Positions 1-64,000 of a stretch of 64,000 nucleotides of DNA are shown piece by piece. A model generated the notes under the pieces. That model ran no database searches. It was given only the letters and a program-made list of their open reading frames with translations, and was not told the origin of the DNA. Where the stretch lies: NCBI GenBank assembly GCA_030668485.1, contig DAOUTW010000012.1, forward strand, positions 12,834 to 76,833, written 5' to 3'. This stretch comes from Candidatus Zixiibacteriota bacterium (GTDB lineage Bacteria > Zixibacteria > MSB-5A5 > GN15 > JAAZOE01). The position numbers and the translations under genes are program-made. How positions within the stretch are numbered: position 1 is the first letter of the stretch; every line of letters begins with the position of its first letter.

Positions 1-432
1 AATAATAATATCGGTTTGGGATTCGGCCTTGAATACCTCCTGAACACCAAGTACGGTGTGGTTCCGCTTCGGACCGGTTTCCGATACGATCAACTCCCGC
101 AGACCGGTGTAATCACTCAGACCACTTCTAATGTTGATTATGACGACGTCGGTGTCGCTCAGGAATCGGATAGCGTAACGATTACCCGGGTCGCAAGTGA
201 TCGTCAGAACACCGCCAGCTTCAGCCTTGGAACCGGAATCGGTTGGTCCCGAATCAAGCTCGATTTTGCCTATATGTTCACCACCGGCGCCAAGCTGGAA
301 TATACCGAGACCGATATAGCTTGGGGTGGGGAAGATGGCGATGGAAATCCGATCGTGAATGTTGCGAGCACAAAACGTGCTTGGGATCACAAATCTCATA
401 AGGTCCAGTTCACTTTCACGGGATTTTTCTAG
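1..432 (+). CDS. C-terminal part of outer-membrane beta-barrel protein (FadL/PorV-like), truncated by window start
   Basis: Frame is open from base 1. Amphipathic beta strands (LRTGFRYD, FSLGTGIGW, LDFAYMF) and terminal Phe. Confidence 0.6.
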   Translation, partial: NNNIGLGFGLEYLLNTKYGVVPLRTGFRYDQLPQTGVITQTTSNVDYDDVGVAQESDSVTITRVASDRQNTASFSLGTGIGWSRIKLDFAYMFTTGAKLEYTETDIAWGGEDGDGNPIVNVASTKRAWDHKSHKVQFTFTGFF

Positions 433-456
433 ACGATAATGAAAAGCTGTACAGAT

Positions 457-488
457 AAGGCGGAACTATTTTAATTCCGCCTTTTTTA
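457..488 (+). terminator. Rho-independent terminator
   Basis: aaggcggaa/ttccgcctt stem followed by a T-run, just after the stop at 432. Confidence 0.75.
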
Positions 489-547
489 ATCTGGCCGCGA
501 CGAAATATCTTCCGATACAGGTAATAACGGATAGGAGATGACAAAGC

Positions 548-1225
548 ATGAGACAGAATATAAAAATTACCAAGCGGGAAATGAAAGAGGACAAGTTTAC
601 CACTTTCATGCTGCAGGCGAAGGATTATTTCTTCGAAAACTGGATATACTTCGTCGGTGGAATCGCCGCCGTGGTTATTGTCGTCGTCGGCATTACCTTT
701 ATTAGGTCAAATCAGGGCAAGCAGCAGGAACAGGCATTAGAGATATATAACCGCGCCATGACTGAATATCGAAGCGGCAGCCATCAGTTGGCTATCGTCG
801 ATTTCAAATCCATTGTCGATGACTATGGTTCGGCCTCCTGCGCCGAAGATGCCGCCTTCAACCTGGGCAATGCCTATTTCGCCGCCAGGAATTTTACCGA
901 ATCAAAAGCAGCCTTTGAAAACTATCTGAATGATTGCTCCGGCGATCTTTATTTCGTCACCTCGGCCATGGCCGGGATTGCCTCCTCAATGGCCGGACTC
1001 GGTGATATGCAGGATGCTGCCGATAAATATCGGGAAATAGCCGAGACCTATCCCGAATTTAAACTGGCTGGTGAATATTATTACCAGGCAATGCATTATT
1101 ACATCAAAGCCGACCAGATGGAATCGGCCAGAGTTATTTTTGCCAAACTGGCCAAGGATTTCGAGGACAGTAAGCAACACCTTGATGCGTCACGGTTAGC
1201 AGCAGAATATAAAATCACGCTGTAA
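548..1225 (+). CDS. Membrane-anchored tetratricopeptide repeat protein (YfgM/BamD-like)
   Basis: GGAG RBS, single N-terminal TM helix, TPR-like helices (AAFNLGNAYF, AADKYREIAETYP). Confidence 0.75.
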   Translation: MRQNIKITKREMKEDKFTTFMLQAKDYFFENWIYFVGGIAAVVIVVVGITFIRSNQGKQQEQALEIYNRAMTEYRSGSHQLAIVDFKSIVDDYGSASCAEDAAFNLGNAYFAARNFTESKAAFENYLNDCSGDLYFVTSAMAGIASSMAGLGDMQDAADKYREIAETYPEFKLAGEYYYQAMHYYIKADQMESARVIFAKLAKDFEDSKQHLDASRLAAEYKITL

Positions 1226-1244
1226 GGCGGTTATGGGGGCACGA

Positions 1245-3383
1245 ATGCTTAAGGTCGCTTTCCTGTGGCATATGCACCAGCCTTATTACCGGGACCCGGC
1301 CACCGGAAATATGTTCCTCCCCTGGGTGCGTCTTCACAGCCTTAAAGATTATTACGATCTTCCGGCCCGGGTCGGCGAATTTGAACGTCTGAAAATGACC
1401 TTCAATCTGGTTCCCTCGCTTGTCGAGCAAATTGATCTTTACTGCCGGCAGGAAACATCGGACCGCCATCTGGACCTTACCCGCATACCGACCAGTCAAC
1501 TATCCCGCCGTGATAAAGCGGAGATTTTCAAGATTTTCTTTTCTGCCAACCCCGATACCATGATTGAGCCGTATCACTGCTATGCCCGTCTCTATAAGAA
1601 GCTCAAAGACTGCAATATGAACTCGGAAATGGCTGCCAGGACCTCTTCATCTGCCGAGATAAGGGATCTTGTGGTATGGGCCAATCTGGTCTGGATCGAT
1701 CCGATTTTCCGTCGTCAATCACCTTTCAAGGAGCTTTTCGAGAAAGGTGAGAAATTCACCGAGGAAGATAAAAACTGTCTGGTCGAGGCCCAACTCAAAA
1801 TCATGGCCAAGATCATCCCTACTTATAAGTCTTTGATGGAAGCGGGCAAGATCGAAGTCTCCTTTTCGCCGTATTTCCATCCGATTCTGCCGCTGCTATG
1901 CGATACCGATGCGGCACGTGAGACTCTGCCCGGGATATCTTTGCCGAAAAACCGTTTCTGTTTTCCGGAAGATGCCGATAAGCAGGTCGCCCTCGCCATC
2001 GAAATGTACCGCGAAAAGTTTGGGCGAGATTTGACCGGAATGTGGCCCTCGGAGGGTTCGATCTCGGAGCAGATGGCTGCTATTCTTGCCAGGCATGGTA
2101 TTCAGTGGATGGCTTCGGACGAGCAGGTATTGTATGGCTCTCTGGCCAAATCCGGCCTATCCCACGAAAAGACCTCGCCACACGCCATATATCAACATCC
2201 GACCGAAAACGGTCCGATCAATATTTTCTTCCGCGATCATGCTCTGTCGGATCGCATCGGATTCGTCTATTCAGCGTGGGATGAGGAAAAGGCCGCTGAT
2301 GATTTTGTCAATCATCTCCATCAGCTACGGCAGGCACTGGGAGGAGACAGCGATAATGCCATCGTTCCGGTTATCCTCGACGGAGAAAACTGCTGGGAAT
2401 ATTATCGCAATGATGGGGATCTCTTCTTGAATCTTCTTTTTGAAAAACTTGACCGGGATGAGCAGATTGAAACCGTAACCATGGAAGAAGCCTGCCGAAC
2501 ACTGCAGCCACGCGGGCTTACTAATATAAAGGCCGGATCATGGATCAATCATAATTTCCGGATCTGGATCGGTCATGCCGAAGACAATACTGCCTGGGAT
2601 CTTCTCTGGGAAGCCCGTCGCGCCCTGACTCAATTTAAAAGAGACAATCCCGATTTCGATCCCGGGAGGATCGCGCTGGCTGAAAAATCGCTGATGGTGG
2701 CGGAAGGTTCCGACTGGAATTGGTGGTATGGAGACGAACATCGCGGCCAGCAAAATGATGCTTTTGACCGCATCTACCGGGCTCATGTCAGTTCCGTTTA
2801 TACTGCCCTTGGCTTGAAAATTCCCAAAGCGCTTATGGCGCCGATATCATCCGGATTCCCCGAATCGTATTTAACCGAACCGGAAGGAACGGTAACGCCC
2901 ATTGTTGACGGAAAATTAACCCACTATTATGAATGGCTCGGAGCCGGGCGATTCGACTGTCTGAAGGCGGGTGGGGCTATGCACCGCGCCGGCCGGATCA
3001 TGTCAGCGATTTTTTATGTCTCCGACGATGATTATATCTATTTGCGAATAGATTTCTCGGAAAGAAGCTTTTTAGTTGACAACGGCGACAAACGGCTCAA
3101 AGTTGAAGTTCTGAACCCCGGTCGGGGAGAAATGGTCTTCGGGGCCGACGGTATCGAGTCGCTGCCTGGCTGGGCCGGAGATAAAGACAGGATTCTGTAT
3201 GGAGTCGGCGATATCGCTGAGATTGGAATCAAAAAGAAAATATTCTTTCCCGACGGACGAGGTGAGATATTTTTTAGAATTGCCGTTACCGACGGTGAAG
3301 AAGATATTGAGGTGTGGCCGCAGGGGGATCCAATCCGATTCCCGTTCTCCGGCCAGGGCGAAGAAATAGTTTGGGATCTATAG
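1245..3383 (+). CDS. Glycoside hydrolase family 57 (amylopullulanase/alpha-amylase-like)
   Basis: GH57 regions WHMHQPYY, SPYFHPILPL, GMWPSEGS, ILDGENCWEYY, AEGSDWNWW. Start 1245 (or 1233). Confidence 0.9.
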   Translation: MLKVAFLWHMHQPYYRDPATGNMFLPWVRLHSLKDYYDLPARVGEFERLKMTFNLVPSLVEQIDLYCRQETSDRHLDLTRIPTSQLSRRDKAEIFKIFFSANPDTMIEPYHCYARLYKKLKDCNMNSEMAARTSSSAEIRDLVVWANLVWIDPIFRRQSPFKELFEKGEKFTEEDKNCLVEAQLKIMAKIIPTYKSLMEAGKIEVSFSPYFHPILPLLCDTDAARETLPGISLPKNRFCFPEDADKQVALAIEMYREKFGRDLTGMWPSEGSISEQMAAILARHGIQWMASDEQVLYGSLAKSGLSHEKTSPHAIYQHPTENGPINIFFRDHALSDRIGFVYSAWDEEKAADDFVNHLHQLRQALGGDSDNAIVPVILDGENCWEYYRNDGDLFLNLLFEKLDRDEQIETVTMEEACRTLQPRGLTNIKAGSWINHNFRIWIGHAEDNTAWDLLWEARRALTQFKRDNPDFDPGRIALAEKSLMVAEGSDWNWWYGDEHRGQQNDAFDRIYRAHVSSVYTALGLKIPKALMAPISSGFPESYLTEPEGTVTPIVDGKLTHYYEWLGAGRFDCLKAGGAMHRAGRIMSAIFYVSDDDYIYLRIDFSERSFLVDNGDKRLKVEVLNPGRGEMVFGADGIESLPGWAGDKDRILYGVGDIAEIGIKKKIFFPDGRGEIFFRIAVTDGEEDIEVWPQGDPIRFPFSGQGEEIVWDL

Positions 3384-3396
3384 ATCCGGAGGGCTT

Positions 3397-3792
3397 ATGT
3401 CTGATTCGTTTTTTGACCATAATCAATCCGAGGGTGATCTGTCCGGGAAGGGTGAAATTCCCAATCTGGATGGTGAGGATACAGCCGGGCACCCGTCCGA
3501 AGAACGCCGGATGGCGGCGGTGATGGCTTATATACCATTTCTGTGCTTTGTTCCCCTGATTAAAATGCGCGATGATCCGTATGCCTATTTTCATGGTCGG
3601 CAGGGGATTGTCCTGTTTTTCCTGGAGATAATCGCCGTTCTCTTTATGATCCCCCGGCTCAGTGCGCTATTTTGGACGGTGGTAATAATTGCCTGTATTG
3701 GAGCCGCTGTGGCCGGTATTATTTTTTCTTTCCAGGGCAAGAAATATAAACTGCCGATCATAGGTGATCTTGCCGACAAATTAAAAATGTAG
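3397..3792 (+). CDS. DUF4870/Tic20-like small membrane protein
   Basis: AYIPFLCFVPL...FHGRQGIVLF...GKKYKLPIIG pattern, three TM segments. Confidence 0.7.
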   Translation: MSDSFFDHNQSEGDLSGKGEIPNLDGEDTAGHPSEERRMAAVMAYIPFLCFVPLIKMRDDPYAYFHGRQGIVLFFLEIIAVLFMIPRLSALFWTVVIIACIGAAVAGIIFSFQGKKYKLPIIGDLADKLKM

Positions 3793-3800
3793 GATTCTTT

Positions 3801-4631
3801 GTGCGCTGTTATTATATCAATCGGATAATGGTTGCAACTCTGCTGGCTGCGATGCTGCTGGTTGTATCATGCGCCACCACCGGTCCGGGTGGCAAAAAAT
3901 CATTCATTATGATCTCCACCGATCAGGAAGTTTCCATCGGGCGGCAGATGGATCAGCAATTGCGCAAAACCGAAAAAATTCTCAACGATCCTCTCTGGCA
4001 GAATTATATCAATGAATTGGGACAAAAAATAGTCGCCGTTTCCGATCGCCGTGACCTTCAATTTCAATTTGCGGTGATCGAATCGGATCAGATAAATGCC
4101 TTTGCCGCTCCCGGTGGTTATGTCTATTTCTACACCGGGTTAATAAACGAAATGAACCAGGAATCTGAACTGGTGGCAGTTATGGCGCATGAGATCAGTC
4201 ATGTCGTTGCCCGCCACAGCATCAAACGATTGCAATCAATCATGGGCATCTCCATCGTGCTGGATCTGGCTCTGGGCGGAAGTTCCGACAACACCAAAGC
4301 CCTGGCCGGGACGGCGCTGGGGATTGCGATGTCGGGATATTCTCGAGCCAATGAAACCGAAGCCGACAATTATGGGACTTTATACATGACCCGAGCCGGA
4401 TGGCATCCGCAGGGGATGGTTGCGATGTTCGGAAGGCTCCAGGAATTATCCGGTCATCGCCAGATGGATCTCTTTGAGATGCTTGCCTCGACGCATCCCG
4501 CAACCGAAAACAGAATCGCGGCAACCAAAATTCAGATCTTCGAAATGGGCAATCTCGGTACAAAGTTAAAAAAAGATACGCCCCGATTCCAAGAATTGAA
4601 AAAACGCCTGCCCCACAAGCCCGGTGGCTGA
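3801..4631 (+). CDS. M48 family zinc metalloprotease lipoprotein
   Basis: Lipobox VVSC, INAFAAPGG, HEISH, YSRANETEAD, STHP. Confidence 0.9.
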   Translation: MRCYYINRIMVATLLAAMLLVVSCATTGPGGKKSFIMISTDQEVSIGRQMDQQLRKTEKILNDPLWQNYINELGQKIVAVSDRRDLQFQFAVIESDQINAFAAPGGYVYFYTGLINEMNQESELVAVMAHEISHVVARHSIKRLQSIMGISIVLDLALGGSSDNTKALAGTALGIAMSGYSRANETEADNYGTLYMTRAGWHPQGMVAMFGRLQELSGHRQMDLFEMLASTHPATENRIAATKIQIFEMGNLGTKLKKDTPRFQELKKRLPHKPGG

Positions 4632-4763
4632 ACCGATTGATTCACAACGGAATACGGTAGCGCCTCGATCTATTGCCACTTGATTTAGTCTTCTATTCAC
4701 CTAAGTACCGTACATGTGGGCAATTATCCATATTATTTTTTTTACCTCTTTGCATTTATTTAA

Positions 4764-4793
4764 TTGACAATCAGTTATAAACATGTGTACAAT
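4764..4793 (+). promoter_or_regulatory. Putative sigma-70 promoter
   Basis: TTGACA-N18-TACAAT with an extended -10 TG. Confidence 0.45.
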
Positions 4794-4821
4794 AAATAAT
4801 AGTTGGCTTAGACCTGTAAAT

Positions 4822-4838
4822 AGTTCACGTTTTGAACA
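4822..4838. promoter_or_regulatory. Putative PrsR enhancer box
   Basis: AGTTCACGTTTTGAACA, 15/17 identical to the TGTTCATGTTTTGAACA boxes upstream of the PEP-CTERM genes. Confidence 0.5.
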
Positions 4839-5143
4839 GCCCAATAGAGGGCAATTATTTCATGGTTAGATCAATCGGAGGAAACGGTCCGAGATTGAAC
4901 AATACTTCATAAGTCATAAATTAATAATGACTTAAAAGCTTTGTGGGCCTTTTTTACGTTCTGGTGATCTGCTGTTGAACAGCAAATTTTGACAGTATTA
5001 CTTAGTAGTTGGTTAGCGAGTATGATTAGAGGGCTTTGGATGCCCCCGGCGTTCTTTTATAATCGGCTGGGGTTCAATGTGGTACGTCGACGAACAAGTA
5101 CTGACCCAAACATTTGCTCCATTTCATCGGGGATAGACAGGGG

Positions 5144-5159
5144 TGGCATACCTGTTGCA
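5144..5159 (+). promoter_or_regulatory. Sigma-54 (-24/-12) promoter
   Basis: TGGCATA-CCTG-TTGCA fits TGGCACG-N4-TTGCW, about 35 nt before the start codon. Confidence 0.7.
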
Positions 5160-5192
5160 ATTACCCGATATATAATGAAATGGAGTAGGTGA

Positions 5193-6122
5193 ATGATGAA
5201 GACAATCAAAATTATTATCGCGATCTGGGTTTTTGCTGCATTTATCGCCGGTGTGTTTGGAGACATAACCGTTGCCGGTGAGCTTGGTTCGACTACTGCC
5301 GGTTTTCTAAATATCGGTGTTGGGGCTAGGGCTTTGGGAATGGGAGGCGCCTTTACTTCGGTGGCCGACAATTCCTCGGCTGTATACTGGAATGCCGCCG
5401 GTCTCCGCCGTCTGGAAAATTCTCAGGCGGAATTTTCTCATCAAAGCTGGTACCAGGATGTAACCATCGAAAACCTGCTAATTGCCTTTCCGGGACGAAA
5501 AGTGTCTTTTGGTGCCGGTCTGACTTATCTAAATTTCGGTCAGATTCAATCGTTCGACGCCGCAGGCAATCCGGGGGAAGAGCTGTCGATGTACAACTTG
5601 GCCTTTAGCGTCAGTGCGGCTACCGATATCGCGGAAAACGTTTCGGTCGGCGCCACGATAAAGTATATTGAGCAATCGTTTGATATTGTTAAGGGTACCG
5701 CCTTCGCCGGCGATATCGGAGTGATGGCCAATCATAGCGGAGTCTCCCTCGGTCTTGCTGCAGTTAATTTTGGAACCAAGATGACTTATATCTCCGAAAA
5801 AGAAAATTTGCCCGCTGCAATCAGATTTGGACTGTCCTTCCGCCAGTTCGACAACAAGGCGCTCTTTTCCTTCGATGCATACTCTCCCTTTGAAGGCCAG
5901 CTATCTTTGCGCCAGGGGCTGGAAATGAATCTTTACGACCAGTTGTATGCCCGTTCAGGGCTTATCTACCAAACTGAAACCGTTTCCAATGCCGATGCCT
6001 TGAGCTACAATTTGGGGCTTGGTCTCGGTTACGGTGCCGGTAAATTCGACTATACCTTTATCCCATCTGATGATTATGGAACGGATGCCGTTCATAATTT
6101 CTCTATAAGCTTCTCCTGGTAA
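5193..6122 (+). CDS. PorV/PorQ (UPF0164)-like outer membrane barrel protein
   Basis: Signal peptide, FLNIGVGARALGMGGAF...AVYWNAAGL signature, aromatic C-terminus. Confidence 0.8.
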   Translation: MMKTIKIIIAIWVFAAFIAGVFGDITVAGELGSTTAGFLNIGVGARALGMGGAFTSVADNSSAVYWNAAGLRRLENSQAEFSHQSWYQDVTIENLLIAFPGRKVSFGAGLTYLNFGQIQSFDAAGNPGEELSMYNLAFSVSAATDIAENVSVGATIKYIEQSFDIVKGTAFAGDIGVMANHSGVSLGLAAVNFGTKMTYISEKENLPAAIRFGLSFRQFDNKALFSFDAYSPFEGQLSLRQGLEMNLYDQLYARSGLIYQTETVSNADALSYNLGLGLGYGAGKFDYTFIPSDDYGTDAVHNFSISFSW

Positions 6123-6161
6123 ATATCTTAGACTCATTTGGGCGTGAATCGGGAACAAAAT

Positions 6162-6197
6162 AAAATGACCGCTATTCTCCGGAATAGCGGTCATTTT
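6162..6197. terminator. 16-bp perfect inverted repeat, probable terminator
   Basis: aaaatgaccgctattc / gaatagcggtcatttt. Confidence 0.65.
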
Positions 6198-6425
6198 CAT
6201 GCAAATTGATGCACCTTTGCATGGAAGATTTGCATCCAATTGCATCTTATATGACTCCACATTCAGCAATCGGCCCAAACAGAATCAACAAGAAAATAAT
6301 AATAAATTAATAGCGATCTAAATAGTCCACAAACCACTCTGTAATGCATTGTATTGCAATATATTAAGATATGGTTGTTTTGGCTGTTTTTCGAAACTGC
6401 TTTATTGTCCAATTTCCGATCATCT

Positions 6426-6441
6426 TGGCAATCGATTTGCT
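6426..6441 (+). promoter_or_regulatory. Sigma-54 promoter
   Basis: TGGCAAT-CGAT-TTGCT upstream of the sugar transferase. Confidence 0.6.
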
Positions 6442-6513
6442 AAAATCAGGCTAATAACTACAAGGTAAATAGAATCTTAAACTCTCAATACCCATAATAT
6501 AGGGGTGTGTTAA

Positions 6514-7410
6514 ATGCATAACCTGGTAGGTGTACAGGGAAGACGCGAGATAGCGATAGGGAGCCGGTCGTCGCAAAACACCTTTGGGATACGTGGGTTA
6601 AGTGGCGAGCATCATCGGAACCTCGGGTTCAGGGTAAAGTATTTCCTGGCCGAACATATCTGGGCCAATTTAATGCTCGCTTTCGCGATTATATTCAATT
6701 CCACCGCTTCCGCCAAGCAAACTCATAGCGTCTATCGACAGTTTGGCTTTGTTTTCAAGCGCTCGCTCGATATTGTTGGGTCTCTCGTCGGCCTGATTTT
6801 GTCCGCCCCGTTTTTCATTATGTTGCCGATTTTGATTAAGCTCGATTCTCCAGGACCTGTCTTTTACAAACAGGCACGCGTCGGTCACAATCGTCGTCGG
6901 GGATCTCGCAGAACTGATAATGGATCCGACCTCGGACGTACGGCTCGTGATCGCCGTCGGCGGGACCTGAGGGGCTGTCCCTTTAGCGTTATCAAATTCC
7001 GTACTATGGTGGCTGATGCCGAGAGAAAATGCGGACCGGTATGGGCGACCAGGAATGATCCCAGGATAACCCGTTTGGGACACATCCTGCGCAAAACCCG
7101 TCTTGATGAAATCCCTCAATTCATCAATGTTTTGATGGGGCAAATGTCGCTGGTCGGACCTCGTCCGGAACGTCCGGTATTCGTCGAGGAACTGTCATCT
7201 CAAGTGGAAAATTACCAGAAGCGTCTTGACGTCAAACCGGGATTGACCGGACTTGCTCAGATTGAAAATGGATATGATTCCTCAATAGCTTCGGTCGTCA
7301 AAAAGGTACATTACGATCTTCAGTACATTCAAAACTGGAGTGTCTGGCAGGATGTCAAGATCCTGATGCGTACCGTGCTGGTGGTAATTACGGGCAGAGG
7401 CGCCTTCTAA
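6514..7410 (+). CDS. Polyprenyl-phosphate sugar (priming) transferase, Bac_transf family
   Basis: KRSLDIVGS, SPGPVFYKQ, IKFRTM, RLDEIPQF, MSLVGPRPERP, KPGLTGLAQ. Confidence 0.9.
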   Translation: MHNLVGVQGRREIAIGSRSSQNTFGIRGLSGEHHRNLGFRVKYFLAEHIWANLMLAFAIIFNSTASAKQTHSVYRQFGFVFKRSLDIVGSLVGLILSAPFFIMLPILIKLDSPGPVFYKQARVGHNRRRGSRRTDNGSDLGRTARDRRRRDLRGCPFSVIKFRTMVADAERKCGPVWATRNDPRITRLGHILRKTRLDEIPQFINVLMGQMSLVGPRPERPVFVEELSSQVENYQKRLDVKPGLTGLAQIENGYDSSIASVVKKVHYDLQYIQNWSVWQDVKILMRTVLVVITGRGAF

Positions 7411-7552
7411 AAGCGATGTTATTCCCTCATAATCGGGGGAAGACCTCTTTTAAGGGGCAGGTTTTAATTACAGTTGTTTGTGTAGTTTTTATTGCCAACT
7501 TATCAAGGAAATCATATATTCTCCCGAAATTAAGCAAAAAGGGACTTTGCTT

Positions 7553-8287
7553 ATGAATATGGCCACAAAAAGGACTTTGACGGCCCTCATCGTCTGTTGT
7601 CTAATCACCTTGTCACAGAATGCCGTTTCGCAGGAATCGGGAAACGTTCTGATCAATACCGATCCGCAGGGAGCGCTGGTTAAACTCTCCGGCGAATTAA
7701 CTCTGTCCGGTGTTACCCCCGTGAAATTCGATCGCGCCTTGTCCGGACAATATCAGGTCGACGTGATCCGGAATGGGTATGAAAATTATCAGAGTACAAA
7801 TTACTTTTCCGAAACACAAGAGTCTCAACTCAGTATCCAGTTGATTCCCAAGACAAGAAACAAGGCGTTTTTCAGATCGGTGATAATTCCAGGGTGGGGA
7901 CAGAGGTACTACGGAAATAAAACCAAATCGGCTCTGTTTGCCGTTGGTACCATCGCTTCGGTCATCGGGTATGTTTTTGTGAAAGATGATTACAATTCCA
8001 AGGCAGATGAATACCATGTGAAAAAAGCGGCTTATGAAAGCGCCACCCTTTACAGCGATCTGCGACCATTGGAATTGGAATTACGAGATGCCCAGGAAAA
8101 AGCAAATGACGCCGAAAACAAAGTTAATATCATGACTGCTGTGGCGGCCAGTATTTACTTGTTCAACCTGCTCGATTCGTTCTTGTTCTTCCCCGATTTT
8201 GATCGGTATACCGAGTACAAGGCGATAACTGCGGCACCGGAAATTGACGCCGATAAAGCAGGGATCAAGCTGTCGGTGAACTTTTGA
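7553..8287 (+). CDS. Secreted PEGA-domain protein with DUF5683-like C-terminus
   Basis: Signal peptide, INTDPQGALV...GVTPV...GQYQVDV PEGA pattern, RSVIIPGWGQRY motif. Confidence 0.7.
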   Translation: MNMATKRTLTALIVCCLITLSQNAVSQESGNVLINTDPQGALVKLSGELTLSGVTPVKFDRALSGQYQVDVIRNGYENYQSTNYFSETQESQLSIQLIPKTRNKAFFRSVIIPGWGQRYYGNKTKSALFAVGTIASVIGYVFVKDDYNSKADEYHVKKAAYESATLYSDLRPLELELRDAQEKANDAENKVNIMTAVAASIYLFNLLDSFLFFPDFDRYTEYKAITAAPEIDADKAGIKLSVNF

Positions 8288-8295
8288 GGATGGTT

Positions 8296-10218
8296 ATGGG
8301 AAAAAAGCTAATTGCCGTTTTATTGCTGCTGGTTATGATTCTTGTCGGCTGCAGCAATGAAATCGAAGCCCCCAGCGGAGTCTCGAATCTTCCGCCCAAA
8401 CCGGAAACGCCCTGGGGATTAACTGCCTCGCTCGGGAATGGTCAAGTTCAGTTGAGTTGGGCGGTCAACCATCCGGAGAACAACAAATGGTATGTCATCT
8501 ATTACTCCGACTCGGCGGCTGAAGATATGCTGGTTTTTGATACCGTCTCGGAGCAGACCGGAGTTGTGGAAGAACTGGTTAACGGACGCCGTTATTATTT
8601 CCGTGTCTCCGCTGTTGACTTATCCGGTATCGAGGGAGATCAATCGACACCAGTGGTGGTTACTCCGGGAATATTCTCGATCTCCATCGCCGGCGGCAAA
8701 CAGTACACCAATAAGCGATCGACTACTATAGGGCTGACGGCGCCTCAGGGCACCAATCTGGTACAGCTTTCCGAAGACACGCTTTTTGCCGGGGCGCATT
8801 GGGAGACATTCAGCGTTAGCAAAAATTTCGAGCTCTCAGACGGTGATGAAACCAAAACTGTCTATGCCCAATTTGAACTTGAAGCCGGCGGAACTTCCGT
8901 AGAAGTCATCTCCGATAGTATCACTCTTGACCGCAAGGCGGTCATAGATAGTGTCTTTATCTTCCTTGATGACGTCGAAATTACCTCCGCCACTCTTCTT
9001 GCGGGTGGTGATATCCTCAGGTTTGAGGTTTATGTCTCGGAAGAAAGTAATCAGGCTTTGATCGATATTGAAGGCCTCGAGGTGGTCACTTTGAATGATT
9101 TTGGAATCGGTGGGGACATCGGTTTGGTGCCTGATAGTATTTACGGGGCGGAATATATTATTCCTGAGGGAACGGAACTTAGCGAAGCAGGGGTTATGGC
9201 TCGATTCACCGATGCCGCCGGAAACATTGCACCCGATCTGATATCCGATGTCCGCCTCAATGTCACCTCGGCACCGCCTGCGGTTATGATCTGGGGCTTT
9301 GCCGTTTCCTCGGATGAGATACAGCTTCTCTGGAATCAGTCTCAAATAAATGATTTCTCTCGTTATCGCCTGTTCAAAGCGGATGTGGATTCTATTATAA
9401 ATGATATCATTTTCTATTCTGATTCGATATTGGTGACCCAGATTGTCAATGCCGCCGAAATTCGCTATCTGCATGGCGGCCTTGAAGAGACATCAAGATA
9501 TGCATATTGGATTTATGTTGACGATACCCATGGAAATTCGGCACGATCCGAAACTACGGTTCTGGAAACAATCGAAAATGCCCCGCCAGCGGCGGTGACG
9601 ATCTGGGGCTTTGCCATTTCCTCCGATCAGATACAGCTTCTCTGGAATCAGTCGCAAATAAATGATTTTTCTCGTTATCGCCTGTTCCGAGCGACTTGGG
9701 ATACCGTTCTTACCGATACCATCTATAATGATGATTCGATCTTGGTGGCCCAGATTGTCAGAGCCGACGAAACCCGCTATCTTCAGGGTAGCCTGGAGGA
9801 GGCATCGAGATACGCATATTGGATCTATGTTGACGATACCCATGGAAATTCGGCACGATCCGAAACAGCGTATCTGGAAACGATCAAAAACACCCCCCCG
9901 GATACGTTGTCGATAATAACCCTCCTGACCGGCGACTCTTTGACTGTTGAGGTTAATTGGACACAAATAACTCAGGCCGAAGATTTTCAGGCATATTATA
10001 TATTCAGAAATAATGACACTCTTCCATCTTTCGATAGTACCGATCACACCTCTTACCCGGAAGATTTCCTGATCGAGTTAATCGGAGACCCGCAAACGAA
10101 ATCGTATAGAGATATAAACGTGCCTGATACCGGAACCTATTATTATCAGGTATATGTCGTTGATCGTCAGGGGATGGTAAGCCGATCAAACCAGGATTCG
10201 ATAAACGTGCCCTGGTAA
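8296..10218 (+). CDS. Fibronectin type III repeat lipoprotein
   Basis: Lipobox ILVGC, several FN3 modules (VQLSW...YYFRVSAVD; YYYQVYVVD). Confidence 0.8.
   Translation: MGKKLIAVLLLLVMILVGCSNEIEAPSGVSNLPPKPETPWGLTASLGNGQVQLSWAVNHPENNKWYVIYYSDSAAEDMLVFDTVSEQTGVVEELVNGRRYYFRVSAVDLSGIEGDQSTPVVVTPGIFSISIAGGKQYTNKRSTTIGLTAPQGTNLVQLSEDTLFAGAHWETFSVSKNFELSDGDETKTVYAQFELEAGGTSVEVISDSITLDRKAVIDSVFIFLDDVEITSATLLAGGDILRFEVYVSEESNQALIDIEGLEVVTLNDFGIGGDIGLVPDSIYGAEYIIPEGTELSEAGVMARFTDAAGNIAPDLISDVRLNVTSAPPAVMIWGFAVSSDEIQLLWNQSQINDFSRYRLFKADVDSIINDIIFYSDSILVTQIVNAAEIRYLHGGLEETSRYAYWIYVDDTHGNSARSETTVLETIENAPPAAVTIWGFAISSDQIQLLWNQSQINDFSRYRLFRATWDTVLTDTIYNDDSILVAQIVRADETRYLQGSLEEASRYAYWIYVDDTHGNSARSETAYLETIKNTPPDTLSIITLLTGDSLTVEVNWTQITQAEDFQAYYIFRNNDTLPSFDSTDHTSYPEDFLIELIGDPQTKSYRDINVPDTGTYYYQVYVVDRQGMVSRSNQDSINVPW
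9280..9900 (+). repeat. Intragenic tandem duplication of one FN3 module (312-bp period)
   Basis: atctggggctttgcc at 9289 and 9601. IWGFA..SD.IQLLWNQSQINDFSRYRLF and SRYAYWIYVDDTHGNSARSET occur twice. Confidence 0.9.
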
Positions 10219-10257
10219 GTGTGAAGCGGTGGAAAGACTAAGGAAAAGAGGATAGCA

Positions 10258-11112
10258 ATGGCGCAGCGAGTGCATATGTCGGAATTTTGGTACCTTTATG
10301 GTCAGACCTTTCGACTAATGGGCAAGGTAACTTTGTGGATTCCCCTGCTGGTGCAGGGAATACTGGCCCTGGTTCTGGTTTTAATGCATTATTATGTCTT
10401 TGCACCGGTGACCGGATCTATTATCGGGAGTTTGGCCGGACTGATAAATTCCGAATATGCCCCGTTGATGTATCATTATCCGTCTCATTTCGCCCTGCTG
10501 CCTTATTTCTTTGGTATTATCCGGTTAATATTGAATGTTTTGACTGAGGCCTTTCTGTTTGGAATTGTCATCGATTTACTGATAGCCATATATCGCGGCG
10601 AACGTCCTGCCTTTATGGTATCGGTGGTTGGCGCTCTGCGGAGGTATTTGCAACTGACTTTTGTCTGGCTGATCCTGATCGCCGTTTTGTACCTTCTTAA
10701 CAGCTACTTCAATACCTTTATTGAGGATGTCCTGGGGTATTCGTTGCAGGATGCGCCCCGACGAATGATGCTGACTCAACTGGTTTCCCGGGGAATGACG
10801 GTGCTAATTTACTCCGCCTGTATCTTCCTGCTTCCCAGTATCATGGCCGGAGGAGTCTCTTTCTGGGAGGCTATCAAAAGGGGTTTCAAAGTCTATGTGC
10901 GTCATCCGATAATAGCTTTTGGCCTGGTTCTGATTCCTTACTTGATCGGATTTTTGCCGTCGTGGGTGTTATCCGATCCGAATAAGATTGTAACCAATTT
11001 TTATCCTGAGTTGGTTCTATATCTGTTACTGGTATCTATCGGCGTCGATGTGATCGTCAATTTTATTCTTCTGGGGACGTCGCTCAAATTTTATATGGAT
11101 CAGTCCACCTAA
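10258..11112 (+). CDS. Multi-pass membrane protein of unknown function
   Basis: About 6 hydrophobic segments, 3 nt upstream of prsK. Confidence 0.65.
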   Translation: MAQRVHMSEFWYLYGQTFRLMGKVTLWIPLLVQGILALVLVLMHYYVFAPVTGSIIGSLAGLINSEYAPLMYHYPSHFALLPYFFGIIRLILNVLTEAFLFGIVIDLLIAIYRGERPAFMVSVVGALRRYLQLTFVWLILIAVLYLLNSYFNTFIEDVLGYSLQDAPRRMMLTQLVSRGMTVLIYSACIFLLPSIMAGGVSFWEAIKRGFKVYVRHPIIAFGLVLIPYLIGFLPSWVLSDPNKIVTNFYPELVLYLLLVSIGVDVIVNFILLGTSLKFYMDQST

Positions 11113-11115
11113 ACG

Positions 11116-13212
11116 ATGAGCCCGCTGTACTATTTCCATCTGTTTTCGGGACTGGTACTTCTCGGTGTTACCGTTCTTATTATCATCAAGAAAGGTTTGA
11201 CACCCTATGTCCGCCCCTTTCTTCTCCTGGTATTAGTAAATCTCGCTGGTATCGCAGCCGTTATCATTGAAACCAGCGAGTATTCTTCGCTCTGGATGCC
11301 GGGTTATCTGCTGCTTTATTTCCATGTTGCATTTCTCCCCTATGCCTGGCATATGATGGGCAGCCAGTGGGGGCTGGATCAAAAAGAGCATTCCCGAAGG
11401 GATGCCATCATTTCGCGCCTGTTTCTGATTTTCTCGGTGGTCCTGTTCATATACCTGTGGGCCATCCGGGGAGTCGATCTGGAACTGGCCGATGGTCACT
11501 GGATGCTGAATCTGGGTGACTGGAAATTCTGGATCAGCGCCTATTCGATCATCGGGCTGACAGCCGGAGTCTATGCCATTGAAGCCTGCTACCGATCCTC
11601 CCTCGGCCTGTCCCGAGAGAAAATAAAGCGCTCCTTTTTTCCTCTACTGGCATATACCATTGGTCTCCTGGGAGCGACCACCGCAGGAATTCTGTATGGT
11701 CGTATTACCGACCTGATGATTACCGTGTTATACCTATTATTCGCTCTGGTATCGGTGCCGGTAGCGAGGCATTATATCCTCTTCGATCCGACTCATGACG
11801 GTATCATTCTCACCCGGCGGGGGATATATTCTTCCCTGGTCGTGGTCCTGTTCGGCGTATATTTTCTTATCATCGGCGCGGTCGGCGAATTGCTGGTCAA
11901 GTATAACCTTGACGAAGGATTATTCTTCTCGCTGGTGATCCTGATTCTGATGGTTATCACCTTCATGATTCTGGTTGTCTCCCAGACGCTTCGAACCCGC
12001 CTTCGGCTGGTCTCTACTCCAAAAGCGCCGTTCCGGGATAGAGGGATGTATGACGCCGAATGGAAAGAGTTTGCCGAGGAAGTGTCGGTCACTCTTAATA
12101 TGGAAGCCATCTATTCTCGAACCAGCCGTCTGTTGCATCGTCTGCTCAAGATAGACCACAGCCTTTTTGTCATAAAGGAACCGGCCCCATCGGAAAATTA
12201 TACTCTTTATACTGGCGATGGAATCGACCGCGGAATTCCCAGGCAACAGCTCGACCTGCTTTCGGACTGGCTTTATCGTCTCGGACATGCTGCCGAAGTA
12301 TCCATGCTCGCCGAAAAAGCTCCCGAAGAAACGACTCAGATTAAGGCGCTTGAAGGAACGGCGCCGTTTGAGATATTCCTCTTGGTGCCGTTGATCGCCC
12401 GGCAGCAATCCCTCGGATTCTGGGGGATAGGATCTCATAGTTCCGGGCGGAGGTTGTCCTCCGATGAAATCGGATTCATAGAAGCGGCCGCCAATCCGGT
12501 AGCTTTGACTATCCTCGGAGCGCGGATGACCGACGAATTGCTGGTGTCCCGCGAGATGGATTCCTTCCATCGGTTTTCTTCATTTGTTCTTCATGATCTA
12601 AAAAACTCGGTGGGAATGCTGTCGTTACTCCTCGAAAATGCCGAAAAAAATATTAGTAATCCCGAATTCCAGAAAGAAGCGTTGCTGACCATCAGCAAGG
12701 CGGTTAATCGGCAGAAAAAAATAATATCGCGATTGACCGAAGAAAAGACCGATGATAAATTATCACTGGAAGTAAGCAGGATGTCCGATCTGATTGCTCA
12801 AACTCTGGAGCGAGTTCGCCTCGATACGATTAAGACAATTTCGACCAGGGTTGAAGTAGAGAATGATTTGAAGGTGATTGTCGACCCCGAAAAGATCGGT
12901 TCTGTATTTGATAATCTGGTTATGAACGCTGTCGAAGCAATGCCCGATGGCGGAAATCTGGTGATACAGTCGCCGGTTAATGATAAGCCCGGAATGATCG
13001 GTGTCACCTTCACCGATACCGGACTCGGCATGACTCAGGATTTTATCGCCACCCGCCTGTTTAAGCCATTTAGTTCCACCAAGCCTCATGGGCTCGGGAT
13101 CGGAATGTTTCAGTCGCGCGAGATTATCCGTGCGCATCGGGGAATCATGGATGTGAGCAGCACACCGGACAAGGGTACCGAATTTATAATATATCTTCCG
13201 GGAAAGGACTGA
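11116..13212 (+). CDS. prsK: PEP-CTERM system histidine kinase PrsK-like
   Basis: Multi-TM N-terminus, GAF-like region, H-box FSSFVLHDLKN, NLVMNAVEAM, DTGLGM, GLGIGMFQSR. Paired with a PrsR-like regulator, and PEP-CTERM genes lie in the window. Confidence 0.8.
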   Translation: MSPLYYFHLFSGLVLLGVTVLIIIKKGLTPYVRPFLLLVLVNLAGIAAVIIETSEYSSLWMPGYLLLYFHVAFLPYAWHMMGSQWGLDQKEHSRRDAIISRLFLIFSVVLFIYLWAIRGVDLELADGHWMLNLGDWKFWISAYSIIGLTAGVYAIEACYRSSLGLSREKIKRSFFPLLAYTIGLLGATTAGILYGRITDLMITVLYLLFALVSVPVARHYILFDPTHDGIILTRRGIYSSLVVVLFGVYFLIIGAVGELLVKYNLDEGLFFSLVILILMVITFMILVVSQTLRTRLRLVSTPKAPFRDRGMYDAEWKEFAEEVSVTLNMEAIYSRTSRLLHRLLKIDHSLFVIKEPAPSENYTLYTGDGIDRGIPRQQLDLLSDWLYRLGHAAEVSMLAEKAPEETTQIKALEGTAPFEIFLLVPLIARQQSLGFWGIGSHSSGRRLSSDEIGFIEAAANPVALTILGARMTDELLVSREMDSFHRFSSFVLHDLKNSVGMLSLLLENAEKNISNPEFQKEALLTISKAVNRQKKIISRLTEEKTDDKLSLEVSRMSDLIAQTLERVRLDTIKTISTRVEVENDLKVIVDPEKIGSVFDNLVMNAVEAMPDGGNLVIQSPVNDKPGMIGVTFTDTGLGMTQDFIATRLFKPFSSTKPHGLGIGMFQSREIIRAHRGIMDVSSTPDKGTEFIIYLPGKD

Positions 13213-13213
13213 T

Positions 13214-14569
13214 TTGGAAAAGCACACCATATTAATTGTTGATGACGAAGACGGCCTCAGAACCCAGCTTAAATGGGCTCTCGCCGATCAATATCAAATC
13301 CTGGAAGCTTCCGGTGTTGATGATGCGTTGGAATTGGCCGAGGAACATAAACCGGACGTGGTTCTTCAGGACATTTCTCTGACACCACGGGAAGGTGCGG
13401 CCGAAGGCCTCGACCTGATCGAAAAATATCTCGAACTCAATACCTTTTGCAAAGTTATCATGGTTACCGGGCACGCTGAACGAAAAAACGCTCTCAAGGC
13501 GATCGGGATGGGCGCTTACGATTTTTTCGGCAAACCGCCGGAAGTAGAAGAACTGAAGCTTATCATTTCCCACGCCCTGCTGGTAAATTCCTGGGAGAGA
13601 GAAAACCGGCAATCGATTTTCGAAGAAGCTCGTGGCAAAACCTTTGAGCAGATCATTGGTGAATCTGAAAGTATGCAGGAGATGTTCAAGACCATCAAAA
13701 CCGTCTCCGGCAGCGATTATACCATTTTAATTACCGGCGAATCGGGTACGGGCAAGGAGTTGGTCGCCAAGGCGATTCATAATTCCAGCCCAAGGAGCAA
13801 GCGCCGTTTTGTAACGATCAATTGTGGAGCAATCCCCGAAAACCTGCTTGAATCGGAACTTTTTGGCCATGAGAAAGGCGCTTTCACCGACGCCCATGCC
13901 CAGAAGCGAGGCAAATTCGAACTGGCCGACGGTGGCACAATTTTCCTCGATGAGATTGGTGAATTAACTTTGCAGTTGCAGGTAAAACTGTTGCGGGTTC
14001 TGGAAGACTATAAAATTGAAAGAGTTGGTGGACAGGAGGAAATCAACCTCGATGTCCGGATTCTTGCCGCGACCAACCGCGATCTCATGGAGGAAGTTAA
14101 AAAAGGGACTTTCCGGGAAGATCTCTATTACCGCCTCTCGGTTATTGCCCTGAGTATGCCGCTCTTGAAAGACAGGGGAGATGATATTCTCCTTCTTGCG
14201 AGAACTTTCCTCAACCGTTATGGCAATGAGAATAATAAGCCTAACCTCTCACTCAACGAAGCGGCTACCCGCGCAATTATTGCCTATGATTGGCCGGGTA
14301 ATGTCCGGGAACTGGAAAACAAAATCAAGCGTGCTGTCGTATTGTCCCCGGACAAGAAAATCAAGCCCGCCGATTTATTGCTACCGACAGCCGGGGGAGA
14401 TTCCAAGAAGAGGAAGACCCTTCAGCAGGCCCGCGAGGAAACGGAAAAAACCTATCTGCTTGAATCCCTGATCAGGGACAATTGGAATATTTCACGGGTC
14501 AGCCGTGAACTGGGTACCAGCCGAACCACGCTTTATGATCTGATAGAAAAGTACAAGCTTAAAAAATAG
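13214..14569 (+). CDS. prsR: PEP-CTERM-box sigma-54 response regulator PrsR-like
   Basis: Receiver ILIVDDEDGLRTQLKWAL, AAA+ GESGTGKE, GAFTDA, WPGNVRELEN, Fis-type HTH. TTG start. Confidence 0.8.
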   Translation: MEKHTILIVDDEDGLRTQLKWALADQYQILEASGVDDALELAEEHKPDVVLQDISLTPREGAAEGLDLIEKYLELNTFCKVIMVTGHAERKNALKAIGMGAYDFFGKPPEVEELKLIISHALLVNSWERENRQSIFEEARGKTFEQIIGESESMQEMFKTIKTVSGSDYTILITGESGTGKELVAKAIHNSSPRSKRRFVTINCGAIPENLLESELFGHEKGAFTDAHAQKRGKFELADGGTIFLDEIGELTLQLQVKLLRVLEDYKIERVGGQEEINLDVRILAATNRDLMEEVKKGTFREDLYYRLSVIALSMPLLKDRGDDILLLARTFLNRYGNENNKPNLSLNEAATRAIIAYDWPGNVRELENKIKRAVVLSPDKKIKPADLLLPTAGGDSKKRKTLQQAREETEKTYLLESLIRDNWNISRVSRELGTSRTTLYDLIEKYKLKK

Positions 14570-14660
14570 CACCAAACCCTCGGAAATGCTGATTTTTTGA
14601 GCATTTACCTCTAAATATAGTCCCCTATTAACCGATTATAGAATTATACCATAATATTCT

Positions 14661-16112
14661 ATGGGGATCTTGTGGATGAAGAATGTACTACTTGTTGACG
14701 ACGACTTAGAAGTATCAAACTCTTTAATAGACCTGTTTGACCCAGAGAGGTATTCTTTTCATCATCTGGAGGATGGGCAGGGTACATCCGACTACGTTTC
14801 CGAACATCTGGATAACCTCGATCTGGTGATGCTGGACGTCAATTTGCCGTCATGCTCCGGGCTCGATCTGTTGAAAAATATCAAGAAAATCAACCAGAAT
14901 CTGCCGGTGATTGTTATCTCCGGATTTATTTCCACCGAAAACGCAATGGAAGCGATGCGCGAGGGGGCCTACGAATATTTGACCAAACCGTTCGAGGTCA
15001 ACCGCCTGATCGAGACAGTTAACAAGGCCTGCGGCTTTGGACGCGATCATGTCAAACAGGGCTCGCCTCCGGATACAACGTTCGAGGAAGATGTCAGTCC
15101 GGATGAAATAGTCGGGCAGTCGCCTGAAATCGTTGAAATCGCCAAGTTGATCGGGCAGGTTGCCAAGACCGATGCCGCCGTATTGATTTTCGGCGAATCG
15201 GGGACCGGAAAAGAACTGGTTGCCCATGCCATCCATCGAAACAGCCGCCGCCGCAACAAAATGTCCCTGTCGGTCAACTGTGCCGCTTTATCCGATACCC
15301 TTCTGGAATCGGAACTTTTCGGACATGAAAAAGGAGCCTTTACCGGAGCCTATTTCAAACGGATCGGTAAATTCGAGCAATGCGACCAGGGCACAATTTT
15401 CCTCGATGAAGTGGCCGACATGTCGATGTTGACACAAGGCAAGGTTCTCCGCGTTTTGCAGGAAAAGGAATTTGAGCGGCTCGGCGGGAATGACACTATT
15501 AAAGCCGACAGCCGTATCATCGCCGCCACCAATAAATCACTAGTGCAATGCATGAAGGAAGGCGCCTTCCGGGTCGATCTGTTTTATCGCCTGAAAGTGG
15601 TTTCTATCTATATGCCGCCTTTGCGGGAGCGAAAAGAGGATGTTTCGCTGCTCGTCGATCATTTTATCAAGAAATACAATAAATCATTGGACAAGAATAT
15701 CCACACTGTATCCAATAAAGCCAAGAACCTGCTCAATAAGTTTATCTGGCCGGGCAATGTCCGAGAGTTGGAAAACAATGTCCATACCGCGATGGTGATG
15801 GCCAAAACCGAAACTTTGCAGGCCGAAGATTTTCCGATATTCAACGAGAACAACGCCAAGGTTGAAATCGATCTTGAAGGCCTTCAGGACGATTATACGA
15901 CCATGTTCGAACGTTTGATCGATCCGATATTCCCCAAGCTGGTTGCCAATGCCGAAGGCCGCGCTTATCATATGATGCAATCGGCCATGGAAAAAGCTCT
16001 CATTGCCGCCTGCCTCAAGCATTACAACTCCAATCAAGTCAAGGCCTCGGAAATGCTCGGAATTTCTCGCAACACGTTGCGAGACCGAATCAGCCGGTAC
16101 GGTATATATTAA
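14661..16112 (+). CDS. Sigma-54-dependent NtrC-family response regulator
   Basis: Receiver domain, GESGTGKE, GAFTGA, C-terminal HTH (NQVKASEMLGISRNTLR). Confidence 0.9.
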   Translation: MGILWMKNVLLVDDDLEVSNSLIDLFDPERYSFHHLEDGQGTSDYVSEHLDNLDLVMLDVNLPSCSGLDLLKNIKKINQNLPVIVISGFISTENAMEAMREGAYEYLTKPFEVNRLIETVNKACGFGRDHVKQGSPPDTTFEEDVSPDEIVGQSPEIVEIAKLIGQVAKTDAAVLIFGESGTGKELVAHAIHRNSRRRNKMSLSVNCAALSDTLLESELFGHEKGAFTGAYFKRIGKFEQCDQGTIFLDEVADMSMLTQGKVLRVLQEKEFERLGGNDTIKADSRIIAATNKSLVQCMKEGAFRVDLFYRLKVVSIYMPPLRERKEDVSLLVDHFIKKYNKSLDKNIHTVSNKAKNLLNKFIWPGNVRELENNVHTAMVMAKTETLQAEDFPIFNENNAKVEIDLEGLQDDYTTMFERLIDPIFPKLVANAEGRAYHMMQSAMEKALIAACLKHYNSNQVKASEMLGISRNTLRDRISRYGIY

Positions 16113-16195
16113 ATCTATGGGCGGATTAATCTCCGCCCCCTTCAATCTTATTTAATTGAACTTGCGACCGATACGCTTCATGCGTATATTTTTTT

Positions 16196-17263
16196 ATGCC
16201 GTCTGCCACAGGGGAACATAATCGCCTTGAAAGAAAGGCCGCCGATCAGATTGCCGATCGACTCAATTGTCTTTTCGGCGGCGGTCAGGATAATCTCCCG
16301 GCCATTCCGTCCGATAATAGCATCGGTTCTCCTCATCTGGTCGATTCTCTCGATGACGCCCCGCCTCGAATTATCAATTCCAATGGGTCGAAGGTAATTG
16401 TCTATGCCATCGACGGCGGATCGACGGTTCTTGCTCGTGGCGGTAATATTGAAGTAATAGCCTGGCGAGCCGGCATGGTCAAATTTCGAGACTGCAAACG
16501 CCTGAGTGAATCTTGTCCCTCTCCAAGAGTTCTTGCTTATAATCGGCTGGCCGTCAAAGATCAGATCGAAGAATTATTGATTGATTCTCCGGCGCAATAT
16601 ATTGCCTCACAGCCTCCTGCAAAGCTGGTCGACGAATTGCGTTGGCTGGCTGAGTGGCGGCTGATAGATGGCGTCATTCATAGCGCAGAAGCGGGATCTC
16701 TTGTCCTGATAGACGGGTCATTGCGTTGCAATCCCGCCTTCGATATGAAATTCCAAAGAGGAATACTTGCCTGGGCGGCTGAGCACGAGATTCATATAGC
16801 TGCCATCACAAAGCAGAGTTCCCTGTCGCTATCTCAGAATCTGCCGATCGATCTCAAATCGGACGGGGGAGAGGTGGTTGCTGATAGATTTCCAAAATGG
16901 TATCGTCAACTCAATCGCCCGTTGCCTGCATCCAGCGGCTGGCTGGGTAATATCTTCCTGGCGGGTTTGCACCCCGATGCCGACAAGCCATACCGGGTCG
17001 ATATCAACCGTCACGATGAAACCAATACCGAAAAGATATTCTCCATGATTGCGACTGTTTCCGATGATATTGAATTTTGCGGTTATCCCTACCCGTTGGC
17101 GGCGGCCCATCGTCTGGCCCGGATCGATAACCTGTTCCGGCAAGAATTAATCGGGGTCATCGGGCAGGCGCTGGACAGAAAGAACTTTGCTCCCCATATA
17201 TGGGAATATCTCGTGGGCGATATTCATGAAAAACTCAACGCCGATATGGTACAGGAAAAATAA
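16196..17263 (+). CDS. nurA: NurA 5'-3' nuclease
   Basis: YAIDGGS, LVLIDGSL, AAITKQS, GYPYPLAAAH motifs. Directly upstream of herA. Confidence 0.8.
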   Translation: MPSATGEHNRLERKAADQIADRLNCLFGGGQDNLPAIPSDNSIGSPHLVDSLDDAPPRIINSNGSKVIVYAIDGGSTVLARGGNIEVIAWRAGMVKFRDCKRLSESCPSPRVLAYNRLAVKDQIEELLIDSPAQYIASQPPAKLVDELRWLAEWRLIDGVIHSAEAGSLVLIDGSLRCNPAFDMKFQRGILAWAAEHEIHIAAITKQSSLSLSQNLPIDLKSDGGEVVADRFPKWYRQLNRPLPASSGWLGNIFLAGLHPDADKPYRVDINRHDETNTEKIFSMIATVSDDIEFCGYPYPLAAAHRLARIDNLFRQELIGVIGQALDRKNFAPHIWEYLVGDIHEKLNADMVQEK

Positions 17264-17264
17264 T

Positions 17265-18827
17265 ATGAGCCAGACATACATCGGAAGGCTGGTCGGCAAA
17301 TCGGTAGGCGAACTGTACTTCCGCTCTTTTTATGATACCCCCCTTTCCATCGGCGGCATTGCTATGGCGGTCGATGAACAAACCGGGCGAAAATTCCTCC
17401 TGAGGATAACCGACGTGAGTTACGGCCATGAAAGCGCCGAGGCGAACTGGGCGGAGAAAGCGGCCGGGCGGATGATGGAAGAAGATATTCACGGACGCTC
17501 CTACCGTATCCATGATCCCGATCGTCGTCTCTATAAACTGGCTAAATGTTCCCCGTTAGGCTATGTTTACAACAACCAGTTTCATCGCCCTCGGTCAATC
17601 CCTACTCACTTTTCCCAGGTTACTCTTCCTGACCCGCAAACGATGGAGTTTCTCAAAGAATACAGCGGTGATCTGATTGTCGGCGACCTGCGCTGCGGCG
17701 AATCGGTGATGGATATCCCCTTGGGAATAGACGGCCGCTCTCTGGCTCAGCACCTTGGAATCTTTGCCACCACTGGAATGGGTAAATCGAATTTGATGAA
17801 GGTCCTGGCCTCGGCGATTATGGAAAGCGGTCGATATGGACTTTTAATTTTCGATCCCCATGGTGAATACCACGACGGCGGCAAGGGGGGAGAAAATAAA
17901 GGTCTCGTCGATCATCCGGCGGCTTCCACGCGCCTTTTCTCGTATTCGCGGCGTAAGCTAAAAGGCGAACATGGAAATCTATCCATCCCGGTGAATGAAA
18001 TTGAGATCGAGGATATCGAGCAGATTTTCAGTTTCACCCAGGCACAACGCGAGGCCCTCTGGGCGGTCAGGATTAAATATAATAAAGAATGGCTCCGAAA
18101 GCTCTGCCACCTCGATATCGAAACCCTGACCGAAGAGCTCACCGCCGGTAGCTCTACCTTTCAGGAATCCACCCTCGGGGTTCTCAAACGCCGGGCACAG
18201 CGGATAGAAGATTTCAAATCGGTCAATTTTGATTCTACGCTTTCTACCAAAGGTGACATCGTCGGCAAATTACAGAACGGCTACACGGTGCTGGTCGACA
18301 CCGCCAATCTATCCGGGGCCGAGGAAACCATGATGACCTCGATCCTCACCCGGGCGGTCCTCAACAGCTATCGCTGGAAATATCAAACCGAGGGTGATTT
18401 CGACAACCTGGCGCCCTGCCTTATTATGCTGGAGGAAGCCCAACGAGTGCTGGCGGCATCGGCGGGAGACAGTAATGTCTTTCATCAGGTCGTCCGTGAG
18501 GGAAGGAAATTCAAAGTTGGCATGGGTGTCATCACCCAGCAGCCGAAACTGCTTTCCGAAGAACTCCTGTCGCAACTGAATTCGATTTTTATTCTCGGGC
18601 TGGCCGATGAGCGCGACCGCAGTGTGATTCGTTTTTCAGCAAAGCAGGACATCTCGGCTTTGGGAACCGAAATTCAGACGCTGGCGGCAGGCGAGGCGCT
18701 GCTGACCTCACCCACGGTCCCGTTCGCCTTGCCATTGAAAATTTATCTCTATGAACAATATCTGAACCGCTATACCGGGGAGGATAAACCGGGCGGCCGC
18801 GATAAGATCGCGGACGACTTCTTTTAA
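17265..18827 (+). CDS. herA: HerA bipolar helicase/ATPase (HAS barrel plus DUF87)
   Basis: HLGIFATTGMGKSN, IFDPHGEY, LEEAQR, REGRKF, TQQP. ATG at 17265, 1 nt after the nurA stop. Confidence 0.85.
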   Translation: MSQTYIGRLVGKSVGELYFRSFYDTPLSIGGIAMAVDEQTGRKFLLRITDVSYGHESAEANWAEKAAGRMMEEDIHGRSYRIHDPDRRLYKLAKCSPLGYVYNNQFHRPRSIPTHFSQVTLPDPQTMEFLKEYSGDLIVGDLRCGESVMDIPLGIDGRSLAQHLGIFATTGMGKSNLMKVLASAIMESGRYGLLIFDPHGEYHDGGKGGENKGLVDHPAASTRLFSYSRRKLKGEHGNLSIPVNEIEIEDIEQIFSFTQAQREALWAVRIKYNKEWLRKLCHLDIETLTEELTAGSSTFQESTLGVLKRRAQRIEDFKSVNFDSTLSTKGDIVGKLQNGYTVLVDTANLSGAEETMMTSILTRAVLNSYRWKYQTEGDFDNLAPCLIMLEEAQRVLAASAGDSNVFHQVVREGRKFKVGMGVITQQPKLLSEELLSQLNSIFILGLADERDRSVIRFSAKQDISALGTEIQTLAAGEALLTSPTVPFALPLKIYLYEQYLNRYTGEDKPGGRDKIADDFF

Positions 18828-18829
18828 TC

Positions 18830-19933
18830 ATGCGAATTATACATTTTGCGGATAATCACCTCGGAGCCGGTGTCGACCGTCGCCAGCAGGATATCCTCGA
18901 CAGTTTTGCCGTGGCGATCGATAAAATCATCGAGCTCAAACCCGACCTGGTGATCAATGCCGGCGATCTCTTCCATATGGTTCACCCGACCAATCGTGTC
19001 ATTGCTTTTGCCTCGGAACAACTGATAAAGCTGGGACGAGAAGCAAAAATACCGATGGCGATAATATCCGGCAACCATGATGCTCCCAAGCAAAGGCATA
19101 TCGGCGCTGTCCTGTCAATCTTCAAGGATTATGACAATATCTACCCGATCTATAAATCGCGCTATGAGCGATTTAATATCGGCGATTGCGCCATATCAGC
19201 CGTGCCGCATTGCTTGACTACCGATATCCTGAAGAGTGAATTGGAAAAAATAAAACCAGACCCGAGCGCTAAATACAATATTCTTATTCTCCACGGTGTC
19301 GTCGGGGGAATAAAAGAATTCCAGATGGCTGACCTCTCCGAGCAGGAGATCGCCGCCTCCTATTTCAATCTCGGTTTTGACTATGCCGCCCTGGGACATT
19401 ATCACAACTTTACCGAAATACAGCCGATGGTTTATTACTCCGGATCAACTGAAAGACTTTCGCAATCCGAGGCCGCCCATGATAAGGGTTTTATAGAGGT
19501 CAATTTCGAGTCTGATAGCGACAAAATAGTTTTTCACAAAATTAAATCGCGCGTTATGATTGACCTGCCGGCGGTGAAAGCAAAAGGGCGCACCGCCGAC
19601 GAAATAATGGCCGAACTGGAAAAGGCGGTCAAAGACCAAAATCCGGAAGACAAAATCATCCGAGTAAAATTGACCGATATCCCGGAAGAAACCTATCGCG
19701 CGTTGCCGTTCGACAAAATCAACGATTTGAAACATGAAGCTTTTTCGCTTGATGTTCAGTTCCAAAAGGAGGAGAAGCCGGAAGAAAACCTCTATGCCGA
19801 TCTCAATCTGGGGCGCCTTGACCAGGCCTTCGAAAAATTCATCGCCTCCAAAGTAATCGAAAATCTCGACAAGGAAAAACTGCAAAAAATGGCCCTGGAT
19901 CTCCTGCACCGAGCCGAGAGCGATGAACCCTGA
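18830..19933 (+). CDS. mre11: Mre11/SbcD nuclease
   Basis: Phosphoesterase motifs HFADNHLG, AGDLFH, SGNHD, LHG, ALGHYH, YSGSTE. Confidence 0.85.
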   Translation: MRIIHFADNHLGAGVDRRQQDILDSFAVAIDKIIELKPDLVINAGDLFHMVHPTNRVIAFASEQLIKLGREAKIPMAIISGNHDAPKQRHIGAVLSIFKDYDNIYPIYKSRYERFNIGDCAISAVPHCLTTDILKSELEKIKPDPSAKYNILILHGVVGGIKEFQMADLSEQEIAASYFNLGFDYAALGHYHNFTEIQPMVYYSGSTERLSQSEAAHDKGFIEVNFESDSDKIVFHKIKSRVMIDLPAVKAKGRTADEIMAELEKAVKDQNPEDKIIRVKLTDIPEETYRALPFDKINDLKHEAFSLDVQFQKEEKPEENLYADLNLGRLDQAFEKFIASKVIENLDKEKLQKMALDLLHRAESDEP

Positions 19934-19984
19934 TTAAAATCTTCCGGATCTGTTTTGACATGGGTTTCAATATAGGGGGGAGAA

Positions 19985-20740
19985 ATGGAAAGATCAGATA
20001 ATAAAGATCGGCGTCGTCTCTACGGAGATTTGGCTTGGACCTGGCCGATTATCAGCCCGCCGGAGGGGTACGCCGATGAGACTGAAGAGATTATCCGGTC
20101 TATCAATAAATATGCCCGGAGTCCGGTCCGGAAAGTTCTAAATCTCGGATGCGGCGGCGGACATAACGATTTTACCCTCAAGAAGCACTTTGATGTCCAC
20201 GGCGTCGATATCAGTGAAGAGATGCTGGCGCTGGCCCGAAAGTTAAACCCCGAAGTCAAATACGTAAAAGGCGATATGCGCTCGGTTCGGCTGGGGAAAA
20301 CTTATGATGTCGTCACCATTTTTGATTCGATCAACTACATGACCACGGTCGATGATTTGCGTTCGGCTCTTGTTACCGCTTATGATCATCTTGTACCCGG
20401 CGGAATGTTTATTACCTACCTGGAGGTATGGAAGGAAAGCTTTCGCCAGAACCAGATCAGTCATTTGACCCGCAGCAGGGGAGAGATAGAAGTCACATTG
20501 GTTGAAAATTATTATGACCCCGATCCTAATGATTTCTGTTACGAGGCAAATTTCGTCTATTTCATACGCCGTGCGGGAATTCTGACCGTTGAGCATGACG
20601 CTCATCTATTGGGCCTTTTTCCTTTGGATATCTGGCCGGAAATAATAAAGGATGCCGGGTTTGAATTCGACCGGCATCCGTCATCGATCACGAGCAGCAT
20701 CGGGGAAAGCTGCCCGGTTTTAATAGGCATCAAGGCCTGA
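19985..20740 (+). CDS. Class I SAM-dependent methyltransferase
   Basis: VLNLGCGGG, GVDISEEML, GDMR, HLVPGG. Confidence 0.85.
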   Translation: MERSDNKDRRRLYGDLAWTWPIISPPEGYADETEEIIRSINKYARSPVRKVLNLGCGGGHNDFTLKKHFDVHGVDISEEMLALARKLNPEVKYVKGDMRSVRLGKTYDVVTIFDSINYMTTVDDLRSALVTAYDHLVPGGMFITYLEVWKESFRQNQISHLTRSRGEIEVTLVENYYDPDPNDFCYEANFVYFIRRAGILTVEHDAHLLGLFPLDIWPEIIKDAGFEFDRHPSSITSSIGESCPVLIGIKA

Positions 20741-20752
20741 GCTTACGGCAGC

Positions 20753-20863
20753 TTATAATTCAGTTTCACTGTCATCCGACAGTATTTTCCTGAAGCAATA
20801 AAATCCCAGGGTAAGGACGCCGCCCCACATCAGGCCCATCATTATCCATCCACCGGTTTCCAT
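20753..20863 (-). CDS. MetS-like small subunit of NSS transporter (36 aa, absent from ORF track)
   Basis: METGGWIMMGLMWGGVLTLGFYCFRKILSDDSETEL. Starts 1 nt after the transporter stop. One TM with IMM...WGG. Confidence 0.65.
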   Translation of the reverse strand: METGGWIMMGLMWGGVLTLGFYCFRKILSDDSETEL

Positions 20864-20864
20864 A

Positions 20865-22403
20865 TTACGCCTCACTTCCTGTTTGCCGCCGCCGCTTTTG
20901 CCAGGCGATTCTGACCAAAATACAAAGGCTAATCAGTAGGGCCACCAGTCCGAGCCGGGTACCGAGTATATAGGGCATATCCTCTGCGGGAACGCCCTTC
21001 ATTAGAATCAGCGGAATCCATTCGTCGTAGAACCAGAATCCCAAAATAGTGAGGAGGAATACCGGGGTGATATATTTGGTAACGAATTTGTAAAATCGGG
21101 GGATGCGGATGCCGGAGCCGACGTGCATCTCTCGCCACATCTTATCGACCCCAAATACCCATGCCACCAGTATAATCTCGATAGTAGCCCCAAGGACAAT
21201 AATGAAACTTCCGCCCCAGAAGTCGAGATCAAAAAGTACACCATTTCCGTAGAACCAGACTGCCGGCTGGCATATCACGAAAGTGACGGCCGCGAATAAC
21301 CCCACCGCTTTTTTGCGGGACAGTCGGAACTCATCCTGCAAGAATCCGACCAGCGGCTGCGTTAGTGAAATCGACGAGGTGACGCCGGCCAGGAAAAGCA
21401 TGAAAAACCAGAGAAAGCTGAAAAACTGGCCCAGGGTTATAGTCCCGAAAAGGGCCGACATGGTCACAAACGGCAGATCGAAAGGTCCTCCGCTGGCTAT
21501 TTTCTCCAGTACCTGAGGTCCCATCAGAATGAATGCCGCTGGAATCACAATTGATCCACCGAGGATAATCTCGGCAAACTCGTTGGTGCTGGCGGCGGTC
21601 AATCCGGAAAGGGGAACATCATCGGTTTCCCGCAGAAAACTGGAGTACGACAGGATAACACCCATCCCCAGCGATAATGTAAAGAATAATTGCCCTGTTG
21701 CCGCCAGCCACACTTTGGGCGATTTCAATGCTGAAAAATCAGGGTTCCATAAATGCCCCAAACCGTCAAACGACCCCCAGTCCAGGGTAATTACCCTTAT
21801 GGCCAGAAGAACGCCGAAGATCAAAAGGGTGGGCATTGCGATAATGCATATTTTTTCAATGCCGCCCCTGATCCCGAAATAGGTAATCAGGATATTTATG
21901 GCAAAAGTGATAAAAAAGAAAATCAATACTACACCCAATCCGGAGAAGTACTCGTTATGCTCAATCCCCTGCAGACCTTTGAGAAATGATGTTAGCATTG
22001 AGGTATCGCTGGTCCCCCCGAGCGTGCCGGTCAGCGAATAATAGCAGTAGGCGAGGGTCCAGGATTCGATATAGACATAATACATATAGATAATCAGCGG
22101 GCCGAGAATACCGAGGACTCCGATATATTTCATACTCGGATTCTTTTTCCACAATGACTGGAAAATACCGGGGGCCGATGAATGGCCGTAACTTCCGCCG
22201 TATCGTCCGGCGGTCCACTCTACCCACATCAGGGGAATACCGACCAAAAGCAGCGCCACCAGGTACGGGATCATAAAGGCGCCGCCGCCGTTATTGGCCG
22301 CCTGCACGGGAAATCTCAGGAAGTTACCCAGGCCGACGGCGGAACCGGCCACCGCCAGAACAACTCCCATTTTGGTGCCCCAACGTTCCCTTTTTTGTGC
22401 CAT
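20865..22403 (-). CDS. Sodium-dependent NSS (LeuT-like) transporter
   Basis: RERW, GSAVGLGNFLRFP, NGGGAFMIPY, QLFFTLSLG, FLAGVTSSIS. Confidence 0.92.
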   Translation of the reverse strand: MAQKRERWGTKMGVVLAVAGSAVGLGNFLRFPVQAANNGGGAFMIPYLVALLLVGIPLMWVEWTAGRYGGSYGHSSAPGIFQSLWKKNPSMKYIGVLGILGPLIIYMYYVYIESWTLAYCYYSLTGTLGGTSDTSMLTSFLKGLQGIEHNEYFSGLGVVLIFFFITFAINILITYFGIRGGIEKICIIAMPTLLIFGVLLAIRVITLDWGSFDGLGHLWNPDFSALKSPKVWLAATGQLFFTLSLGMGVILSYSSFLRETDDVPLSGLTAASTNEFAEIILGGSIVIPAAFILMGPQVLEKIASGGPFDLPFVTMSALFGTITLGQFFSFLWFFMLFLAGVTSSISLTQPLVGFLQDEFRLSRKKAVGLFAAVTFVICQPAVWFYGNGVLFDLDFWGGSFIIVLGATIEIILVAWVFGVDKMWREMHVGSGIRIPRFYKFVTKYITPVFLLTILGFWFYDEWIPLILMKGVPAEDMPYILGTRLGLVALLISLCILVRIAWQKRRRQTGSEA

Positions 22404-22709
22404 ATTTACCTCACTGCCTCACCGGATTAGCGACCGGAAGTCATCCTCCGTCGCCGATGTATGGGGTTAAGATCATAGACTTTCCATGCGGAAAATGCGA
22501 ATATATCGGCTGATCGATGTCGGTGCATTTCTTTTGCGGCATTGTTTTATCGAACCATTTATCTGTCAAAGTTGTCAAATAGTAGATAGAGGACAGATAA
22601 TTGTCAAGGTTAAACTTTTGGGTCACGGCTGCAGGTTGTTTTAGTTGACTGTTAGCAATGGCTGTCCTTATATAAAATACAATGAAATGCATAAGTGAAA
22701 GGAGTCATA

Positions 22710-23366
22710 GTGCGAGTGTATAAAATTGTTTTGGTTGTTTTCCTCTTTGTGGCCGCAGGAAACGCATCGGCTCAGTTTCTGGGCCAGATGAGTCCGGCCA
22801 GTATCGTAGAAACCGAAACCGGCAAAGCCGGCGGGTATTTTATACTGGCCGATGATGCCGTCGCGATTGTCGGTTCGGTGCGTTACGGCCTCAGTCAATA
22901 TACGGAAGGCCGATTCCGTTTGGGACTTTTAGACCCCGACGGAAAGGATGCCGATCCTGGTGTAATTGTCGGCGCCGATATCAAATATCTCCTCTGGGAA
23001 TATATTAAGCCGTCCGGCACCGATTCGACCGGCACCACGGAGTATAACAATCCCTTCGATCTTTCTCTTGGAGGAGCAGTCGAATACGCCAAAATGGATT
23101 ATGGCGGTATCCTCGGTATCGGCGGCTCCTTTATCGCCTCGGCTCCCTATAAACTGCGCAACAGATCAGTTATCGAACCGTATGCCAGGCTCAATATCCG
23201 GTTTGAACATGTCCAACTGGATAAACAGGACGATGAATCTGATATTGAAATAGGTCTCAATCTGGGCGCACTATTTTCAGTCACGCCGTTGATAGATTTT
23301 ACTGCCGAGTTTCAGCTTGATGATCAGAACGCCTTCATGCTGGGTGTCGATGTTGTCGCTTTTTAG
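22710..23366 (+). CDS. Outer membrane beta-barrel protein
   Basis: AAGGAG RBS before GTG, signal peptide ASA-Q, alternating strands, terminal Phe. Confidence 0.6.
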   Translation: MRVYKIVLVVFLFVAAGNASAQFLGQMSPASIVETETGKAGGYFILADDAVAIVGSVRYGLSQYTEGRFRLGLLDPDGKDADPGVIVGADIKYLLWEYIKPSGTDSTGTTEYNNPFDLSLGGAVEYAKMDYGGILGIGGSFIASAPYKLRNRSVIEPYARLNIRFEHVQLDKQDDESDIEIGLNLGALFSVTPLIDFTAEFQLDDQNAFMLGVDVVAF

Positions 23367-23423
23367 TTCTTTCGGCAAAATGAATTCATTGGTCTGCTTG
23401 GATAATCGGTGGGCCGCCTGTCA

Positions 23424-24215
23424 ATGACGATTCTTGATGCGATTATCCTCGGTATTATTCAGGGGTTAACGGAATTCCTGCCGATCTCGTCTTCCGGACA
23501 TTTGGTCATCGGCGAAGCCCTATTGGGGCTTTCATCGCCTGGGATCAGTCTCGAAGTATGGCTTCATTTCGGGACCCTTCTGGCAGTTCTCTTATATTTC
23601 CACCGCCGACTAATTGGGCTTGTCGCGACAATATTCGGCGCCGGTGATCCGAAATATCGCGATGCCGACCGGAATTTTCTGGGAGCGATTATCATCGGAA
23701 CCATCCCGGCAATCGTCATCGGCCTGCTGTTTAAATCGGCGATCGAGTCGCTTTTTAATTCCCCGCGCTTTGCAGCTGCTATGCTGATTGTAACAGGACT
23801 GATCTTACTGGCAACCATATTTGCCAAAAAATCGGGGCAGAAAATAAACATGCCGCGCGGCCTGGCGATAGGGCTGGCTCAGGCTATGGCCATTCTCCCG
23901 GGAATATCAAGATCCGGCAGCACCATCGCCTGCGCCATGTTTGTCGGGGTAGAACCATCAGTGGCGGCTGAATTCTCCTTTCTACTGGCGGTGCCGATCA
24001 TAGCTCTGGCTTTTGGATATGATCTGGTGTTTTCCGGATCTCAGTTGTTTGCCTCCGATACGGTGTGGATTTACCTGGCCGGGACGGCTGTCTCATTCGT
24101 CATCGGTTTGCTGGCTATCCATTATCTGTTGAAAGTAATCCGGACCGGAAGATTTTATCTGTTCGGATTTTATTGCCTTGTGGCGGGAGTCGTTTCTCTT
24201 ATATTATTGAACTAA
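23424..24215 (+). CDS. uppP: Undecaprenyl-diphosphate phosphatase
   Basis: QGLTEFLPISSSGHL, PGISRSGST, AAEFSFLL. Confidence 0.93.
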   Translation: MTILDAIILGIIQGLTEFLPISSSGHLVIGEALLGLSSPGISLEVWLHFGTLLAVLLYFHRRLIGLVATIFGAGDPKYRDADRNFLGAIIIGTIPAIVIGLLFKSAIESLFNSPRFAAAMLIVTGLILLATIFAKKSGQKINMPRGLAIGLAQAMAILPGISRSGSTIACAMFVGVEPSVAAEFSFLLAVPIIALAFGYDLVFSGSQLFASDTVWIYLAGTAVSFVIGLLAIHYLLKVIRTGRFYLFGFYCLVAGVVSLILLN

Positions 24216-25777
24216 TGGACACGATTGTTGTTATCCGACTGGGTCGGCTGGGTGACGTTACTCTTACCTCGCCGACAATCAAGAATCTCCGGCTTTTATA
24301 TCCGGAGTCAAAAATTCTGCTGGTTACTCGGGAAATGTATAAACCGCTGGCCGAAATCCTGCCCGGAATCAGCCATGTTCTCACCTTTCCCGACACCGGA
24401 TCGTATTTCGATCTGGTCAAACTGTGTTCCCGTATAGATGAGTTTGAGCCGAAACTGGTAGTCGATCTGCATAAAAACTTCCGTTCTTTTCATCTGGCGA
24501 CGCTGACCAAAACCCCTTATAAGGTGGTATATCATAAACGTCGTAAGGAAAGACTGGCTGCCGTTCATGAAAAGAAATTCCTGTCCCCGGTACCGCATAC
24601 GGTCGATCTTTATAATGATATCCTCGGTCAGTTGAAAGGGGAGGTGCTGGCCCGATTGCCCGATTTAATGCTGCCCGATGAAGTGCTTGATCGACCAATG
24701 CCGGCGCGGGATGCGGTAGCCATTGTCCCCGGAGCCAGTTCGCCGGTTAAGGCATGGGCGGTGGGAAATTATGCCAAATTGGCCGAGAGAATAATTCACG
24801 ATTTCAAGCTTCCTATCCACCTCTATTTGGGTGAGAAAGAAACCGGTCTGGAAAAAGATTTTCTCCACCTCCCAAAAGGAAGTATCACCATCTACCGCAA
24901 TCATCCGCTGGTTGATATCGCTACGCTGCTGTCACAATGCCGGCTGACAGTTTCCAACGATTCCGGATTGATGCACGTCTCATCCGCAGTTGGAACGCCG
25001 ACGGTGGCCCTTTTCGGCCCGACCCATGAGCAACTCGGTTTCTATCCTCTGGGGCTTCATGATCTTCTGCTTGGTACCGATGACTCCTGCCGTCCCTGCT
25101 CACTGCACGGAAGTAAGGCCTGTTATCGAGAGGAGCAATACTGTTTTACCAATCTGAAAATAGATGATGTTTACAACCGGGTTGTTTCGGTGATCGAAGG
25201 TGTTAAACTTGATCCGGCTGTATTTATCGACCGCGACGGAACCCTTATTGAAGACAAACACTATCTGGCCGACCCTGAGAAGATAAAATTTCTACCCGGA
25301 TCACGCGAAAGCGTCGCGCGCCTGAAGCAAGCTGGATATAAAATAGTGATCGTCTCCAACCAATCCGGTGTCGCCCGTGGATTTTTCCCCACCACTACTG
25401 TGGATGAAGTTCATCAACGGATGGCCGAGTTGATGAAAAACGCCGGCTGTGAGCCGGATGATATCCGTTACTGCCCCCATCATCCCGATGGCGACGACCC
25501 GGAATATACCGGCCAATGCGATTGCCGCAAACCGAAAGGCGGCATGCTCGAGGCGGCAGCCATCGAACTGGGTATCGATATCAAGCGTTCCTTTATGATC
25601 GGGGACAAATTCAGCGATATCCAATGCGGGAAAATTGTCGGGGGACGCTCAATTCTGGTCCGGACCGGCAAAGGAGCCGAAACCGAAAAGGAACTCCCCG
25701 CCGAACCGTATTTGACTCCGTATATTATTAGTGATGATCTGGCTGCTGCCATTGACCATATTTTGTCTCGGAAATGA
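24215..25777 (+). CDS. Fusion of GT9 heptosyltransferase and D-glycero-D-manno-heptose-1,7-bisphosphate phosphatase (GmhB)
   Basis: GT9 motifs RLGRLGDV and SNDSGLMHVSSAVGTPTVALFGPT. HAD motifs FIDRDGTL, VSNQSGVARG, CPHHP, CDCRKP, IGDK. ATG overlaps the uppP stop. Confidence 0.88.
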   Translation: MDTIVVIRLGRLGDVTLTSPTIKNLRLLYPESKILLVTREMYKPLAEILPGISHVLTFPDTGSYFDLVKLCSRIDEFEPKLVVDLHKNFRSFHLATLTKTPYKVVYHKRRKERLAAVHEKKFLSPVPHTVDLYNDILGQLKGEVLARLPDLMLPDEVLDRPMPARDAVAIVPGASSPVKAWAVGNYAKLAERIIHDFKLPIHLYLGEKETGLEKDFLHLPKGSITIYRNHPLVDIATLLSQCRLTVSNDSGLMHVSSAVGTPTVALFGPTHEQLGFYPLGLHDLLLGTDDSCRPCSLHGSKACYREEQYCFTNLKIDDVYNRVVSVIEGVKLDPAVFIDRDGTLIEDKHYLADPEKIKFLPGSRESVARLKQAGYKIVIVSNQSGVARGFFPTTTVDEVHQRMAELMKNAGCEPDDIRYCPHHPDGDDPEYTGQCDCRKPKGGMLEAAAIELGIDIKRSFMIGDKFSDIQCGKIVGGRSILVRTGKGAETEKELPAEPYLTPYIISDDLAAAIDHILSRK

Positions 25778-26775
25778 TACGCGAAGCATTATATTATACC
25801 CGGCTGAATGATAGCCGTGTTCATTGCCGGCTGTGTCCGCTCGAATGCCGCCTGAAACCGGACCGGCGAGGTATTTGCCGCTCCCGCTTTAATTCCGACG
25901 GCATACTCAAAACCGATAATTTTGGCGAAACCGTTACGATCGCGACTGATCCGATCGAGAAGAAACCGCTCTACCATTTTTACCCGACCGCCAATATTGT
26001 TTCAATCGGTCCTAATGGCTGCAATCTCTCCTGCCGTCATTGCCAAAATTGGAATATTTCCCAGGAAAAGGCGACGACCCGTTACGTCGATCCGGAACGG
26101 TTACCTGATATCGCCGCCCAACAAGGCTCAATCGGAATCGCCTATACTTATACCGAGCCGATCATATGGTACGAATACATTCTTGAAACAGCGCCGCGTA
26201 TCAAAGAGGCGGGGATGGTCAATGTCATGGTTTCCAATGGATATATCAACCCCGAACCCCTACAGGAACTGTTGCCCGTAATCGATGCCTTCAATATTGA
26301 TCTCAAAGGTATACGCCCCGAATTCTACCGCAGGGTCTGTCGTGGCAGCCTGGAACCGGTACTTGAGGCAATTAGTATTATTGCGAAATCGCCGGCTCAC
26401 CTCGAAGTCACATACCTGATTATTCCCGGCCTCAACGACGACGACGAAGATTTTCATAAGGTGGGCAAATTCTTGGCCACGGTTGCTTCATCCATTCCCT
26501 TGCACCTGTCTGCCTACCATCCCAGCTACAAAGCCGACAGCCCGCCGACATCGCGGGATAAACTGATCCGCGCTCATAAAATAGCCAGGGAATATCTGTC
26601 CCATGTTTTTATAGGCAATATGGAAATAAAAAACTGTTCCAATAGCTACTGCCCTGAATGTGGGCAAAGGCTAATCGAAAGATCGTGGTATCGGGTAAGG
26701 CTGGATGGAATCGACAGCGACGGTAAATGCAAAAAATGTGGCCATAAATCGACTATTATCCTGTCCTCAGGATAA
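25774..26775 (+). CDS. amrS: AmmeMemoRadiSam system radical SAM enzyme
   Basis: CRLCPLEC, DPIEKKPLYHF, GCNLSCRHCQNWNISQ, AYTYTEP, C-terminal CPECG...CKKCG. Confidence 0.88.
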   Translation: MIREALYYTRLNDSRVHCRLCPLECRLKPDRRGICRSRFNSDGILKTDNFGETVTIATDPIEKKPLYHFYPTANIVSIGPNGCNLSCRHCQNWNISQEKATTRYVDPERLPDIAAQQGSIGIAYTYTEPIIWYEYILETAPRIKEAGMVNVMVSNGYINPEPLQELLPVIDAFNIDLKGIRPEFYRRVCRGSLEPVLEAISIIAKSPAHLEVTYLIIPGLNDDDEDFHKVGKFLATVASSIPLHLSAYHPSYKADSPPTSRDKLIRAHKIAREYLSHVFIGNMEIKNCSNSYCPECGQRLIERSWYRVRLDGIDSDGKCKKCGHKSTIILSSG

Positions 26776-26901
26776 TGATCGGAGCCATGGAGTATTTTCG
26801 GAAAACGGCCGATATATTTAATTAATAAGCATTTAACCACCCACAGACGTCTAAATGGTGACGCCGGAGGGAACCGGTGGGGGAGATCAGTCGTTTTATA
26901 T

Positions 26902-29712
26902 ATGATGACGGGATTAAAGAGCATAGTCGCAACAACCGGGTTACTGGTACTCCTGCTTCTCATCCATGTTACCCCGGCCTTTGGGCAATACTATTTCGGA
27001 AAAAACAAGGTCCAGTACACCGATTTCGACTGGCAGGTGATGACCACCGATCATTTTCGGATCTATTTCTACAGCGAGGAAAGCGATCTGGCCGAAATCG
27101 CCGCCCGTTCCGCCGAAGATGCCTACCGGATTCTATCGGCCAAATTCAACCACGAAATCTATGCTAAAATTCCGCTGATCATATATAGCAACCCTAACCA
27201 TTTCGTTCAAACCAATGTTACCTGGAGTATGCTGCCCGAAAGCGTCGGCGGGTTCACCGAATTTATCAAGGGGAGGGTGGTTGTTCCGTTCGGCGGCTCC
27301 TATTACCATTTCGACCGCGTGATTCGCCACGAGATGGTTCATGTCTTCATGATTGCCAAAATCAACCGCATCGGTCGCGAATACGGTCGTCCTTCGGCTG
27401 TTTACCCTCCGCTCTGGTTCACTGAAGGTCTGGCCGAATTCTGGTCCCGGGAATGGGACAGCGAAGCCGATTTGATTGTCCGCGATATGGTCATCAACGG
27501 CAATCTCCCGTCGATCAATCAACTCTGGACCGTTCATGGTTCATATTTCATGTATAAACTTGGACAATCGCTATGCGAGTTCATAAGCGACCACTACGGT
27601 GAAAATAAACTCTCCCGTTTATTCGATAATTGGTACCTGGGTGGTAAATTCGAACGCATTTTGTACTATACCCTCGGCGACGATATGGAAACACTCTCCG
27701 AAAAATGGAGCTATTTTCTCAAAAAGAAATATTTCCCAGAAATTGCCGATCTCGACCTTCCCGACAAAAAAGCAACGCGGCTGACAAAAAAGCAGTTCGC
27801 CGTTCGTCCGGTTCCGGTTACGATCAAGGATGAAGAGGGTAACGATCAGCAATGGGTTATTTATAAGGCGAACAAAGTCGGTTATTCGGCCATCTACATG
27901 ATGCCGGCCAGCGGTGACAGCAAAAAGGCGGTCACTCTTCTCAAAGGCGATCGCTCGGCCAAATTCGAATCGCTCCATCTTCTCACCAGCGGCGTCGATC
28001 AATACGACAACAGGCTGCTGACTTTCTCCTCCAAATCTAAAGAAAAAGATGTGCTCTACCTCTATGATTTGGTGGATAAATCGATTATTCGACGTTATGA
28101 ATTCGATCAACTGGTTGCCATCGCTTCACCCCGATTTTCCCCCGACGGCGCCAGCGTGGTCTTTTCCGGATGCCGCATGTCGGGCTATTCCGATCTCTAT
28201 GTTTTAAATCTTTCCGATGGAGGGCTGACTCGGCTGACCGACGATATTTATCAGGATGTCGATCCCTGCTTCAGCCACGACGGACAATCAGTTATCTTCG
28301 TTACCGATCGTGCCGCGAACGGATTCGATGGTTATCTCTCTCTCTACCGCCTTTGGCTGAATGACAACAGCATCAAACGGCTGACGTTCGGACCGTATCA
28401 TGATCGCGGACCGGATGAGAGCCCTGATGGATCGAAAATCATCTTCTCGTCTGATCGGGGAGGCAAGACCGCCTTCAATATTTTCGCCCTTGATTCTGAT
28501 GGCAACCTGTCGCAGGTCACCGAATATATCACCGGCGCCTTTGATCCCAGATTCGGCGATGACCCCGATCATATCTATTTCACCGCCTGGCAGCAGCGTG
28601 GTTTCCATGTCTTCAAATCAACTCTGGAAGAAACTTCGCCGGTTGCTGTCGAGGTGCCCCGTATCAACGATGGCAGATGGCTCCCGGGACGCATAGGGAG
28701 TAAGGCGAAGTCAACTACGATGAAATATGAAACCGATTACTCTCTGGATATCGCTCAGTCGGCAGTCGCCTATGATGAGGTTTACGGTACTTTGGGAGGC
28801 GTTCAAGTCGCTATGAGCGATGTTTTGGGGGATAATACCTTTATCTTCCTCGTCTCCAACACTGCCCGCGACAAATCGGATTTTATGACCAGCTTTAATC
28901 TGGCCGTCACCTATCTTCGCCGCACCAGCAGACTCAATTGGGCGATAGGAGGTTTTCATCTTTATGACCAATATTACAACAAAATCGACGGTTATTACTT
29001 CGAACGTTTAGTCGGCGGTGTCGTCAGCGCCAGTTACCCGTTTTCTAAATTCGACCGGATCGAGACATCGGTTTTCGCCCGCTATTCCGACAAAGAGGTC
29101 GAATTTATGAACCGCAGCAGAAAAGCAATACCGGTTACCCATACGCTGAGTTTCGTCACCGACAATACCCTCTGGGAACCGACCGGACCTTTGGAAGGCC
29201 GACGTCTTAATCTCACCGTCGGATATACATACGACTTCAAGTCGGAACGGAATTTCAACCGTCTGGCCTCGGCCGATCTGAGGCATTATCTCCGCCTGGG
29301 ATACTTGACCTCGTTCGCCAGCCGGTTCTTTGCCTTCACCTCGGCCGGTAATGAGCCGCAGCGAATATATTTGGGCGGAAGCTGGTCATTCCGAGGGTTT
29401 GGCCGCAGACATTTTTATAACCGCAATATCCTGTTCAATTCCGAAGAACTGCGTTTTCCGCTCATTGATGATTTGCTGATAGCCTTTCCTCTGGGCAATT
29501 TTCGTCTGCGAGGTATCAGGGGAGCTCTTTTCCACGATCTTGGAACAGCCTGGGATGACGATTGGAATCGTTGGCAGGGGTCATTAGGCGCCTCGGTTAG
29601 AATTGCTCTGGGGTACCTGGTCGTTCTCCGTTTCGATGTTTCCTGGCGTCATGATTTCCAGTATGTTTCCAAAGACCATCGGACCGATTTCTTCTTTGGG
29701 TGGAATTTTTGA
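26902..29712 (+). CDS. Omp85/BamA-family protein with N-terminal gluzincin-like domain and PD40/TolB-like propeller
   Basis: FGKNKVQY, HEMVH...WFTEGLAE, PRFSPDG/PCFSHDG repeats, LGG..SFRGF lid-lock, terminal GWNF. Confidence 0.8.
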   Translation: MMTGLKSIVATTGLLVLLLLIHVTPAFGQYYFGKNKVQYTDFDWQVMTTDHFRIYFYSEESDLAEIAARSAEDAYRILSAKFNHEIYAKIPLIIYSNPNHFVQTNVTWSMLPESVGGFTEFIKGRVVVPFGGSYYHFDRVIRHEMVHVFMIAKINRIGREYGRPSAVYPPLWFTEGLAEFWSREWDSEADLIVRDMVINGNLPSINQLWTVHGSYFMYKLGQSLCEFISDHYGENKLSRLFDNWYLGGKFERILYYTLGDDMETLSEKWSYFLKKKYFPEIADLDLPDKKATRLTKKQFAVRPVPVTIKDEEGNDQQWVIYKANKVGYSAIYMMPASGDSKKAVTLLKGDRSAKFESLHLLTSGVDQYDNRLLTFSSKSKEKDVLYLYDLVDKSIIRRYEFDQLVAIASPRFSPDGASVVFSGCRMSGYSDLYVLNLSDGGLTRLTDDIYQDVDPCFSHDGQSVIFVTDRAANGFDGYLSLYRLWLNDNSIKRLTFGPYHDRGPDESPDGSKIIFSSDRGGKTAFNIFALDSDGNLSQVTEYITGAFDPRFGDDPDHIYFTAWQQRGFHVFKSTLEETSPVAVEVPRINDGRWLPGRIGSKAKSTTMKYETDYSLDIAQSAVAYDEVYGTLGGVQVAMSDVLGDNTFIFLVSNTARDKSDFMTSFNLAVTYLRRTSRLNWAIGGFHLYDQYYNKIDGYYFERLVGGVVSASYPFSKFDRIETSVFARYSDKEVEFMNRSRKAIPVTHTLSFVTDNTLWEPTGPLEGRRLNLTVGYTYDFKSERNFNRLASADLRHYLRLGYLTSFASRFFAFTSAGNEPQRIYLGGSWSFRGFGRRHFYNRNILFNSEELRFPLIDDLLIAFPLGNFRLRGIRGALFHDLGTAWDDDWNRWQGSLGASVRIALGYLVVLRFDVSWRHDFQYVSKDHRTDFFFGWNF

Positions 29713-30833
29713 TGAAAATACGGCATATTTTGGTTACTGCCCTTATAATTCTGGGAGCTTCCGGTTGTGGCACCAGCAAACATCTTGATCGCGATCGGGT
29801 CTTATTCGAATCGGCCAATAGTCCGATTAAAACCGGTCTAAGGTCATTCCGAACATCAAGTAATACTTTCAATGGCAGCCTTAATATATTATATGAAAAG
29901 AAAATAAAAGGTGTTGCGGATAGTCCGTTTTTGACCTTCGACGGCCACCTGGCTTTTTACACTACCCGGCACAGGTTTCTGGTGTATGATCAGATGTCCG
30001 GTGACAAAGTCTGCCGAATCAAGAAAAGGCGCGGCTTGGTCCTTAATGCGGTAGTTCAGGATTCTCTTCTGGTCCTCGTCAAAAGATCAAAATATGGGCA
30101 TATCCAGGTTATCAATCTGTTCACCGGCAAAGTCATCGGCGAAAGGACCTTAATAGAACTCCGCTCCGGGCCGATAATAGTATCAGATAACCTGATCTAC
30201 GGCACCAGCAAGGGATTGCTCGCCCTCAGCCTGCCGGATTTGCAAACCGTCTGGAGAAGCGATTCACAGGCGATGGTTGATATAGAGGCGGTTTCCGACT
30301 CCGATATTATTTACTTTGCGGCCAATGGCACCCTCATGGCTTTGCAGAGTACGGATGGGAGTAAAATCTGGCAAACCGATTGCGGGTCGGCGGTGGTGTC
30401 TGAATTGAGTATAGGTGAACGGATTTATCTGGGAGTTGCCGACGGTAGAATGATGGCGATTGATAAAGAAGACGGGCAAGTAGCTTGGGATCAGCAGTTG
30501 GGGATTCAAGCCCATGGCGGTGCCGCTGAATCCGATGGTCGGATATTCTTCGGCGGAACCGATAGGAACGTTTATTGCCTGTCATCCATCAGTGGTGAGG
30601 AAATCTGGAAATATAAGACCGATGGAATTGTAACCGCCTCTCCACTTATTTATGGCCGTGCCGTCTTGGTCGGATCCCACGATCGCCATTTCTACAGTAT
30701 TGACAAAACCGATGGCAAACTGATCGACCGGCGTAGATTGGAAGGACCGATTACGCTTGCAGCTGCGATCGACAACGACCGGATTTTTGTCACCTGCCGA
30801 AAAAAACGGCTGTATTGTTTTGAGGGGAACTAA
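29712..30833 (+). CDS. PQQ-like beta-propeller lipoprotein (BamB-like)
   Basis: Lipobox ASGC, repeated A.d..tG...W blades. Confidence 0.75.
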   Translation: MKIRHILVTALIILGASGCGTSKHLDRDRVLFESANSPIKTGLRSFRTSSNTFNGSLNILYEKKIKGVADSPFLTFDGHLAFYTTRHRFLVYDQMSGDKVCRIKKRRGLVLNAVVQDSLLVLVKRSKYGHIQVINLFTGKVIGERTLIELRSGPIIVSDNLIYGTSKGLLALSLPDLQTVWRSDSQAMVDIEAVSDSDIIYFAANGTLMALQSTDGSKIWQTDCGSAVVSELSIGERIYLGVADGRMMAIDKEDGQVAWDQQLGIQAHGGAAESDGRIFFGGTDRNVYCLSSISGEEIWKYKTDGIVTASPLIYGRAVLVGSHDRHFYSIDKTDGKLIDRRRLEGPITLAAAIDNDRIFVTCRKKRLYCFEGN

Positions 30834-33022
30834 TGAATAATTCGATTAATCTCAGTGAGCGGAGCCTTGCCGCCAATGTAGGCGAACTATCCCGGGAAGT
30901 GGTTCATGATTTTTTCGTCGTCAGTCGTAAAGCGGGAATATATACGGTCCAGCATCCGATGGTCAAAAAAGCAGTCTCAAAACCGTTTCTTAGCATGCAA
31001 AAGATTTTCAAATTTAAAAAATATTTTTGTCTGGTCCTAAATGAATCGGAACTATTTGCCAACAATATCATTGTGAAAGACATCGGCGTCAGCGACTATA
31101 TAAAGGAAAAAATGAACGAGTTGGAGATAAGCTCGATTCTTATCGAAGATAATTTGACCGCCTCCGACTTGGAAATATTTATCGAACGATTTGTGAAGAA
31201 ACTGGCAACTTCGAGCACCGATTACTTTATGGACCGATACCTCGAAAATCACAAAGTTTATTCGATTCAGGCCAACAGCAAGCTGGCTGAAAAACTTTTT
31301 CGCACCGGCCTGCGTTATCGCAACGATATCGGGGAAGATCATACGGTACGCCGAATGGTTGCCAATTATTTCTCCGGCGATACCCAACTGGCCGTCGATA
31401 TCCTCAGCTCTCGTTTTGAGTCAACCACCGATCAGGCTGCTGCCACTGGAATCGATTATAACCGGGAACTGGTAAAGCATATCCTACCGGAAAAATTCGC
31501 TCAACTTCCTCCCTCCGAATTGCTCGACATGGCCGAGCAGATTCTCTCCCATTCGCCTGGGATCGATGGCAATGCGCCCGAAAGGCTGGAGGGTCTGGTG
31601 AAATCATGCGATTATCATCCCAAAAGGGACGAAATACTGGACCGGATAAGAGAGAAGTTTATTGAGCGAGGCATTGATGAAAACTTGTTCGCCCAATCGT
31701 TGTCCCAAGTCGGGTCTCTGAAACTCGAGGCGGCGCACGCCGTGGATAATATTTATCACCGGATTTTCTCGGATGATTTTGAATCGACGTTGTATTCCGA
31801 ATTCCATGACAATTTCATCCGCTTAGTCCGCACCCGCCAGATGGGCAAGGCTGCCAGTATGGCCGAAATGGTGATCGAACAACTGGCCTCGGATACCACT
31901 CTTTACCGCCAGCATGCCATATATCTGCTGGAGGATATTATCAAGTCCGGCCTGTCGGTCGGCGAGTACGATTTTCTTGATGTTATTATCCGTCATATGC
32001 AGACTCTTTTCACCCAGGGGAGAGAGACTTTTGAATTTTCACAAATTGTCTCCTTTCTCCTGAAATCGATGCTTTCGCTACGACGTTATGAACCGGTCGC
32101 CGCCTTTCTGGGGATTCTCATGGCGAGTCGACGCGTCGATAACGGAACGACTGTTTATGACTCCATTACGGTTAAAAGAATATTCGATGATCTCAACAAT
32201 GATGAACTGATCGACCGTTTGATATGCGAATTGGAACAACAGGGGAGCACTCAAATAAAGCCGGTGCGAGATATTCTGGCGGCCATTCAAACCGATGAAG
32301 TCGCCATGAAACTGGCAGGTATAGTGACTCACTCATCCCGGGCAGTAAGACAGCACAGCATGAAGGTACTTTCCGAACTGGGGTGGCCGGCGGTGAAAAT
32401 ATTTTCGGATATTCTCTGCGACGAATCAAATTTCTTCCGGAATGAAGGTCGCCACGAACTACCCGACAAGCAATGGTTTCTGGTTCGCAATGCCATTTTT
32501 GTCATGGGTAACTTGGGCCTTCCCGAGGCCTGCAACGCCATGAGGTTGCGCTTGGCCGATCCCGATGTCCGCGTCCGGCGTGAACTCGTTTCTGCTCTGG
32601 AAAAGATCGGCGGAGACGAAGCGCTTGATCTGCTCATGATCCTGGCCGATGATAATGACAATGGAATCCGTGAAGCGGCCATTATTGCATCGGGATTATT
32701 CAAGCGGCAGGAATTGGCGCGGTTCTTTATCGATCTTCTCCATCGCCACAAAAGCGAAGTTTCGCGAATTATAACTGCCATCGCTCTGACCGGCTCGCCG
32801 GAGGGTAGCCAATTCCTAAAGGAACTGTTGAATGATAAAGATCGGCTTAAGTCACTATCTTCAGGCAAAGCCTCAATCAAGGCTATTTACAATCAGATCG
32901 AATCGGCCATGAAAAAAGATGAAGAAAAACTTGGCGGAGAAGTAATAACACCTCCTGCCAAAAAATCGGCATTGAGTAAAACTGCCAGGGTTTTCCTTAA
33001 TAAATTTCAACCCGGAAAATAA
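30833..33022 (+). CDS. HEAT-repeat protein
   Basis: WFLVRNAIFVMG, DPDVRVRRELVSALEKIGG repeats. Confidence 0.7.
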   Translation: MNNSINLSERSLAANVGELSREVVHDFFVVSRKAGIYTVQHPMVKKAVSKPFLSMQKIFKFKKYFCLVLNESELFANNIIVKDIGVSDYIKEKMNELEISSILIEDNLTASDLEIFIERFVKKLATSSTDYFMDRYLENHKVYSIQANSKLAEKLFRTGLRYRNDIGEDHTVRRMVANYFSGDTQLAVDILSSRFESTTDQAAATGIDYNRELVKHILPEKFAQLPPSELLDMAEQILSHSPGIDGNAPERLEGLVKSCDYHPKRDEILDRIREKFIERGIDENLFAQSLSQVGSLKLEAAHAVDNIYHRIFSDDFESTLYSEFHDNFIRLVRTRQMGKAASMAEMVIEQLASDTTLYRQHAIYLLEDIIKSGLSVGEYDFLDVIIRHMQTLFTQGRETFEFSQIVSFLLKSMLSLRRYEPVAAFLGILMASRRVDNGTTVYDSITVKRIFDDLNNDELIDRLICELEQQGSTQIKPVRDILAAIQTDEVAMKLAGIVTHSSRAVRQHSMKVLSELGWPAVKIFSDILCDESNFFRNEGRHELPDKQWFLVRNAIFVMGNLGLPEACNAMRLRLADPDVRVRRELVSALEKIGGDEALDLLMILADDNDNGIREAAIIASGLFKRQELARFFIDLLHRHKSEVSRIITAIALTGSPEGSQFLKELLNDKDRLKSLSSGKASIKAIYNQIESAMKKDEEKLGGEVITPPAKKSALSKTARVFLNKFQPGK

Positions 33023-33154
33023 CTGTCATTTTGTCATAGCTGGCAGACATTAACCGCCGTTATGGCGGTTGATTGCTGTCGATATGGCATAAGGTCTCAC
33101 CGAAAAAGATTCACTGCAATTATATGTCGTTGTACTATAATGTGTTACGGATTT

Positions 33155-33170
33155 CGGCACACCATTTGTT
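33155..33170 (+). promoter_or_regulatory. Possible sigma-54 promoter of the hsp20-dnaK cluster
   Basis: CGGCACA-CCAT-TTGTT (imperfect -12). Confidence 0.45.
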
Positions 33171-33219
33171 TATACTTCTGACAGATATGGAAATGAAAAA
33201 CAAAAAAGGAGATAGACAA

Positions 33220-33639
33220 ATGAGACTCGTTTCATATGACAAACTTTTTGATATGCTGGGACCAAACTGCTAATTTGACAGCAGCGTAAGGCGGCATTTC
33301 CGCAACGGAAGCAATTTCCCGGTGCGTATGGATCTGATCAAAGAAGAAGATTCTTTCAAGATTCTGGCCGAATTGCCCGGCATGGAAAAAGACAAAATCA
33401 AAATCATGGTCGAGGAAGGTCTCCTGACCATCAGCGGCGAGCGAGCCCGCAAGAATGACAATGAGAATGAAGTGGTGCAGTCCGAGAGATTCTACGGCAA
33501 CTTCACCCGTTCTTTCAAATTACCTGAAACAATCGAAAAATCCGGGATATCAGCCGACTATAACAACGGTTTGCTTGAGGTAAAACTTCCTCTCAAGGCG
33601 GAAGAGAAGCCGAAACAGGTCGAAGTCAAGGTAAGCTAA
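33220..33639 (+). pseudogene. Hsp20 small heat-shock protein with in-frame TAA at 33271-33273
   Basis: AAGGAG RBS and ATG 33220 (MRLVSYDKLFD) are in frame with the alpha-crystallin domain (AELPGMEK, LTISGER, ERFYGNFTRSF, NGLLEV). Confidence 0.7.
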
Positions 33640-33715
33640 AACTCGCTTTACCATATAGTCAATAGGGACTCCGGCACAAAACGCCGGAGTTCTCAATTTC
33701 CCCGGGAGGAATAGT

Positions 33716-35641
33716 ATGAGCAAAAAAATTATCGGAATAGATCTGGGAACCACCAACTCCTGCCTCGCCGTTATCGAGGGTCAGGAAGCGAAGGTGATCA
33801 ATAACCCGGAAGGCGGGCGCACCACCCCATCGGTTGTCGCCGTAGATAAAAACGGTGAACGGATGGTCGGCGCCGTAGCCAAACGCCAGGCGGTCACCAA
33901 TCCGGAAAATACCGTCTTCTCAATCAAGCGTTTCATGGGTCGCGTTTTTGACGAGGTGACCGAGGAGATCAAGAATTTCCCATATAAGGTCGTCCGCAAT
34001 GGTAACGGCGAAGCCAAAGTTTTGATGACCGGCAAAGAATATGCCCCGCCGGAAATATCGGCCATGATCCTGTCGTATTTGAAAAAAGCGGCTGAAGATT
34101 ATCTGGGTCATGAAGTAACCGAGGCGGTTATCACCGTTCCCGCATACTTCAACGATCGCCAGCGTCAGGCAACCAAAGATGCCGGAAGGATCGCCGGCCT
34201 GGAAGTAAAACGGATTATCAACGAGCCAACCGCGGCCGCACTGGCTTATGGTCTTGACAAAAAGAAGTCAGGCAAAATCGCCATTTACGATCTCGGTGGT
34301 GGTACTTTCGATATCTCCATTCTGGAGCTGTCCGAAGGCGTCTTCGAGGTGCTTTCCACCAACGGGGATACTCATCTCGGTGGTGATGATTTCGACAAAA
34401 GGATTATCGACTGGCTCGTGGATGAATTCCGCAAAAGCGACGGTATCGACCTGTCCAAAGATCCGATGGCGCTGCAACGCCTGAAAGAGGCGGCCGAGAA
34501 GGCCAAAATTGAACTCTCCTCGACTCTGGAAACCGCCATCAACTTGCCGTTTGTTACCGCCGACTCCAGCGGCCCTCGGCATCTGAACCTGAACCTGACT
34601 CGCGCCAAATTCGAGCAACTCACCGATGATCTGGTCCAGCGGACTATCACCCCTGCGCGCAAAGCAATTGAGGATGCCAAGCTCAATTTCTCCGATATCG
34701 ATGATGTCGTTCTGGTCGGCGGTATGACCCGCATGCCCAAAGTGGTCGATACGATCAAGAAGCTTTTCGGAAGAGAGCCGAACAAGAGCGTCAATCCGGA
34801 TGAAGTCGTTGCCCTAGGCGCCGCGCTTCAGGGGGGGGTGTTGGCCGGTGATGTCAAAGAGATGCTCCTTCTCGATGTTATCCCGCTTTCACTCGGTATC
34901 GAAACTCTCGGTGGTGTCAACACCGTGATCATCGAACGTAACACGACTATCCCGAGTAAAAAGTCGCAAATCTTCTCGACTGCACAGGATAACCAGGGTA
35001 CGGTTGAAGTTCATGTACTCCAGGGTGAACGAAAGATGGCCCTCGACAATAAGACCATCGGCCGCTTCCACCTCGACGGAATACCTCCGGCCCCGCGCGG
35101 TATGCCGCAAATCGAAGTGACTTTCGATATCAATGCCGATGGTATCATGCAGGTTTTGGCTCAGGATAAGGCAACAGGAAAGCAGCAATCGGTGCGGATC
35201 GAGGCCTCATCCGGACTTTCCGAACAGGAAATCGAGAAGATGGTTAATGATTCCAATATCCACGAAGCCGAAGATAACGAAAAGCATCAAAAAGTCGAAG
35301 TTCGCAACCAGGCCGATCAGGCGGTCTTTACGGCCGAGAAGAACCTGAAGGACTTGGGCGACAAAATCGATGCTGATACTAAAGCCAAAATCGAGGCGGC
35401 GGTCGAGCGTGTCAAAACCGCTCTCAATGGTGAGAACACCGATGAGATCAAAGCGGCGGCCGATGACCTTAACACTGCCTGGCATGCCGCTGCGGAGCAA
35501 ATGTACCAGCAACAGGCGCAGCAGCAGGGAGCCGGGTCGCAACCGGGTCCTCAGCCGGATATGGGAAATCAGTCCGGAGGACCAGAGGCCGCAGGCAATG
35601 AAAGCGTCGAGGCCGACTTCGAAGTCGTTGACGAAGACTAA
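33716..35641 (+). CDS. dnaK: Chaperone DnaK
   Basis: [36 protein letters not shown]. Confidence 0.98.
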
Positions 35642-35645
35642 AGCG

Positions 35646-35674
35646 AAGGGGCCTGAAAAAAGGCCCCTTTTTTT
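35646..35674 (+). terminator. Rho-independent terminator
   Basis: aaggggcct/aggcccctt stem plus T-run. Confidence 0.85.
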
Positions 35675-35723
35675 ATGATAGAGTTTGATTGACTATCTGA
35701 GGAGGCGGATATAGTTTGAGAGG

Positions 35724-36317
35724 ATGCCGAACGACCCGTTTAAAATACTCGGAATAAGCCGGGATGCCGAGCCGGATGATATCAGGCGCGCCTTCCGGCA
35801 AATGGCGAAAAAATATCATCCCGACATCACCGGCGGTCCCGATGAAAAATTCAGGCGTATTTTGCTGGCTTATCAGCAACTATCTGGGTTTAATCGGCAT
35901 CCCGATGGCGATGAAGATCAGTTCGATTATTACATGGATGTCGAAATTGATCGCGAACGAAACAAAATCCAGGATGTGTTTGATGATTTCCGCGACGGTA
36001 TCCTGACCTTTTTCGATATTGACGCCCCGGAATACCTGAACCTGTTCATCGGATTGACTCCGGCCGAGGCCGGGCGCGGCGGACGGCTGAAACTCGACCT
36101 GCCGCTGGTCAGAAAATGCCGTTCATGTTATGGTTTCGGTAAACCATTTTTCATGATCTGCCGTACCTGTGGCGGAAGCGGCGAGGAAGAGTATAAGAAA
36201 GGGACGATTATCGACATCCCGGCCGGCATCGATGATGAATGGCAAATCAGGACGCGGGTCGACAATCTATATTTGACAGTTGTCCTTAAAATAGAAGATA
36301 AGGGAAGTGATAAATAG
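35724..36317 (+). CDS. Short J-domain protein with half zinc finger
   Basis: DPFKILG...YHPD, CRSCYGFG, CRTCGGSG. Confidence 0.8.
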   Translation: MPNDPFKILGISRDAEPDDIRRAFRQMAKKYHPDITGGPDEKFRRILLAYQQLSGFNRHPDGDEDQFDYYMDVEIDRERNKIQDVFDDFRDGILTFFDIDAPEYLNLFIGLTPAEAGRGGRLKLDLPLVRKCRSCYGFGKPFFMICRTCGGSGEEEYKKGTIIDIPAGIDDEWQIRTRVDNLYLTVVLKIEDKGSDK

Positions 36318-37454
36318 ATGGCCAGGGATTACTACAAAATTCTTGGTGTGGATGAGAAAGCCGCCAAAGACGACATCAAAAAGAAATATCGTCAACTGGC
36401 AAAAAAGTATCATCCCGACCGCAATAACGGCAGCAAGGAAGCTGAGGAGAAATTTAAGGAAATTTCCGCGGCCTACGATGTCCTCGGTGATGACCAGAAA
36501 CGGCAGCAGTATGATACCATGCGCCGTTTCGGCGGCATGGATGGAGGACATCCGGGTGCGGGGGGGGGCCCCGGCGGCGGCCGGTTTTATACCAATGGTG
36601 ATTTCTCCCAGGCCTTCGGCAGCCAGTTCAATATGAATGACCTCTCCGGCATGGGCGGTCTGGGCGATATTTTCAGCGCCATGTTCGGCGATAATATGCG
36701 TGCCCGTCAGCGCAGACCCTTCCGGCAACGGCCTCGGGGGCCGATCCGGGGGCGAGACATCCATGCCAAGATACCGATTACGGTTGAGCAGTCGGTCGAT
36801 GGAGTCAAAAAGAAAATCAGGCTGGGCGTTCCCGAAACCTGCGCTGAGTGCAAGGGAGCAGGTCATGTTACCGGGGGAGAGCAGAAGATGTGCCCGCGCT
36901 GTCATGGCACCGGTAAGGTGACTCATGCCCAGGGCGGTTTCTCCATCTCGCGGCCATGCCCTTCATGTCTTGGGCGTGGTGTCACGATGGGACAGGACTG
37001 CCGGTCATGCAAAGGTATGGGCACGGTCAAACGAAAAAAACTGATCACAATCAAAATCCCGGCCGGCATAAACGATGGTGGCACCATCAAATTGCGCGGG
37101 CTGGGATATCCCGGCAAAAACGGCGGCGGTAAAGGCGATCTTATCATAAGGGTGAAAATCATGAGCGATCAGAAATATAAACGCGAAGGCAACGACATAA
37201 ATACGCGTGTCGATATTACTTTCCCACAAGCGGCCCTCGGCGTCAAAGTCCAGGTGCAGTCGTTGTCGAAAAAGATCATGGTAACGATCAAACCGGGTAC
37301 CCAACCGGGAACGGTCTTGAAACTAAAAGGCCTCGGCCTCGCCATCGACGACAACACCGGCGACCTGTTCGTAACGGTCAACGTCACCGTCCCGACAGAC
37401 TTAACCGACCGCCAGAAAGAACTACTGGAAGAATTCGACAAAGCCGCGGCATAA
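36318..37454 (+). CDS. dnaJ: Chaperone DnaJ
   Basis: J domain HPD, G/F region, four CxxCxGxG motifs, C-terminal domain. Confidence 0.95.
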   Translation: MARDYYKILGVDEKAAKDDIKKKYRQLAKKYHPDRNNGSKEAEEKFKEISAAYDVLGDDQKRQQYDTMRRFGGMDGGHPGAGGGPGGGRFYTNGDFSQAFGSQFNMNDLSGMGGLGDIFSAMFGDNMRARQRRPFRQRPRGPIRGRDIHAKIPITVEQSVDGVKKKIRLGVPETCAECKGAGHVTGGEQKMCPRCHGTGKVTHAQGGFSISRPCPSCLGRGVTMGQDCRSCKGMGTVKRKKLITIKIPAGINDGGTIKLRGLGYPGKNGGGKGDLIIRVKIMSDQKYKREGNDINTRVDITFPQAALGVKVQVQSLSKKIMVTIKPGTQPGTVLKLKGLGLAIDDNTGDLFVTVNVTVPTDLTDRQKELLEEFDKAAA

Positions 37455-37480
37455 ATAAATTTGCTGCCCCAATAACTTCA

Positions 37481-37510
37481 TGTGGGCGGCAGACGCCCTC
37501 GTCTGCCCCA
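37481..37510. repeat. REP-like palindrome
   Basis: GTGGGC-GGCAGACG-ccct-CGTCTGCC. Related sequence at 42690-42726. Confidence 0.5.
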
Positions 37511-37620
37511 GCTCGGGTGGCCCGCCATTTATTCCCGTTACGGCAGGTCTTTATCCGCCCATGCAGATTGTCACCCGCCGCCATCAGTAACGCCTCAGGC
37601 AATACGGCAATAAATACCGC

Positions 37621-37649
37621 TTGACACTTATCACAATACTTGATAGATT
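37621..37649 (+). promoter_or_regulatory. Sigma-70 promoter
   Basis: TTGACA-N17-TAGATT. Confidence 0.55.
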
Positions 37650-37839
37650 AAATATAGTTAATGGCATGTTGGCATAAACAACTCAGGCATTTCAAAAATT
37701 ACTAGAGCATAAGTGTCGACTGTTGGTATCTGCTCTGGGAGGGTAGTAAATCGGCTGAATTTAATTCTACTTTTCAATCTTGAATTTAAAAAAAGAGTAG
37801 TTCGGAATTGTTCCGGATTGCCAAACACGGGAGGGTTTT

Positions 37840-38739
37840 ATGAGGATGTACAAGTTATCAATTACGTTTGCTCTAATCGGTATTCTTATTGCCTTATTGA
37901 TGGGGTGTGACAGGACTGAATCGCCCGCCTCACCATCAAAGGTGGTTTACACCGGGAGTTCGGAAAAGGGAATAGGCCCGCCCATTATCCCAATGCCGAT
38001 ATTTACAACCTACTTGCCCAACACGGCAATGATTCAGGTCTGGGAGGCCGACTATATCGGCGGCAAGATGGTGATGGAGCTTGACTATCTTCAGGCTCAT
38101 GAAGAGCAGGAATCGGGTGACATGATAATGAAGGTCACTCCGGATTTTTGTAGTGTTGAGCTATGCAATACTGCTGGAGTTCCATTCTATTCTTATACCA
38201 TTACAGAAGATGGGGGCGTCAATACAACTACAATCTGGTATCAGGATGGAGATTATAGTTATACCTATATTGCAGAAAGTGATGGTTCGTATCATCAGGA
38301 AGCGTCGGCTGGTGCAACCTCCGATTATATCGAATTCGCCAGCTATGAGGAAATGGAATTGGCCTATTCTCTGTATTTGGACATCATCGTTGAGGGGAAT
38401 GGAAATCAATCGAGCCTGCCTCCGTATGAGGCACAGTTGTTAATCGACCTCGTAGCCTGGGTGGATTATCTGGATTCTATTGGAGAGCCGGACTTCACGG
38501 TGGCAATCGAAACCGGCTTACTGCTGTTAGAGGACGAAACCTATTTAGCCTTTCTGGATAACAATTTTGGCGATCAAATCGAGCCATTTAGGGGTATGTT
38601 CTGCGACTTCTACCGCGGCATTGATGATATATGTCGTGCAGTAATACGTGCTGGTGAAATAGGGCAGCTAGATCTTGATGACATATATACATGTACTGCG
38701 GCTGGTATTGGAACGATATTATGTAGCCTTTGGCCCTAA
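37840..38739 (+). CDS. Hypothetical acidic lipoprotein with Cys-rich C-terminus
   Basis: GGAGG RBS, lipobox LLMGC, four Cys in the last 45 aa. Confidence 0.65.
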   Translation: MRMYKLSITFALIGILIALLMGCDRTESPASPSKVVYTGSSEKGIGPPIIPMPIFTTYLPNTAMIQVWEADYIGGKMVMELDYLQAHEEQESGDMIMKVTPDFCSVELCNTAGVPFYSYTITEDGGVNTTTIWYQDGDYSYTYIAESDGSYHQEASAGATSDYIEFASYEEMELAYSLYLDIIVEGNGNQSSLPPYEAQLLIDLVAWVDYLDSIGEPDFTVAIETGLLLLEDETYLAFLDNNFGDQIEPFRGMFCDFYRGIDDICRAVIRAGEIGQLDLDDIYTCTAAGIGTILCSLWP

Positions 38740-38761
38740 CCATAGTAATTACTGACTGGTG

Positions 38762-38798
38762 ACCCATCCGCCATTTGTTTGCCGAATGGCGGGTGGGT
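38762..38798. terminator. Stem-loop after lipoprotein gene
   Basis: acccatccgccatt / aatggcgggtgggt. Confidence 0.5.
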
Positions 38799-39091
38799 TC
38801 CCGCTTTCCCCAATATTTACACGGTGCCATCTACTTAGCCAACTGAGCCTGTAGCCCGGGAGCCCTGCCGAAGGTCCTGAGCTAATGCGAAGGGTGCTCC
38901 CGGGAATCGTAAGGTGGGGTACAAAGTATTTTGAGTGGCAGTCCAAAAAGTGATTGCGCAGTTATAAATACCGCGTATTATACACTATTCGTTGATGTTC
39001 AGCATCATGGGGTAATTTCGAGTTCGAGGGTAGTCTATTTAAAATTGGATAAATATCAGAGGTGAATGCAATATTAACATAGGGGTGACTC

Positions 39092-41230
39092 GTGGCCAAA
39101 GAAGGCAAAGCAAAAAAATACAAAATAATCACTGACTTTGGCGATTCTGAAGTAAGGGCAAAGTCGAAAGATAACCTACCTAAATATTTTCGCGAATGGT
39201 CATCTGTTAGTCTAATACCGCCATTGAGACAGAAAAAATGGAATCAGTCCATTCGCCGAGTAAATGTGTTAGGCTATCCGCCATTGGACATTTATTCAGA
39301 ATGGCTAATGGATTTTGCTTCAATAAGCGCCTGTCAATTGGACAGGACTGACTGGGAAAACTTTAGGCGAAGTATACTGATTCACCTTCCCAAATGCCCA
39401 CTATACTGCTGGTATTGCTTCAATGATGCGTGGCCTACAAAAAAGGAAGCGAAGGCTGAAGATGATATACAGTGTGATAAAATAGTCAGGGCTGAGGAAA
39501 TCACCGTTTCAAAGCTTCTAGTCGAGTTCAAGAAACTCCATAATGAAAGCCATGATTTCGAAGGGAGGCAGTACAATCTGTTGCGAATTTCAGGTGGTGA
39601 ACCATTCACGGAACCTGAATTCATTGAGGAACTCGCACGGGGATTTGGAGAAATATTTGAAAAGACAGAAGCATTTCTTTGGGTAGATACGAATCTAATA
39701 CCTTTCACAAAAGGTATAAAGCCCGAACATGAGAAAGCGATTGACGCCATAAAATCATTAGGGAATCAGGCCGCAATTCATTGCTGCCTTCACGGGGGCG
39801 ATAACGAATCATACGAGCAAAATACGCTTGCCAAGGTCGACATAAAGGGAATCTATAAAGCGATAGAAGGAATTTTTAAGAAAAACGTCAATCTTTATCC
39901 CAGGATCAACCCCATTGGTCTGACTCCATCACTTGCCAAAGATATCTTTAAAAGTCTGAGCAAGATTGACGAATCTTTGCCCGCAAAGACGTATTTGGGT
40001 CCGGTGGAAATCCATTATGACGCGGCAATAGATCGTATGCTATTATTCCATGGCAAGAATCCTAAATGTAATCCGAGGACCAAGCCCTCTCCAAAGGTGA
40101 ACACTAATCCTCCTGCTTACCACCCACCAAATGCGGTGATCTACGAATGGAATAGGTTAATGAAGCGAGCCTATGGATTCGGTTACGCTGTTGTCCCCCG
40201 CCATCTGGATGTAAAATTCATTGATAAAAATTGGATTGAAAAAGTTGATGTAACCGGATGCAAACAAAAGTGGGAAGAAATATTTATTGTCACGAAAGGG
40301 TGGCGTAAAGAGGTGTATGCACGAAAGCTGCTCGAGTTATTGGCCTTGCCAACTGGGGCAAAAATTGAAATAGAATATGAGAATAGGTGGGTCGATCCAA
40401 CCCTCCTTGCCCACATCTACGCAGCCCCCGATTATTATCAAGATAGAAAATTCAATATTTTATTCGTCGCTTCATTTCAAGATGAATATCGCCTTCCACC
40501 AGTAATGCCATTGCGATGGGGAACTTTGCGCAAAGTTCGCACGGAGCATCTTTCCGAAGATCAGTCAGTTCTATTCGAGGCAACTGTTGATGAATATGCC
40601 GTCAATTTCGAGAAATGCATTGGGGCGTCAAAAGAATTGGATGTGGCCGAGAAACTGGCGGAATATATTGGATTGAATAATCTGCCGTATCCCAATCCCA
40701 TTGGGAATTTCTGCCAATTAATTGGAGTTGAGTTAAAACAGGACATAAAAAATGGCCAGCCCCAAGGATCGTTCAAAGCTACGGTTGTAAATGTGAGCAA
40801 TAAAACTCGCAACAAAAATTACGCCAAGTCGCTGAAAGACATATACTACCGCATAAAAAGTATTTCCTGTGCAAACCCGACCGCGGGAAAGGATAAAGAA
40901 GTTCCTCTAAGTGATAGTGGTGATTTAGAGTTGCACGAAAATGACGAAATTGCCATTGAAATTGAGTCCTGTAATCCACACTTCGGGGATATTGGCTATC
41001 CAGACGTTCATGAGGCACAACTTCAAATTCTGTCAAGTCCGCCTGACAAAATTCAAATATCCCCGGAACGAATAGCTTTATCCAAATATGGAAGCAATAC
41101 GATTAGGATAAAATTCCCCAGAGAAGGCTATTTCGAAGGTGAGATTATCGTGCGTCCGGAATCTACTGAAATCCGTCTCGCTGAGATTAGTATTCCCTTC
41201 AAGGTAAATGTGGAGAAAAATGATGAGTGA
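39092..41230 (+). CDS. Radical SAM protein fused to an uncharacterised C-terminal region
   Basis: HLPKCPLYCWYCF (CX3CX2C at 39395-39418), LRISGGEPF, WVDTN, CCLHG. About 320 extra C-terminal residues. Confidence 0.8.
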   Translation: MAKEGKAKKYKIITDFGDSEVRAKSKDNLPKYFREWSSVSLIPPLRQKKWNQSIRRVNVLGYPPLDIYSEWLMDFASISACQLDRTDWENFRRSILIHLPKCPLYCWYCFNDAWPTKKEAKAEDDIQCDKIVRAEEITVSKLLVEFKKLHNESHDFEGRQYNLLRISGGEPFTEPEFIEELARGFGEIFEKTEAFLWVDTNLIPFTKGIKPEHEKAIDAIKSLGNQAAIHCCLHGGDNESYEQNTLAKVDIKGIYKAIEGIFKKNVNLYPRINPIGLTPSLAKDIFKSLSKIDESLPAKTYLGPVEIHYDAAIDRMLLFHGKNPKCNPRTKPSPKVNTNPPAYHPPNAVIYEWNRLMKRAYGFGYAVVPRHLDVKFIDKNWIEKVDVTGCKQKWEEIFIVTKGWRKEVYARKLLELLALPTGAKIEIEYENRWVDPTLLAHIYAAPDYYQDRKFNILFVASFQDEYRLPPVMPLRWGTLRKVRTEHLSEDQSVLFEATVDEYAVNFEKCIGASKELDVAEKLAEYIGLNNLPYPNPIGNFCQLIGVELKQDIKNGQPQGSFKATVVNVSNKTRNKNYAKSLKDIYYRIKSISCANPTAGKDKEVPLSDSGDLELHENDEIAIEIESCNPHFGDIGYPDVHEAQLQILSSPPDKIQISPERIALSKYGSNTIRIKFPREGYFEGEIIVRPESTEIRLAEISIPFKVNVEKNDE

Positions 41231-42491
41231 ATTATCTTTGGGCGAAACTGAAGACGACAAAAAGAAATTGAAGTGTTTTACAGTCAAGTGTAAGGATTTT
41301 TGCACTCATACATTTTTGACAGGTCAGTCAGGATCCGGGAAAACGGAAATTCTTGCCAGAATTATTGAAGAACTAATTCTTCACGGTTGTGGCAACATCC
41401 TTTTGTTTGATTTCAATTATGAATTTATGCATCTCAAAGAAGTCAATAATGATGCATTTAATAAACGCAAAACAAAATGGATAAAGCAGAATTGCGCGGG
41501 GAATGTTCGGAATGAGTTTAATGATGAGTGGAACAAGTTGAACAATGAATTTGAAATACTTGAATCCAAAGATTTAAAAATACACTACGATGATATCTGT
41601 GAAGATTTCTTGATGAAATTGATGGATATAGATGGCAAGAATCATCCTGGGGCTGCCTGGCTTGTGGATTTGATCAAGAAAGATCGCGATTTTAGTGAGC
41701 AGATTGGGAATGCAGAGAGTTTCAAAAAATTAATCGACAATTTTAGACGGTGGAGCGAGGGACGAACATCGAAGGATGAGCAATCCAAGGTATCCCAAAA
41801 TCTGTTTAATCAAATTCAACGATTCGCTGATCCTCTTGACTTTACTCGGCTCCGGAACGGCGCCGAGAAAGTTGTGAACATCGCAAATATTGAATGGGGC
41901 AATACTGTAGATAAGAAAAACTCTATCAGTGAGGAGTTTTTGTCAGGGCTATTCGATGACAAACGGCTGATTTCTTTGGATATGTTAGGTTTTCGATATG
42001 ATAATCGATTCGTTAGAGACCTTATCGCTCTGCAGGCTCTTAATAATATTTGGAAAATCGCCCGTAAAAGGTACATTGAAGCGTCTGAAAAAGGTAAAGG
42101 CGAGGAGATAACGCCCCCTATCTTCATCGTAATTGATGAAGCGCACAATATCGTTCCGGGGGAGTCAGCAGATACTCTATTCGCTAAAGAGATTTCTGAG
42201 ATTATCAGGACAATTGCCGCAGAAGGCAGGAAATTTAAAATATTCCTGATTCTAATATCTCAACGTCCGGATAAAATCCATCGTTCTGTGATCTCGGAAT
42301 GCCAGAATTATATTATTATGAAATCAATTCCACCGACCATTGAAAAACTACACGATTTGTTGCCTAGTAATCTAAATTCCGAACTTGAAAGGCTAATAAA
42401 TTATAAGAAAGGCGATGCGCTATATTACGGTAAGTTTACAAAATATGATCATAAAAAAGTTAGTGGTGATATCCGCCGTACGAAGAAATAG
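41220..42491 (+). CDS. HerA/FtsK-family (DUF87) ATPase lacking the HAS barrel
   Basis: HTFLTGQSGSGKT, LFDFNYEF, FIVIDEAHN, AEGRKF, ISQRP. ATG 41220/41223 overlaps the upstream stop. Confidence 0.85.
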   Translation: MMSELSLGETEDDKKKLKCFTVKCKDFCTHTFLTGQSGSGKTEILARIIEELILHGCGNILLFDFNYEFMHLKEVNNDAFNKRKTKWIKQNCAGNVRNEFNDEWNKLNNEFEILESKDLKIHYDDICEDFLMKLMDIDGKNHPGAAWLVDLIKKDRDFSEQIGNAESFKKLIDNFRRWSEGRTSKDEQSKVSQNLFNQIQRFADPLDFTRLRNGAEKVVNIANIEWGNTVDKKNSISEEFLSGLFDDKRLISLDMLGFRYDNRFVRDLIALQALNNIWKIARKRYIEASEKGKGEEITPPIFIVIDEAHNIVPGESADTLFAKEISEIIRTIAAEGRKFKIFLILISQRPDKIHRSVISECQNYIIMKSIPPTIEKLHDLLPSNLNSELERLINYKKGDALYYGKFTKYDHKKVSGDIRRTKK

Positions 42492-43086
42492 AGGCGGATT
42501 TTCGTGGTTGGCGTACGTCCCCGTGCCCCAACAATCGGGCTGGCGGACGAGCAATATCCACCGGGGGCGATTGCTTTTATTGCAGTTAACACCGCATATG
42601 TTTTTTGACTGAAATATCATCAGGCTGTAATCCAATCACTTAAATACTGAGTAGCCCGCCCAGGGTTCGTCGTGGCAAATGTCGGGCCATGTGGGCGGTA
42701 CCCGCCGCGGCGGGCTGGTCTGCCCCAGCGATTACCATAGCAACCGATTCAGATCATCCACGCGACAGCCAAAAGGTGGCCCCTGCCACCTGCCTGCAAA
42801 ATCAACATAGAATCGCTGTAGATCCTGTCCCTTTCCCAATTATTGAACCTGATCATTCAAGGAGTAATACGGATGCACGTAAACGAAATGAAAATCCCAT
42901 CGAAGGCCAAAACAGGGAAAAACCTTAATTATGAAAAACGAACCCAAAACCATTGCGATACAAGCATATCAGCCTGAGACAGAGCCTGAAATGATGCCCA
43001 AAAAAGAAAAACTTTAAAAATGAGCGACCAAAGCCAAATCCCTTACAATCCCAAGCGCGACAAACCATTATGGGACATAAAATGAC

Positions 43087-43117
43087 GGCGGGTGTATGTA
43101 AAATACATACACCTGCC
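43087..43117. repeat. 14-bp stem hairpin
   Basis: ggcgggtgtatgta-aaa-tacatacacctgcc. Confidence 0.6.
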
Positions 43118-43135
43118 TGTTTCGTGATGGATTCT

Positions 43136-43199
43136 TGTGCCCGGCATATGTCCACATCTGCCGGGCAATCGGGCACATGTGGACATGTGCTACGCACAA
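43136..43199. repeat. REPIN-like inverted doublet
   Basis: ttgtgcccggcatatgtccacatctgcc followed by its near reverse complement ggcacatgtggacatgtgctacgcacaa. Confidence 0.55.
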
Positions 43200-43378
43200 A
43201 GACAGGTGCCCCGTGGTCGTCAGACCTGGGAATATAGCCGGAGTTTTATGCTACGCTAAGCTGTTACGTCTCTGTGCATTATCTATACAAAATTGCGTCT
43301 AATAATCGGTAAAGATATGAGGCCTCCGGTCGAATCTATTGGTAAGTGCACCTTTTTTAATCGATTAAGGAGGCAGTA

Positions 43379-43984
43379 ATGAAGAAGTGTATGTATGTGC
43401 TCGTGGCTATGTTTGTTCTGACTTCGGTCGCCTCGGCCCAGAACCCTAATCCGTTCAATCTGTACCTCGGCGGAGCCATCTCGATTCCGAATTCGCCGGC
43501 TGAATTCGCCGATAGTTACAAAACCGGATTACACGGTTTTGTCGGTGTTGGCTATTCAGTGATGCCGAATTTGCAGGCGATTGGCAAGATCGAATTCAAT
43601 CGTTTCCCACTTGATCTCGGATCAGATCAGTCCTTCCTGGGTGAAGATATTACAGGTGGGCATAATAATATGTGGATGTTCGGTGTCGACGGTCGTTATA
43701 CCTTCAGTCTTCCGTCCGCTCCGATCAAACCGTTCCTTCTTGGCGGCGTCGGCCTCGCCCGGATATCGCCGACTCAATTGGAAGGCACCAGCGATCTGGT
43801 CGCCAGTCTGAATGAATTCCAGCCGGATACTCAAAATAAAGTTTATTTCAATGTCGGCGCCGGTATCGAACTGAAGGCGGGACCGATGTGGCAGGTGTTT
43901 GCCCAGGTTCGCTATGTCTCCGTCGCTACCGAGGGGGACCCCGCAACATTTATCCCGGTCAGCCTTGGTCTCAAGTTCTTCTAA
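43379..43984 (+). CDS. Outer membrane beta-barrel (OmpA/OmpW-like) protein
   Basis: AAGGAGG RBS, signal peptide ASA-Q, KPFLLGGVG, NVGAGIEL, terminal FF. Confidence 0.75.
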   Translation: MKKCMYVLVAMFVLTSVASAQNPNPFNLYLGGAISIPNSPAEFADSYKTGLHGFVGVGYSVMPNLQAIGKIEFNRFPLDLGSDQSFLGEDITGGHNNMWMFGVDGRYTFSLPSAPIKPFLLGGVGLARISPTQLEGTSDLVASLNEFQPDTQNKVYFNVGAGIELKAGPMWQVFAQVRYVSVATEGDPATFIPVSLGLKFF

Positions 43985-44013
43985 AGCAGACTATACGGTA
44001 TTGTTACTCCAAT

Positions 44014-44046
44014 AAAAAAAGGGCGCCTCTTTGAGACGCCCTTTAA
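44014..44046. terminator. Terminator shared by convergent genes; repeated at about 46301-46333, 47403-47436 and 48508-48540
   Basis: A-run, aagggcg(c/t)ct...agacgccctt stem. Confidence 0.75.
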
Positions 44047-44073
44047 ATTTGTGCTCTTGTTACGATCTTGCTA

Positions 44074-44715
44074 TTATTTCATGCGCTTGCGGAATCTGGC
44101 ACCCATACCGATCAATCCGAGGCCGAGGAGGGCCATAGTGGTCGGTTCCGGAACGGCGGAGGGGCTGTAAACGCCGCTGGCATCGCCGGACATATTGTCG
44201 ACAATCCACCAATTACTTTCACTCTCCATAGTGACATAGGCGATATCGCTCATCCCCGTTGCCACCGTCAGATAAAACATTCCGTTTTCATTACCGTCCT
44301 GATACCTCAAATTGCTCGGGCCGGAAATATAACTGAGTAGATTATCATTGATATCGTAGGCTTTAAGCGTAAAGGTCATGTATGTACTATAACCGGTGGT
44401 AAAAAAAGAAGCATCGGCGTTGTCAAAATCGATACGGCCCATTTGCATAAAGGAGCCAGCAACCCCAACATAGCCCTCCATCCAATACTGTCCGGTCGAC
44501 CATTCGAGGCCAAGATCATAGCTGGAGAAGCCCCAGTTATCCGTGGTTGCATCGGCGTAAGACATGTCGCTGGAAAAATTCAGGCCGGGAACCCCCGATT
44601 GAATCTGTTCGAGGTCATGTCCAAGCCCCCACTCGAAGTCGAGGAACCAGGCATGGCTGGTGCCGGTGAAGGCGAACAAAGCGACCATTAAAACCAGTAT
44701 CTTTGCCGTTCTCAT
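44074..44715 (-). CDS. PEP-CTERM sorting domain protein, paralogue A1
   Basis: Signal peptide SHA-W, C-terminal VPEPTTMALLGLGLIGMGARFRKRMK. Confidence 0.92.
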   Translation of the reverse strand: MRTAKILVLMVALFAFTGTSHAWFLDFEWGLGHDLEQIQSGVPGLNFSSDMSYADATTDNWGFSSYDLGLEWSTGQYWMEGYVGVAGSFMQMGRIDFDNADASFFTTGYSTYMTFTLKAYDINDNLLSYISGPSNLRYQDGNENGMFYLTVATGMSDIAYVTMESESNWWIVDNMSGDASGVYSPSAVPEPTTMALLGLGLIGMGARFRKRMK

Positions 44716-44754
44716 CGTGTAACCTCCAAATTTATTCTTTGTTGCAGCTTTATA

Positions 44755-45393
44755 CTATTTCATGCGTTTGCGGAGTCTGGCACCCATACCGATCAAGCCG
44801 AGGCCGAGGAGGGCCATTGTGGTCGGTTCGGGAATGGGGCTAGACACGCCACTGGCATCGCCGGACATATTGTCAGCAATCCAACTATTACTACCTGTAG
44901 GACAACCCATAGTGACATAGGCAATATCGCTCATTCCCGTTGCCACCGTTAGATAACCCATTCCTGCATCATTATCGTTTATATACCTCAAATTGCTTGG
45001 GCCGGTAACAAAACTGAGTAGATTATCATTGATATCGTAGGCTTCGAGGGTAAAGCTATAGAAGGAACTATAACCGACGGTGAAAAAAGAAGCATCGGCG
45101 TTGTCAAAATCGATACGGCCTATTGCTGCGGAGGAAGTAACCCCAACATAGCCTTCGATCCAAAACTCTCCGAGATTCCACTCAAGACCAAGATCGTAGC
45201 TGGATGTATTCCATAAATCGCTCATAGCATCGAGGTAATACAATTCATCACCAAAGTCCATACCCGGGATACCCGATTGAATCAACTCATAGTTATGACC
45301 CAAGCCCCACTCGAAGTCGAGGAACCAGGCATGGCTGGTGCCTGCGAAGGCGAACAAGGCCACCATTAAAACCAGTATCTTTGCCGTTCTCAT
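44755..45393 (-). CDS. PEP-CTERM protein, paralogue A2
   Basis: Same architecture, IPEPTTMALLGLGL tail. Confidence 0.92.
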   Translation of the reverse strand: MRTAKILVLMVALFAFAGTSHAWFLDFEWGLGHNYELIQSGIPGMDFGDELYYLDAMSDLWNTSSYDLGLEWNLGEFWIEGYVGVTSSAAIGRIDFDNADASFFTVGYSSFYSFTLEAYDINDNLLSFVTGPSNLRYINDNDAGMGYLTVATGMSDIAYVTMGCPTGSNSWIADNMSGDASGVSSPIPEPTTMALLGLGLIGMGARLRKRMK

Positions 45394-45432
45394 TGTGTAA
45401 CCTCCAAATTTATTCTTTGTTGCAGCTTTATA

Positions 45433-46068
45433 CTATTTCATGCGTTTGCGGAGTCTGGCACCCATACCGATCAAACCGAGGCCGAGAAGGGCCATAGTGG
45501 TCGGTTCCGGAATGGGGCTAGACACGCCACTGGCATCACCGGACATATTATCAACAATGCAATAATGATCCCTACCATGCATCAAGACATAGGCAATATT
45601 GTTCGATCCCGTTGAAACAGTCAGATAGCCCATTCCTGCAGAGTTACCATCTGCATACCTCAAATTGCTCGGGCCGGAAACATAATTGAGTAGATTATCA
45701 TTGATATCGTAGGCTTCTAGTGTAAAGCCTTCGTAGGCACTATAACCGGTGGTGAAAAAAGATGCATCGGCGTTGGTAAAATCGATACGGCCGATTCCAT
45801 CCGAGAGTGGAGCAACCCCAACATAACCTTCGATCCAATACTGTCCGGTTCCCCATTCGAGGCCAAGATCGTAGCTGGAGAAGCCCCAATTGCCCGCGCT
45901 TGCGTCGCAGTATTGCGCACTATCGGAAAACGTCAGGCCGGGAATCTCCGATTGAATTCGCTCTCTGTTGTGTCCCACACCCCATTCGAAGTCGAGGAAC
46001 CAGGCATGGCTGGTGCCGGTAAAGGCGAACAAAGCGACCATTAAAACCAATATCCTTGCCGTTTTCAT
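45433..46068 (-). CDS. PEP-CTERM protein, paralogue A3
   Basis: Same architecture, first gene of a probable three-gene operon. Confidence 0.92.
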   Translation of the reverse strand: MKTARILVLMVALFAFTGTSHAWFLDFEWGVGHNRERIQSEIPGLTFSDSAQYCDASAGNWGFSSYDLGLEWGTGQYWIEGYVGVAPLSDGIGRIDFTNADASFFTTGYSAYEGFTLEAYDINDNLLNYVSGPSNLRYADGNSAGMGYLTVSTGSNNIAYVLMHGRDHYCIVDNMSGDASGVSSPIPEPTTMALLGLGLIGMGARLRKRMK

Positions 46069-46129
46069 TGTGTAACCTCCAAAATGACTCAGTAGTCAAA
46101 GCAGTTATTATGTAATTTATCTTAATTAT

Positions 46130-46236
46130 AGCAAGTGACGTACCAAAATGGATAACTTGCACGTTATTAACAGGTTAACAAATATCACTTTTGCAAATTA
46201 GCATTATACGACCCCGATGTGTAGTAATAATGTACA
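46130..46236 (-). promoter_or_regulatory. Sigma-54 promoter with IHF-like site and TGT-N11-ACA box
   Basis: Minus strand TGGTACG-TCAC-TTGCT (46130-46145), tattaacaggtta at about 46165, TGTAGTAATAATGTACA 46220-46236. Confidence 0.7.
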
Positions 46237-46359
46237 GTGTGTCATGGCTAAGCCCTTTATATATAAGGGGCGGCGGCGAAATATGGGTATTTTGGGTAGA
46301 AAAAAAGGGCGTCTTTATGAGACGCCCTTCAAATTTGTGCTCTTGTTACGATCTTGATA

Positions 46360-47004
46360 CTATTTCATGCGCTTGCGGAGTCTGGCACCCATACCGATCA
46401 AGCCGAGGCCGAGGAGGACCATGGTGGTCGGTTCGGGGATACCCGGGCTGTAGACGGCGGAAGCATCACCGGACATATTGTCCAGGGTGAAAAAGTTGCC
46501 ACCATCATGAACCAGAATGTAAGCGATATCGGAGGGCGCCGAGGCCACGGTTAGATAACCAATAGAAGTGCCGCCAGCACTCACTGTATTGGCCGGACCG
46601 GAAGCGATATCAAGAAGATTGTCACTGCCATCATAAGCTTCCAGGTAGAAAGTTGAAATAGAGCTGTATCCGATGGTAAAAAAAGAACCGTCCTGATTCA
46701 GGAAGTCGATTCGACCGCTGCCCTGAGTAGTACCGAGCCAGGTACTGACATTGCCGCCTACAAAGTAGTTACCGCTGCCATAGACGTCTCCATTGTCGCT
46801 GGTGGCATTGTAACCGCCGGTGGTGATGTCCGCGTACATCCAGTCGTAACCGTCAGTGGTGGTGAACTGCAGTCCCGGAACGCCGGTAGCCACGGTTCCA
46901 CCATCATTGCCAAGGCCCCACTCGAAATCGAGGAACCAGGCTTGACTGGTGCCGGTAAGCGCAAAGATCGCGATCACTAATACGAAGATCCGTGCGAGTT
47001 TCAT
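46360..47004 (-). CDS. PEP-CTERM protein, paralogue B1
   Basis: Signal peptide, GIPEPTTMVLLGLGL tail, AGGAGG RBS. Confidence 0.92.
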   Translation of the reverse strand: MKLARIFVLVIAIFALTGTSQAWFLDFEWGLGNDGGTVATGVPGLQFTTTDGYDWMYADITTGGYNATSDNGDVYGSGNYFVGGNVSTWLGTTQGSGRIDFLNQDGSFFTIGYSSISTFYLEAYDGSDNLLDIASGPANTVSAGGTSIGYLTVASAPSDIAYILVHDGGNFFTLDNMSGDASAVYSPGIPEPTTMVLLGLGLIGMGARLRKRMK

Positions 47005-47071
47005 AATTTAATCCTCCTGATTTGATTTTATGTTTGCCCTAATTTGTTTTCAAAAGAACATTAATCGTATT

Positions 47072-47269
47072 AGCAAGCGATGTGCCGAGGTGTGTAAGGA
47101 GTAATAATGCAATAAGTTACACCAAACGCGACGGCATTGGAGGGATCGCTGGTGTCAAAAACATGTTTTGATAAGCGACACCGATTCACAGGGGAATAGA
47201 TAAGAGTCATAGATTTCTTTGTAAAGCAACGTATTAGAAAGACTTCTTAAAGTGTTCATGTTTTGAACA
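47072..47269 (-). promoter_or_regulatory. Sigma-54 promoter with two TGT-N11-ACA boxes
   Basis: Minus strand CGGCACA-TCGC-TTGCT (47072-47087), boxes 47164-47180 and 47253-47269. Confidence 0.75.
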
Positions 47270-47460
47270 AGATATGATACGGGATGAAATTTCCACTCCC
47301 TTGTGCGGGTATTACGGGCTTCGGGAGCCCGTAAATACTGGATTCCTGCGAAAATAAATCAAGAAACCGTTAAAAAATACAAATTGCAGCCTTTGAGGGG
47401 ATAAAAAAAGGGCGTCTCTTTGAGACGCCCTTTAAATTTGTGCTTGTTACGATCTTGCTA

Positions 47461-48105
47461 CTATTTCATGCGTTTGCGGAGTCTGGTACCCATACCGATC
47501 AAGCCGAGGCCGAGGAGGACCATGGTGGTCGGTTCGGGGATACCCGGGCTGTAGACAGCGGAAGCGTCACCGGACATATTGTCCAGGCCGAAGTAGTTAC
47601 CATCATCATGTACCAGAATGTAAGCGATATCGGCTGCAGCGGAGTTCACGGTCAAATAACCGAGAGAAGTATAACCTTCCCATTGGGTATTGGCCGGGCC
47701 GGAGACTACATCAAGAAGATTGTCACTGCCGTCATAAGCTTCCAGGAAGAATTCCGAAGCGGAACTGTATCCGATGGTAAAGAAGGAACCATCCTGATTC
47801 AGAAAGTCGATTCGACCACTGCCCTGAGTAGTACCGAGCCATGTAAAGACATTGCCGCCCACATTGTAACGGCCGCCAAGATAAGTGTCGCCGTTGTCGC
47901 TGGTGACATTATAACCACCGGTGGTGATATCACCATACATCCAGTCGTAACCGTCAGTGGTGGTGAACTGCAGTCCCGGAACGCCGGTAGCCACGGTTCC
48001 ACCATCATTGCCAAGGCCCCACTCGAAATCGAGGAACCAGGCATGACTGGTGCCGGTCAGCGCAAAGATCGCAACCACTAAAACGAAGATTCGTGCGAGT
48101 TTCAT
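47461..48105 (-). CDS. PEP-CTERM protein, paralogue B2
   Basis: Start set at MKLAR (48105) by RBS and paralogue alignment. Confidence 0.92.
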   Translation of the reverse strand: MKLARIFVLVVAIFALTGTSHAWFLDFEWGLGNDGGTVATGVPGLQFTTTDGYDWMYGDITTGGYNVTSDNGDTYLGGRYNVGGNVFTWLGTTQGSGRIDFLNQDGSFFTIGYSSASEFFLEAYDGSDNLLDVVSGPANTQWEGYTSLGYLTVNSAAADIAYILVHDDGNYFGLDNMSGDASAVYSPGIPEPTTMVLLGLGLIGMGTRLRKRMK

Positions 48106-48171
48106 GTTTAATCCTCCTAATTGGATTTTATATTTGCCATATTTTGTTTTCAAAAGAACATCAATAATATT

Positions 48172-48370
48172 AGCAAGCGATGTGCCGAGGTGTGTAAGGA
48201 GTAATAATGCAATGAGTTATGCCAAGCGTGACGGCATTGGAGGGATGGCTGATGTTAGAAAACATGTTTTGATAAGCGACACCGATTCACAGGGGAATAG
48301 AGAAGAATCATAGATTCCTTTGTAAAACAACGTATTAGAGAGACTACTTAAAGTGTTCATGTTTTGAACA
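48172..48370 (-). promoter_or_regulatory. Sigma-54 promoter with two TGT-N11-ACA boxes
   Basis: Copy of the B1 upstream region: -24/-12 at 48172-48187, boxes 48265-48281 and 48354-48370. Confidence 0.75.
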
Positions 48371-48565
48371 AAGATATGATACGGGATGAAATCTCCACTC
48401 CCGCGTGTGGTATTATGGGCCTCCAGAGCCCGAAAATACTGGGTTCCGGCGAAAATAAATCAAGAAATAGGCAAAAAAAATAAAAATTGCAGCATTTGAG
48501 GGGAAAGAAAAAGGGCACCTTAAATAAGACGCCCTTAAATTTGTGATCTTGTTACGACTTTGCTA

Positions 48566-49210
48566 CTATTTCATGCGCTTGCGGAGTCTGGCACCCATTC
48601 CGATCAAGCCAAGGCCGAGGAGGGCCATGGTGGTCGGTTCGGGGATACCCGGGCTGGAAACGGCGGAAGCGTCACCCGACATATTGTCGAGGCCGAAGTA
48701 GTTACCACCATCGTGCACCAGAATGTAAGCGATGTCGGCGGCACCGGAAGTCACGGTCAAATAGCCGAGAGAAGTGTAACCTTCCCACTGGGTATTGATC
48801 GGGCCAGTAGCAACATCAAGAAGATTGTCGCTGGCATCATAAGCTTCCAGGAAGAAAATGGAGGCCGAGCTGTAACCGATAGTGAAGAAGGAACCATCCT
48901 GATTCAGAAAGTCGATTCGACCGCTGCCCTGAGAAGTGCCGAGCCAGGTAAAGACATTGCCGCCCACATTGTAGCGGCCGGTGCCATAAACGTCGCCATT
49001 GTCGCTGGTGACATTATAACCACCGGTGGTGATATCACCGTACATCCAGTCATAACCGTCAGTGGTGGTGAACTGCAGTCCCGGAACGCCGGTAGCCACG
49101 GTTCCACCATTATTGCCAAGGCCCCACTCGAAATCGAGGAACCAGGCATGACTGGTGCCGGTCAGCGCAAAGATCGCAACCACTAAAACTAAGATCCGTG
49201 CTAGTTTCAT
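48566..49210 (-). CDS. PEP-CTERM protein, paralogue B3
   Basis: Same architecture, GIPEPTTMALLG tail. Confidence 0.92.
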   Translation of the reverse strand: MKLARILVLVVAIFALTGTSHAWFLDFEWGLGNNGGTVATGVPGLQFTTTDGYDWMYGDITTGGYNVTSDNGDVYGTGRYNVGGNVFTWLGTSQGSGRIDFLNQDGSFFTIGYSSASIFFLEAYDASDNLLDVATGPINTQWEGYTSLGYLTVTSGAADIAYILVHDGGNYFGLDNMSGDASAVSSPGIPEPTTMALLGLGLIGMGARLRKRMK

Positions 49211-49275
49211 GTTTAATTCTCCTAAATGGATTTTATGTTTACCGTTTTAAATTTCAAAAGAACAATTATTTCATT

Positions 49276-49474
49276 AGCAAGCAATGTGCCGAGAAGCGTA
49301 ATGAGTTGTAATACAATAAGATACACCGTTTATGGTGGCTTCGGGCGGGTAATTTGCATTAAAAAACATGTTTTGATAAGCGACACCAATTTACTCGGGA
49401 TTATCGGAAAAACAGATATGTGTATGTAAAACAATGCTTTATGAAGATTGTTTAAAGTGTTCACGATTTGTACA
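49276..49474 (-). promoter_or_regulatory. Sigma-54 promoter with two TGT-N11-ACA boxes (diverged copy)
   Basis: CGGCACA-TTGC-TTGCT (49276-49291), boxes 49369-49385 and 49458-49474 conserved while flanks diverge. Confidence 0.75.
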
Positions 49475-49898
49475 CAGGAATAATGTAAGATGAAATCTAC
49501 ACTCCCGTCTATGATTTAATGGGCTTCCAGAGGGCGAAAATAATGGGATCAGGCTAAAAAAAACAACAAATCGATAAATTTAAGATAATATTCACCTATG
49601 AAATGATGAATTATGCTATAAGCGAGTCGGTTTGCAGAATATTCCACACTCCGACCAACAGATAATTACACACCTTCATTAGCAGCTAAAAGTTGAATTT
49701 GTCTATTCATGCCCCATATAACGGTGTTATCGAAGATATTGCCGCCTGGATCAAGTCCCGCCGACAACTTCGTTAATCCCCATTCCTGCCCTTGATTTGT
49801 AGGGCGCAAATTTGTATATATGAAATTCGTGATAAGGCCCCGGTGGCGGCATAAGGCTGTCGGGATTGGGAGACTATGATATTTGAGGGCTTTGTGAT

Positions 49899-50852
49899 AT
49901 GACAACAATATTGGTTACCGGTGCGGCGGGCCAGATCGGCTCGGAATTAGCAATCGCACTGCGCAAGAAATATGGCGAGGAACGGGTGGTAGCGACCGAT
50001 ATCAGGATGCCGACGGATGAGGCGCTCCGTGATTCGGGACCTTTTGAATCGCTCGATGTGCTTGATGAGAACCAGATCACAAGGGTAATGCAGCAATATA
50101 AAGTTGACACCATTTTTCACCTGGCGGCGATTCTGTCGGCTATTGGCGAAACCCGTCCGAATGTCGCCTGGCGGGTCAATATGGGCGGCCTGTATAATAT
50201 GCTCGAGGCGGCCCGGCAATATAAATGCTCGATGTTTTTTCCCAGTTCGATCGGAGCTTTCGGGCCATCGACGCCGATGGACGATACTCCGCAGGATACG
50301 ATCATGCGTCCGGAGACGATGTATGGTGTGACCAAATTGTCCGGCGAACTGCTGTGCGATTATTATTTCCAGCGGTTCGGAGTCGATACTCGCGGCGTTC
50401 GTTTCCCCGGATTGATTTCGTATGAAACCGAGCCGGGCGGCGGTACCACCGATTATGCGGTGGAGATATTTTTTGAGGCGATCAAGCATCAGAAATATAC
50501 CTGCTATCTCAGGGATGATTGTTCACTCGATATGATGTATATGCCGGATGCCATCAGGGCGATGATCGATTTGATGGAAGCCGATCCGAGCCGGCTGGTG
50601 CATCGCAACGCATTCAATATCACCGCCATGAGTTTTACTCCGGAAATACTGGCGGCGGAAATACGTAAATTCATACCGGATTTCGAAATCGGATATAATG
50701 TCGATCCGGTGCGGCAGAAAATCGCCGATTCGTGGCCCAATCGGATGGATGATTTGGCCGCTCGCGAGGAATGGAATTGGGCGCCTGAATATGATTTGCC
50801 CAGCATGACCAGTATAATGATTGAGGCTGTGAAGAAAAAATTTGAAGTTTAA
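49899..50852 (+). CDS. tdh: L-threonine 3-dehydrogenase (extended SDR type)
   Basis: TGAAGQIG, HLAAILSA, PSSIGAFG, YGVTK, PGGGTTDYAV, MMYMPDA, IADSWP. Confidence 0.85.
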   Translation: MTTILVTGAAGQIGSELAIALRKKYGEERVVATDIRMPTDEALRDSGPFESLDVLDENQITRVMQQYKVDTIFHLAAILSAIGETRPNVAWRVNMGGLYNMLEAARQYKCSMFFPSSIGAFGPSTPMDDTPQDTIMRPETMYGVTKLSGELLCDYYFQRFGVDTRGVRFPGLISYETEPGGGTTDYAVEIFFEAIKHQKYTCYLRDDCSLDMMYMPDAIRAMIDLMEADPSRLVHRNAFNITAMSFTPEILAAEIRKFIPDFEIGYNVDPVRQKIADSWPNRMDDLAAREEWNWAPEYDLPSMTSIMIEAVKKKFEV

Positions 50853-50896
50853 TCCGCCCTGGCGGGTTGACCACGTAAAGTATATAAGGTGGACAA

Positions 50897-51271
50897 GTGA
50901 TTTTCGGTATCGGTATAGATCAGGTGGAAGTGGCCCGGGTAAAAAAGAAGCTGGACGATACTGCCGGGCTGGCCGAAAGACTATTCACCGCAGGAGAGAG
51001 AGAATACTGTAATTCAAAGAAATACCCGGAACAAAACTATGCGGCGCGTTTCGCCGCCAAAGAGGCCTTTTTCAAGGCTATCGGAACCGGATGGCGAAAG
51101 GGAATGGGCTTTTGTGATATAGAAATTGTCAATGATGAATTCGGAAAACCAGCATGCGTTTTGCACGGCCGTGCCAGAAAGCTTGCCGAGGAAAAGGGGA
51201 TAACCGGCGTCCATGTGTCGCTGACGCATCTCAAAGAAATCGCCGGCGCCATCGTATTGCTGGAGAAATAA
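50897..51271 (+). CDS. acpS: Holo-ACP synthase
   Basis: GIGID, AARFAAKEAFFKA, GKP, VSLTH. Confidence 0.92.
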   Translation: MIFGIGIDQVEVARVKKKLDDTAGLAERLFTAGEREYCNSKKYPEQNYAARFAAKEAFFKAIGTGWRKGMGFCDIEIVNDEFGKPACVLHGRARKLAEEKGITGVHVSLTHLKEIAGAIVLLEK

Positions 51272-51287
51272 AAAAGGAAATAGAAGC

Positions 51288-52994
51288 ATGTCTCACATTG
51301 GATCATACGAAGAACGAGTTAAAGAATTCGACTGGTCGCTTTCCGAAACGGAACTCGATTATAAAGACGGCGATGTCCTGAATATCGGATGGTATTGTAC
51401 GGACCGAATCTGCAAGATGGGCAAAGCTGACAAGACCGCCCTGATTTGGGAAGGTCTCGGAGGCCAGGAAAAACGGTACACCTATAATGACATCAGAGTC
51501 GCCAGTAACACTATCGGCTCTTTTTTGCGCGGCCTGGGAATAAAGAATGAAGATCGGGTCTGCCTTTTCATGGATAAGATTCCCGAACTGTATTTCGGTT
51601 TCCTGGGAATTTTGAAAATCGGCGCCATCGCTCAGCCTCTCTTTTCCGCCTTCGGTGATGAATCTCTGCTGGTGCGCTTGTCCAATGCCGAAACGACGGC
51701 GATTGTCACCCAGCGTAAGCATGTCTCGAAAGTGCGGAAGATTATCGATCAGATGCCGTATGTCAAGCATGTCATCGTCGTCGATTACGACGGTAAGAAA
51801 CCGCTCCGGGAACGTGAAATCGCCTTTTCACTTGAGGAAGCCGCTCCGGTAGATGAATTTGAAATTTATCCGACTAAGGCCGAATCACCCTCGGTGCTGC
51901 ATTATACTTCGGGCACCACTGGACAGCCCAAAGGTGTCAAGCATGTGCATTACTCACTTATCTCGCAGTACCTGACTGCCAAGTGGGTGCTTGACCTTCA
52001 GGAAGATGACATCTATTGGTGCACCGCCGATCCCGGATGGGTGACCGGAACTTCTTATGGTATTATCGGCGCCTTCAGCCTGGGTGTCACACAATGCGTC
52101 ATGGATGTGGGTTTCTCGGCCGAAGCCTGGTATAAATTCATCGAGAAGCACAAAGTGACAGTATGGTACTCGGCCCCTACGGCCATCAGATCCCTGATGA
52201 AATGCGGTGACGAGCCGGTGAAGAAATATGATCTCTCATGTCTGCGGCACCTCGCCAGCGTTGGCGAACCGTTAAATGCCGAGGCAGTCATTTGGTCGGA
52301 GCGTGTATTTGGCAAAGCGTTCCTCGATACCTACTGGCAGACCGAAACCGGCTCGATGATGATCACCAATTTCCCCGGCATGAAGATCAAACCGGGATCG
52401 ATGGGCAAAGCGTTTCCCGGTATAACGGCGGTGGTCCTCGATACCGAAACTTATGAACCGATTACCGAGCCGGGCAAAGTCGGTCTGATCGGTTTCAAGC
52501 CGGGATGGCCGGCGATGATGCGGGAATACTGGCGCAACGAGGAGACCTATAAGAGTAAATTCATAAACGGCTGGTATATTCCGGGTGACCGGTCCAGTAT
52601 CGACAACGAGGGATATTTTTGGTTTACCGGTCGCGATGACGATGTCATCAATACCGGCGGTCATCTCGTCAGCCCGTTCGAGGTGGAGTCAGCCTTGCTG
52701 GAACATGAAGCGGTAGCCGAGTCGGCGGTGGTGGCCAAACCGGATGAGGTCAATATGGAGGTCGTCAAGGCGTTCGTGACGCTTAATGCCGGATTCGAAG
52801 CCAGCACCGATCTGGAACTGAAAATCATGAATTTCATCCGCAAAAAACTGTCGCCGCTGGCGATGCCGCAGGAGATCGAATATGTCAATACCCTGCCGAA
52901 AACGCGCAGTGGAAAAATCATGCGGCGGTTGCTGCATGCGAAAGAATGGGGCGAGGAAATCGGCGACACCTCGACTCTTGAAGACGACGAATAA
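51288..52994 (+). CDS. acsA: Acetate-CoA ligase-like AMP-forming ligase
   Basis: YTSGTTGQPKG, WCTADPGWVTG, SVGEPLN, TYWQTETG, LPKTRSGKIMRR. Confidence 0.82.
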   Translation: MSHIGSYEERVKEFDWSLSETELDYKDGDVLNIGWYCTDRICKMGKADKTALIWEGLGGQEKRYTYNDIRVASNTIGSFLRGLGIKNEDRVCLFMDKIPELYFGFLGILKIGAIAQPLFSAFGDESLLVRLSNAETTAIVTQRKHVSKVRKIIDQMPYVKHVIVVDYDGKKPLREREIAFSLEEAAPVDEFEIYPTKAESPSVLHYTSGTTGQPKGVKHVHYSLISQYLTAKWVLDLQEDDIYWCTADPGWVTGTSYGIIGAFSLGVTQCVMDVGFSAEAWYKFIEKHKVTVWYSAPTAIRSLMKCGDEPVKKYDLSCLRHLASVGEPLNAEAVIWSERVFGKAFLDTYWQTETGSMMITNFPGMKIKPGSMGKAFPGITAVVLDTETYEPITEPGKVGLIGFKPGWPAMMREYWRNEETYKSKFINGWYIPGDRSSIDNEGYFWFTGRDDDVINTGGHLVSPFEVESALLEHEAVAESAVVAKPDEVNMEVVKAFVTLNAGFEASTDLELKIMNFIRKKLSPLAMPQEIEYVNTLPKTRSGKIMRRLLHAKEWGEEIGDTSTLEDDE

Positions 52995-53024
52995 TAGAGT
53001 TGAATAAGCTCAAAGGAGATAGAT

Positions 53025-53270
53025 ATGGAAGAGATAAAGAAAGTCGTTCTGGAATATGTGACCGAAGAATATCTGGAAGATGAAGACGATGAACTGACTG
53101 CTGAGACTCCGCTGATTTCCGGCGGCATTGTCGACTCATTTTCGATGGTCTCGCTCAAGAGATTCCTGGAGAACAAGTACAATATTTCGATTCCTGACGA
53201 GCAGGCGACGCCGGAAGCCTTTGATACGGTCGACAAGATTGCCGTACTGATTCAGGGGTTTTTGAAGTAA
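53025..53270 (+). CDS. Acyl carrier protein
   Basis: 81 aa acidic protein, GGIVDSFSMV phosphopantetheine Ser, AAGGAG RBS. Confidence 0.85.
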   Translation: MEEIKKVVLEYVTEEYLEDEDDELTAETPLISGGIVDSFSMVSLKRFLENKYNISIPDEQATPEAFDTVDKIAVLIQGFLK

Positions 53271-53385
53271 AATGAGCGATGCTGCCGGGGCTCCGGTTCC
53301 GGCGGTTGTCTTTTGATACGGACCAGATTTTTCGGCCCGCCGTATTATTGCAGTGATTGTATCGATTTTAATGAGGAGTTGAGCT

Positions 53386-54633
53386 ATGAGTTATAGCGAC
53401 GCTATAAGAAATATATATCAGGAACAGCTCAAGGATATCGAAACTGCCGGAGTGTTCAAGCAGGAACGGTTCATCCATTCCGCCCAGGCAGCCGATATCG
53501 AAGTGGAATATCCCACCGGCGCACCATTGAAAAAAGTCATCAACATGTGTGCCAATAATTATCTCGGCCTGTCCAGTCATCCCGAGGTCGTCAAGGCGGC
53601 GCATGAGGGGCTTGATTCGCGGGGATACGGTATGTCGTCGGTTCGTTTCATCTGTGGAACTCAGGATATTCATGATCAGCTTGAGAAAAAGGTCACCGAG
53701 TTTTTAGGCACCGAAGATACCATTTTGTTCCCATCCTGCATGGATGCCAACGCCGGTGTTTTCGAGGCGATCCTGAACAAAGACGACGTCATGATTTCCG
53801 ACCGCCTCGTGCATGCCTCGATTATCGACGGTATTCGCCTCTGCAGCGCCATGCATGATACGTTTAAGCATTCCAATATGGCGCATCTGGAGAAAAAGTT
53901 GCAGTTGCATGCCGACAAGCGGTTCAAAGTGGTTATCACCGACGGAGTTTTCTCGATGGACGGCGATACCGCCAAACTTGATGAGATGGTCGAGTTGTGC
54001 GCAAAATACGATGCCATGGTTTTCGTCGACGATTCCCATTCGAGCGGATTTATCGGCAAGACGGGAAGAGGGACCCATGAAAAGTGCGGAGTCATGGGCA
54101 AAATTGACATCATAACTACCACTTTCGGCAAAGCTCTCGGCGGCGCCTCCGGCGGATGCGTTTCCGGACGGCGGGAATTGGTCGAAATGTGCCGTCAGAA
54201 GGCTCGCCCATATCTCTTTTCCAATACCATCGCTCCGGTGGTTGTTTCGGGAGTTCTGAAAGTACTCGAAATCCTTTCGGCCAGCACCGAACGCCGCGAC
54301 AAACTGGAGAAAAATACCGAATACTGGCGCAAGGGTCTCACCGAAGGCGGTTTCATTCTCAAAGATGGCGATACTCCAATTGTTCCGGTGATGCTGTTCA
54401 ATGCCAAGCTGTCGCAGGATATTTCCCGCGATCTGTATGATGAAGGTATTTATGCTATCGGCTTTTTCTTCCCGGTGGTGCCGCAGGGGCAGGCCCGTAT
54501 CCGGACTCAGATTTCGGCCGGGCATGAGATCGAACATCTCGATAAGGCGCTCGCGGCCTTTACCAAAGTCGGCAAAAAATACGATATTCTCGGTAAGACC
54601 AAGCAGGAGATTATTGAGAAGTATGGAATGTGA
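53386..54633 (+). CDS. kbl: Glycine C-acetyltransferase (2-amino-3-ketobutyrate ligase)
   Basis: CANNYLGL, SSVRFICGTQDIH, HASIIDG, DDSH, TFGKALGGASGG, ARIRTQ. Confidence 0.9.
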   Translation: MSYSDAIRNIYQEQLKDIETAGVFKQERFIHSAQAADIEVEYPTGAPLKKVINMCANNYLGLSSHPEVVKAAHEGLDSRGYGMSSVRFICGTQDIHDQLEKKVTEFLGTEDTILFPSCMDANAGVFEAILNKDDVMISDRLVHASIIDGIRLCSAMHDTFKHSNMAHLEKKLQLHADKRFKVVITDGVFSMDGDTAKLDEMVELCAKYDAMVFVDDSHSSGFIGKTGRGTHEKCGVMGKIDIITTTFGKALGGASGGCVSGRRELVEMCRQKARPYLFSNTIAPVVVSGVLKVLEILSASTERRDKLEKNTEYWRKGLTEGGFILKDGDTPIVPVMLFNAKLSQDISRDLYDEGIYAIGFFFPVVPQGQARIRTQISAGHEIEHLDKALAAFTKVGKKYDILGKTKQEIIEKYGM

Positions 54634-54642
54634 TTGGAAAAG

Positions 54643-54690
54643 CGGCAGGTCATCCGCCGCGGCGGACAAGAGGTGAATCAAGACCTGCCG
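54643..54690. repeat. Nested palindrome (REP-like)
   Basis: cggcaggtc...gacctgccg enclosing tccgccgcggcgga. Confidence 0.5.
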
Positions 54691-54794
54691 TAAGAAGAAT
54701 TTCGTGGTGTCTTTTGAAATCGATAGCGGCAGATATTGACATCTGCCGCGTTTTGGTCTGTACAAAGTTATTCATCATAATCCGGAGACAGGCG

Positions 54795-55298
54795 ATGCTA
54801 TCAGCCGACGATATTATTAAAATATTTGCCTTAAAGCCGCTGCCGATGGAAGGCGGTTATTATTCGGAGACGTGGCGGTCGAATGAGATAGTCGCGCATA
54901 GCGCCCTGCCCGACCGATACCGAGCTGATAAATCATTCGGCACCGCGATATACTATCTCCTGACACCTGACACCAGATCAGCTCTGCACCGATTGCCGAC
55001 CGATGAGATATTTCATTTCTATCTCGGTGACCCGGTGGAAATGTTGTTGCTGCATGAGAACGGGAAAGGGGAGATTATAACTCTCGGTTCCGACATTGAA
55101 TCCGGCCAGCAAATTCAGTTTGTCGTGCCGCGAGGTGTGTGGCAGGGATCGCATTTGATCGAAGGTGGCCGTTTTGGCCTGATGGGAACTACTGTGGCAC
55201 CGGGGTTTGATTTTGAAGATTATGAAGCGGGCAATTTTGGAATTCTGTCCACGGCCTATCCGGATTGTACCGACCTTATTAATCGTCTGTGTGAATGA
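54795..55298 (+). CDS. Cupin_5 (DUF985) protein
   Basis: PMEGGYYSE, TAIYYLL, HRLPTDEIFHFYLG, TVAPGFDFEDY. Start reassigned to ATG 54795. Confidence 0.85.
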   Translation: MLSADDIIKIFALKPLPMEGGYYSETWRSNEIVAHSALPDRYRADKSFGTAIYYLLTPDTRSALHRLPTDEIFHFYLGDPVEMLLLHENGKGEIITLGSDIESGQQIQFVVPRGVWQGSHLIEGGRFGLMGTTVAPGFDFEDYEAGNFGILSTAYPDCTDLINRLCE

Positions 55299-55332
55299 TG
55301 GTCTCATATTGCCTAAAATATCGCAACCTCAT

Positions 55333-55361
55333 TTGACTTTTGGCCCATTTCAGATTATACT
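55333..55361 (+). promoter_or_regulatory. Sigma-70 promoter
   Basis: TTGACT-N17-TATACT. Confidence 0.65.
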
Positions 55362-55458
55362 ACAAGACTTTGCAGCGGCCGGGAAATTGGCCGGGGTGCT
55401 TTTTGATCTTGAAAACAATTTATGCACGTTTTAGTAACCAATAGATTGAGGTAAGTAA

Positions 55459-56505
55459 ATGGTTGGAATAGTTGGATATGGAGCGATGATTCCTCGCCAC
55501 CGGATAAAGGTCGAGGAAATCGCCAAGGTTTGGGGAGCCGACGCTCCCAGCTACAAGAAAGGGTTGATGCTCTGGCAGAAATCAGTGCCGACACCGGATG
55601 TCGATACCATCACCCTGTCGGTCGAAGCGACCAAGAACGCAATCAAACGGGCGCAGATAAATCCCAAAGATATCGGTGCCGTATATGTTGGGTCCGAATC
55701 GCATCCGTATGCGGTCAAGCCCTCGGGCACGACCGTGGCCGAGGCGATCGGAGCGGTTCCGGATTGTCATTGCGCCGATTTCGAATTTGCCTGCAAGGCA
55801 GGGTCGGAAGCGATGTTTGTCTGTCTGGGACTGGTCAAATCGGGCTATATGAAGTATGCTCTCGCGGTCGGCGGCGATACCTCTCAGGGCGCACCCGGTG
55901 ATGCCCTCGAGTATTCGGCTTCGGCCGGAGCGGCGGCGTTTATCATGGGTAAAACCAATCTTATCGCGGAGGCGCTCGAGACGTATTCGTTTATGACCGA
56001 TACTCCCGATTTCTGGCGTCGCGAGCATGAGTTTTATCCTCAGCACGGCGGACGTTTTACCGGGGAGCCGGCCTATTTCAGAACCGTGACCGGAGCGGCC
56101 ATGGGGATTATGAACAAGGCCAAAATGAAACCCAAAGATTTCAAGTACGTCATTTTCCATCAACCCAACGGCAAATTCCCCCTGCGGGTAGGTAAAATGC
56201 TTGGCTTTACAAAGAAGCAAATAGAGCCGGGCTGGTTGACACCGCGGTTGGGTAACACCTATTCAGGTTCTTCACCTCTCGGTTTAACCTCCACGCTTGA
56301 TATTTCCAAACCGGGTGACATGATTCTGATGATTTCCTACGGTTCCGGAGCTGGTTCTGATGCCTTTGTCTGGCGTGTCACCGATCGGATCAAGGAAGCT
56401 CGCGATCTGGCCGTACACACCACGACCCTGTTGGACAAGAACCAGATCTTTGTCGATTACGGTACGTACGCCAAGTACCGCCACAAAATCCTGAAGAACA
56501 AGTAG
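55459..56505 (+). CDS. Hydroxymethylglutaryl-CoA synthase, archaeal type
   Basis: [52 protein letters not shown]. Confidence 0.9.
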
Positions 56506-56519
56506 AGGGAGATCATAAA

Positions 56520-57680
56520 ATGAGAGATGTAGCTGTAGTTGGCATCGGCATAATGAAATGGGGTGAGCTCTGGCGAAAATCGTTCCGCGATATTTTCACC
56601 GAAGCGGCCCTCAATGCCCTCGATGATGCCGGCCTCGATAAAATAGATTCGCTGATAGTCGGATGTATGTCCGGCGGCCTGTTCGTTGGACAGGAGCATG
56701 TCGGCGCCATACTGGCCGACTATATCGGCCAGAAAAATATCCCGGCGGCCCGTGTCGAATCGGCCTGCGCCTCCGGCGGTCTGGCTTTCCGCCAGGCTTA
56801 TATTGAAGTTGCCTCCGGCATGTCGGATATCGTCATGGCCGGCGGTGTCGAAAAGATGACCGACGTCTCCGGCGATGGAGCCACCTATGCTCTGGCCACC
56901 GCCGCCGATCAGGATTATGAAGTTTTCCACGGCGTGACTTTCCCTGGTTTGTATGCCATGATGGCTCGCGCCTATATGAAAAAGTATAAAACAACAAGAA
57001 AACAGTTGTCGGCCGTGCCGGTCAAGGCGCATAAGAACGGCAGCATGAATCCGTTCGCTCAGTATCCATTCCCGATCAAGCTGGAAGATGTGGCCAACGG
57101 CGTCAAAGTCGCTGACCCTCTTCATATTCTGGATTGCTCGCCGATCACTGATGGCGCGGCGGCGGCGATTTTAACCACCGTCGATATCGCCAAAAAGATG
57201 AAAAAGCCGTATGTCCGTATAACAGGAACCGGAATGGCGACCGATACCATAGCCCTGCCTCAGCGCGAAAGCCTGACCTGGCTCAAGTCGACCGAGTTGG
57301 CCGGCAAGAGAGCCTTGAAAATGGCCGGCAGGAAGATAACCGATATGGATATGGTCGAGGTGCACGATTGCTTCTCGATTGCCGAGATTATCGTCACCGA
57401 ATCGCTCGGCATCTTCAAGAAGGGTGAGGGAGCCAAAGCAGCAGCACGCGGCGTAACCGCTCTCGATGGTAAAATTCCGGTCAATCCTTCCGGTGGTCTC
57501 AAGTCAAAGGGTCACCCGGTCGGCGCTACCGGCATCGGCCAGGTGGTGGAAATTGTGAAACAGCTTCGCGGCGATGCTGAAAATGGTCGTCAGATCAAGG
57601 GTAATCCCAAGGTTGGGATGACTCAAAACATGGGCGGCTCCGGCGCTTCCGCGGTGGTGCATATACTGGAGGTGGCGTGA
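56520..57680 (+). CDS. Acetoacetyl-CoA thiolase, archaeal/SCP-x type
   Basis: [38 protein letters not shown]. Confidence 0.9.
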
Positions 57681-58075
57681 TGTTTCCATCAAGAATCTGG
57701 CGTGAAATGCCTCAGCGGTACCGCCTCGAAGCGGCCGTATGCAAAAAGTGCGGCAAAAGATACTATCCGCCGCGCCTGGTTTGCGCCGAATGCGGTGGCC
57801 GCCAGTTCGACACTTATGTGCTGCCGGAAGAGGGAAAACTGCTGACCTTTACGGTTATTCGCACTCCGGCCTCACAGTTTTCAGATCTGGCTCCCTATGC
57901 CATGGGGATTATCAAATTCGACGACGGCTTGCAGATGATGGGTCAGATCGCCGACTGCGATATCGATAAACTCAAAATAGGTCAGAAAATGCGGCTTGAA
58001 TTCCGCAAAATCCAGACCGACGACACCCACGGTGTATTGAGCTATGCCTATAAGTTTATACCGAAGTGGTATTAA
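57680..58075 (+). CDS. DUF35 Zn-ribbon/OB-fold scaffold protein
   Basis: CKKCG..YYPPR.VCAECG, APY, C-terminal YAYKF. Confidence 0.9.
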   Translation: MFPSRIWREMPQRYRLEAAVCKKCGKRYYPPRLVCAECGGRQFDTYVLPEEGKLLTFTVIRTPASQFSDLAPYAMGIIKFDDGLQMMGQIADCDIDKLKIGQKMRLEFRKIQTDDTHGVLSYAYKFIPKWY

Positions 58076-58149
58076 ATTGATGCGGGGGAGGGCAGCCGAC
58101 GCTGCCCTCTTCCGATCCGACAAACTCAATCGGGGGTGACAGGCAAACC

Positions 58150-59949
58150 GTGAAACGAAAAATCCGGATAGGTAATGCCGGAGGATACTGGGGCGACGAT
58201 CTCTCAGCCCTCAAACGGCAATTGACCGGCGGCAAGCTGGATTATATCAGCATGGATTTTCTCGCCGAGATCACCATGTCGATCCTCCAGCGCCAGAGGC
58301 GGCAGAAGCCGCATTTGGGATATGCCGTCGATTTCCTGGGCCAACTCGAAGAATGTCTCCCTCTGATCTGCAAGAAAAATGTGCGGGTTATTTCCAATGC
58401 CGGTGGGATCAACCCGATCGGCCTTGGCCGCGAAATTATCACCCTTGCCAAAAAGCTCAATCTGGAAGTCAAAGTCGGGATTGTTTATGGCGACGATATC
58501 TCGGACAAGCTTTATGAGCTGACCGCTGCTGGTGAGAAATTCGCCAACATGGAAACCGGCGAGAAATTCCTCGATGTCCGATCTCGCATCACCACAGCCA
58601 ATATCTATCTGGGCGCGGAACCGTTAGTCAAAGCTTTGGACGAAGGCTGCCAGATTGTCGTCACGGGCCGTGTGACCGACACCGGCCTGACGCTGGCACC
58701 GATGATTCATGAATTCGGATGGGCGATGGACGACTGGGATAAAATGGCGTCCGGGATCGTTGCCGGGCATATCATCGAGTGCGGCGCTCAGGGATCGGGC
58801 GGCAATGTCACCGACTGGCAGGAGGTCGCATCATTCCATAATATCGGCTATCCGATTATCGAGATGGAACCGTCGGGTGAATTCGTCGTGACCAAGCATC
58901 CCAATACCGGGGGAGTGGTATCTGAGAAGTCGGTCAAAGAACAGTTGGTGTATGAGATGGGCGATCCCTCAAATTATATCTCCCCCGACGGAATCGCACG
59001 TTTCGATACTATCAGATTAAAGGAAGATGGCCCCGACCGCGTCCGGGTATTCGGCGCCAAAGGAAAACCGGAACCGGAATCGTTGAAGGTTTCGATGTCA
59101 TACGAAGACGGCTGGAAAGCCTCGGGTATGATCTTAGTCTCCGGTCCCGATACCTACCGAAAAGCGGAAACAATCGCCGATATTTTCTGGAAAAAGCTCG
59201 ATTACAAATATGAGCAAACTCGCACCGAAGTGATCGGTTCCGGATCGATCTGGCCCGATAGCCTCACCAAAGGGGAAGCCAACGAGGTCTTGCTCCGTTT
59301 CGGAGTGCGTGATCAAAGCTTTGAGCGGGTCCGTGATTTCGGCATAGCTCTCCCGACACTCATTCTCAGCGGTCCGGCCGGCATGGCCGTAACCACCGGA
59401 GGAAGGCCGAAGCCGAAACAGGTTATTGCCTATTGGCCGGCTCTGATTCATCGTGCCCGCGTTACTGCCAAAACCCTCTGCCTCAGTACCGATGGCGAGG
59501 AAAAATTTCATGAGATAAACTTCCCGGTCAGGTTGGGGCGTTTCACCGAGGATATTGAATTTCCCGAACAACCTGTGAAGCGGAAAAAGTTTTCCGGAGC
59601 CAAAAAAGAAGTCTCGTTGAGAGATATTTGCTACGCTCGCTCCGGCGATAAGGGTGATACCTGTAATATCGGAGTGCTGGCACGATCGCCTCAAATCTAT
59701 GATTGGTTAATCGAATACCTCACCCCCGACAAGGTTAAAAAATTCTTTGGAAAATTGGTGGGGGGAGAGGTCGAGCGGTTCACGCTCGATAATTTACAGG
59801 GATTGAATTTCCTTTTGCACAAAACCTTAGGCGGCGGGGGGACAGAATCATTGATGATTGACCCTCAAGGTAAGACGTTGTCTCAAGCACTATTGCAAAT
59901 GAATGTTAAAGTACCGGTTTCAATAATTCCTAAACCCAGCGCGAAATAA
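58150..59949 (+). CDS. atuA: Acyclic terpene utilisation AtuA family (DUF1446)
   Basis: GNAGGYWGD, DFLAEITM, AGHIIECG, ARSGDKGD, DPQGK. Confidence 0.85.
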   Translation: MKRKIRIGNAGGYWGDDLSALKRQLTGGKLDYISMDFLAEITMSILQRQRRQKPHLGYAVDFLGQLEECLPLICKKNVRVISNAGGINPIGLGREIITLAKKLNLEVKVGIVYGDDISDKLYELTAAGEKFANMETGEKFLDVRSRITTANIYLGAEPLVKALDEGCQIVVTGRVTDTGLTLAPMIHEFGWAMDDWDKMASGIVAGHIIECGAQGSGGNVTDWQEVASFHNIGYPIIEMEPSGEFVVTKHPNTGGVVSEKSVKEQLVYEMGDPSNYISPDGIARFDTIRLKEDGPDRVRVFGAKGKPEPESLKVSMSYEDGWKASGMILVSGPDTYRKAETIADIFWKKLDYKYEQTRTEVIGSGSIWPDSLTKGEANEVLLRFGVRDQSFERVRDFGIALPTLILSGPAGMAVTTGGRPKPKQVIAYWPALIHRARVTAKTLCLSTDGEEKFHEINFPVRLGRFTEDIEFPEQPVKRKKFSGAKKEVSLRDICYARSGDKGDTCNIGVLARSPQIYDWLIEYLTPDKVKKFFGKLVGGEVERFTLDNLQGLNFLLHKTLGGGGTESLMIDPQGKTLSQALLQMNVKVPVSIIPKPSAK

Positions 59950-59967
59950 AAACTATGATAGGTCATC

Positions 59968-61575
59968 ATGTTTAGAATCGAATCAAAGGTCGATACCAGT
60001 TCGACCGATTTCAAGGAAAACGAGAAGCTCAACCGGGAAGCCTCCCGGATCTATAAGGAGCGCCTGGCCAAAATAAAAGTGGGCGGTACCGAAAAATCAC
60101 GAAAGCTTCATACCGGTCGCGGTAAAATGCTGCCCCGTGACCGAGTGGAAAAACTCCTGGATAAAAATACTCCGTTCCTTGAGTTGTCGTCTCTGGCCGC
60201 TTATGAAAAGTACAATAATGAAATTCCGGGGGCGGGTGTCATTACCGGAATCGGGATGGTGCATGGCCGAGAGGTGATGATTGTCGCCAACGATGCTACC
60301 GTCAAGGGCGGCACCTATGTTCCGGAGACCATCAAGAAGCATATCCGTGCTCAGGACATCGCGCTGGAGAACAATCTTCCCTGCATCTATCTGGTTGATT
60401 CCGGGGGGATTTTCCTGCCCCAGCAGGCGGGAGTGTTTGCCGACAAGGAGCATTTCGGACATATCTTTTTCAATCAGGCCCAATTGTCCGCTCATCGCAT
60501 CCCGCAGATAGCGGTGGTTATGGGATTATGTACCGCCGGCGGAGCGTATGTGCCGGCGATGTCGGATGAGGCGGTGATTGTTCGTAAGCAGGGAACAATC
60601 TTCATCGGCGGACCTCCGCTGGTCAAAGCGGCGACCGGAGAGGAAGTGTCGGCGGAAGATTTGGGCGGAGCCGATGTCCATTGCCGCATTTCAGGTGTCG
60701 CCGACCATTATGCACAAAACGACGAGCATGCCCTCGGCATTGCCAGAAACATTGTCGAGAACCTGGAACGTCCGCGCAAATTCCCTCTTGCCATTGAGGA
60801 GCCGGAAGATCCCTATTATGATCCCGAAGAACTATTCGGGGTGGTACCGAATGATATTCGCAAACCGTATGATGTCCGTGAGGTGATCGCTCGATTGGTG
60901 GACGGTTCGCGTTTCCATGAGTTCAAAGAACTATACGGCCCTACCCTGGTGTGCGGTTTTGCCCATATCATGGGATACCCGGTCGGGTTCCTGGGTAATA
61001 ATGGTATTCTATTTAGCGAATCGTCAGTGAAGGGGGCTCATTTTATCGAATTGTGCGCGCTTCGAAAAATTCCTCTGATTTTCCTCCAGAATATTACCGG
61101 TTTTATGGTTGGCAAAAAATATGAACATGGCGGGATCGCGCGTGACGGAGCAAAGTTTGTTCATGCTGTCGCCAATGCTCAGGTGCCCAAATTCACGATC
61201 GTTATCGGCGGATCGTACGGTGCCGGAAACTATGCAATGTGCGGCCGCGGGTATGAACCGCGGTTGATGTGGATGTGGCCGATGGCCAAAATCGCCGTAA
61301 TGGGCGGCGAGCAAGCCGCGGGTGTTCTCTCTGATGTCAGAGTGACAATCGAGGCCCGGAAAGGGAAGACCCTGACCGAAGAGGAAATACAGGCCATCAA
61401 ACAACCGATACTCGACCAGTATGAACATGAATCCTCACCCTATTTCGCCACGGCCCGCCTATGGGATGATGGCATCATCGATATGAACGAAACGCGTCAG
61501 GCACTGGCTCTGGGAATAGCCACATCACTCAACAAACATATCCCCGACCACTCCTTCGGCGTCTTTAGAATGTAA
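59968..61575 (+). CDS. Methylcrotonoyl-CoA carboxylase-type carboxyltransferase subunit
   Basis: [48 protein letters not shown]. Confidence 0.9.
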
Positions 61576-61582
61576 GGCTGAT

Positions 61583-62371
61583 ATGGAAAAAACATACGAA
61601 ACGATAAAAATCGAGAAAGAAGGTCCGGTGGCAACGGTCAGTTTCTGCCGTCCGGAAATTCACAACGCCTTCAATGATACCCTCATCTATGAGATGACCG
61701 ATCTATTCACGTCTCTCAAAGAAGACAATGACCTCAGGGTCATAGTTCTTACCGGAGAGGGTAAATCATTCTGTGCCGGCGCCGACTTGAACTGGATGCG
61801 CCGGGTCAAAGATTACAGTTTCGAGAAAAACCTCGAAGAATCTCTGGCGCTGGCCAACCTGTTCTGGCTTATTTACACCATGCCTCTGCCGATTGTGGGT
61901 CGTATCAATGGCGCTGCTATCGGCGGCGGGACCGGGTTTGTCTCGGTGTGTGATATTTCAGTCGCCGCCGAATCGGCCAAATTTTCCTTTTCCGAAGTCA
62001 AAATCGGAGTCGTCCCGGCCTGTATCGGTCCGTATGTCGTCAAGAAAATCGGCGAGGGCAAGGCGCGCGAATTCTTCATTTCGGGAGAACGGTTATCTGC
62101 CGCCGACGCTCATCGCATCGGCCTGGTTAATCGATATTATCCCGATGATCAATTCGATGATGAAATCGACAAGCTGGTTAAGACAATATTATCGTCCGGA
62201 CCCAACGCCATTAAAATGGCCAAGGAACTGGTCTCCAATGTACCTCTTATGACCCAGGATGAATTCAGGCCGTATACGGCTGAGATGATTGCCAAGCTGC
62301 GCAAGTCCGACGAGGGGCAAGAGGGGATGGACGCATTTTTGAACAAACGCAAACCAAACTGGGTGAAATAA
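61583..62371 (+). CDS. Enoyl-CoA hydratase (methylglutaconyl-CoA hydratase-like)
   Basis: RPEIHNAF, FCAGADLNWM, GGGTG, FSEVKIG, EGQEGM. Confidence 0.88.
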   Translation: MEKTYETIKIEKEGPVATVSFCRPEIHNAFNDTLIYEMTDLFTSLKEDNDLRVIVLTGEGKSFCAGADLNWMRRVKDYSFEKNLEESLALANLFWLIYTMPLPIVGRINGAAIGGGTGFVSVCDISVAAESAKFSFSEVKIGVVPACIGPYVVKKIGEGKAREFFISGERLSAADAHRIGLVNRYYPDDQFDDEIDKLVKTILSSGPNAIKMAKELVSNVPLMTQDEFRPYTAEMIAKLRKSDEGQEGMDAFLNKRKPNWVK

Positions 62372-62375
62372 CATC

Positions 62376-63878
62376 ATGCCGGAATTGTTTAATAAAATCC
62401 TGATCGCCAACCGGGGCGAAATTGCCGTCCGGGTTATCCGGGCCTGCCGCGCCCTCAATATCAAAACGGTGACGGTCTACTCCACCGCCGATAAGTATGC
62501 GGTGCATACTTTGATGGGGGATGAAAGTTATGAAATCGGACCGCCGCCGCCGCTGGAATCGTATCTGAATATTGACAAAATAATAGATGCGGCCAAGAAG
62601 TCGGGAGCGCAGGCGATTCATCCCGCTTATGGTTTTCTGGCCGAAAATCCCCTGTTCGCGCAGGCCTGTATCGACAATGATTTCGTCTTCATCGGTTCGA
62701 CTCCGGAATCAATTCGTCTGATGGGTAATAAGGTCGAATCTCGTATCAAGATGGCCGATGCCGGAGTGCCGTTGATCCCCGGTATGAAGTCCTCCGGAAC
62801 CGACATCGCTGAATTTAAAAAAGCGGCCGATGATGCAGGTTATCCGGTGTTGATCAAGGCTGCTGCCGGAGGCGGCGGAAAAGGGATGCGCGTCGTCCAT
62901 AAACCCGAAGATATCGAAGTCGCGGTCGAGGGGGCGCAGCGCGAAGCTAAATCGGCCTTCGGCGATGATACCATCTATCTGGAAAAGTACATCATTAACC
63001 CGCGCCATATCGAATTCCAGGTTCTGGCCGATGCTCATGGTAGCACCGTCCATGTCTTCGAACGGGAATGTTCCATCCAGCGCCGCCATCAGAAAATCGT
63101 CGAGGAAACACCATCAATCGCCGTATCGCCTGAGTTGAGGGAGAAAATGGGCGCTGTCGCGGTGGCGGTTACGAAAGCGGCCGACTATGTCAATGCCGGG
63201 ACGGTTGAGTTCCTCCTCGATCCTGACGGAAAGTTTTACTTCCTCGAGATGAACACCCGTATCCAGGTCGAGCATCCGATTACCGAAGAAGTGGCCGGTG
63301 TCGACCTCGTGGTCGAACAGATCCGGATCGCATCGGGATTCCCGATGTCGGATCATTTCAAAAACCTCACCCAGCGGGGCCATGCCATCGAATGTCGTAT
63401 CTACGCCGAAGACGCGGGCAATAACTTCATGCCGTCGATCGGGAAAATTTTGATGTACAAAGAACCGACCGGCCCGGGTATAAGAGTCGATTCCGGAGTA
63501 ATTCAGGACTCCGAGGTCGGAATTGACTACGACCCGATTCTTGCCAAGCTGATCGTTTGGGGTGAAGATCGAGATTCTGCGCGGGCAAGGATGATTCGAG
63601 CTCTGAATGAGTATAAAATTCTCGGTATCAGACATTCGATCAAATACCTGGCCGATATCGTGGCTCATCCGAAGTTCGGATCAGGGGAGACCTACACCAA
63701 TTTTATCGAGACCAATTTCTCCGACTGGGAATATGACACCGATGCCAATCTCGAAACCGCTCTGGCCGCTGCGGCGGTAGTAAACGGCCGCCAGAAGCCA
63801 ACGGTCGGATCGGGACAGGCTGCACAACAGAACTATAACCCCTGGCTGACTTTGGGCGCCTGGCGGATAGGGGAGTAA
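62376..63878 (+). CDS. Biotin carboxylase subunit
   Basis: ANRGEIA, GGGGKGMR, RECSIQRRHQK, EMNTRIQVEH, YDPILAK. Confidence 0.93.
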   Translation: MPELFNKILIANRGEIAVRVIRACRALNIKTVTVYSTADKYAVHTLMGDESYEIGPPPPLESYLNIDKIIDAAKKSGAQAIHPAYGFLAENPLFAQACIDNDFVFIGSTPESIRLMGNKVESRIKMADAGVPLIPGMKSSGTDIAEFKKAADDAGYPVLIKAAAGGGGKGMRVVHKPEDIEVAVEGAQREAKSAFGDDTIYLEKYIINPRHIEFQVLADAHGSTVHVFERECSIQRRHQKIVEETPSIAVSPELREKMGAVAVAVTKAADYVNAGTVEFLLDPDGKFYFLEMNTRIQVEHPITEEVAGVDLVVEQIRIASGFPMSDHFKNLTQRGHAIECRIYAEDAGNNFMPSIGKILMYKEPTGPGIRVDSGVIQDSEVGIDYDPILAKLIVWGEDRDSARARMIRALNEYKILGIRHSIKYLADIVAHPKFGSGETYTNFIETNFSDWEYDTDANLETALAAAAVVNGRQKPTVGSGQAAQQNYNPWLTLGAWRIGE

Positions 63879-64000
63879 TGACGATGAATTTCGAATTTGT
63901 ATATGACGGCGAGACCAAAACGGTCGACTTGAAAGAGAATCGTTTTGCCACCTTTGGCGATGATAAAGCGCCGGTCGAAATCGAATCGACTCCCGACGGT
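63878..64000 (+). CDS. Partial CDS, probably biotin carboxyl carrier subunit
   Basis: ATG overlaps the upstream stop, frame open to window end (MTMNFEFVYDGETK...). Product inferred from context only. Confidence 0.5.
   Translation, partial: MTMNFEFVYDGETKTVDLKENRFATFGDDKAPVEIESTPDG

Follow-up and report, generated by a model that had tools for sequence, protein, structure and literature searches.

A two-gene operon in a 64,000-nucleotide stretch of DNA from a Candidatus Zixiibacteriota bacterium (the window) pairs a predicted radical SAM enzyme, fused to a reader-like and an Ig-like domain, with a short HerA/FtsK-class ATPase. Since the pair lies among restriction and abortive-infection genes in other genomes, it is predicted to be a good candidate for a new anti-phage system. 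As a whole, the evidence is best explained by a horizontally acquired operon, and we tentatively consider an anti-phage or anti-plasmid role the most likely one.

The Locus and Its Acquisition

An earlier note on this DNA had described two overlapping, AT-rich genes. Both open reading frames are present as described (Table 1), with a GC content of 0.421 for gene 1 and 0.379 for gene 2, compared to 0.488 across the window and 0.529 in dnaK–dnaJ upstream. The overlap is 23 nt if gene 2 begins at its first ATG (41208). A start at ATG 41220 or 41223, 4–7 nt past a GGAG at 41212–41215, is better supported and gives an overlap of 8–11 nt, counted to the stop codon of gene 1 (TGA 41228–41230); the database copy of gene 2 has 422 aa, consistent with the 41223 start.

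The pair sits in an insertion that is absent from a genome of the same genus (G001), in which a PEP-CTERM gene directly follows dnaJ. Gene 1 was not found in 40 relatives, tblastn searches of plasmid and phage collections gave zero matches, and PHROGs contained nothing for it. No tRNA was found in the window. The low GC content, the absence from the 40 relatives and the empty site in the same-genus genome point to a rare, horizontally acquired two-gene operon. The neighbors in the window are non-defense genes (dnaJ, the lipoprotein, the OMP_b-brl barrel and PEP-CTERM proteins). The lipoprotein (299 aa) and the gene for the outer-membrane barrel were considered as parts of the system and rejected, because no homologue of either occurs in eight fused-form loci.

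The spacers flanking the pair had been described as long and palindrome-rich. Hairpins are indeed present, including a further one at 43135–43199, and neither spacer contains a long ORF, but several of the short elements are found in many copies in related genomes, and are therefore lineage-wide REP-like repeats rather than features of the operon. A direct repeat (37479–37512 and 42688–42729) was rejected as the ends of an island because its elements also recur across relatives and because the insertion relative to G001 reaches 44073. Rfam gave nothing but two hairpins that matched microRNA models below threshold, and these were judged to be chance. The separate nurA–herA–mre11 operon noted previously is real, and the DUF87 domain of its herA begins at residue 176.

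Table 1. Features of the operon and of the surrounding DNA, with positions in the window.
Feature	Position	Strand	Details
nurA (separate repair operon)	16196–17263		
herA (separate repair operon)	17187–18827		
Mre11-type phosphoesterase (separate repair operon)	18830–19933		
Low-GC insertion	37455–44073	.	6.6 kb, GC 0.438; lipoprotein ORF, gene 1, gene 2, outer-membrane barrel gene
Upstream spacer	38740–39091	.	352 nt; hairpin 38757–38799; REP-like element ~38851–38909
Gene 1 ORF	39092–41230	+	712 aa, GTG start; three domains (radical SAM, YTH-like, Ig-like)
Radical SAM domain	39092–40216	+	Residues 1–375, including conserved N-terminal extension (~55–95) common to split-form enzymes
[4Fe-4S] cluster site, C102-x3-C106-x2-C109	39395–39418	+	Invariant in 19/19 sequences
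ISGGEPF, SAM-binding GGE motif	39587–39607	+	Residues 166–172; S167, G168, G169, E170, P171, F172 invariant (19/19)
α/β barrel, YTH/PUA-like (tentative)	40253–40876	+	Residues 388–595
Ig-like β-sandwich, MSP/PapD/ASH type	40877–41227	+	Residues 596–712
Gene 2 ORF	41208–42491	+	422–427 aa; short HerA/FtsK-class ATPase without HAS barrel
Walker A, GQSGSGKT	41322–41345	+	Residues 39–46 of 427; G, S, G, K invariant in alignment A5
Walker B Asp-Glu	42135–42140	+	Residues 310–311 of 427; D, E invariant in A5
AAEGRKF-to-SQRP stretch	42228–42263	+	Candidate arginine finger R341, sensor glutamine Q352; invariant in A5
Downstream spacer	42492–43378	.	887 nt; REP-like elements ~42500–42534 and 43134–43169; terminator-like hairpin 43087–43117

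Gene 1: Radical SAM Domain and Reader+Ig Module

Gene 1 encodes a radical SAM enzyme in which both the cluster site and the SAM motif are intact. The CX3CX2C/ISGGEP core originally claimed for it is borne out by its 19 full-length homologues, in all of which the cysteines and the ISGGEPF motif are invariant. The match to Pfam Radical_SAM (PF04055, E = 3.2e-6) reached 27.9 bits, slightly below the cut-off of 29.5 bits, and a precomputed PF04055 match is present in most of the homologues. The AlphaFold model of gene 1 had a pLDDT of 86.6 and a pTM of 0.89. With Foldseek, the radical SAM domain matched many radical SAM structures, including the RiPP maturases SkfB and SuiB, and best of all pyruvate formate-lyase activating enzyme (8fo0/3cb8, E = 4e-8), which was also its sole PDB sequence match (profile E = 0.011). 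The likeness of the core is to protein-activating and small-molecule enzymes as much as to nucleic-acid enzymes.

The following ~320 residues had been considered unexplained. Instead, they make up a conserved module of two domains, one tentatively YTH-like and the other Ig-like, which exists elsewhere as a separate membrane-anchored protein. The best structural match of the ~200-residue middle domain, a weak one, is a YTH domain, and aromatic positions are conserved in the alignment. Arg475 in this domain is invariant. When the C-terminal model was searched with Foldseek, PDB and BFVD yielded Ig-like matches only, leaving the middle domain without a match there, and the VIA list was likewise occupied by the Ig-like domain. 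A profile of the C-terminal half gave only marginal, unrelated matches among PDB sequences (best E = 0.008, an ARID protein), and the Protein Atlas returned scores of at most 0.81, or no usable match, for the C-terminal half and the middle domain.

The reader+Ig module is carried by 1646 cluster representatives (E ≤ 0.001), and 101 of 160 proteins examined are stand-alone, with one or two predicted membrane helices. Its other fusion partners include HAD hydrolases (P0184 and P0271) and a defense-type Ser/Thr kinase (P0239) that matches the PD-T4-6 and mad6 models (E = 1e-64 to 1e-68); this variety of partners is a modularity typical of defense sensors. More distant genes for a reader+Ig module with a membrane tail were found, independently of the radical SAM enzyme, in two genomes (G069 and G039). 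These genes lie amid apparent housekeeping genes (adjoining ORFs read by eye), with no radical SAM gene of the family within 7 kb.

Gene 2: A Short HerA/FtsK-Class ATPase

Gene 2 encodes an ATPase of the HerA/FtsK class in which the catalytic motifs are intact and, as previously proposed, the HAS barrel is missing. DUF87 matched above its cut-off (E = 2.8e-9; 37.8 bits against 23.2), and since Walker A already begins at residue 39 of 427, no HAS barrel could precede it. The roles of R341 and Q352 were set by analogy with the description of HerA/FtsK proteins in the available text of PMC10853773. The NCBIfam equivalogs for anti-phage HerA scored 44–65 bits against cut-offs of 800–850 (best 65.4 against 850, NF042944). 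The nearest relatives of gene 2 form a tight clade of nine proteins (E = 7e-91 to 7e-48), and for four of these the longest contig is exactly as long as that recorded for a gene 1 homologue (13813, 43804, 3288 and 6618), in line with the conserved pairing described below. Complex prediction with gene 1 residues 388–712 scored 0.00 in both runs, which gives no answer and is uninformative either way.

Conservation of the Pair in Other Genomes

The note had suggested homologue neighborhoods as a check, and these show that the pair is maintained. An ATPase homologue lies directly 3' of the gene 1 homologue in five of five independent loci with enough DNA (the window, L001, L006, L007, which is the same as L008, and L009). 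Defense genes (TIR, type I restriction-modification (R-M), AbiJ or type IIG R-M) adjoin the pair in all four loci outside the window, which is a raw count from a small set of five fused loci. L001 has a TIR_2 gene (E = 2.7e-21) directly upstream. HsdM, HsdS and HsdR are directly upstream in L006, and NucS-like genes and Metallophos plus AAA_27 are found downstream. In L007, AbiJ_NTD3 (E = 1.3e-50) is accompanied by HNH, resolvases and a methylase-like gene of 955 aa, and an Eco57I-type gene of 857 aa directly follows the pair in L009. No conjugation, secretion or uptake genes were found beside the pair in the five loci, and no conserved small ORF adjoins it. The distribution is very patchy, and the L006 copy of the ATPase gene contains an in-frame TGA, which we counted against a defense role.

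The proposal of an effector–HerA pair thus stood as far as the conserved pairing and the defense neighbors are concerned, but the ATPase turned out to be a later addition in one clade, as described below.

Split Forms and the History of the Family

Elsewhere, the two parts of gene 1 occur as two adjoining genes: a radical SAM enzyme of ~350 aa, which aligns to gene 1 residues 55–371, and a reader+Ig protein of ~370 aa that terminates in a two-helix membrane tail. The fused and split forms are homologous (hhalign probability 98.2, E = 5.8e-14, 272 columns), and gene 1 is a fusion of two genes that are separate elsewhere. Because the ~320-residue module stands as a separate, membrane-anchored protein in other genomes, the ancestral unit is the radical SAM enzyme plus the reader+Ig module, to which the HerA-type ATPase was added later in one clade; this HerA-linked clade lost the two-helix membrane tail. 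Since the parent family has the tail in place of an ATPase partner, tail and ATPase look like alternative means of placing or triggering the same enzyme.

The radical SAM tree was a quick tree with SH-aLRT support only, and was midpoint rooted for drawing. It omits module-only proteins, P0178 (which has a partial N-terminus), the duplicates L008/L017, and the fragments L002, L005, L010 and L023–L029. In L016 the split form adjoins Eco57I-like, DpnII and N6_N4 methylase genes, and in L014 it lies 5.7 kb from an Eco57I/MmeI-like gene. Among viral contigs, the A1 query found one split-form locus (L038, neighboring ORFs read by eye) and two core-only matches, and the A2 query found nothing.

Possible Functions

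From this context we infer a defense role for the pair. The ATPase would assemble into a ring, either to engage or pump the invading DNA or to scaffold and gate gene 1, a role modeled on SIR2–HerA, DUF4297–HerA and the MAD7–MAD8 module. The reader-like module may recognize some feature of foreign nucleic acid, and the radical SAM domain could then use 5'-deoxyadenosyl-radical chemistry to damage or modify the nucleic acid thus captured. To our knowledge, none of the known radical SAM enzymes acts as an immune effector on DNA, which counts against this reading, as do the non-defense neighbors in the window, the housekeeping surroundings of the G069 and G039 genes and the equally close likeness of the core to protein-activating and small-molecule enzymes. 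A bolder version is that the radical SAM enzyme and the reader+Ig module constitute an undescribed modular defense family, whose members would represent a new effector class in immunity: a base reader would direct radical SAM chemistry at the nucleic acid of the invader, delivered by a HerA/FtsK-type motor in one lineage, and in the ancestral lineages the enzyme would work from a membrane anchor. We regard this version as unlikely.

Alternatively, though somewhat less than plausibly, the pair could be a defense system in which the radical SAM enzyme makes a small antiviral nucleotide analogue, with the reader+Ig module as a sensor or regulator and the ATPase ring as a scaffold or gate. Viperin makes such an analogue, and one has been proposed for Ophion. 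According to the available text of 10.1101/2025.09.30.679545, Ophion is a validated defense system that combines a radical SAM enzyme with PHP and PRTase proteins. Distant radical SAM relatives do adjoin nucleotide-metabolism genes: L004 has a Nuc_deoxyrib_tr-like gene and a HisG-type phosphoribosyltransferase, L003 and L025 have a small protein of similar kind together with a gene that, read by eye, looks like a nucleoside-diphosphate kinase, and L019 has a PHP-domain gene. However, these relatives are only 21–27% identical and fall outside the fused clade. PADLOC pVip matched gene 1 weakly (E = 0.0079, residues 100–181 only), but such matches span just ~60–70 residues around the cluster motif, and the viperin equivalog NF038283 reached 13.1 bits against a cut-off of 180. 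The HAD hydrolases to which the module is also fused are often nucleotidases. On the other hand, it is not obvious what an ATPase of the DNA-pump type would contribute to the synthesis of a soluble product.

It is distinctly unlikely that the operon is a non-immune module for modification or transfer of nucleic acid or envelope, belonging to a mobile element or to the cell, in which an FtsK/VirB4-like ATPase drives translocation and the radical SAM enzyme serves for maturation or modification. Gene 2 has weak matches to CedD, EccC, VirB4 and TraD models, most reader+Ig proteins are membrane-anchored, the insertion includes lipoprotein and outer-membrane barrel genes, and the G069 and G039 relatives have housekeeping surroundings. 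However, the lipoprotein and barrel genes were not found by gene 1 homologues elsewhere, the five loci lack adjoining transfer or secretion genes, and the patchy distribution also speaks against such a function.

Finally, a role of the radical SAM domain in maturing a protein or peptide, be it as a glycyl-radical activase or as a RiPP enzyme, with the ATPase, the reader module or an unannotated small peptide as its target, is highly improbable: the resemblance to pyruvate formate-lyase activating enzyme and the fold matches to SkfB and SuiB would suit it, but the former may merely reflect a shared minimal core, the PflA (TIGR02493) and glycyl-radical activase (TIGR02495) models gave 13.1 and 12.4 bits against cut-offs of 231.75 and 131.15, gene 1 lacks a SPASM/auxiliary-cluster cysteine set (C232 is the only further invariant cysteine), the fused and split reader modules share no invariant glycine, and no conserved small ORF adjoins the pair.

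Should the preferred reading be correct and the pair protect against phage, the HerA-scaffolded systems would gain an effector that works by radical chemistry, and a sizeable dark-matter family (the reader+Ig module) would have a function. A new radical SAM reaction, on nucleic acid or on nucleotides, might also come to light. The series of split, fused-with-membrane-tail and fused-with-ATPase forms offers natural constructs for dissecting the role of each part.

Comparison with Known Systems

Effector-plus-HerA pairs and radical SAM enzymes (viperins and Ophion) are each established in prokaryotic immunity, and the joint system was not found in the libraries and literature searched. The claim that this pairing is undescribed held up: no named system in PADLOC-DB 2.0.0 matched, and our literature search found no pairing of a radical SAM enzyme with HerA.

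Like SIR2–HerA and DUF4297–HerA, the operon consists of two genes, with an enzymatic effector adjoining a HerA-class ATPase. The solved relatives nearest to gene 2 include the anti-phage HerA complexes 8xau, 9c1m, 8ziq and 8j4u (E = 4e-13 to 1.5e-7), but gene 2 aligns with these over its C-terminal ~110 residues only and lacks the HAS barrel. The effector is a radical SAM fusion, and gene 1 has no SIR2 or DUF4297 match in Pfam or PADLOC. As for MADS, the whole length of gene 2 matches the short ATPase model mad8 (gene 2 residues 33–423 on positions 28–302 of 314; E = 2.6e-23). MAD7–MAD8 is described in the available part of PMC13662399 as an ATPase–nuclease module needed for MADS defense. Unlike MADS, the operon has two genes rather than the eight of mad1–mad8, there is no methyltransferase, and gene 1 matches no mad model.

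The HerA/FtsK ‘capture’ systems (DndH and relatives) contain a domain of the HerA/FtsK class in which an arginine finger accompanies the sensor glutamine, as appears to be so in gene 2, and are predicted to act against invaders, beside DNA-reading domains; they use restriction-type nucleases, Orc/Cdc6 or PglZ, and the available sections of PMC10853773 and PMC12839542 mention no radical SAM partner. Prokaryotic viperins and Ophion OpnA, in turn, share with gene 1 a radical SAM enzyme in a defense-island context. Gene 1 is far under the viperin model cut-off, and it is set apart from Ophion by gene content, not by OpnA sequence: the PHP and PRTase partners are missing from the operon, and neither fusion to a reader+Ig module nor pairing with a HerA-type ATPase is described in the available text.

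If the weak YTH-like fold assignment holds, gene 1 would also resemble EVE-HNH and YTH/EVE-McrB, in which, as far as the available text of PMC6765204 and PMC7897488 describes them, a base reader is fused to an enzymatic effector in a defense setting. Compared to these PUA-superfamily type IV restriction fusions, the effector in gene 1 would be a radical SAM enzyme in place of a nuclease.

Organization and mobility of the pair

Two overlapping genes had been described in the earlier note, and both were found as overlapping ORFs on the forward strand: gene 1, a radical SAM fusion, and gene 2, a HerA/FtsK-class ATPase. Gene 2 most likely begins at the ATG at 41220 or 41223, right behind a GGAG (41212–41215), and so overlaps the gene 1 stop (TGA 41228–41230); the database copy of gene 2 has 422 aa. 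As claimed, the pair is AT-richer than its surroundings (GC 0.421 and 0.379 for genes 1 and 2 vs 0.488 for the window; upstream dnaK-dnaJ 0.529). The flanking spacers (352 and 887 nt) do contain hairpins and no long ORF, but several of their short palindromic elements occur dozens of times across related genomes and are thus lineage-wide REP-like repeats rather than operon parts. Palindromic elements of 30–60 nt in the window have 85–97% identity at many sites in related genomes, the behaviour of REP or MITE-type elements.

Coordinates of features in the window and in loci from other genomes and metagenomes
Feature	Contig	Position	Strand	Description
Repair operon	window	16196–19933		nurA, herA, phosphoesterase
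Heptosyltransferase-HAD fusion	window	24065–25777		within 24065–26775
Second radical SAM gene	window	25774–26775		PF04055, E 1.4e-19; within 24065–26775
Insertion	window	37455–44073		lipoprotein ORF, pair, outer-membrane barrel gene
Palindromic elements	window	~37477–37510, 38851–38909, 42500–42534, 43134–43169		30–60 nt
Promoter-like site	window	37621–37649		strong
Lipoprotein ORF	window	37840–38739		299 aa, lipoprotein-type signal
Gene 1	window	39092–41230	+	ORF, 712 aa
Gene 2	window	41208–42491	+	ORF, 427 aa; overlaps gene 1
PEP-CTERM-like array	window	44074–46068, paralogues on to ~49200		tandem, ~212 aa
Distant radical SAM relatives	L003, L025, L004	6623–8852, 1106–3988, 7617–9819		21–33% identity; span includes neighbouring genes
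In-frame TGA	L006	10870–10872		in ATPase gene
Similar ORFs	L007, L020	8854–9330, 363–833		~157 aa
PHP-domain gene	L019	2458–3390		convergent with split-form radical SAM gene
Gene adjoining module	L038	8145–9359		resembles an adenosine-deaminase-type hydrolase (by eye)

In a genome of the same genus, a PEP-CTERM gene directly follows dnaJ, which identifies the region around the pair as an insertion in this genome. The tandem array in the window, with a C-terminal sorting motif recognized by eye, belongs to the paralogue family that follows dnaJ in that genome. The lipoprotein ORF, behind the promoter-like site, had no Pfam match, and in other loci no counterpart of it accompanied the gene 1 homologues. 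A search of 40 relatives did not recover gene 1; the single other match was marginal and confined to the core. The fusion occurs very rarely: scanning by motif gave two records in 185,579 species genomes, the metagenome collection held six distinct loci (seven rows, L008 repeating L007), and the plasmid and phage collections held none.

The radical SAM protein

Pfam recognized only a radical SAM core in gene 1 (residues 97–266, E 3.2e-6, slightly below the curated cut-off). A search of 5.8 billion proteins returned 18 full-length homologues with 33–45% identity, all of 618–721 aa, showing that the entire architecture is conserved. The alignment shows no variation in the three cluster cysteines or in SGGEPF, bearing out the core and ISGGEP motif recognized previously; NDAW, WxDTNL, HxCxH, RxNP, YLG and residues throughout the C-terminal half are likewise invariant. 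The AlphaFold model from the homologue alignment was confident (pLDDT 86.6, pTM 0.89). For its N-terminal domain, Foldseek ranked pyruvate formate-lyase activating enzyme first (E 4e-8), with BlsE, MoaA, SkfB, viperin-like enzymes and many more among the further matches; as judged from the model, these identify a minimal radical SAM core and point to no substrate. The viperin, PflA and NrdG equivalog models scored 12–13 bits vs cut-offs of 131–232, placing gene 1 outside these families. A second, unrelated radical SAM gene in the window follows a heptosyltransferase-HAD fusion and a BacA gene.

About 320 residues of gene 1 had been considered unexplained; instead, they form a conserved module, tentatively a YTH/PUA-like "reader" barrel (~388–595) followed by an Ig-like sandwich (596–712), that is a separate gene elsewhere. 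In a second set of loci, from metagenome and genome scans, a ~350-aa radical SAM enzyme (~26% identity to gene 1 residues 55–371) is encoded next to a ~370-aa protein whose gene lies downstream or divergently. Profile–profile comparison showed that this partner is homologous to gene 1 residues 395–705 (hhalign probability 98.2, E 5.8e-14, 272 columns), so that gene 1 unites what other loci encode as two genes. At its C-terminus the stand-alone partner has two hydrophobic helices, which are absent from gene 1. With local HMMs, the two genes were adjacent in all 11 split loci with sufficient DNA, one of them a contig from a viral collection, and the ATPase was absent from all 11. One arginine (R475) is invariant in both forms of the module, and several aromatic positions are conserved.

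The ATPase

Gene 2 was borne out as a DUF87/HerA ATPase, scoring above the DUF87 cut-off, and it has no HAS barrel, because Walker A begins at residue 39. Walker A, the Walker B Asp-Glu, the arginine of AAEGRKF, the glutamine of SQRP and an RT dipeptide in the conserved RRTK-like C-terminal tail are invariant. The PADLOC HerA models and solved HerA structures aligned only with the last ~110 residues; the short PADLOC mad8 ATPase model aligned end to end (E 2.6e-23). The nearest relatives are nine proteins of 410–444 aa (E 7e-91 to 7e-48), beyond which similarity falls abruptly to the level of generic DUF87 proteins.

The separate nurA-herA-mre11 operon noted before is indeed present, downstream of two sigma-54 response regulators. 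It encodes NurA (E 1.3e-7), a 546-aa HerA (DUF87 E 2.6e-27) with ~175 residues before DUF87, and an Mre11-type metallophosphoesterase.

Conservation and neighbourhoods

The ATPase gene directly follows the gene 1 homologue in five of five independent loci (the window, L001, L006, L007 and L009), with L008, identical to L007, counted once and L002, L005, L010 and L011, which end too early, left out. The L006 ATPase gene has a single in-frame TGA, which could mean that the gene is a pseudogene or is recoded, or that the sequence contains an error.

In the homologue neighbourhoods, which the earlier note proposed to check, defence-type genes accompany the pair in the other four loci; the window pair's own neighbours are non-defence genes. 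Directly upstream of the pair are a TIR gene in L001 and a complete type I R-M system in L006, which also has NucS-like and SbcCD-like genes downstream. L007 has an AbiJ-N-terminal-domain protein, a large methylase-like protein, an HNH gene and resolvases, and in L009 the pair is immediately followed by a type IIG Eco57I-like enzyme. Among split forms, L016 lies amid R-M genes and L014 near one R-M gene; the three L020 neighbours scanned gave no match. Two unassigned ORFs that look similar by eye lie near the fused system in L007 and the split system in L020.

A module search that made no reference to radical SAM matched three of 285 genomes of the phylum, the window's own included. The other two carry more distant module genes in housekeeping-looking surroundings, with no radical SAM gene of the family within 7 kb.

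The module family

Searched against 1.84 billion cluster representatives, the module profile matched 1646 at E ≤0.001 and 628 at E ≤1e-10. We sorted 160 proteins: 19 of gene 1 type, nine of which were also among the 150 module matches listed, and the 141 others listed. Most were stand-alone modules with 1–2 predicted membrane helices (101); the remainder were radical SAM fusions without (20) or with (14) the membrane tail, partial module proteins (11), and proteins with other N-terminal (11) or C-terminal (3) extensions. The extension groups include HAD hydrolase domains on P0184 and P0271 (523–648 aa) and a Ser/Thr kinase on P0239 (914 aa) that matches the PD-T4-6, mad6 and PglW-type defence kinase models (E ~1e-65). 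The module thus has a range of enzyme partners, as is usual for the sensors and adaptors of defence systems.

When the radical SAM domains were placed in a quick maximum-likelihood tree, in effect unrooted, the fused proteins formed one group (support 99), within which the 19 tail-less gene 1-type proteins were a single clade (support 100) nested among those retaining the tail. This topology fits an order in which split genes were fused, after which loss of the membrane tail went along with gain of the ATPase partner.

Functional reading and relation to known systems

The pair is a real, conserved and horizontally moving two-gene unit with intact active sites. A role in defence, whether by attack on nucleic acid or by making a nucleotide analogue, is its best-supported reading and a fairly probable one, which we infer entirely. 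How it would act is a matter of speculation: the reader may guide radical chemistry on nucleic acid that the ATPase would handle. The chief alternative mechanism in defence would be that the enzyme makes a nucleotide analogue. Distant radical SAM relatives adjoin Nuc_deoxyrib_tr-like, HisG-like and PHP genes, a hint of nucleotide chemistry and of a possible link to Ophion.

The relatives in L003, L025 and L004 are accompanied by small nucleoside 2-deoxyribosyltransferase-like proteins, joined in the two candidate-phyla-radiation loci (L003, L025) by a nucleoside-diphosphate-kinase-like gene (by eye) and in L004 (Micromonospora) by a HisG-type phosphoribosyltransferase. L038, a viral-collection contig, has a large MmeI-like methylase (by eye) near the module.

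Neither gene 1 nor the module is represented by a model in PADLOC-DB 2.0.0. In agreement with the earlier note, the openly available full-text literature searched described no system joining a radical SAM enzyme to a HerA-type ATPase or to the module. Conceptually closest are the pairs of an effector with HerA, the MAD7-MAD8 module, the "capture" systems of HerA/FtsK type, and viperins and Ophion as radical SAM defence enzymes. The pair is of the effector plus HerA-class ATPase kind, embedded in a larger undescribed family.
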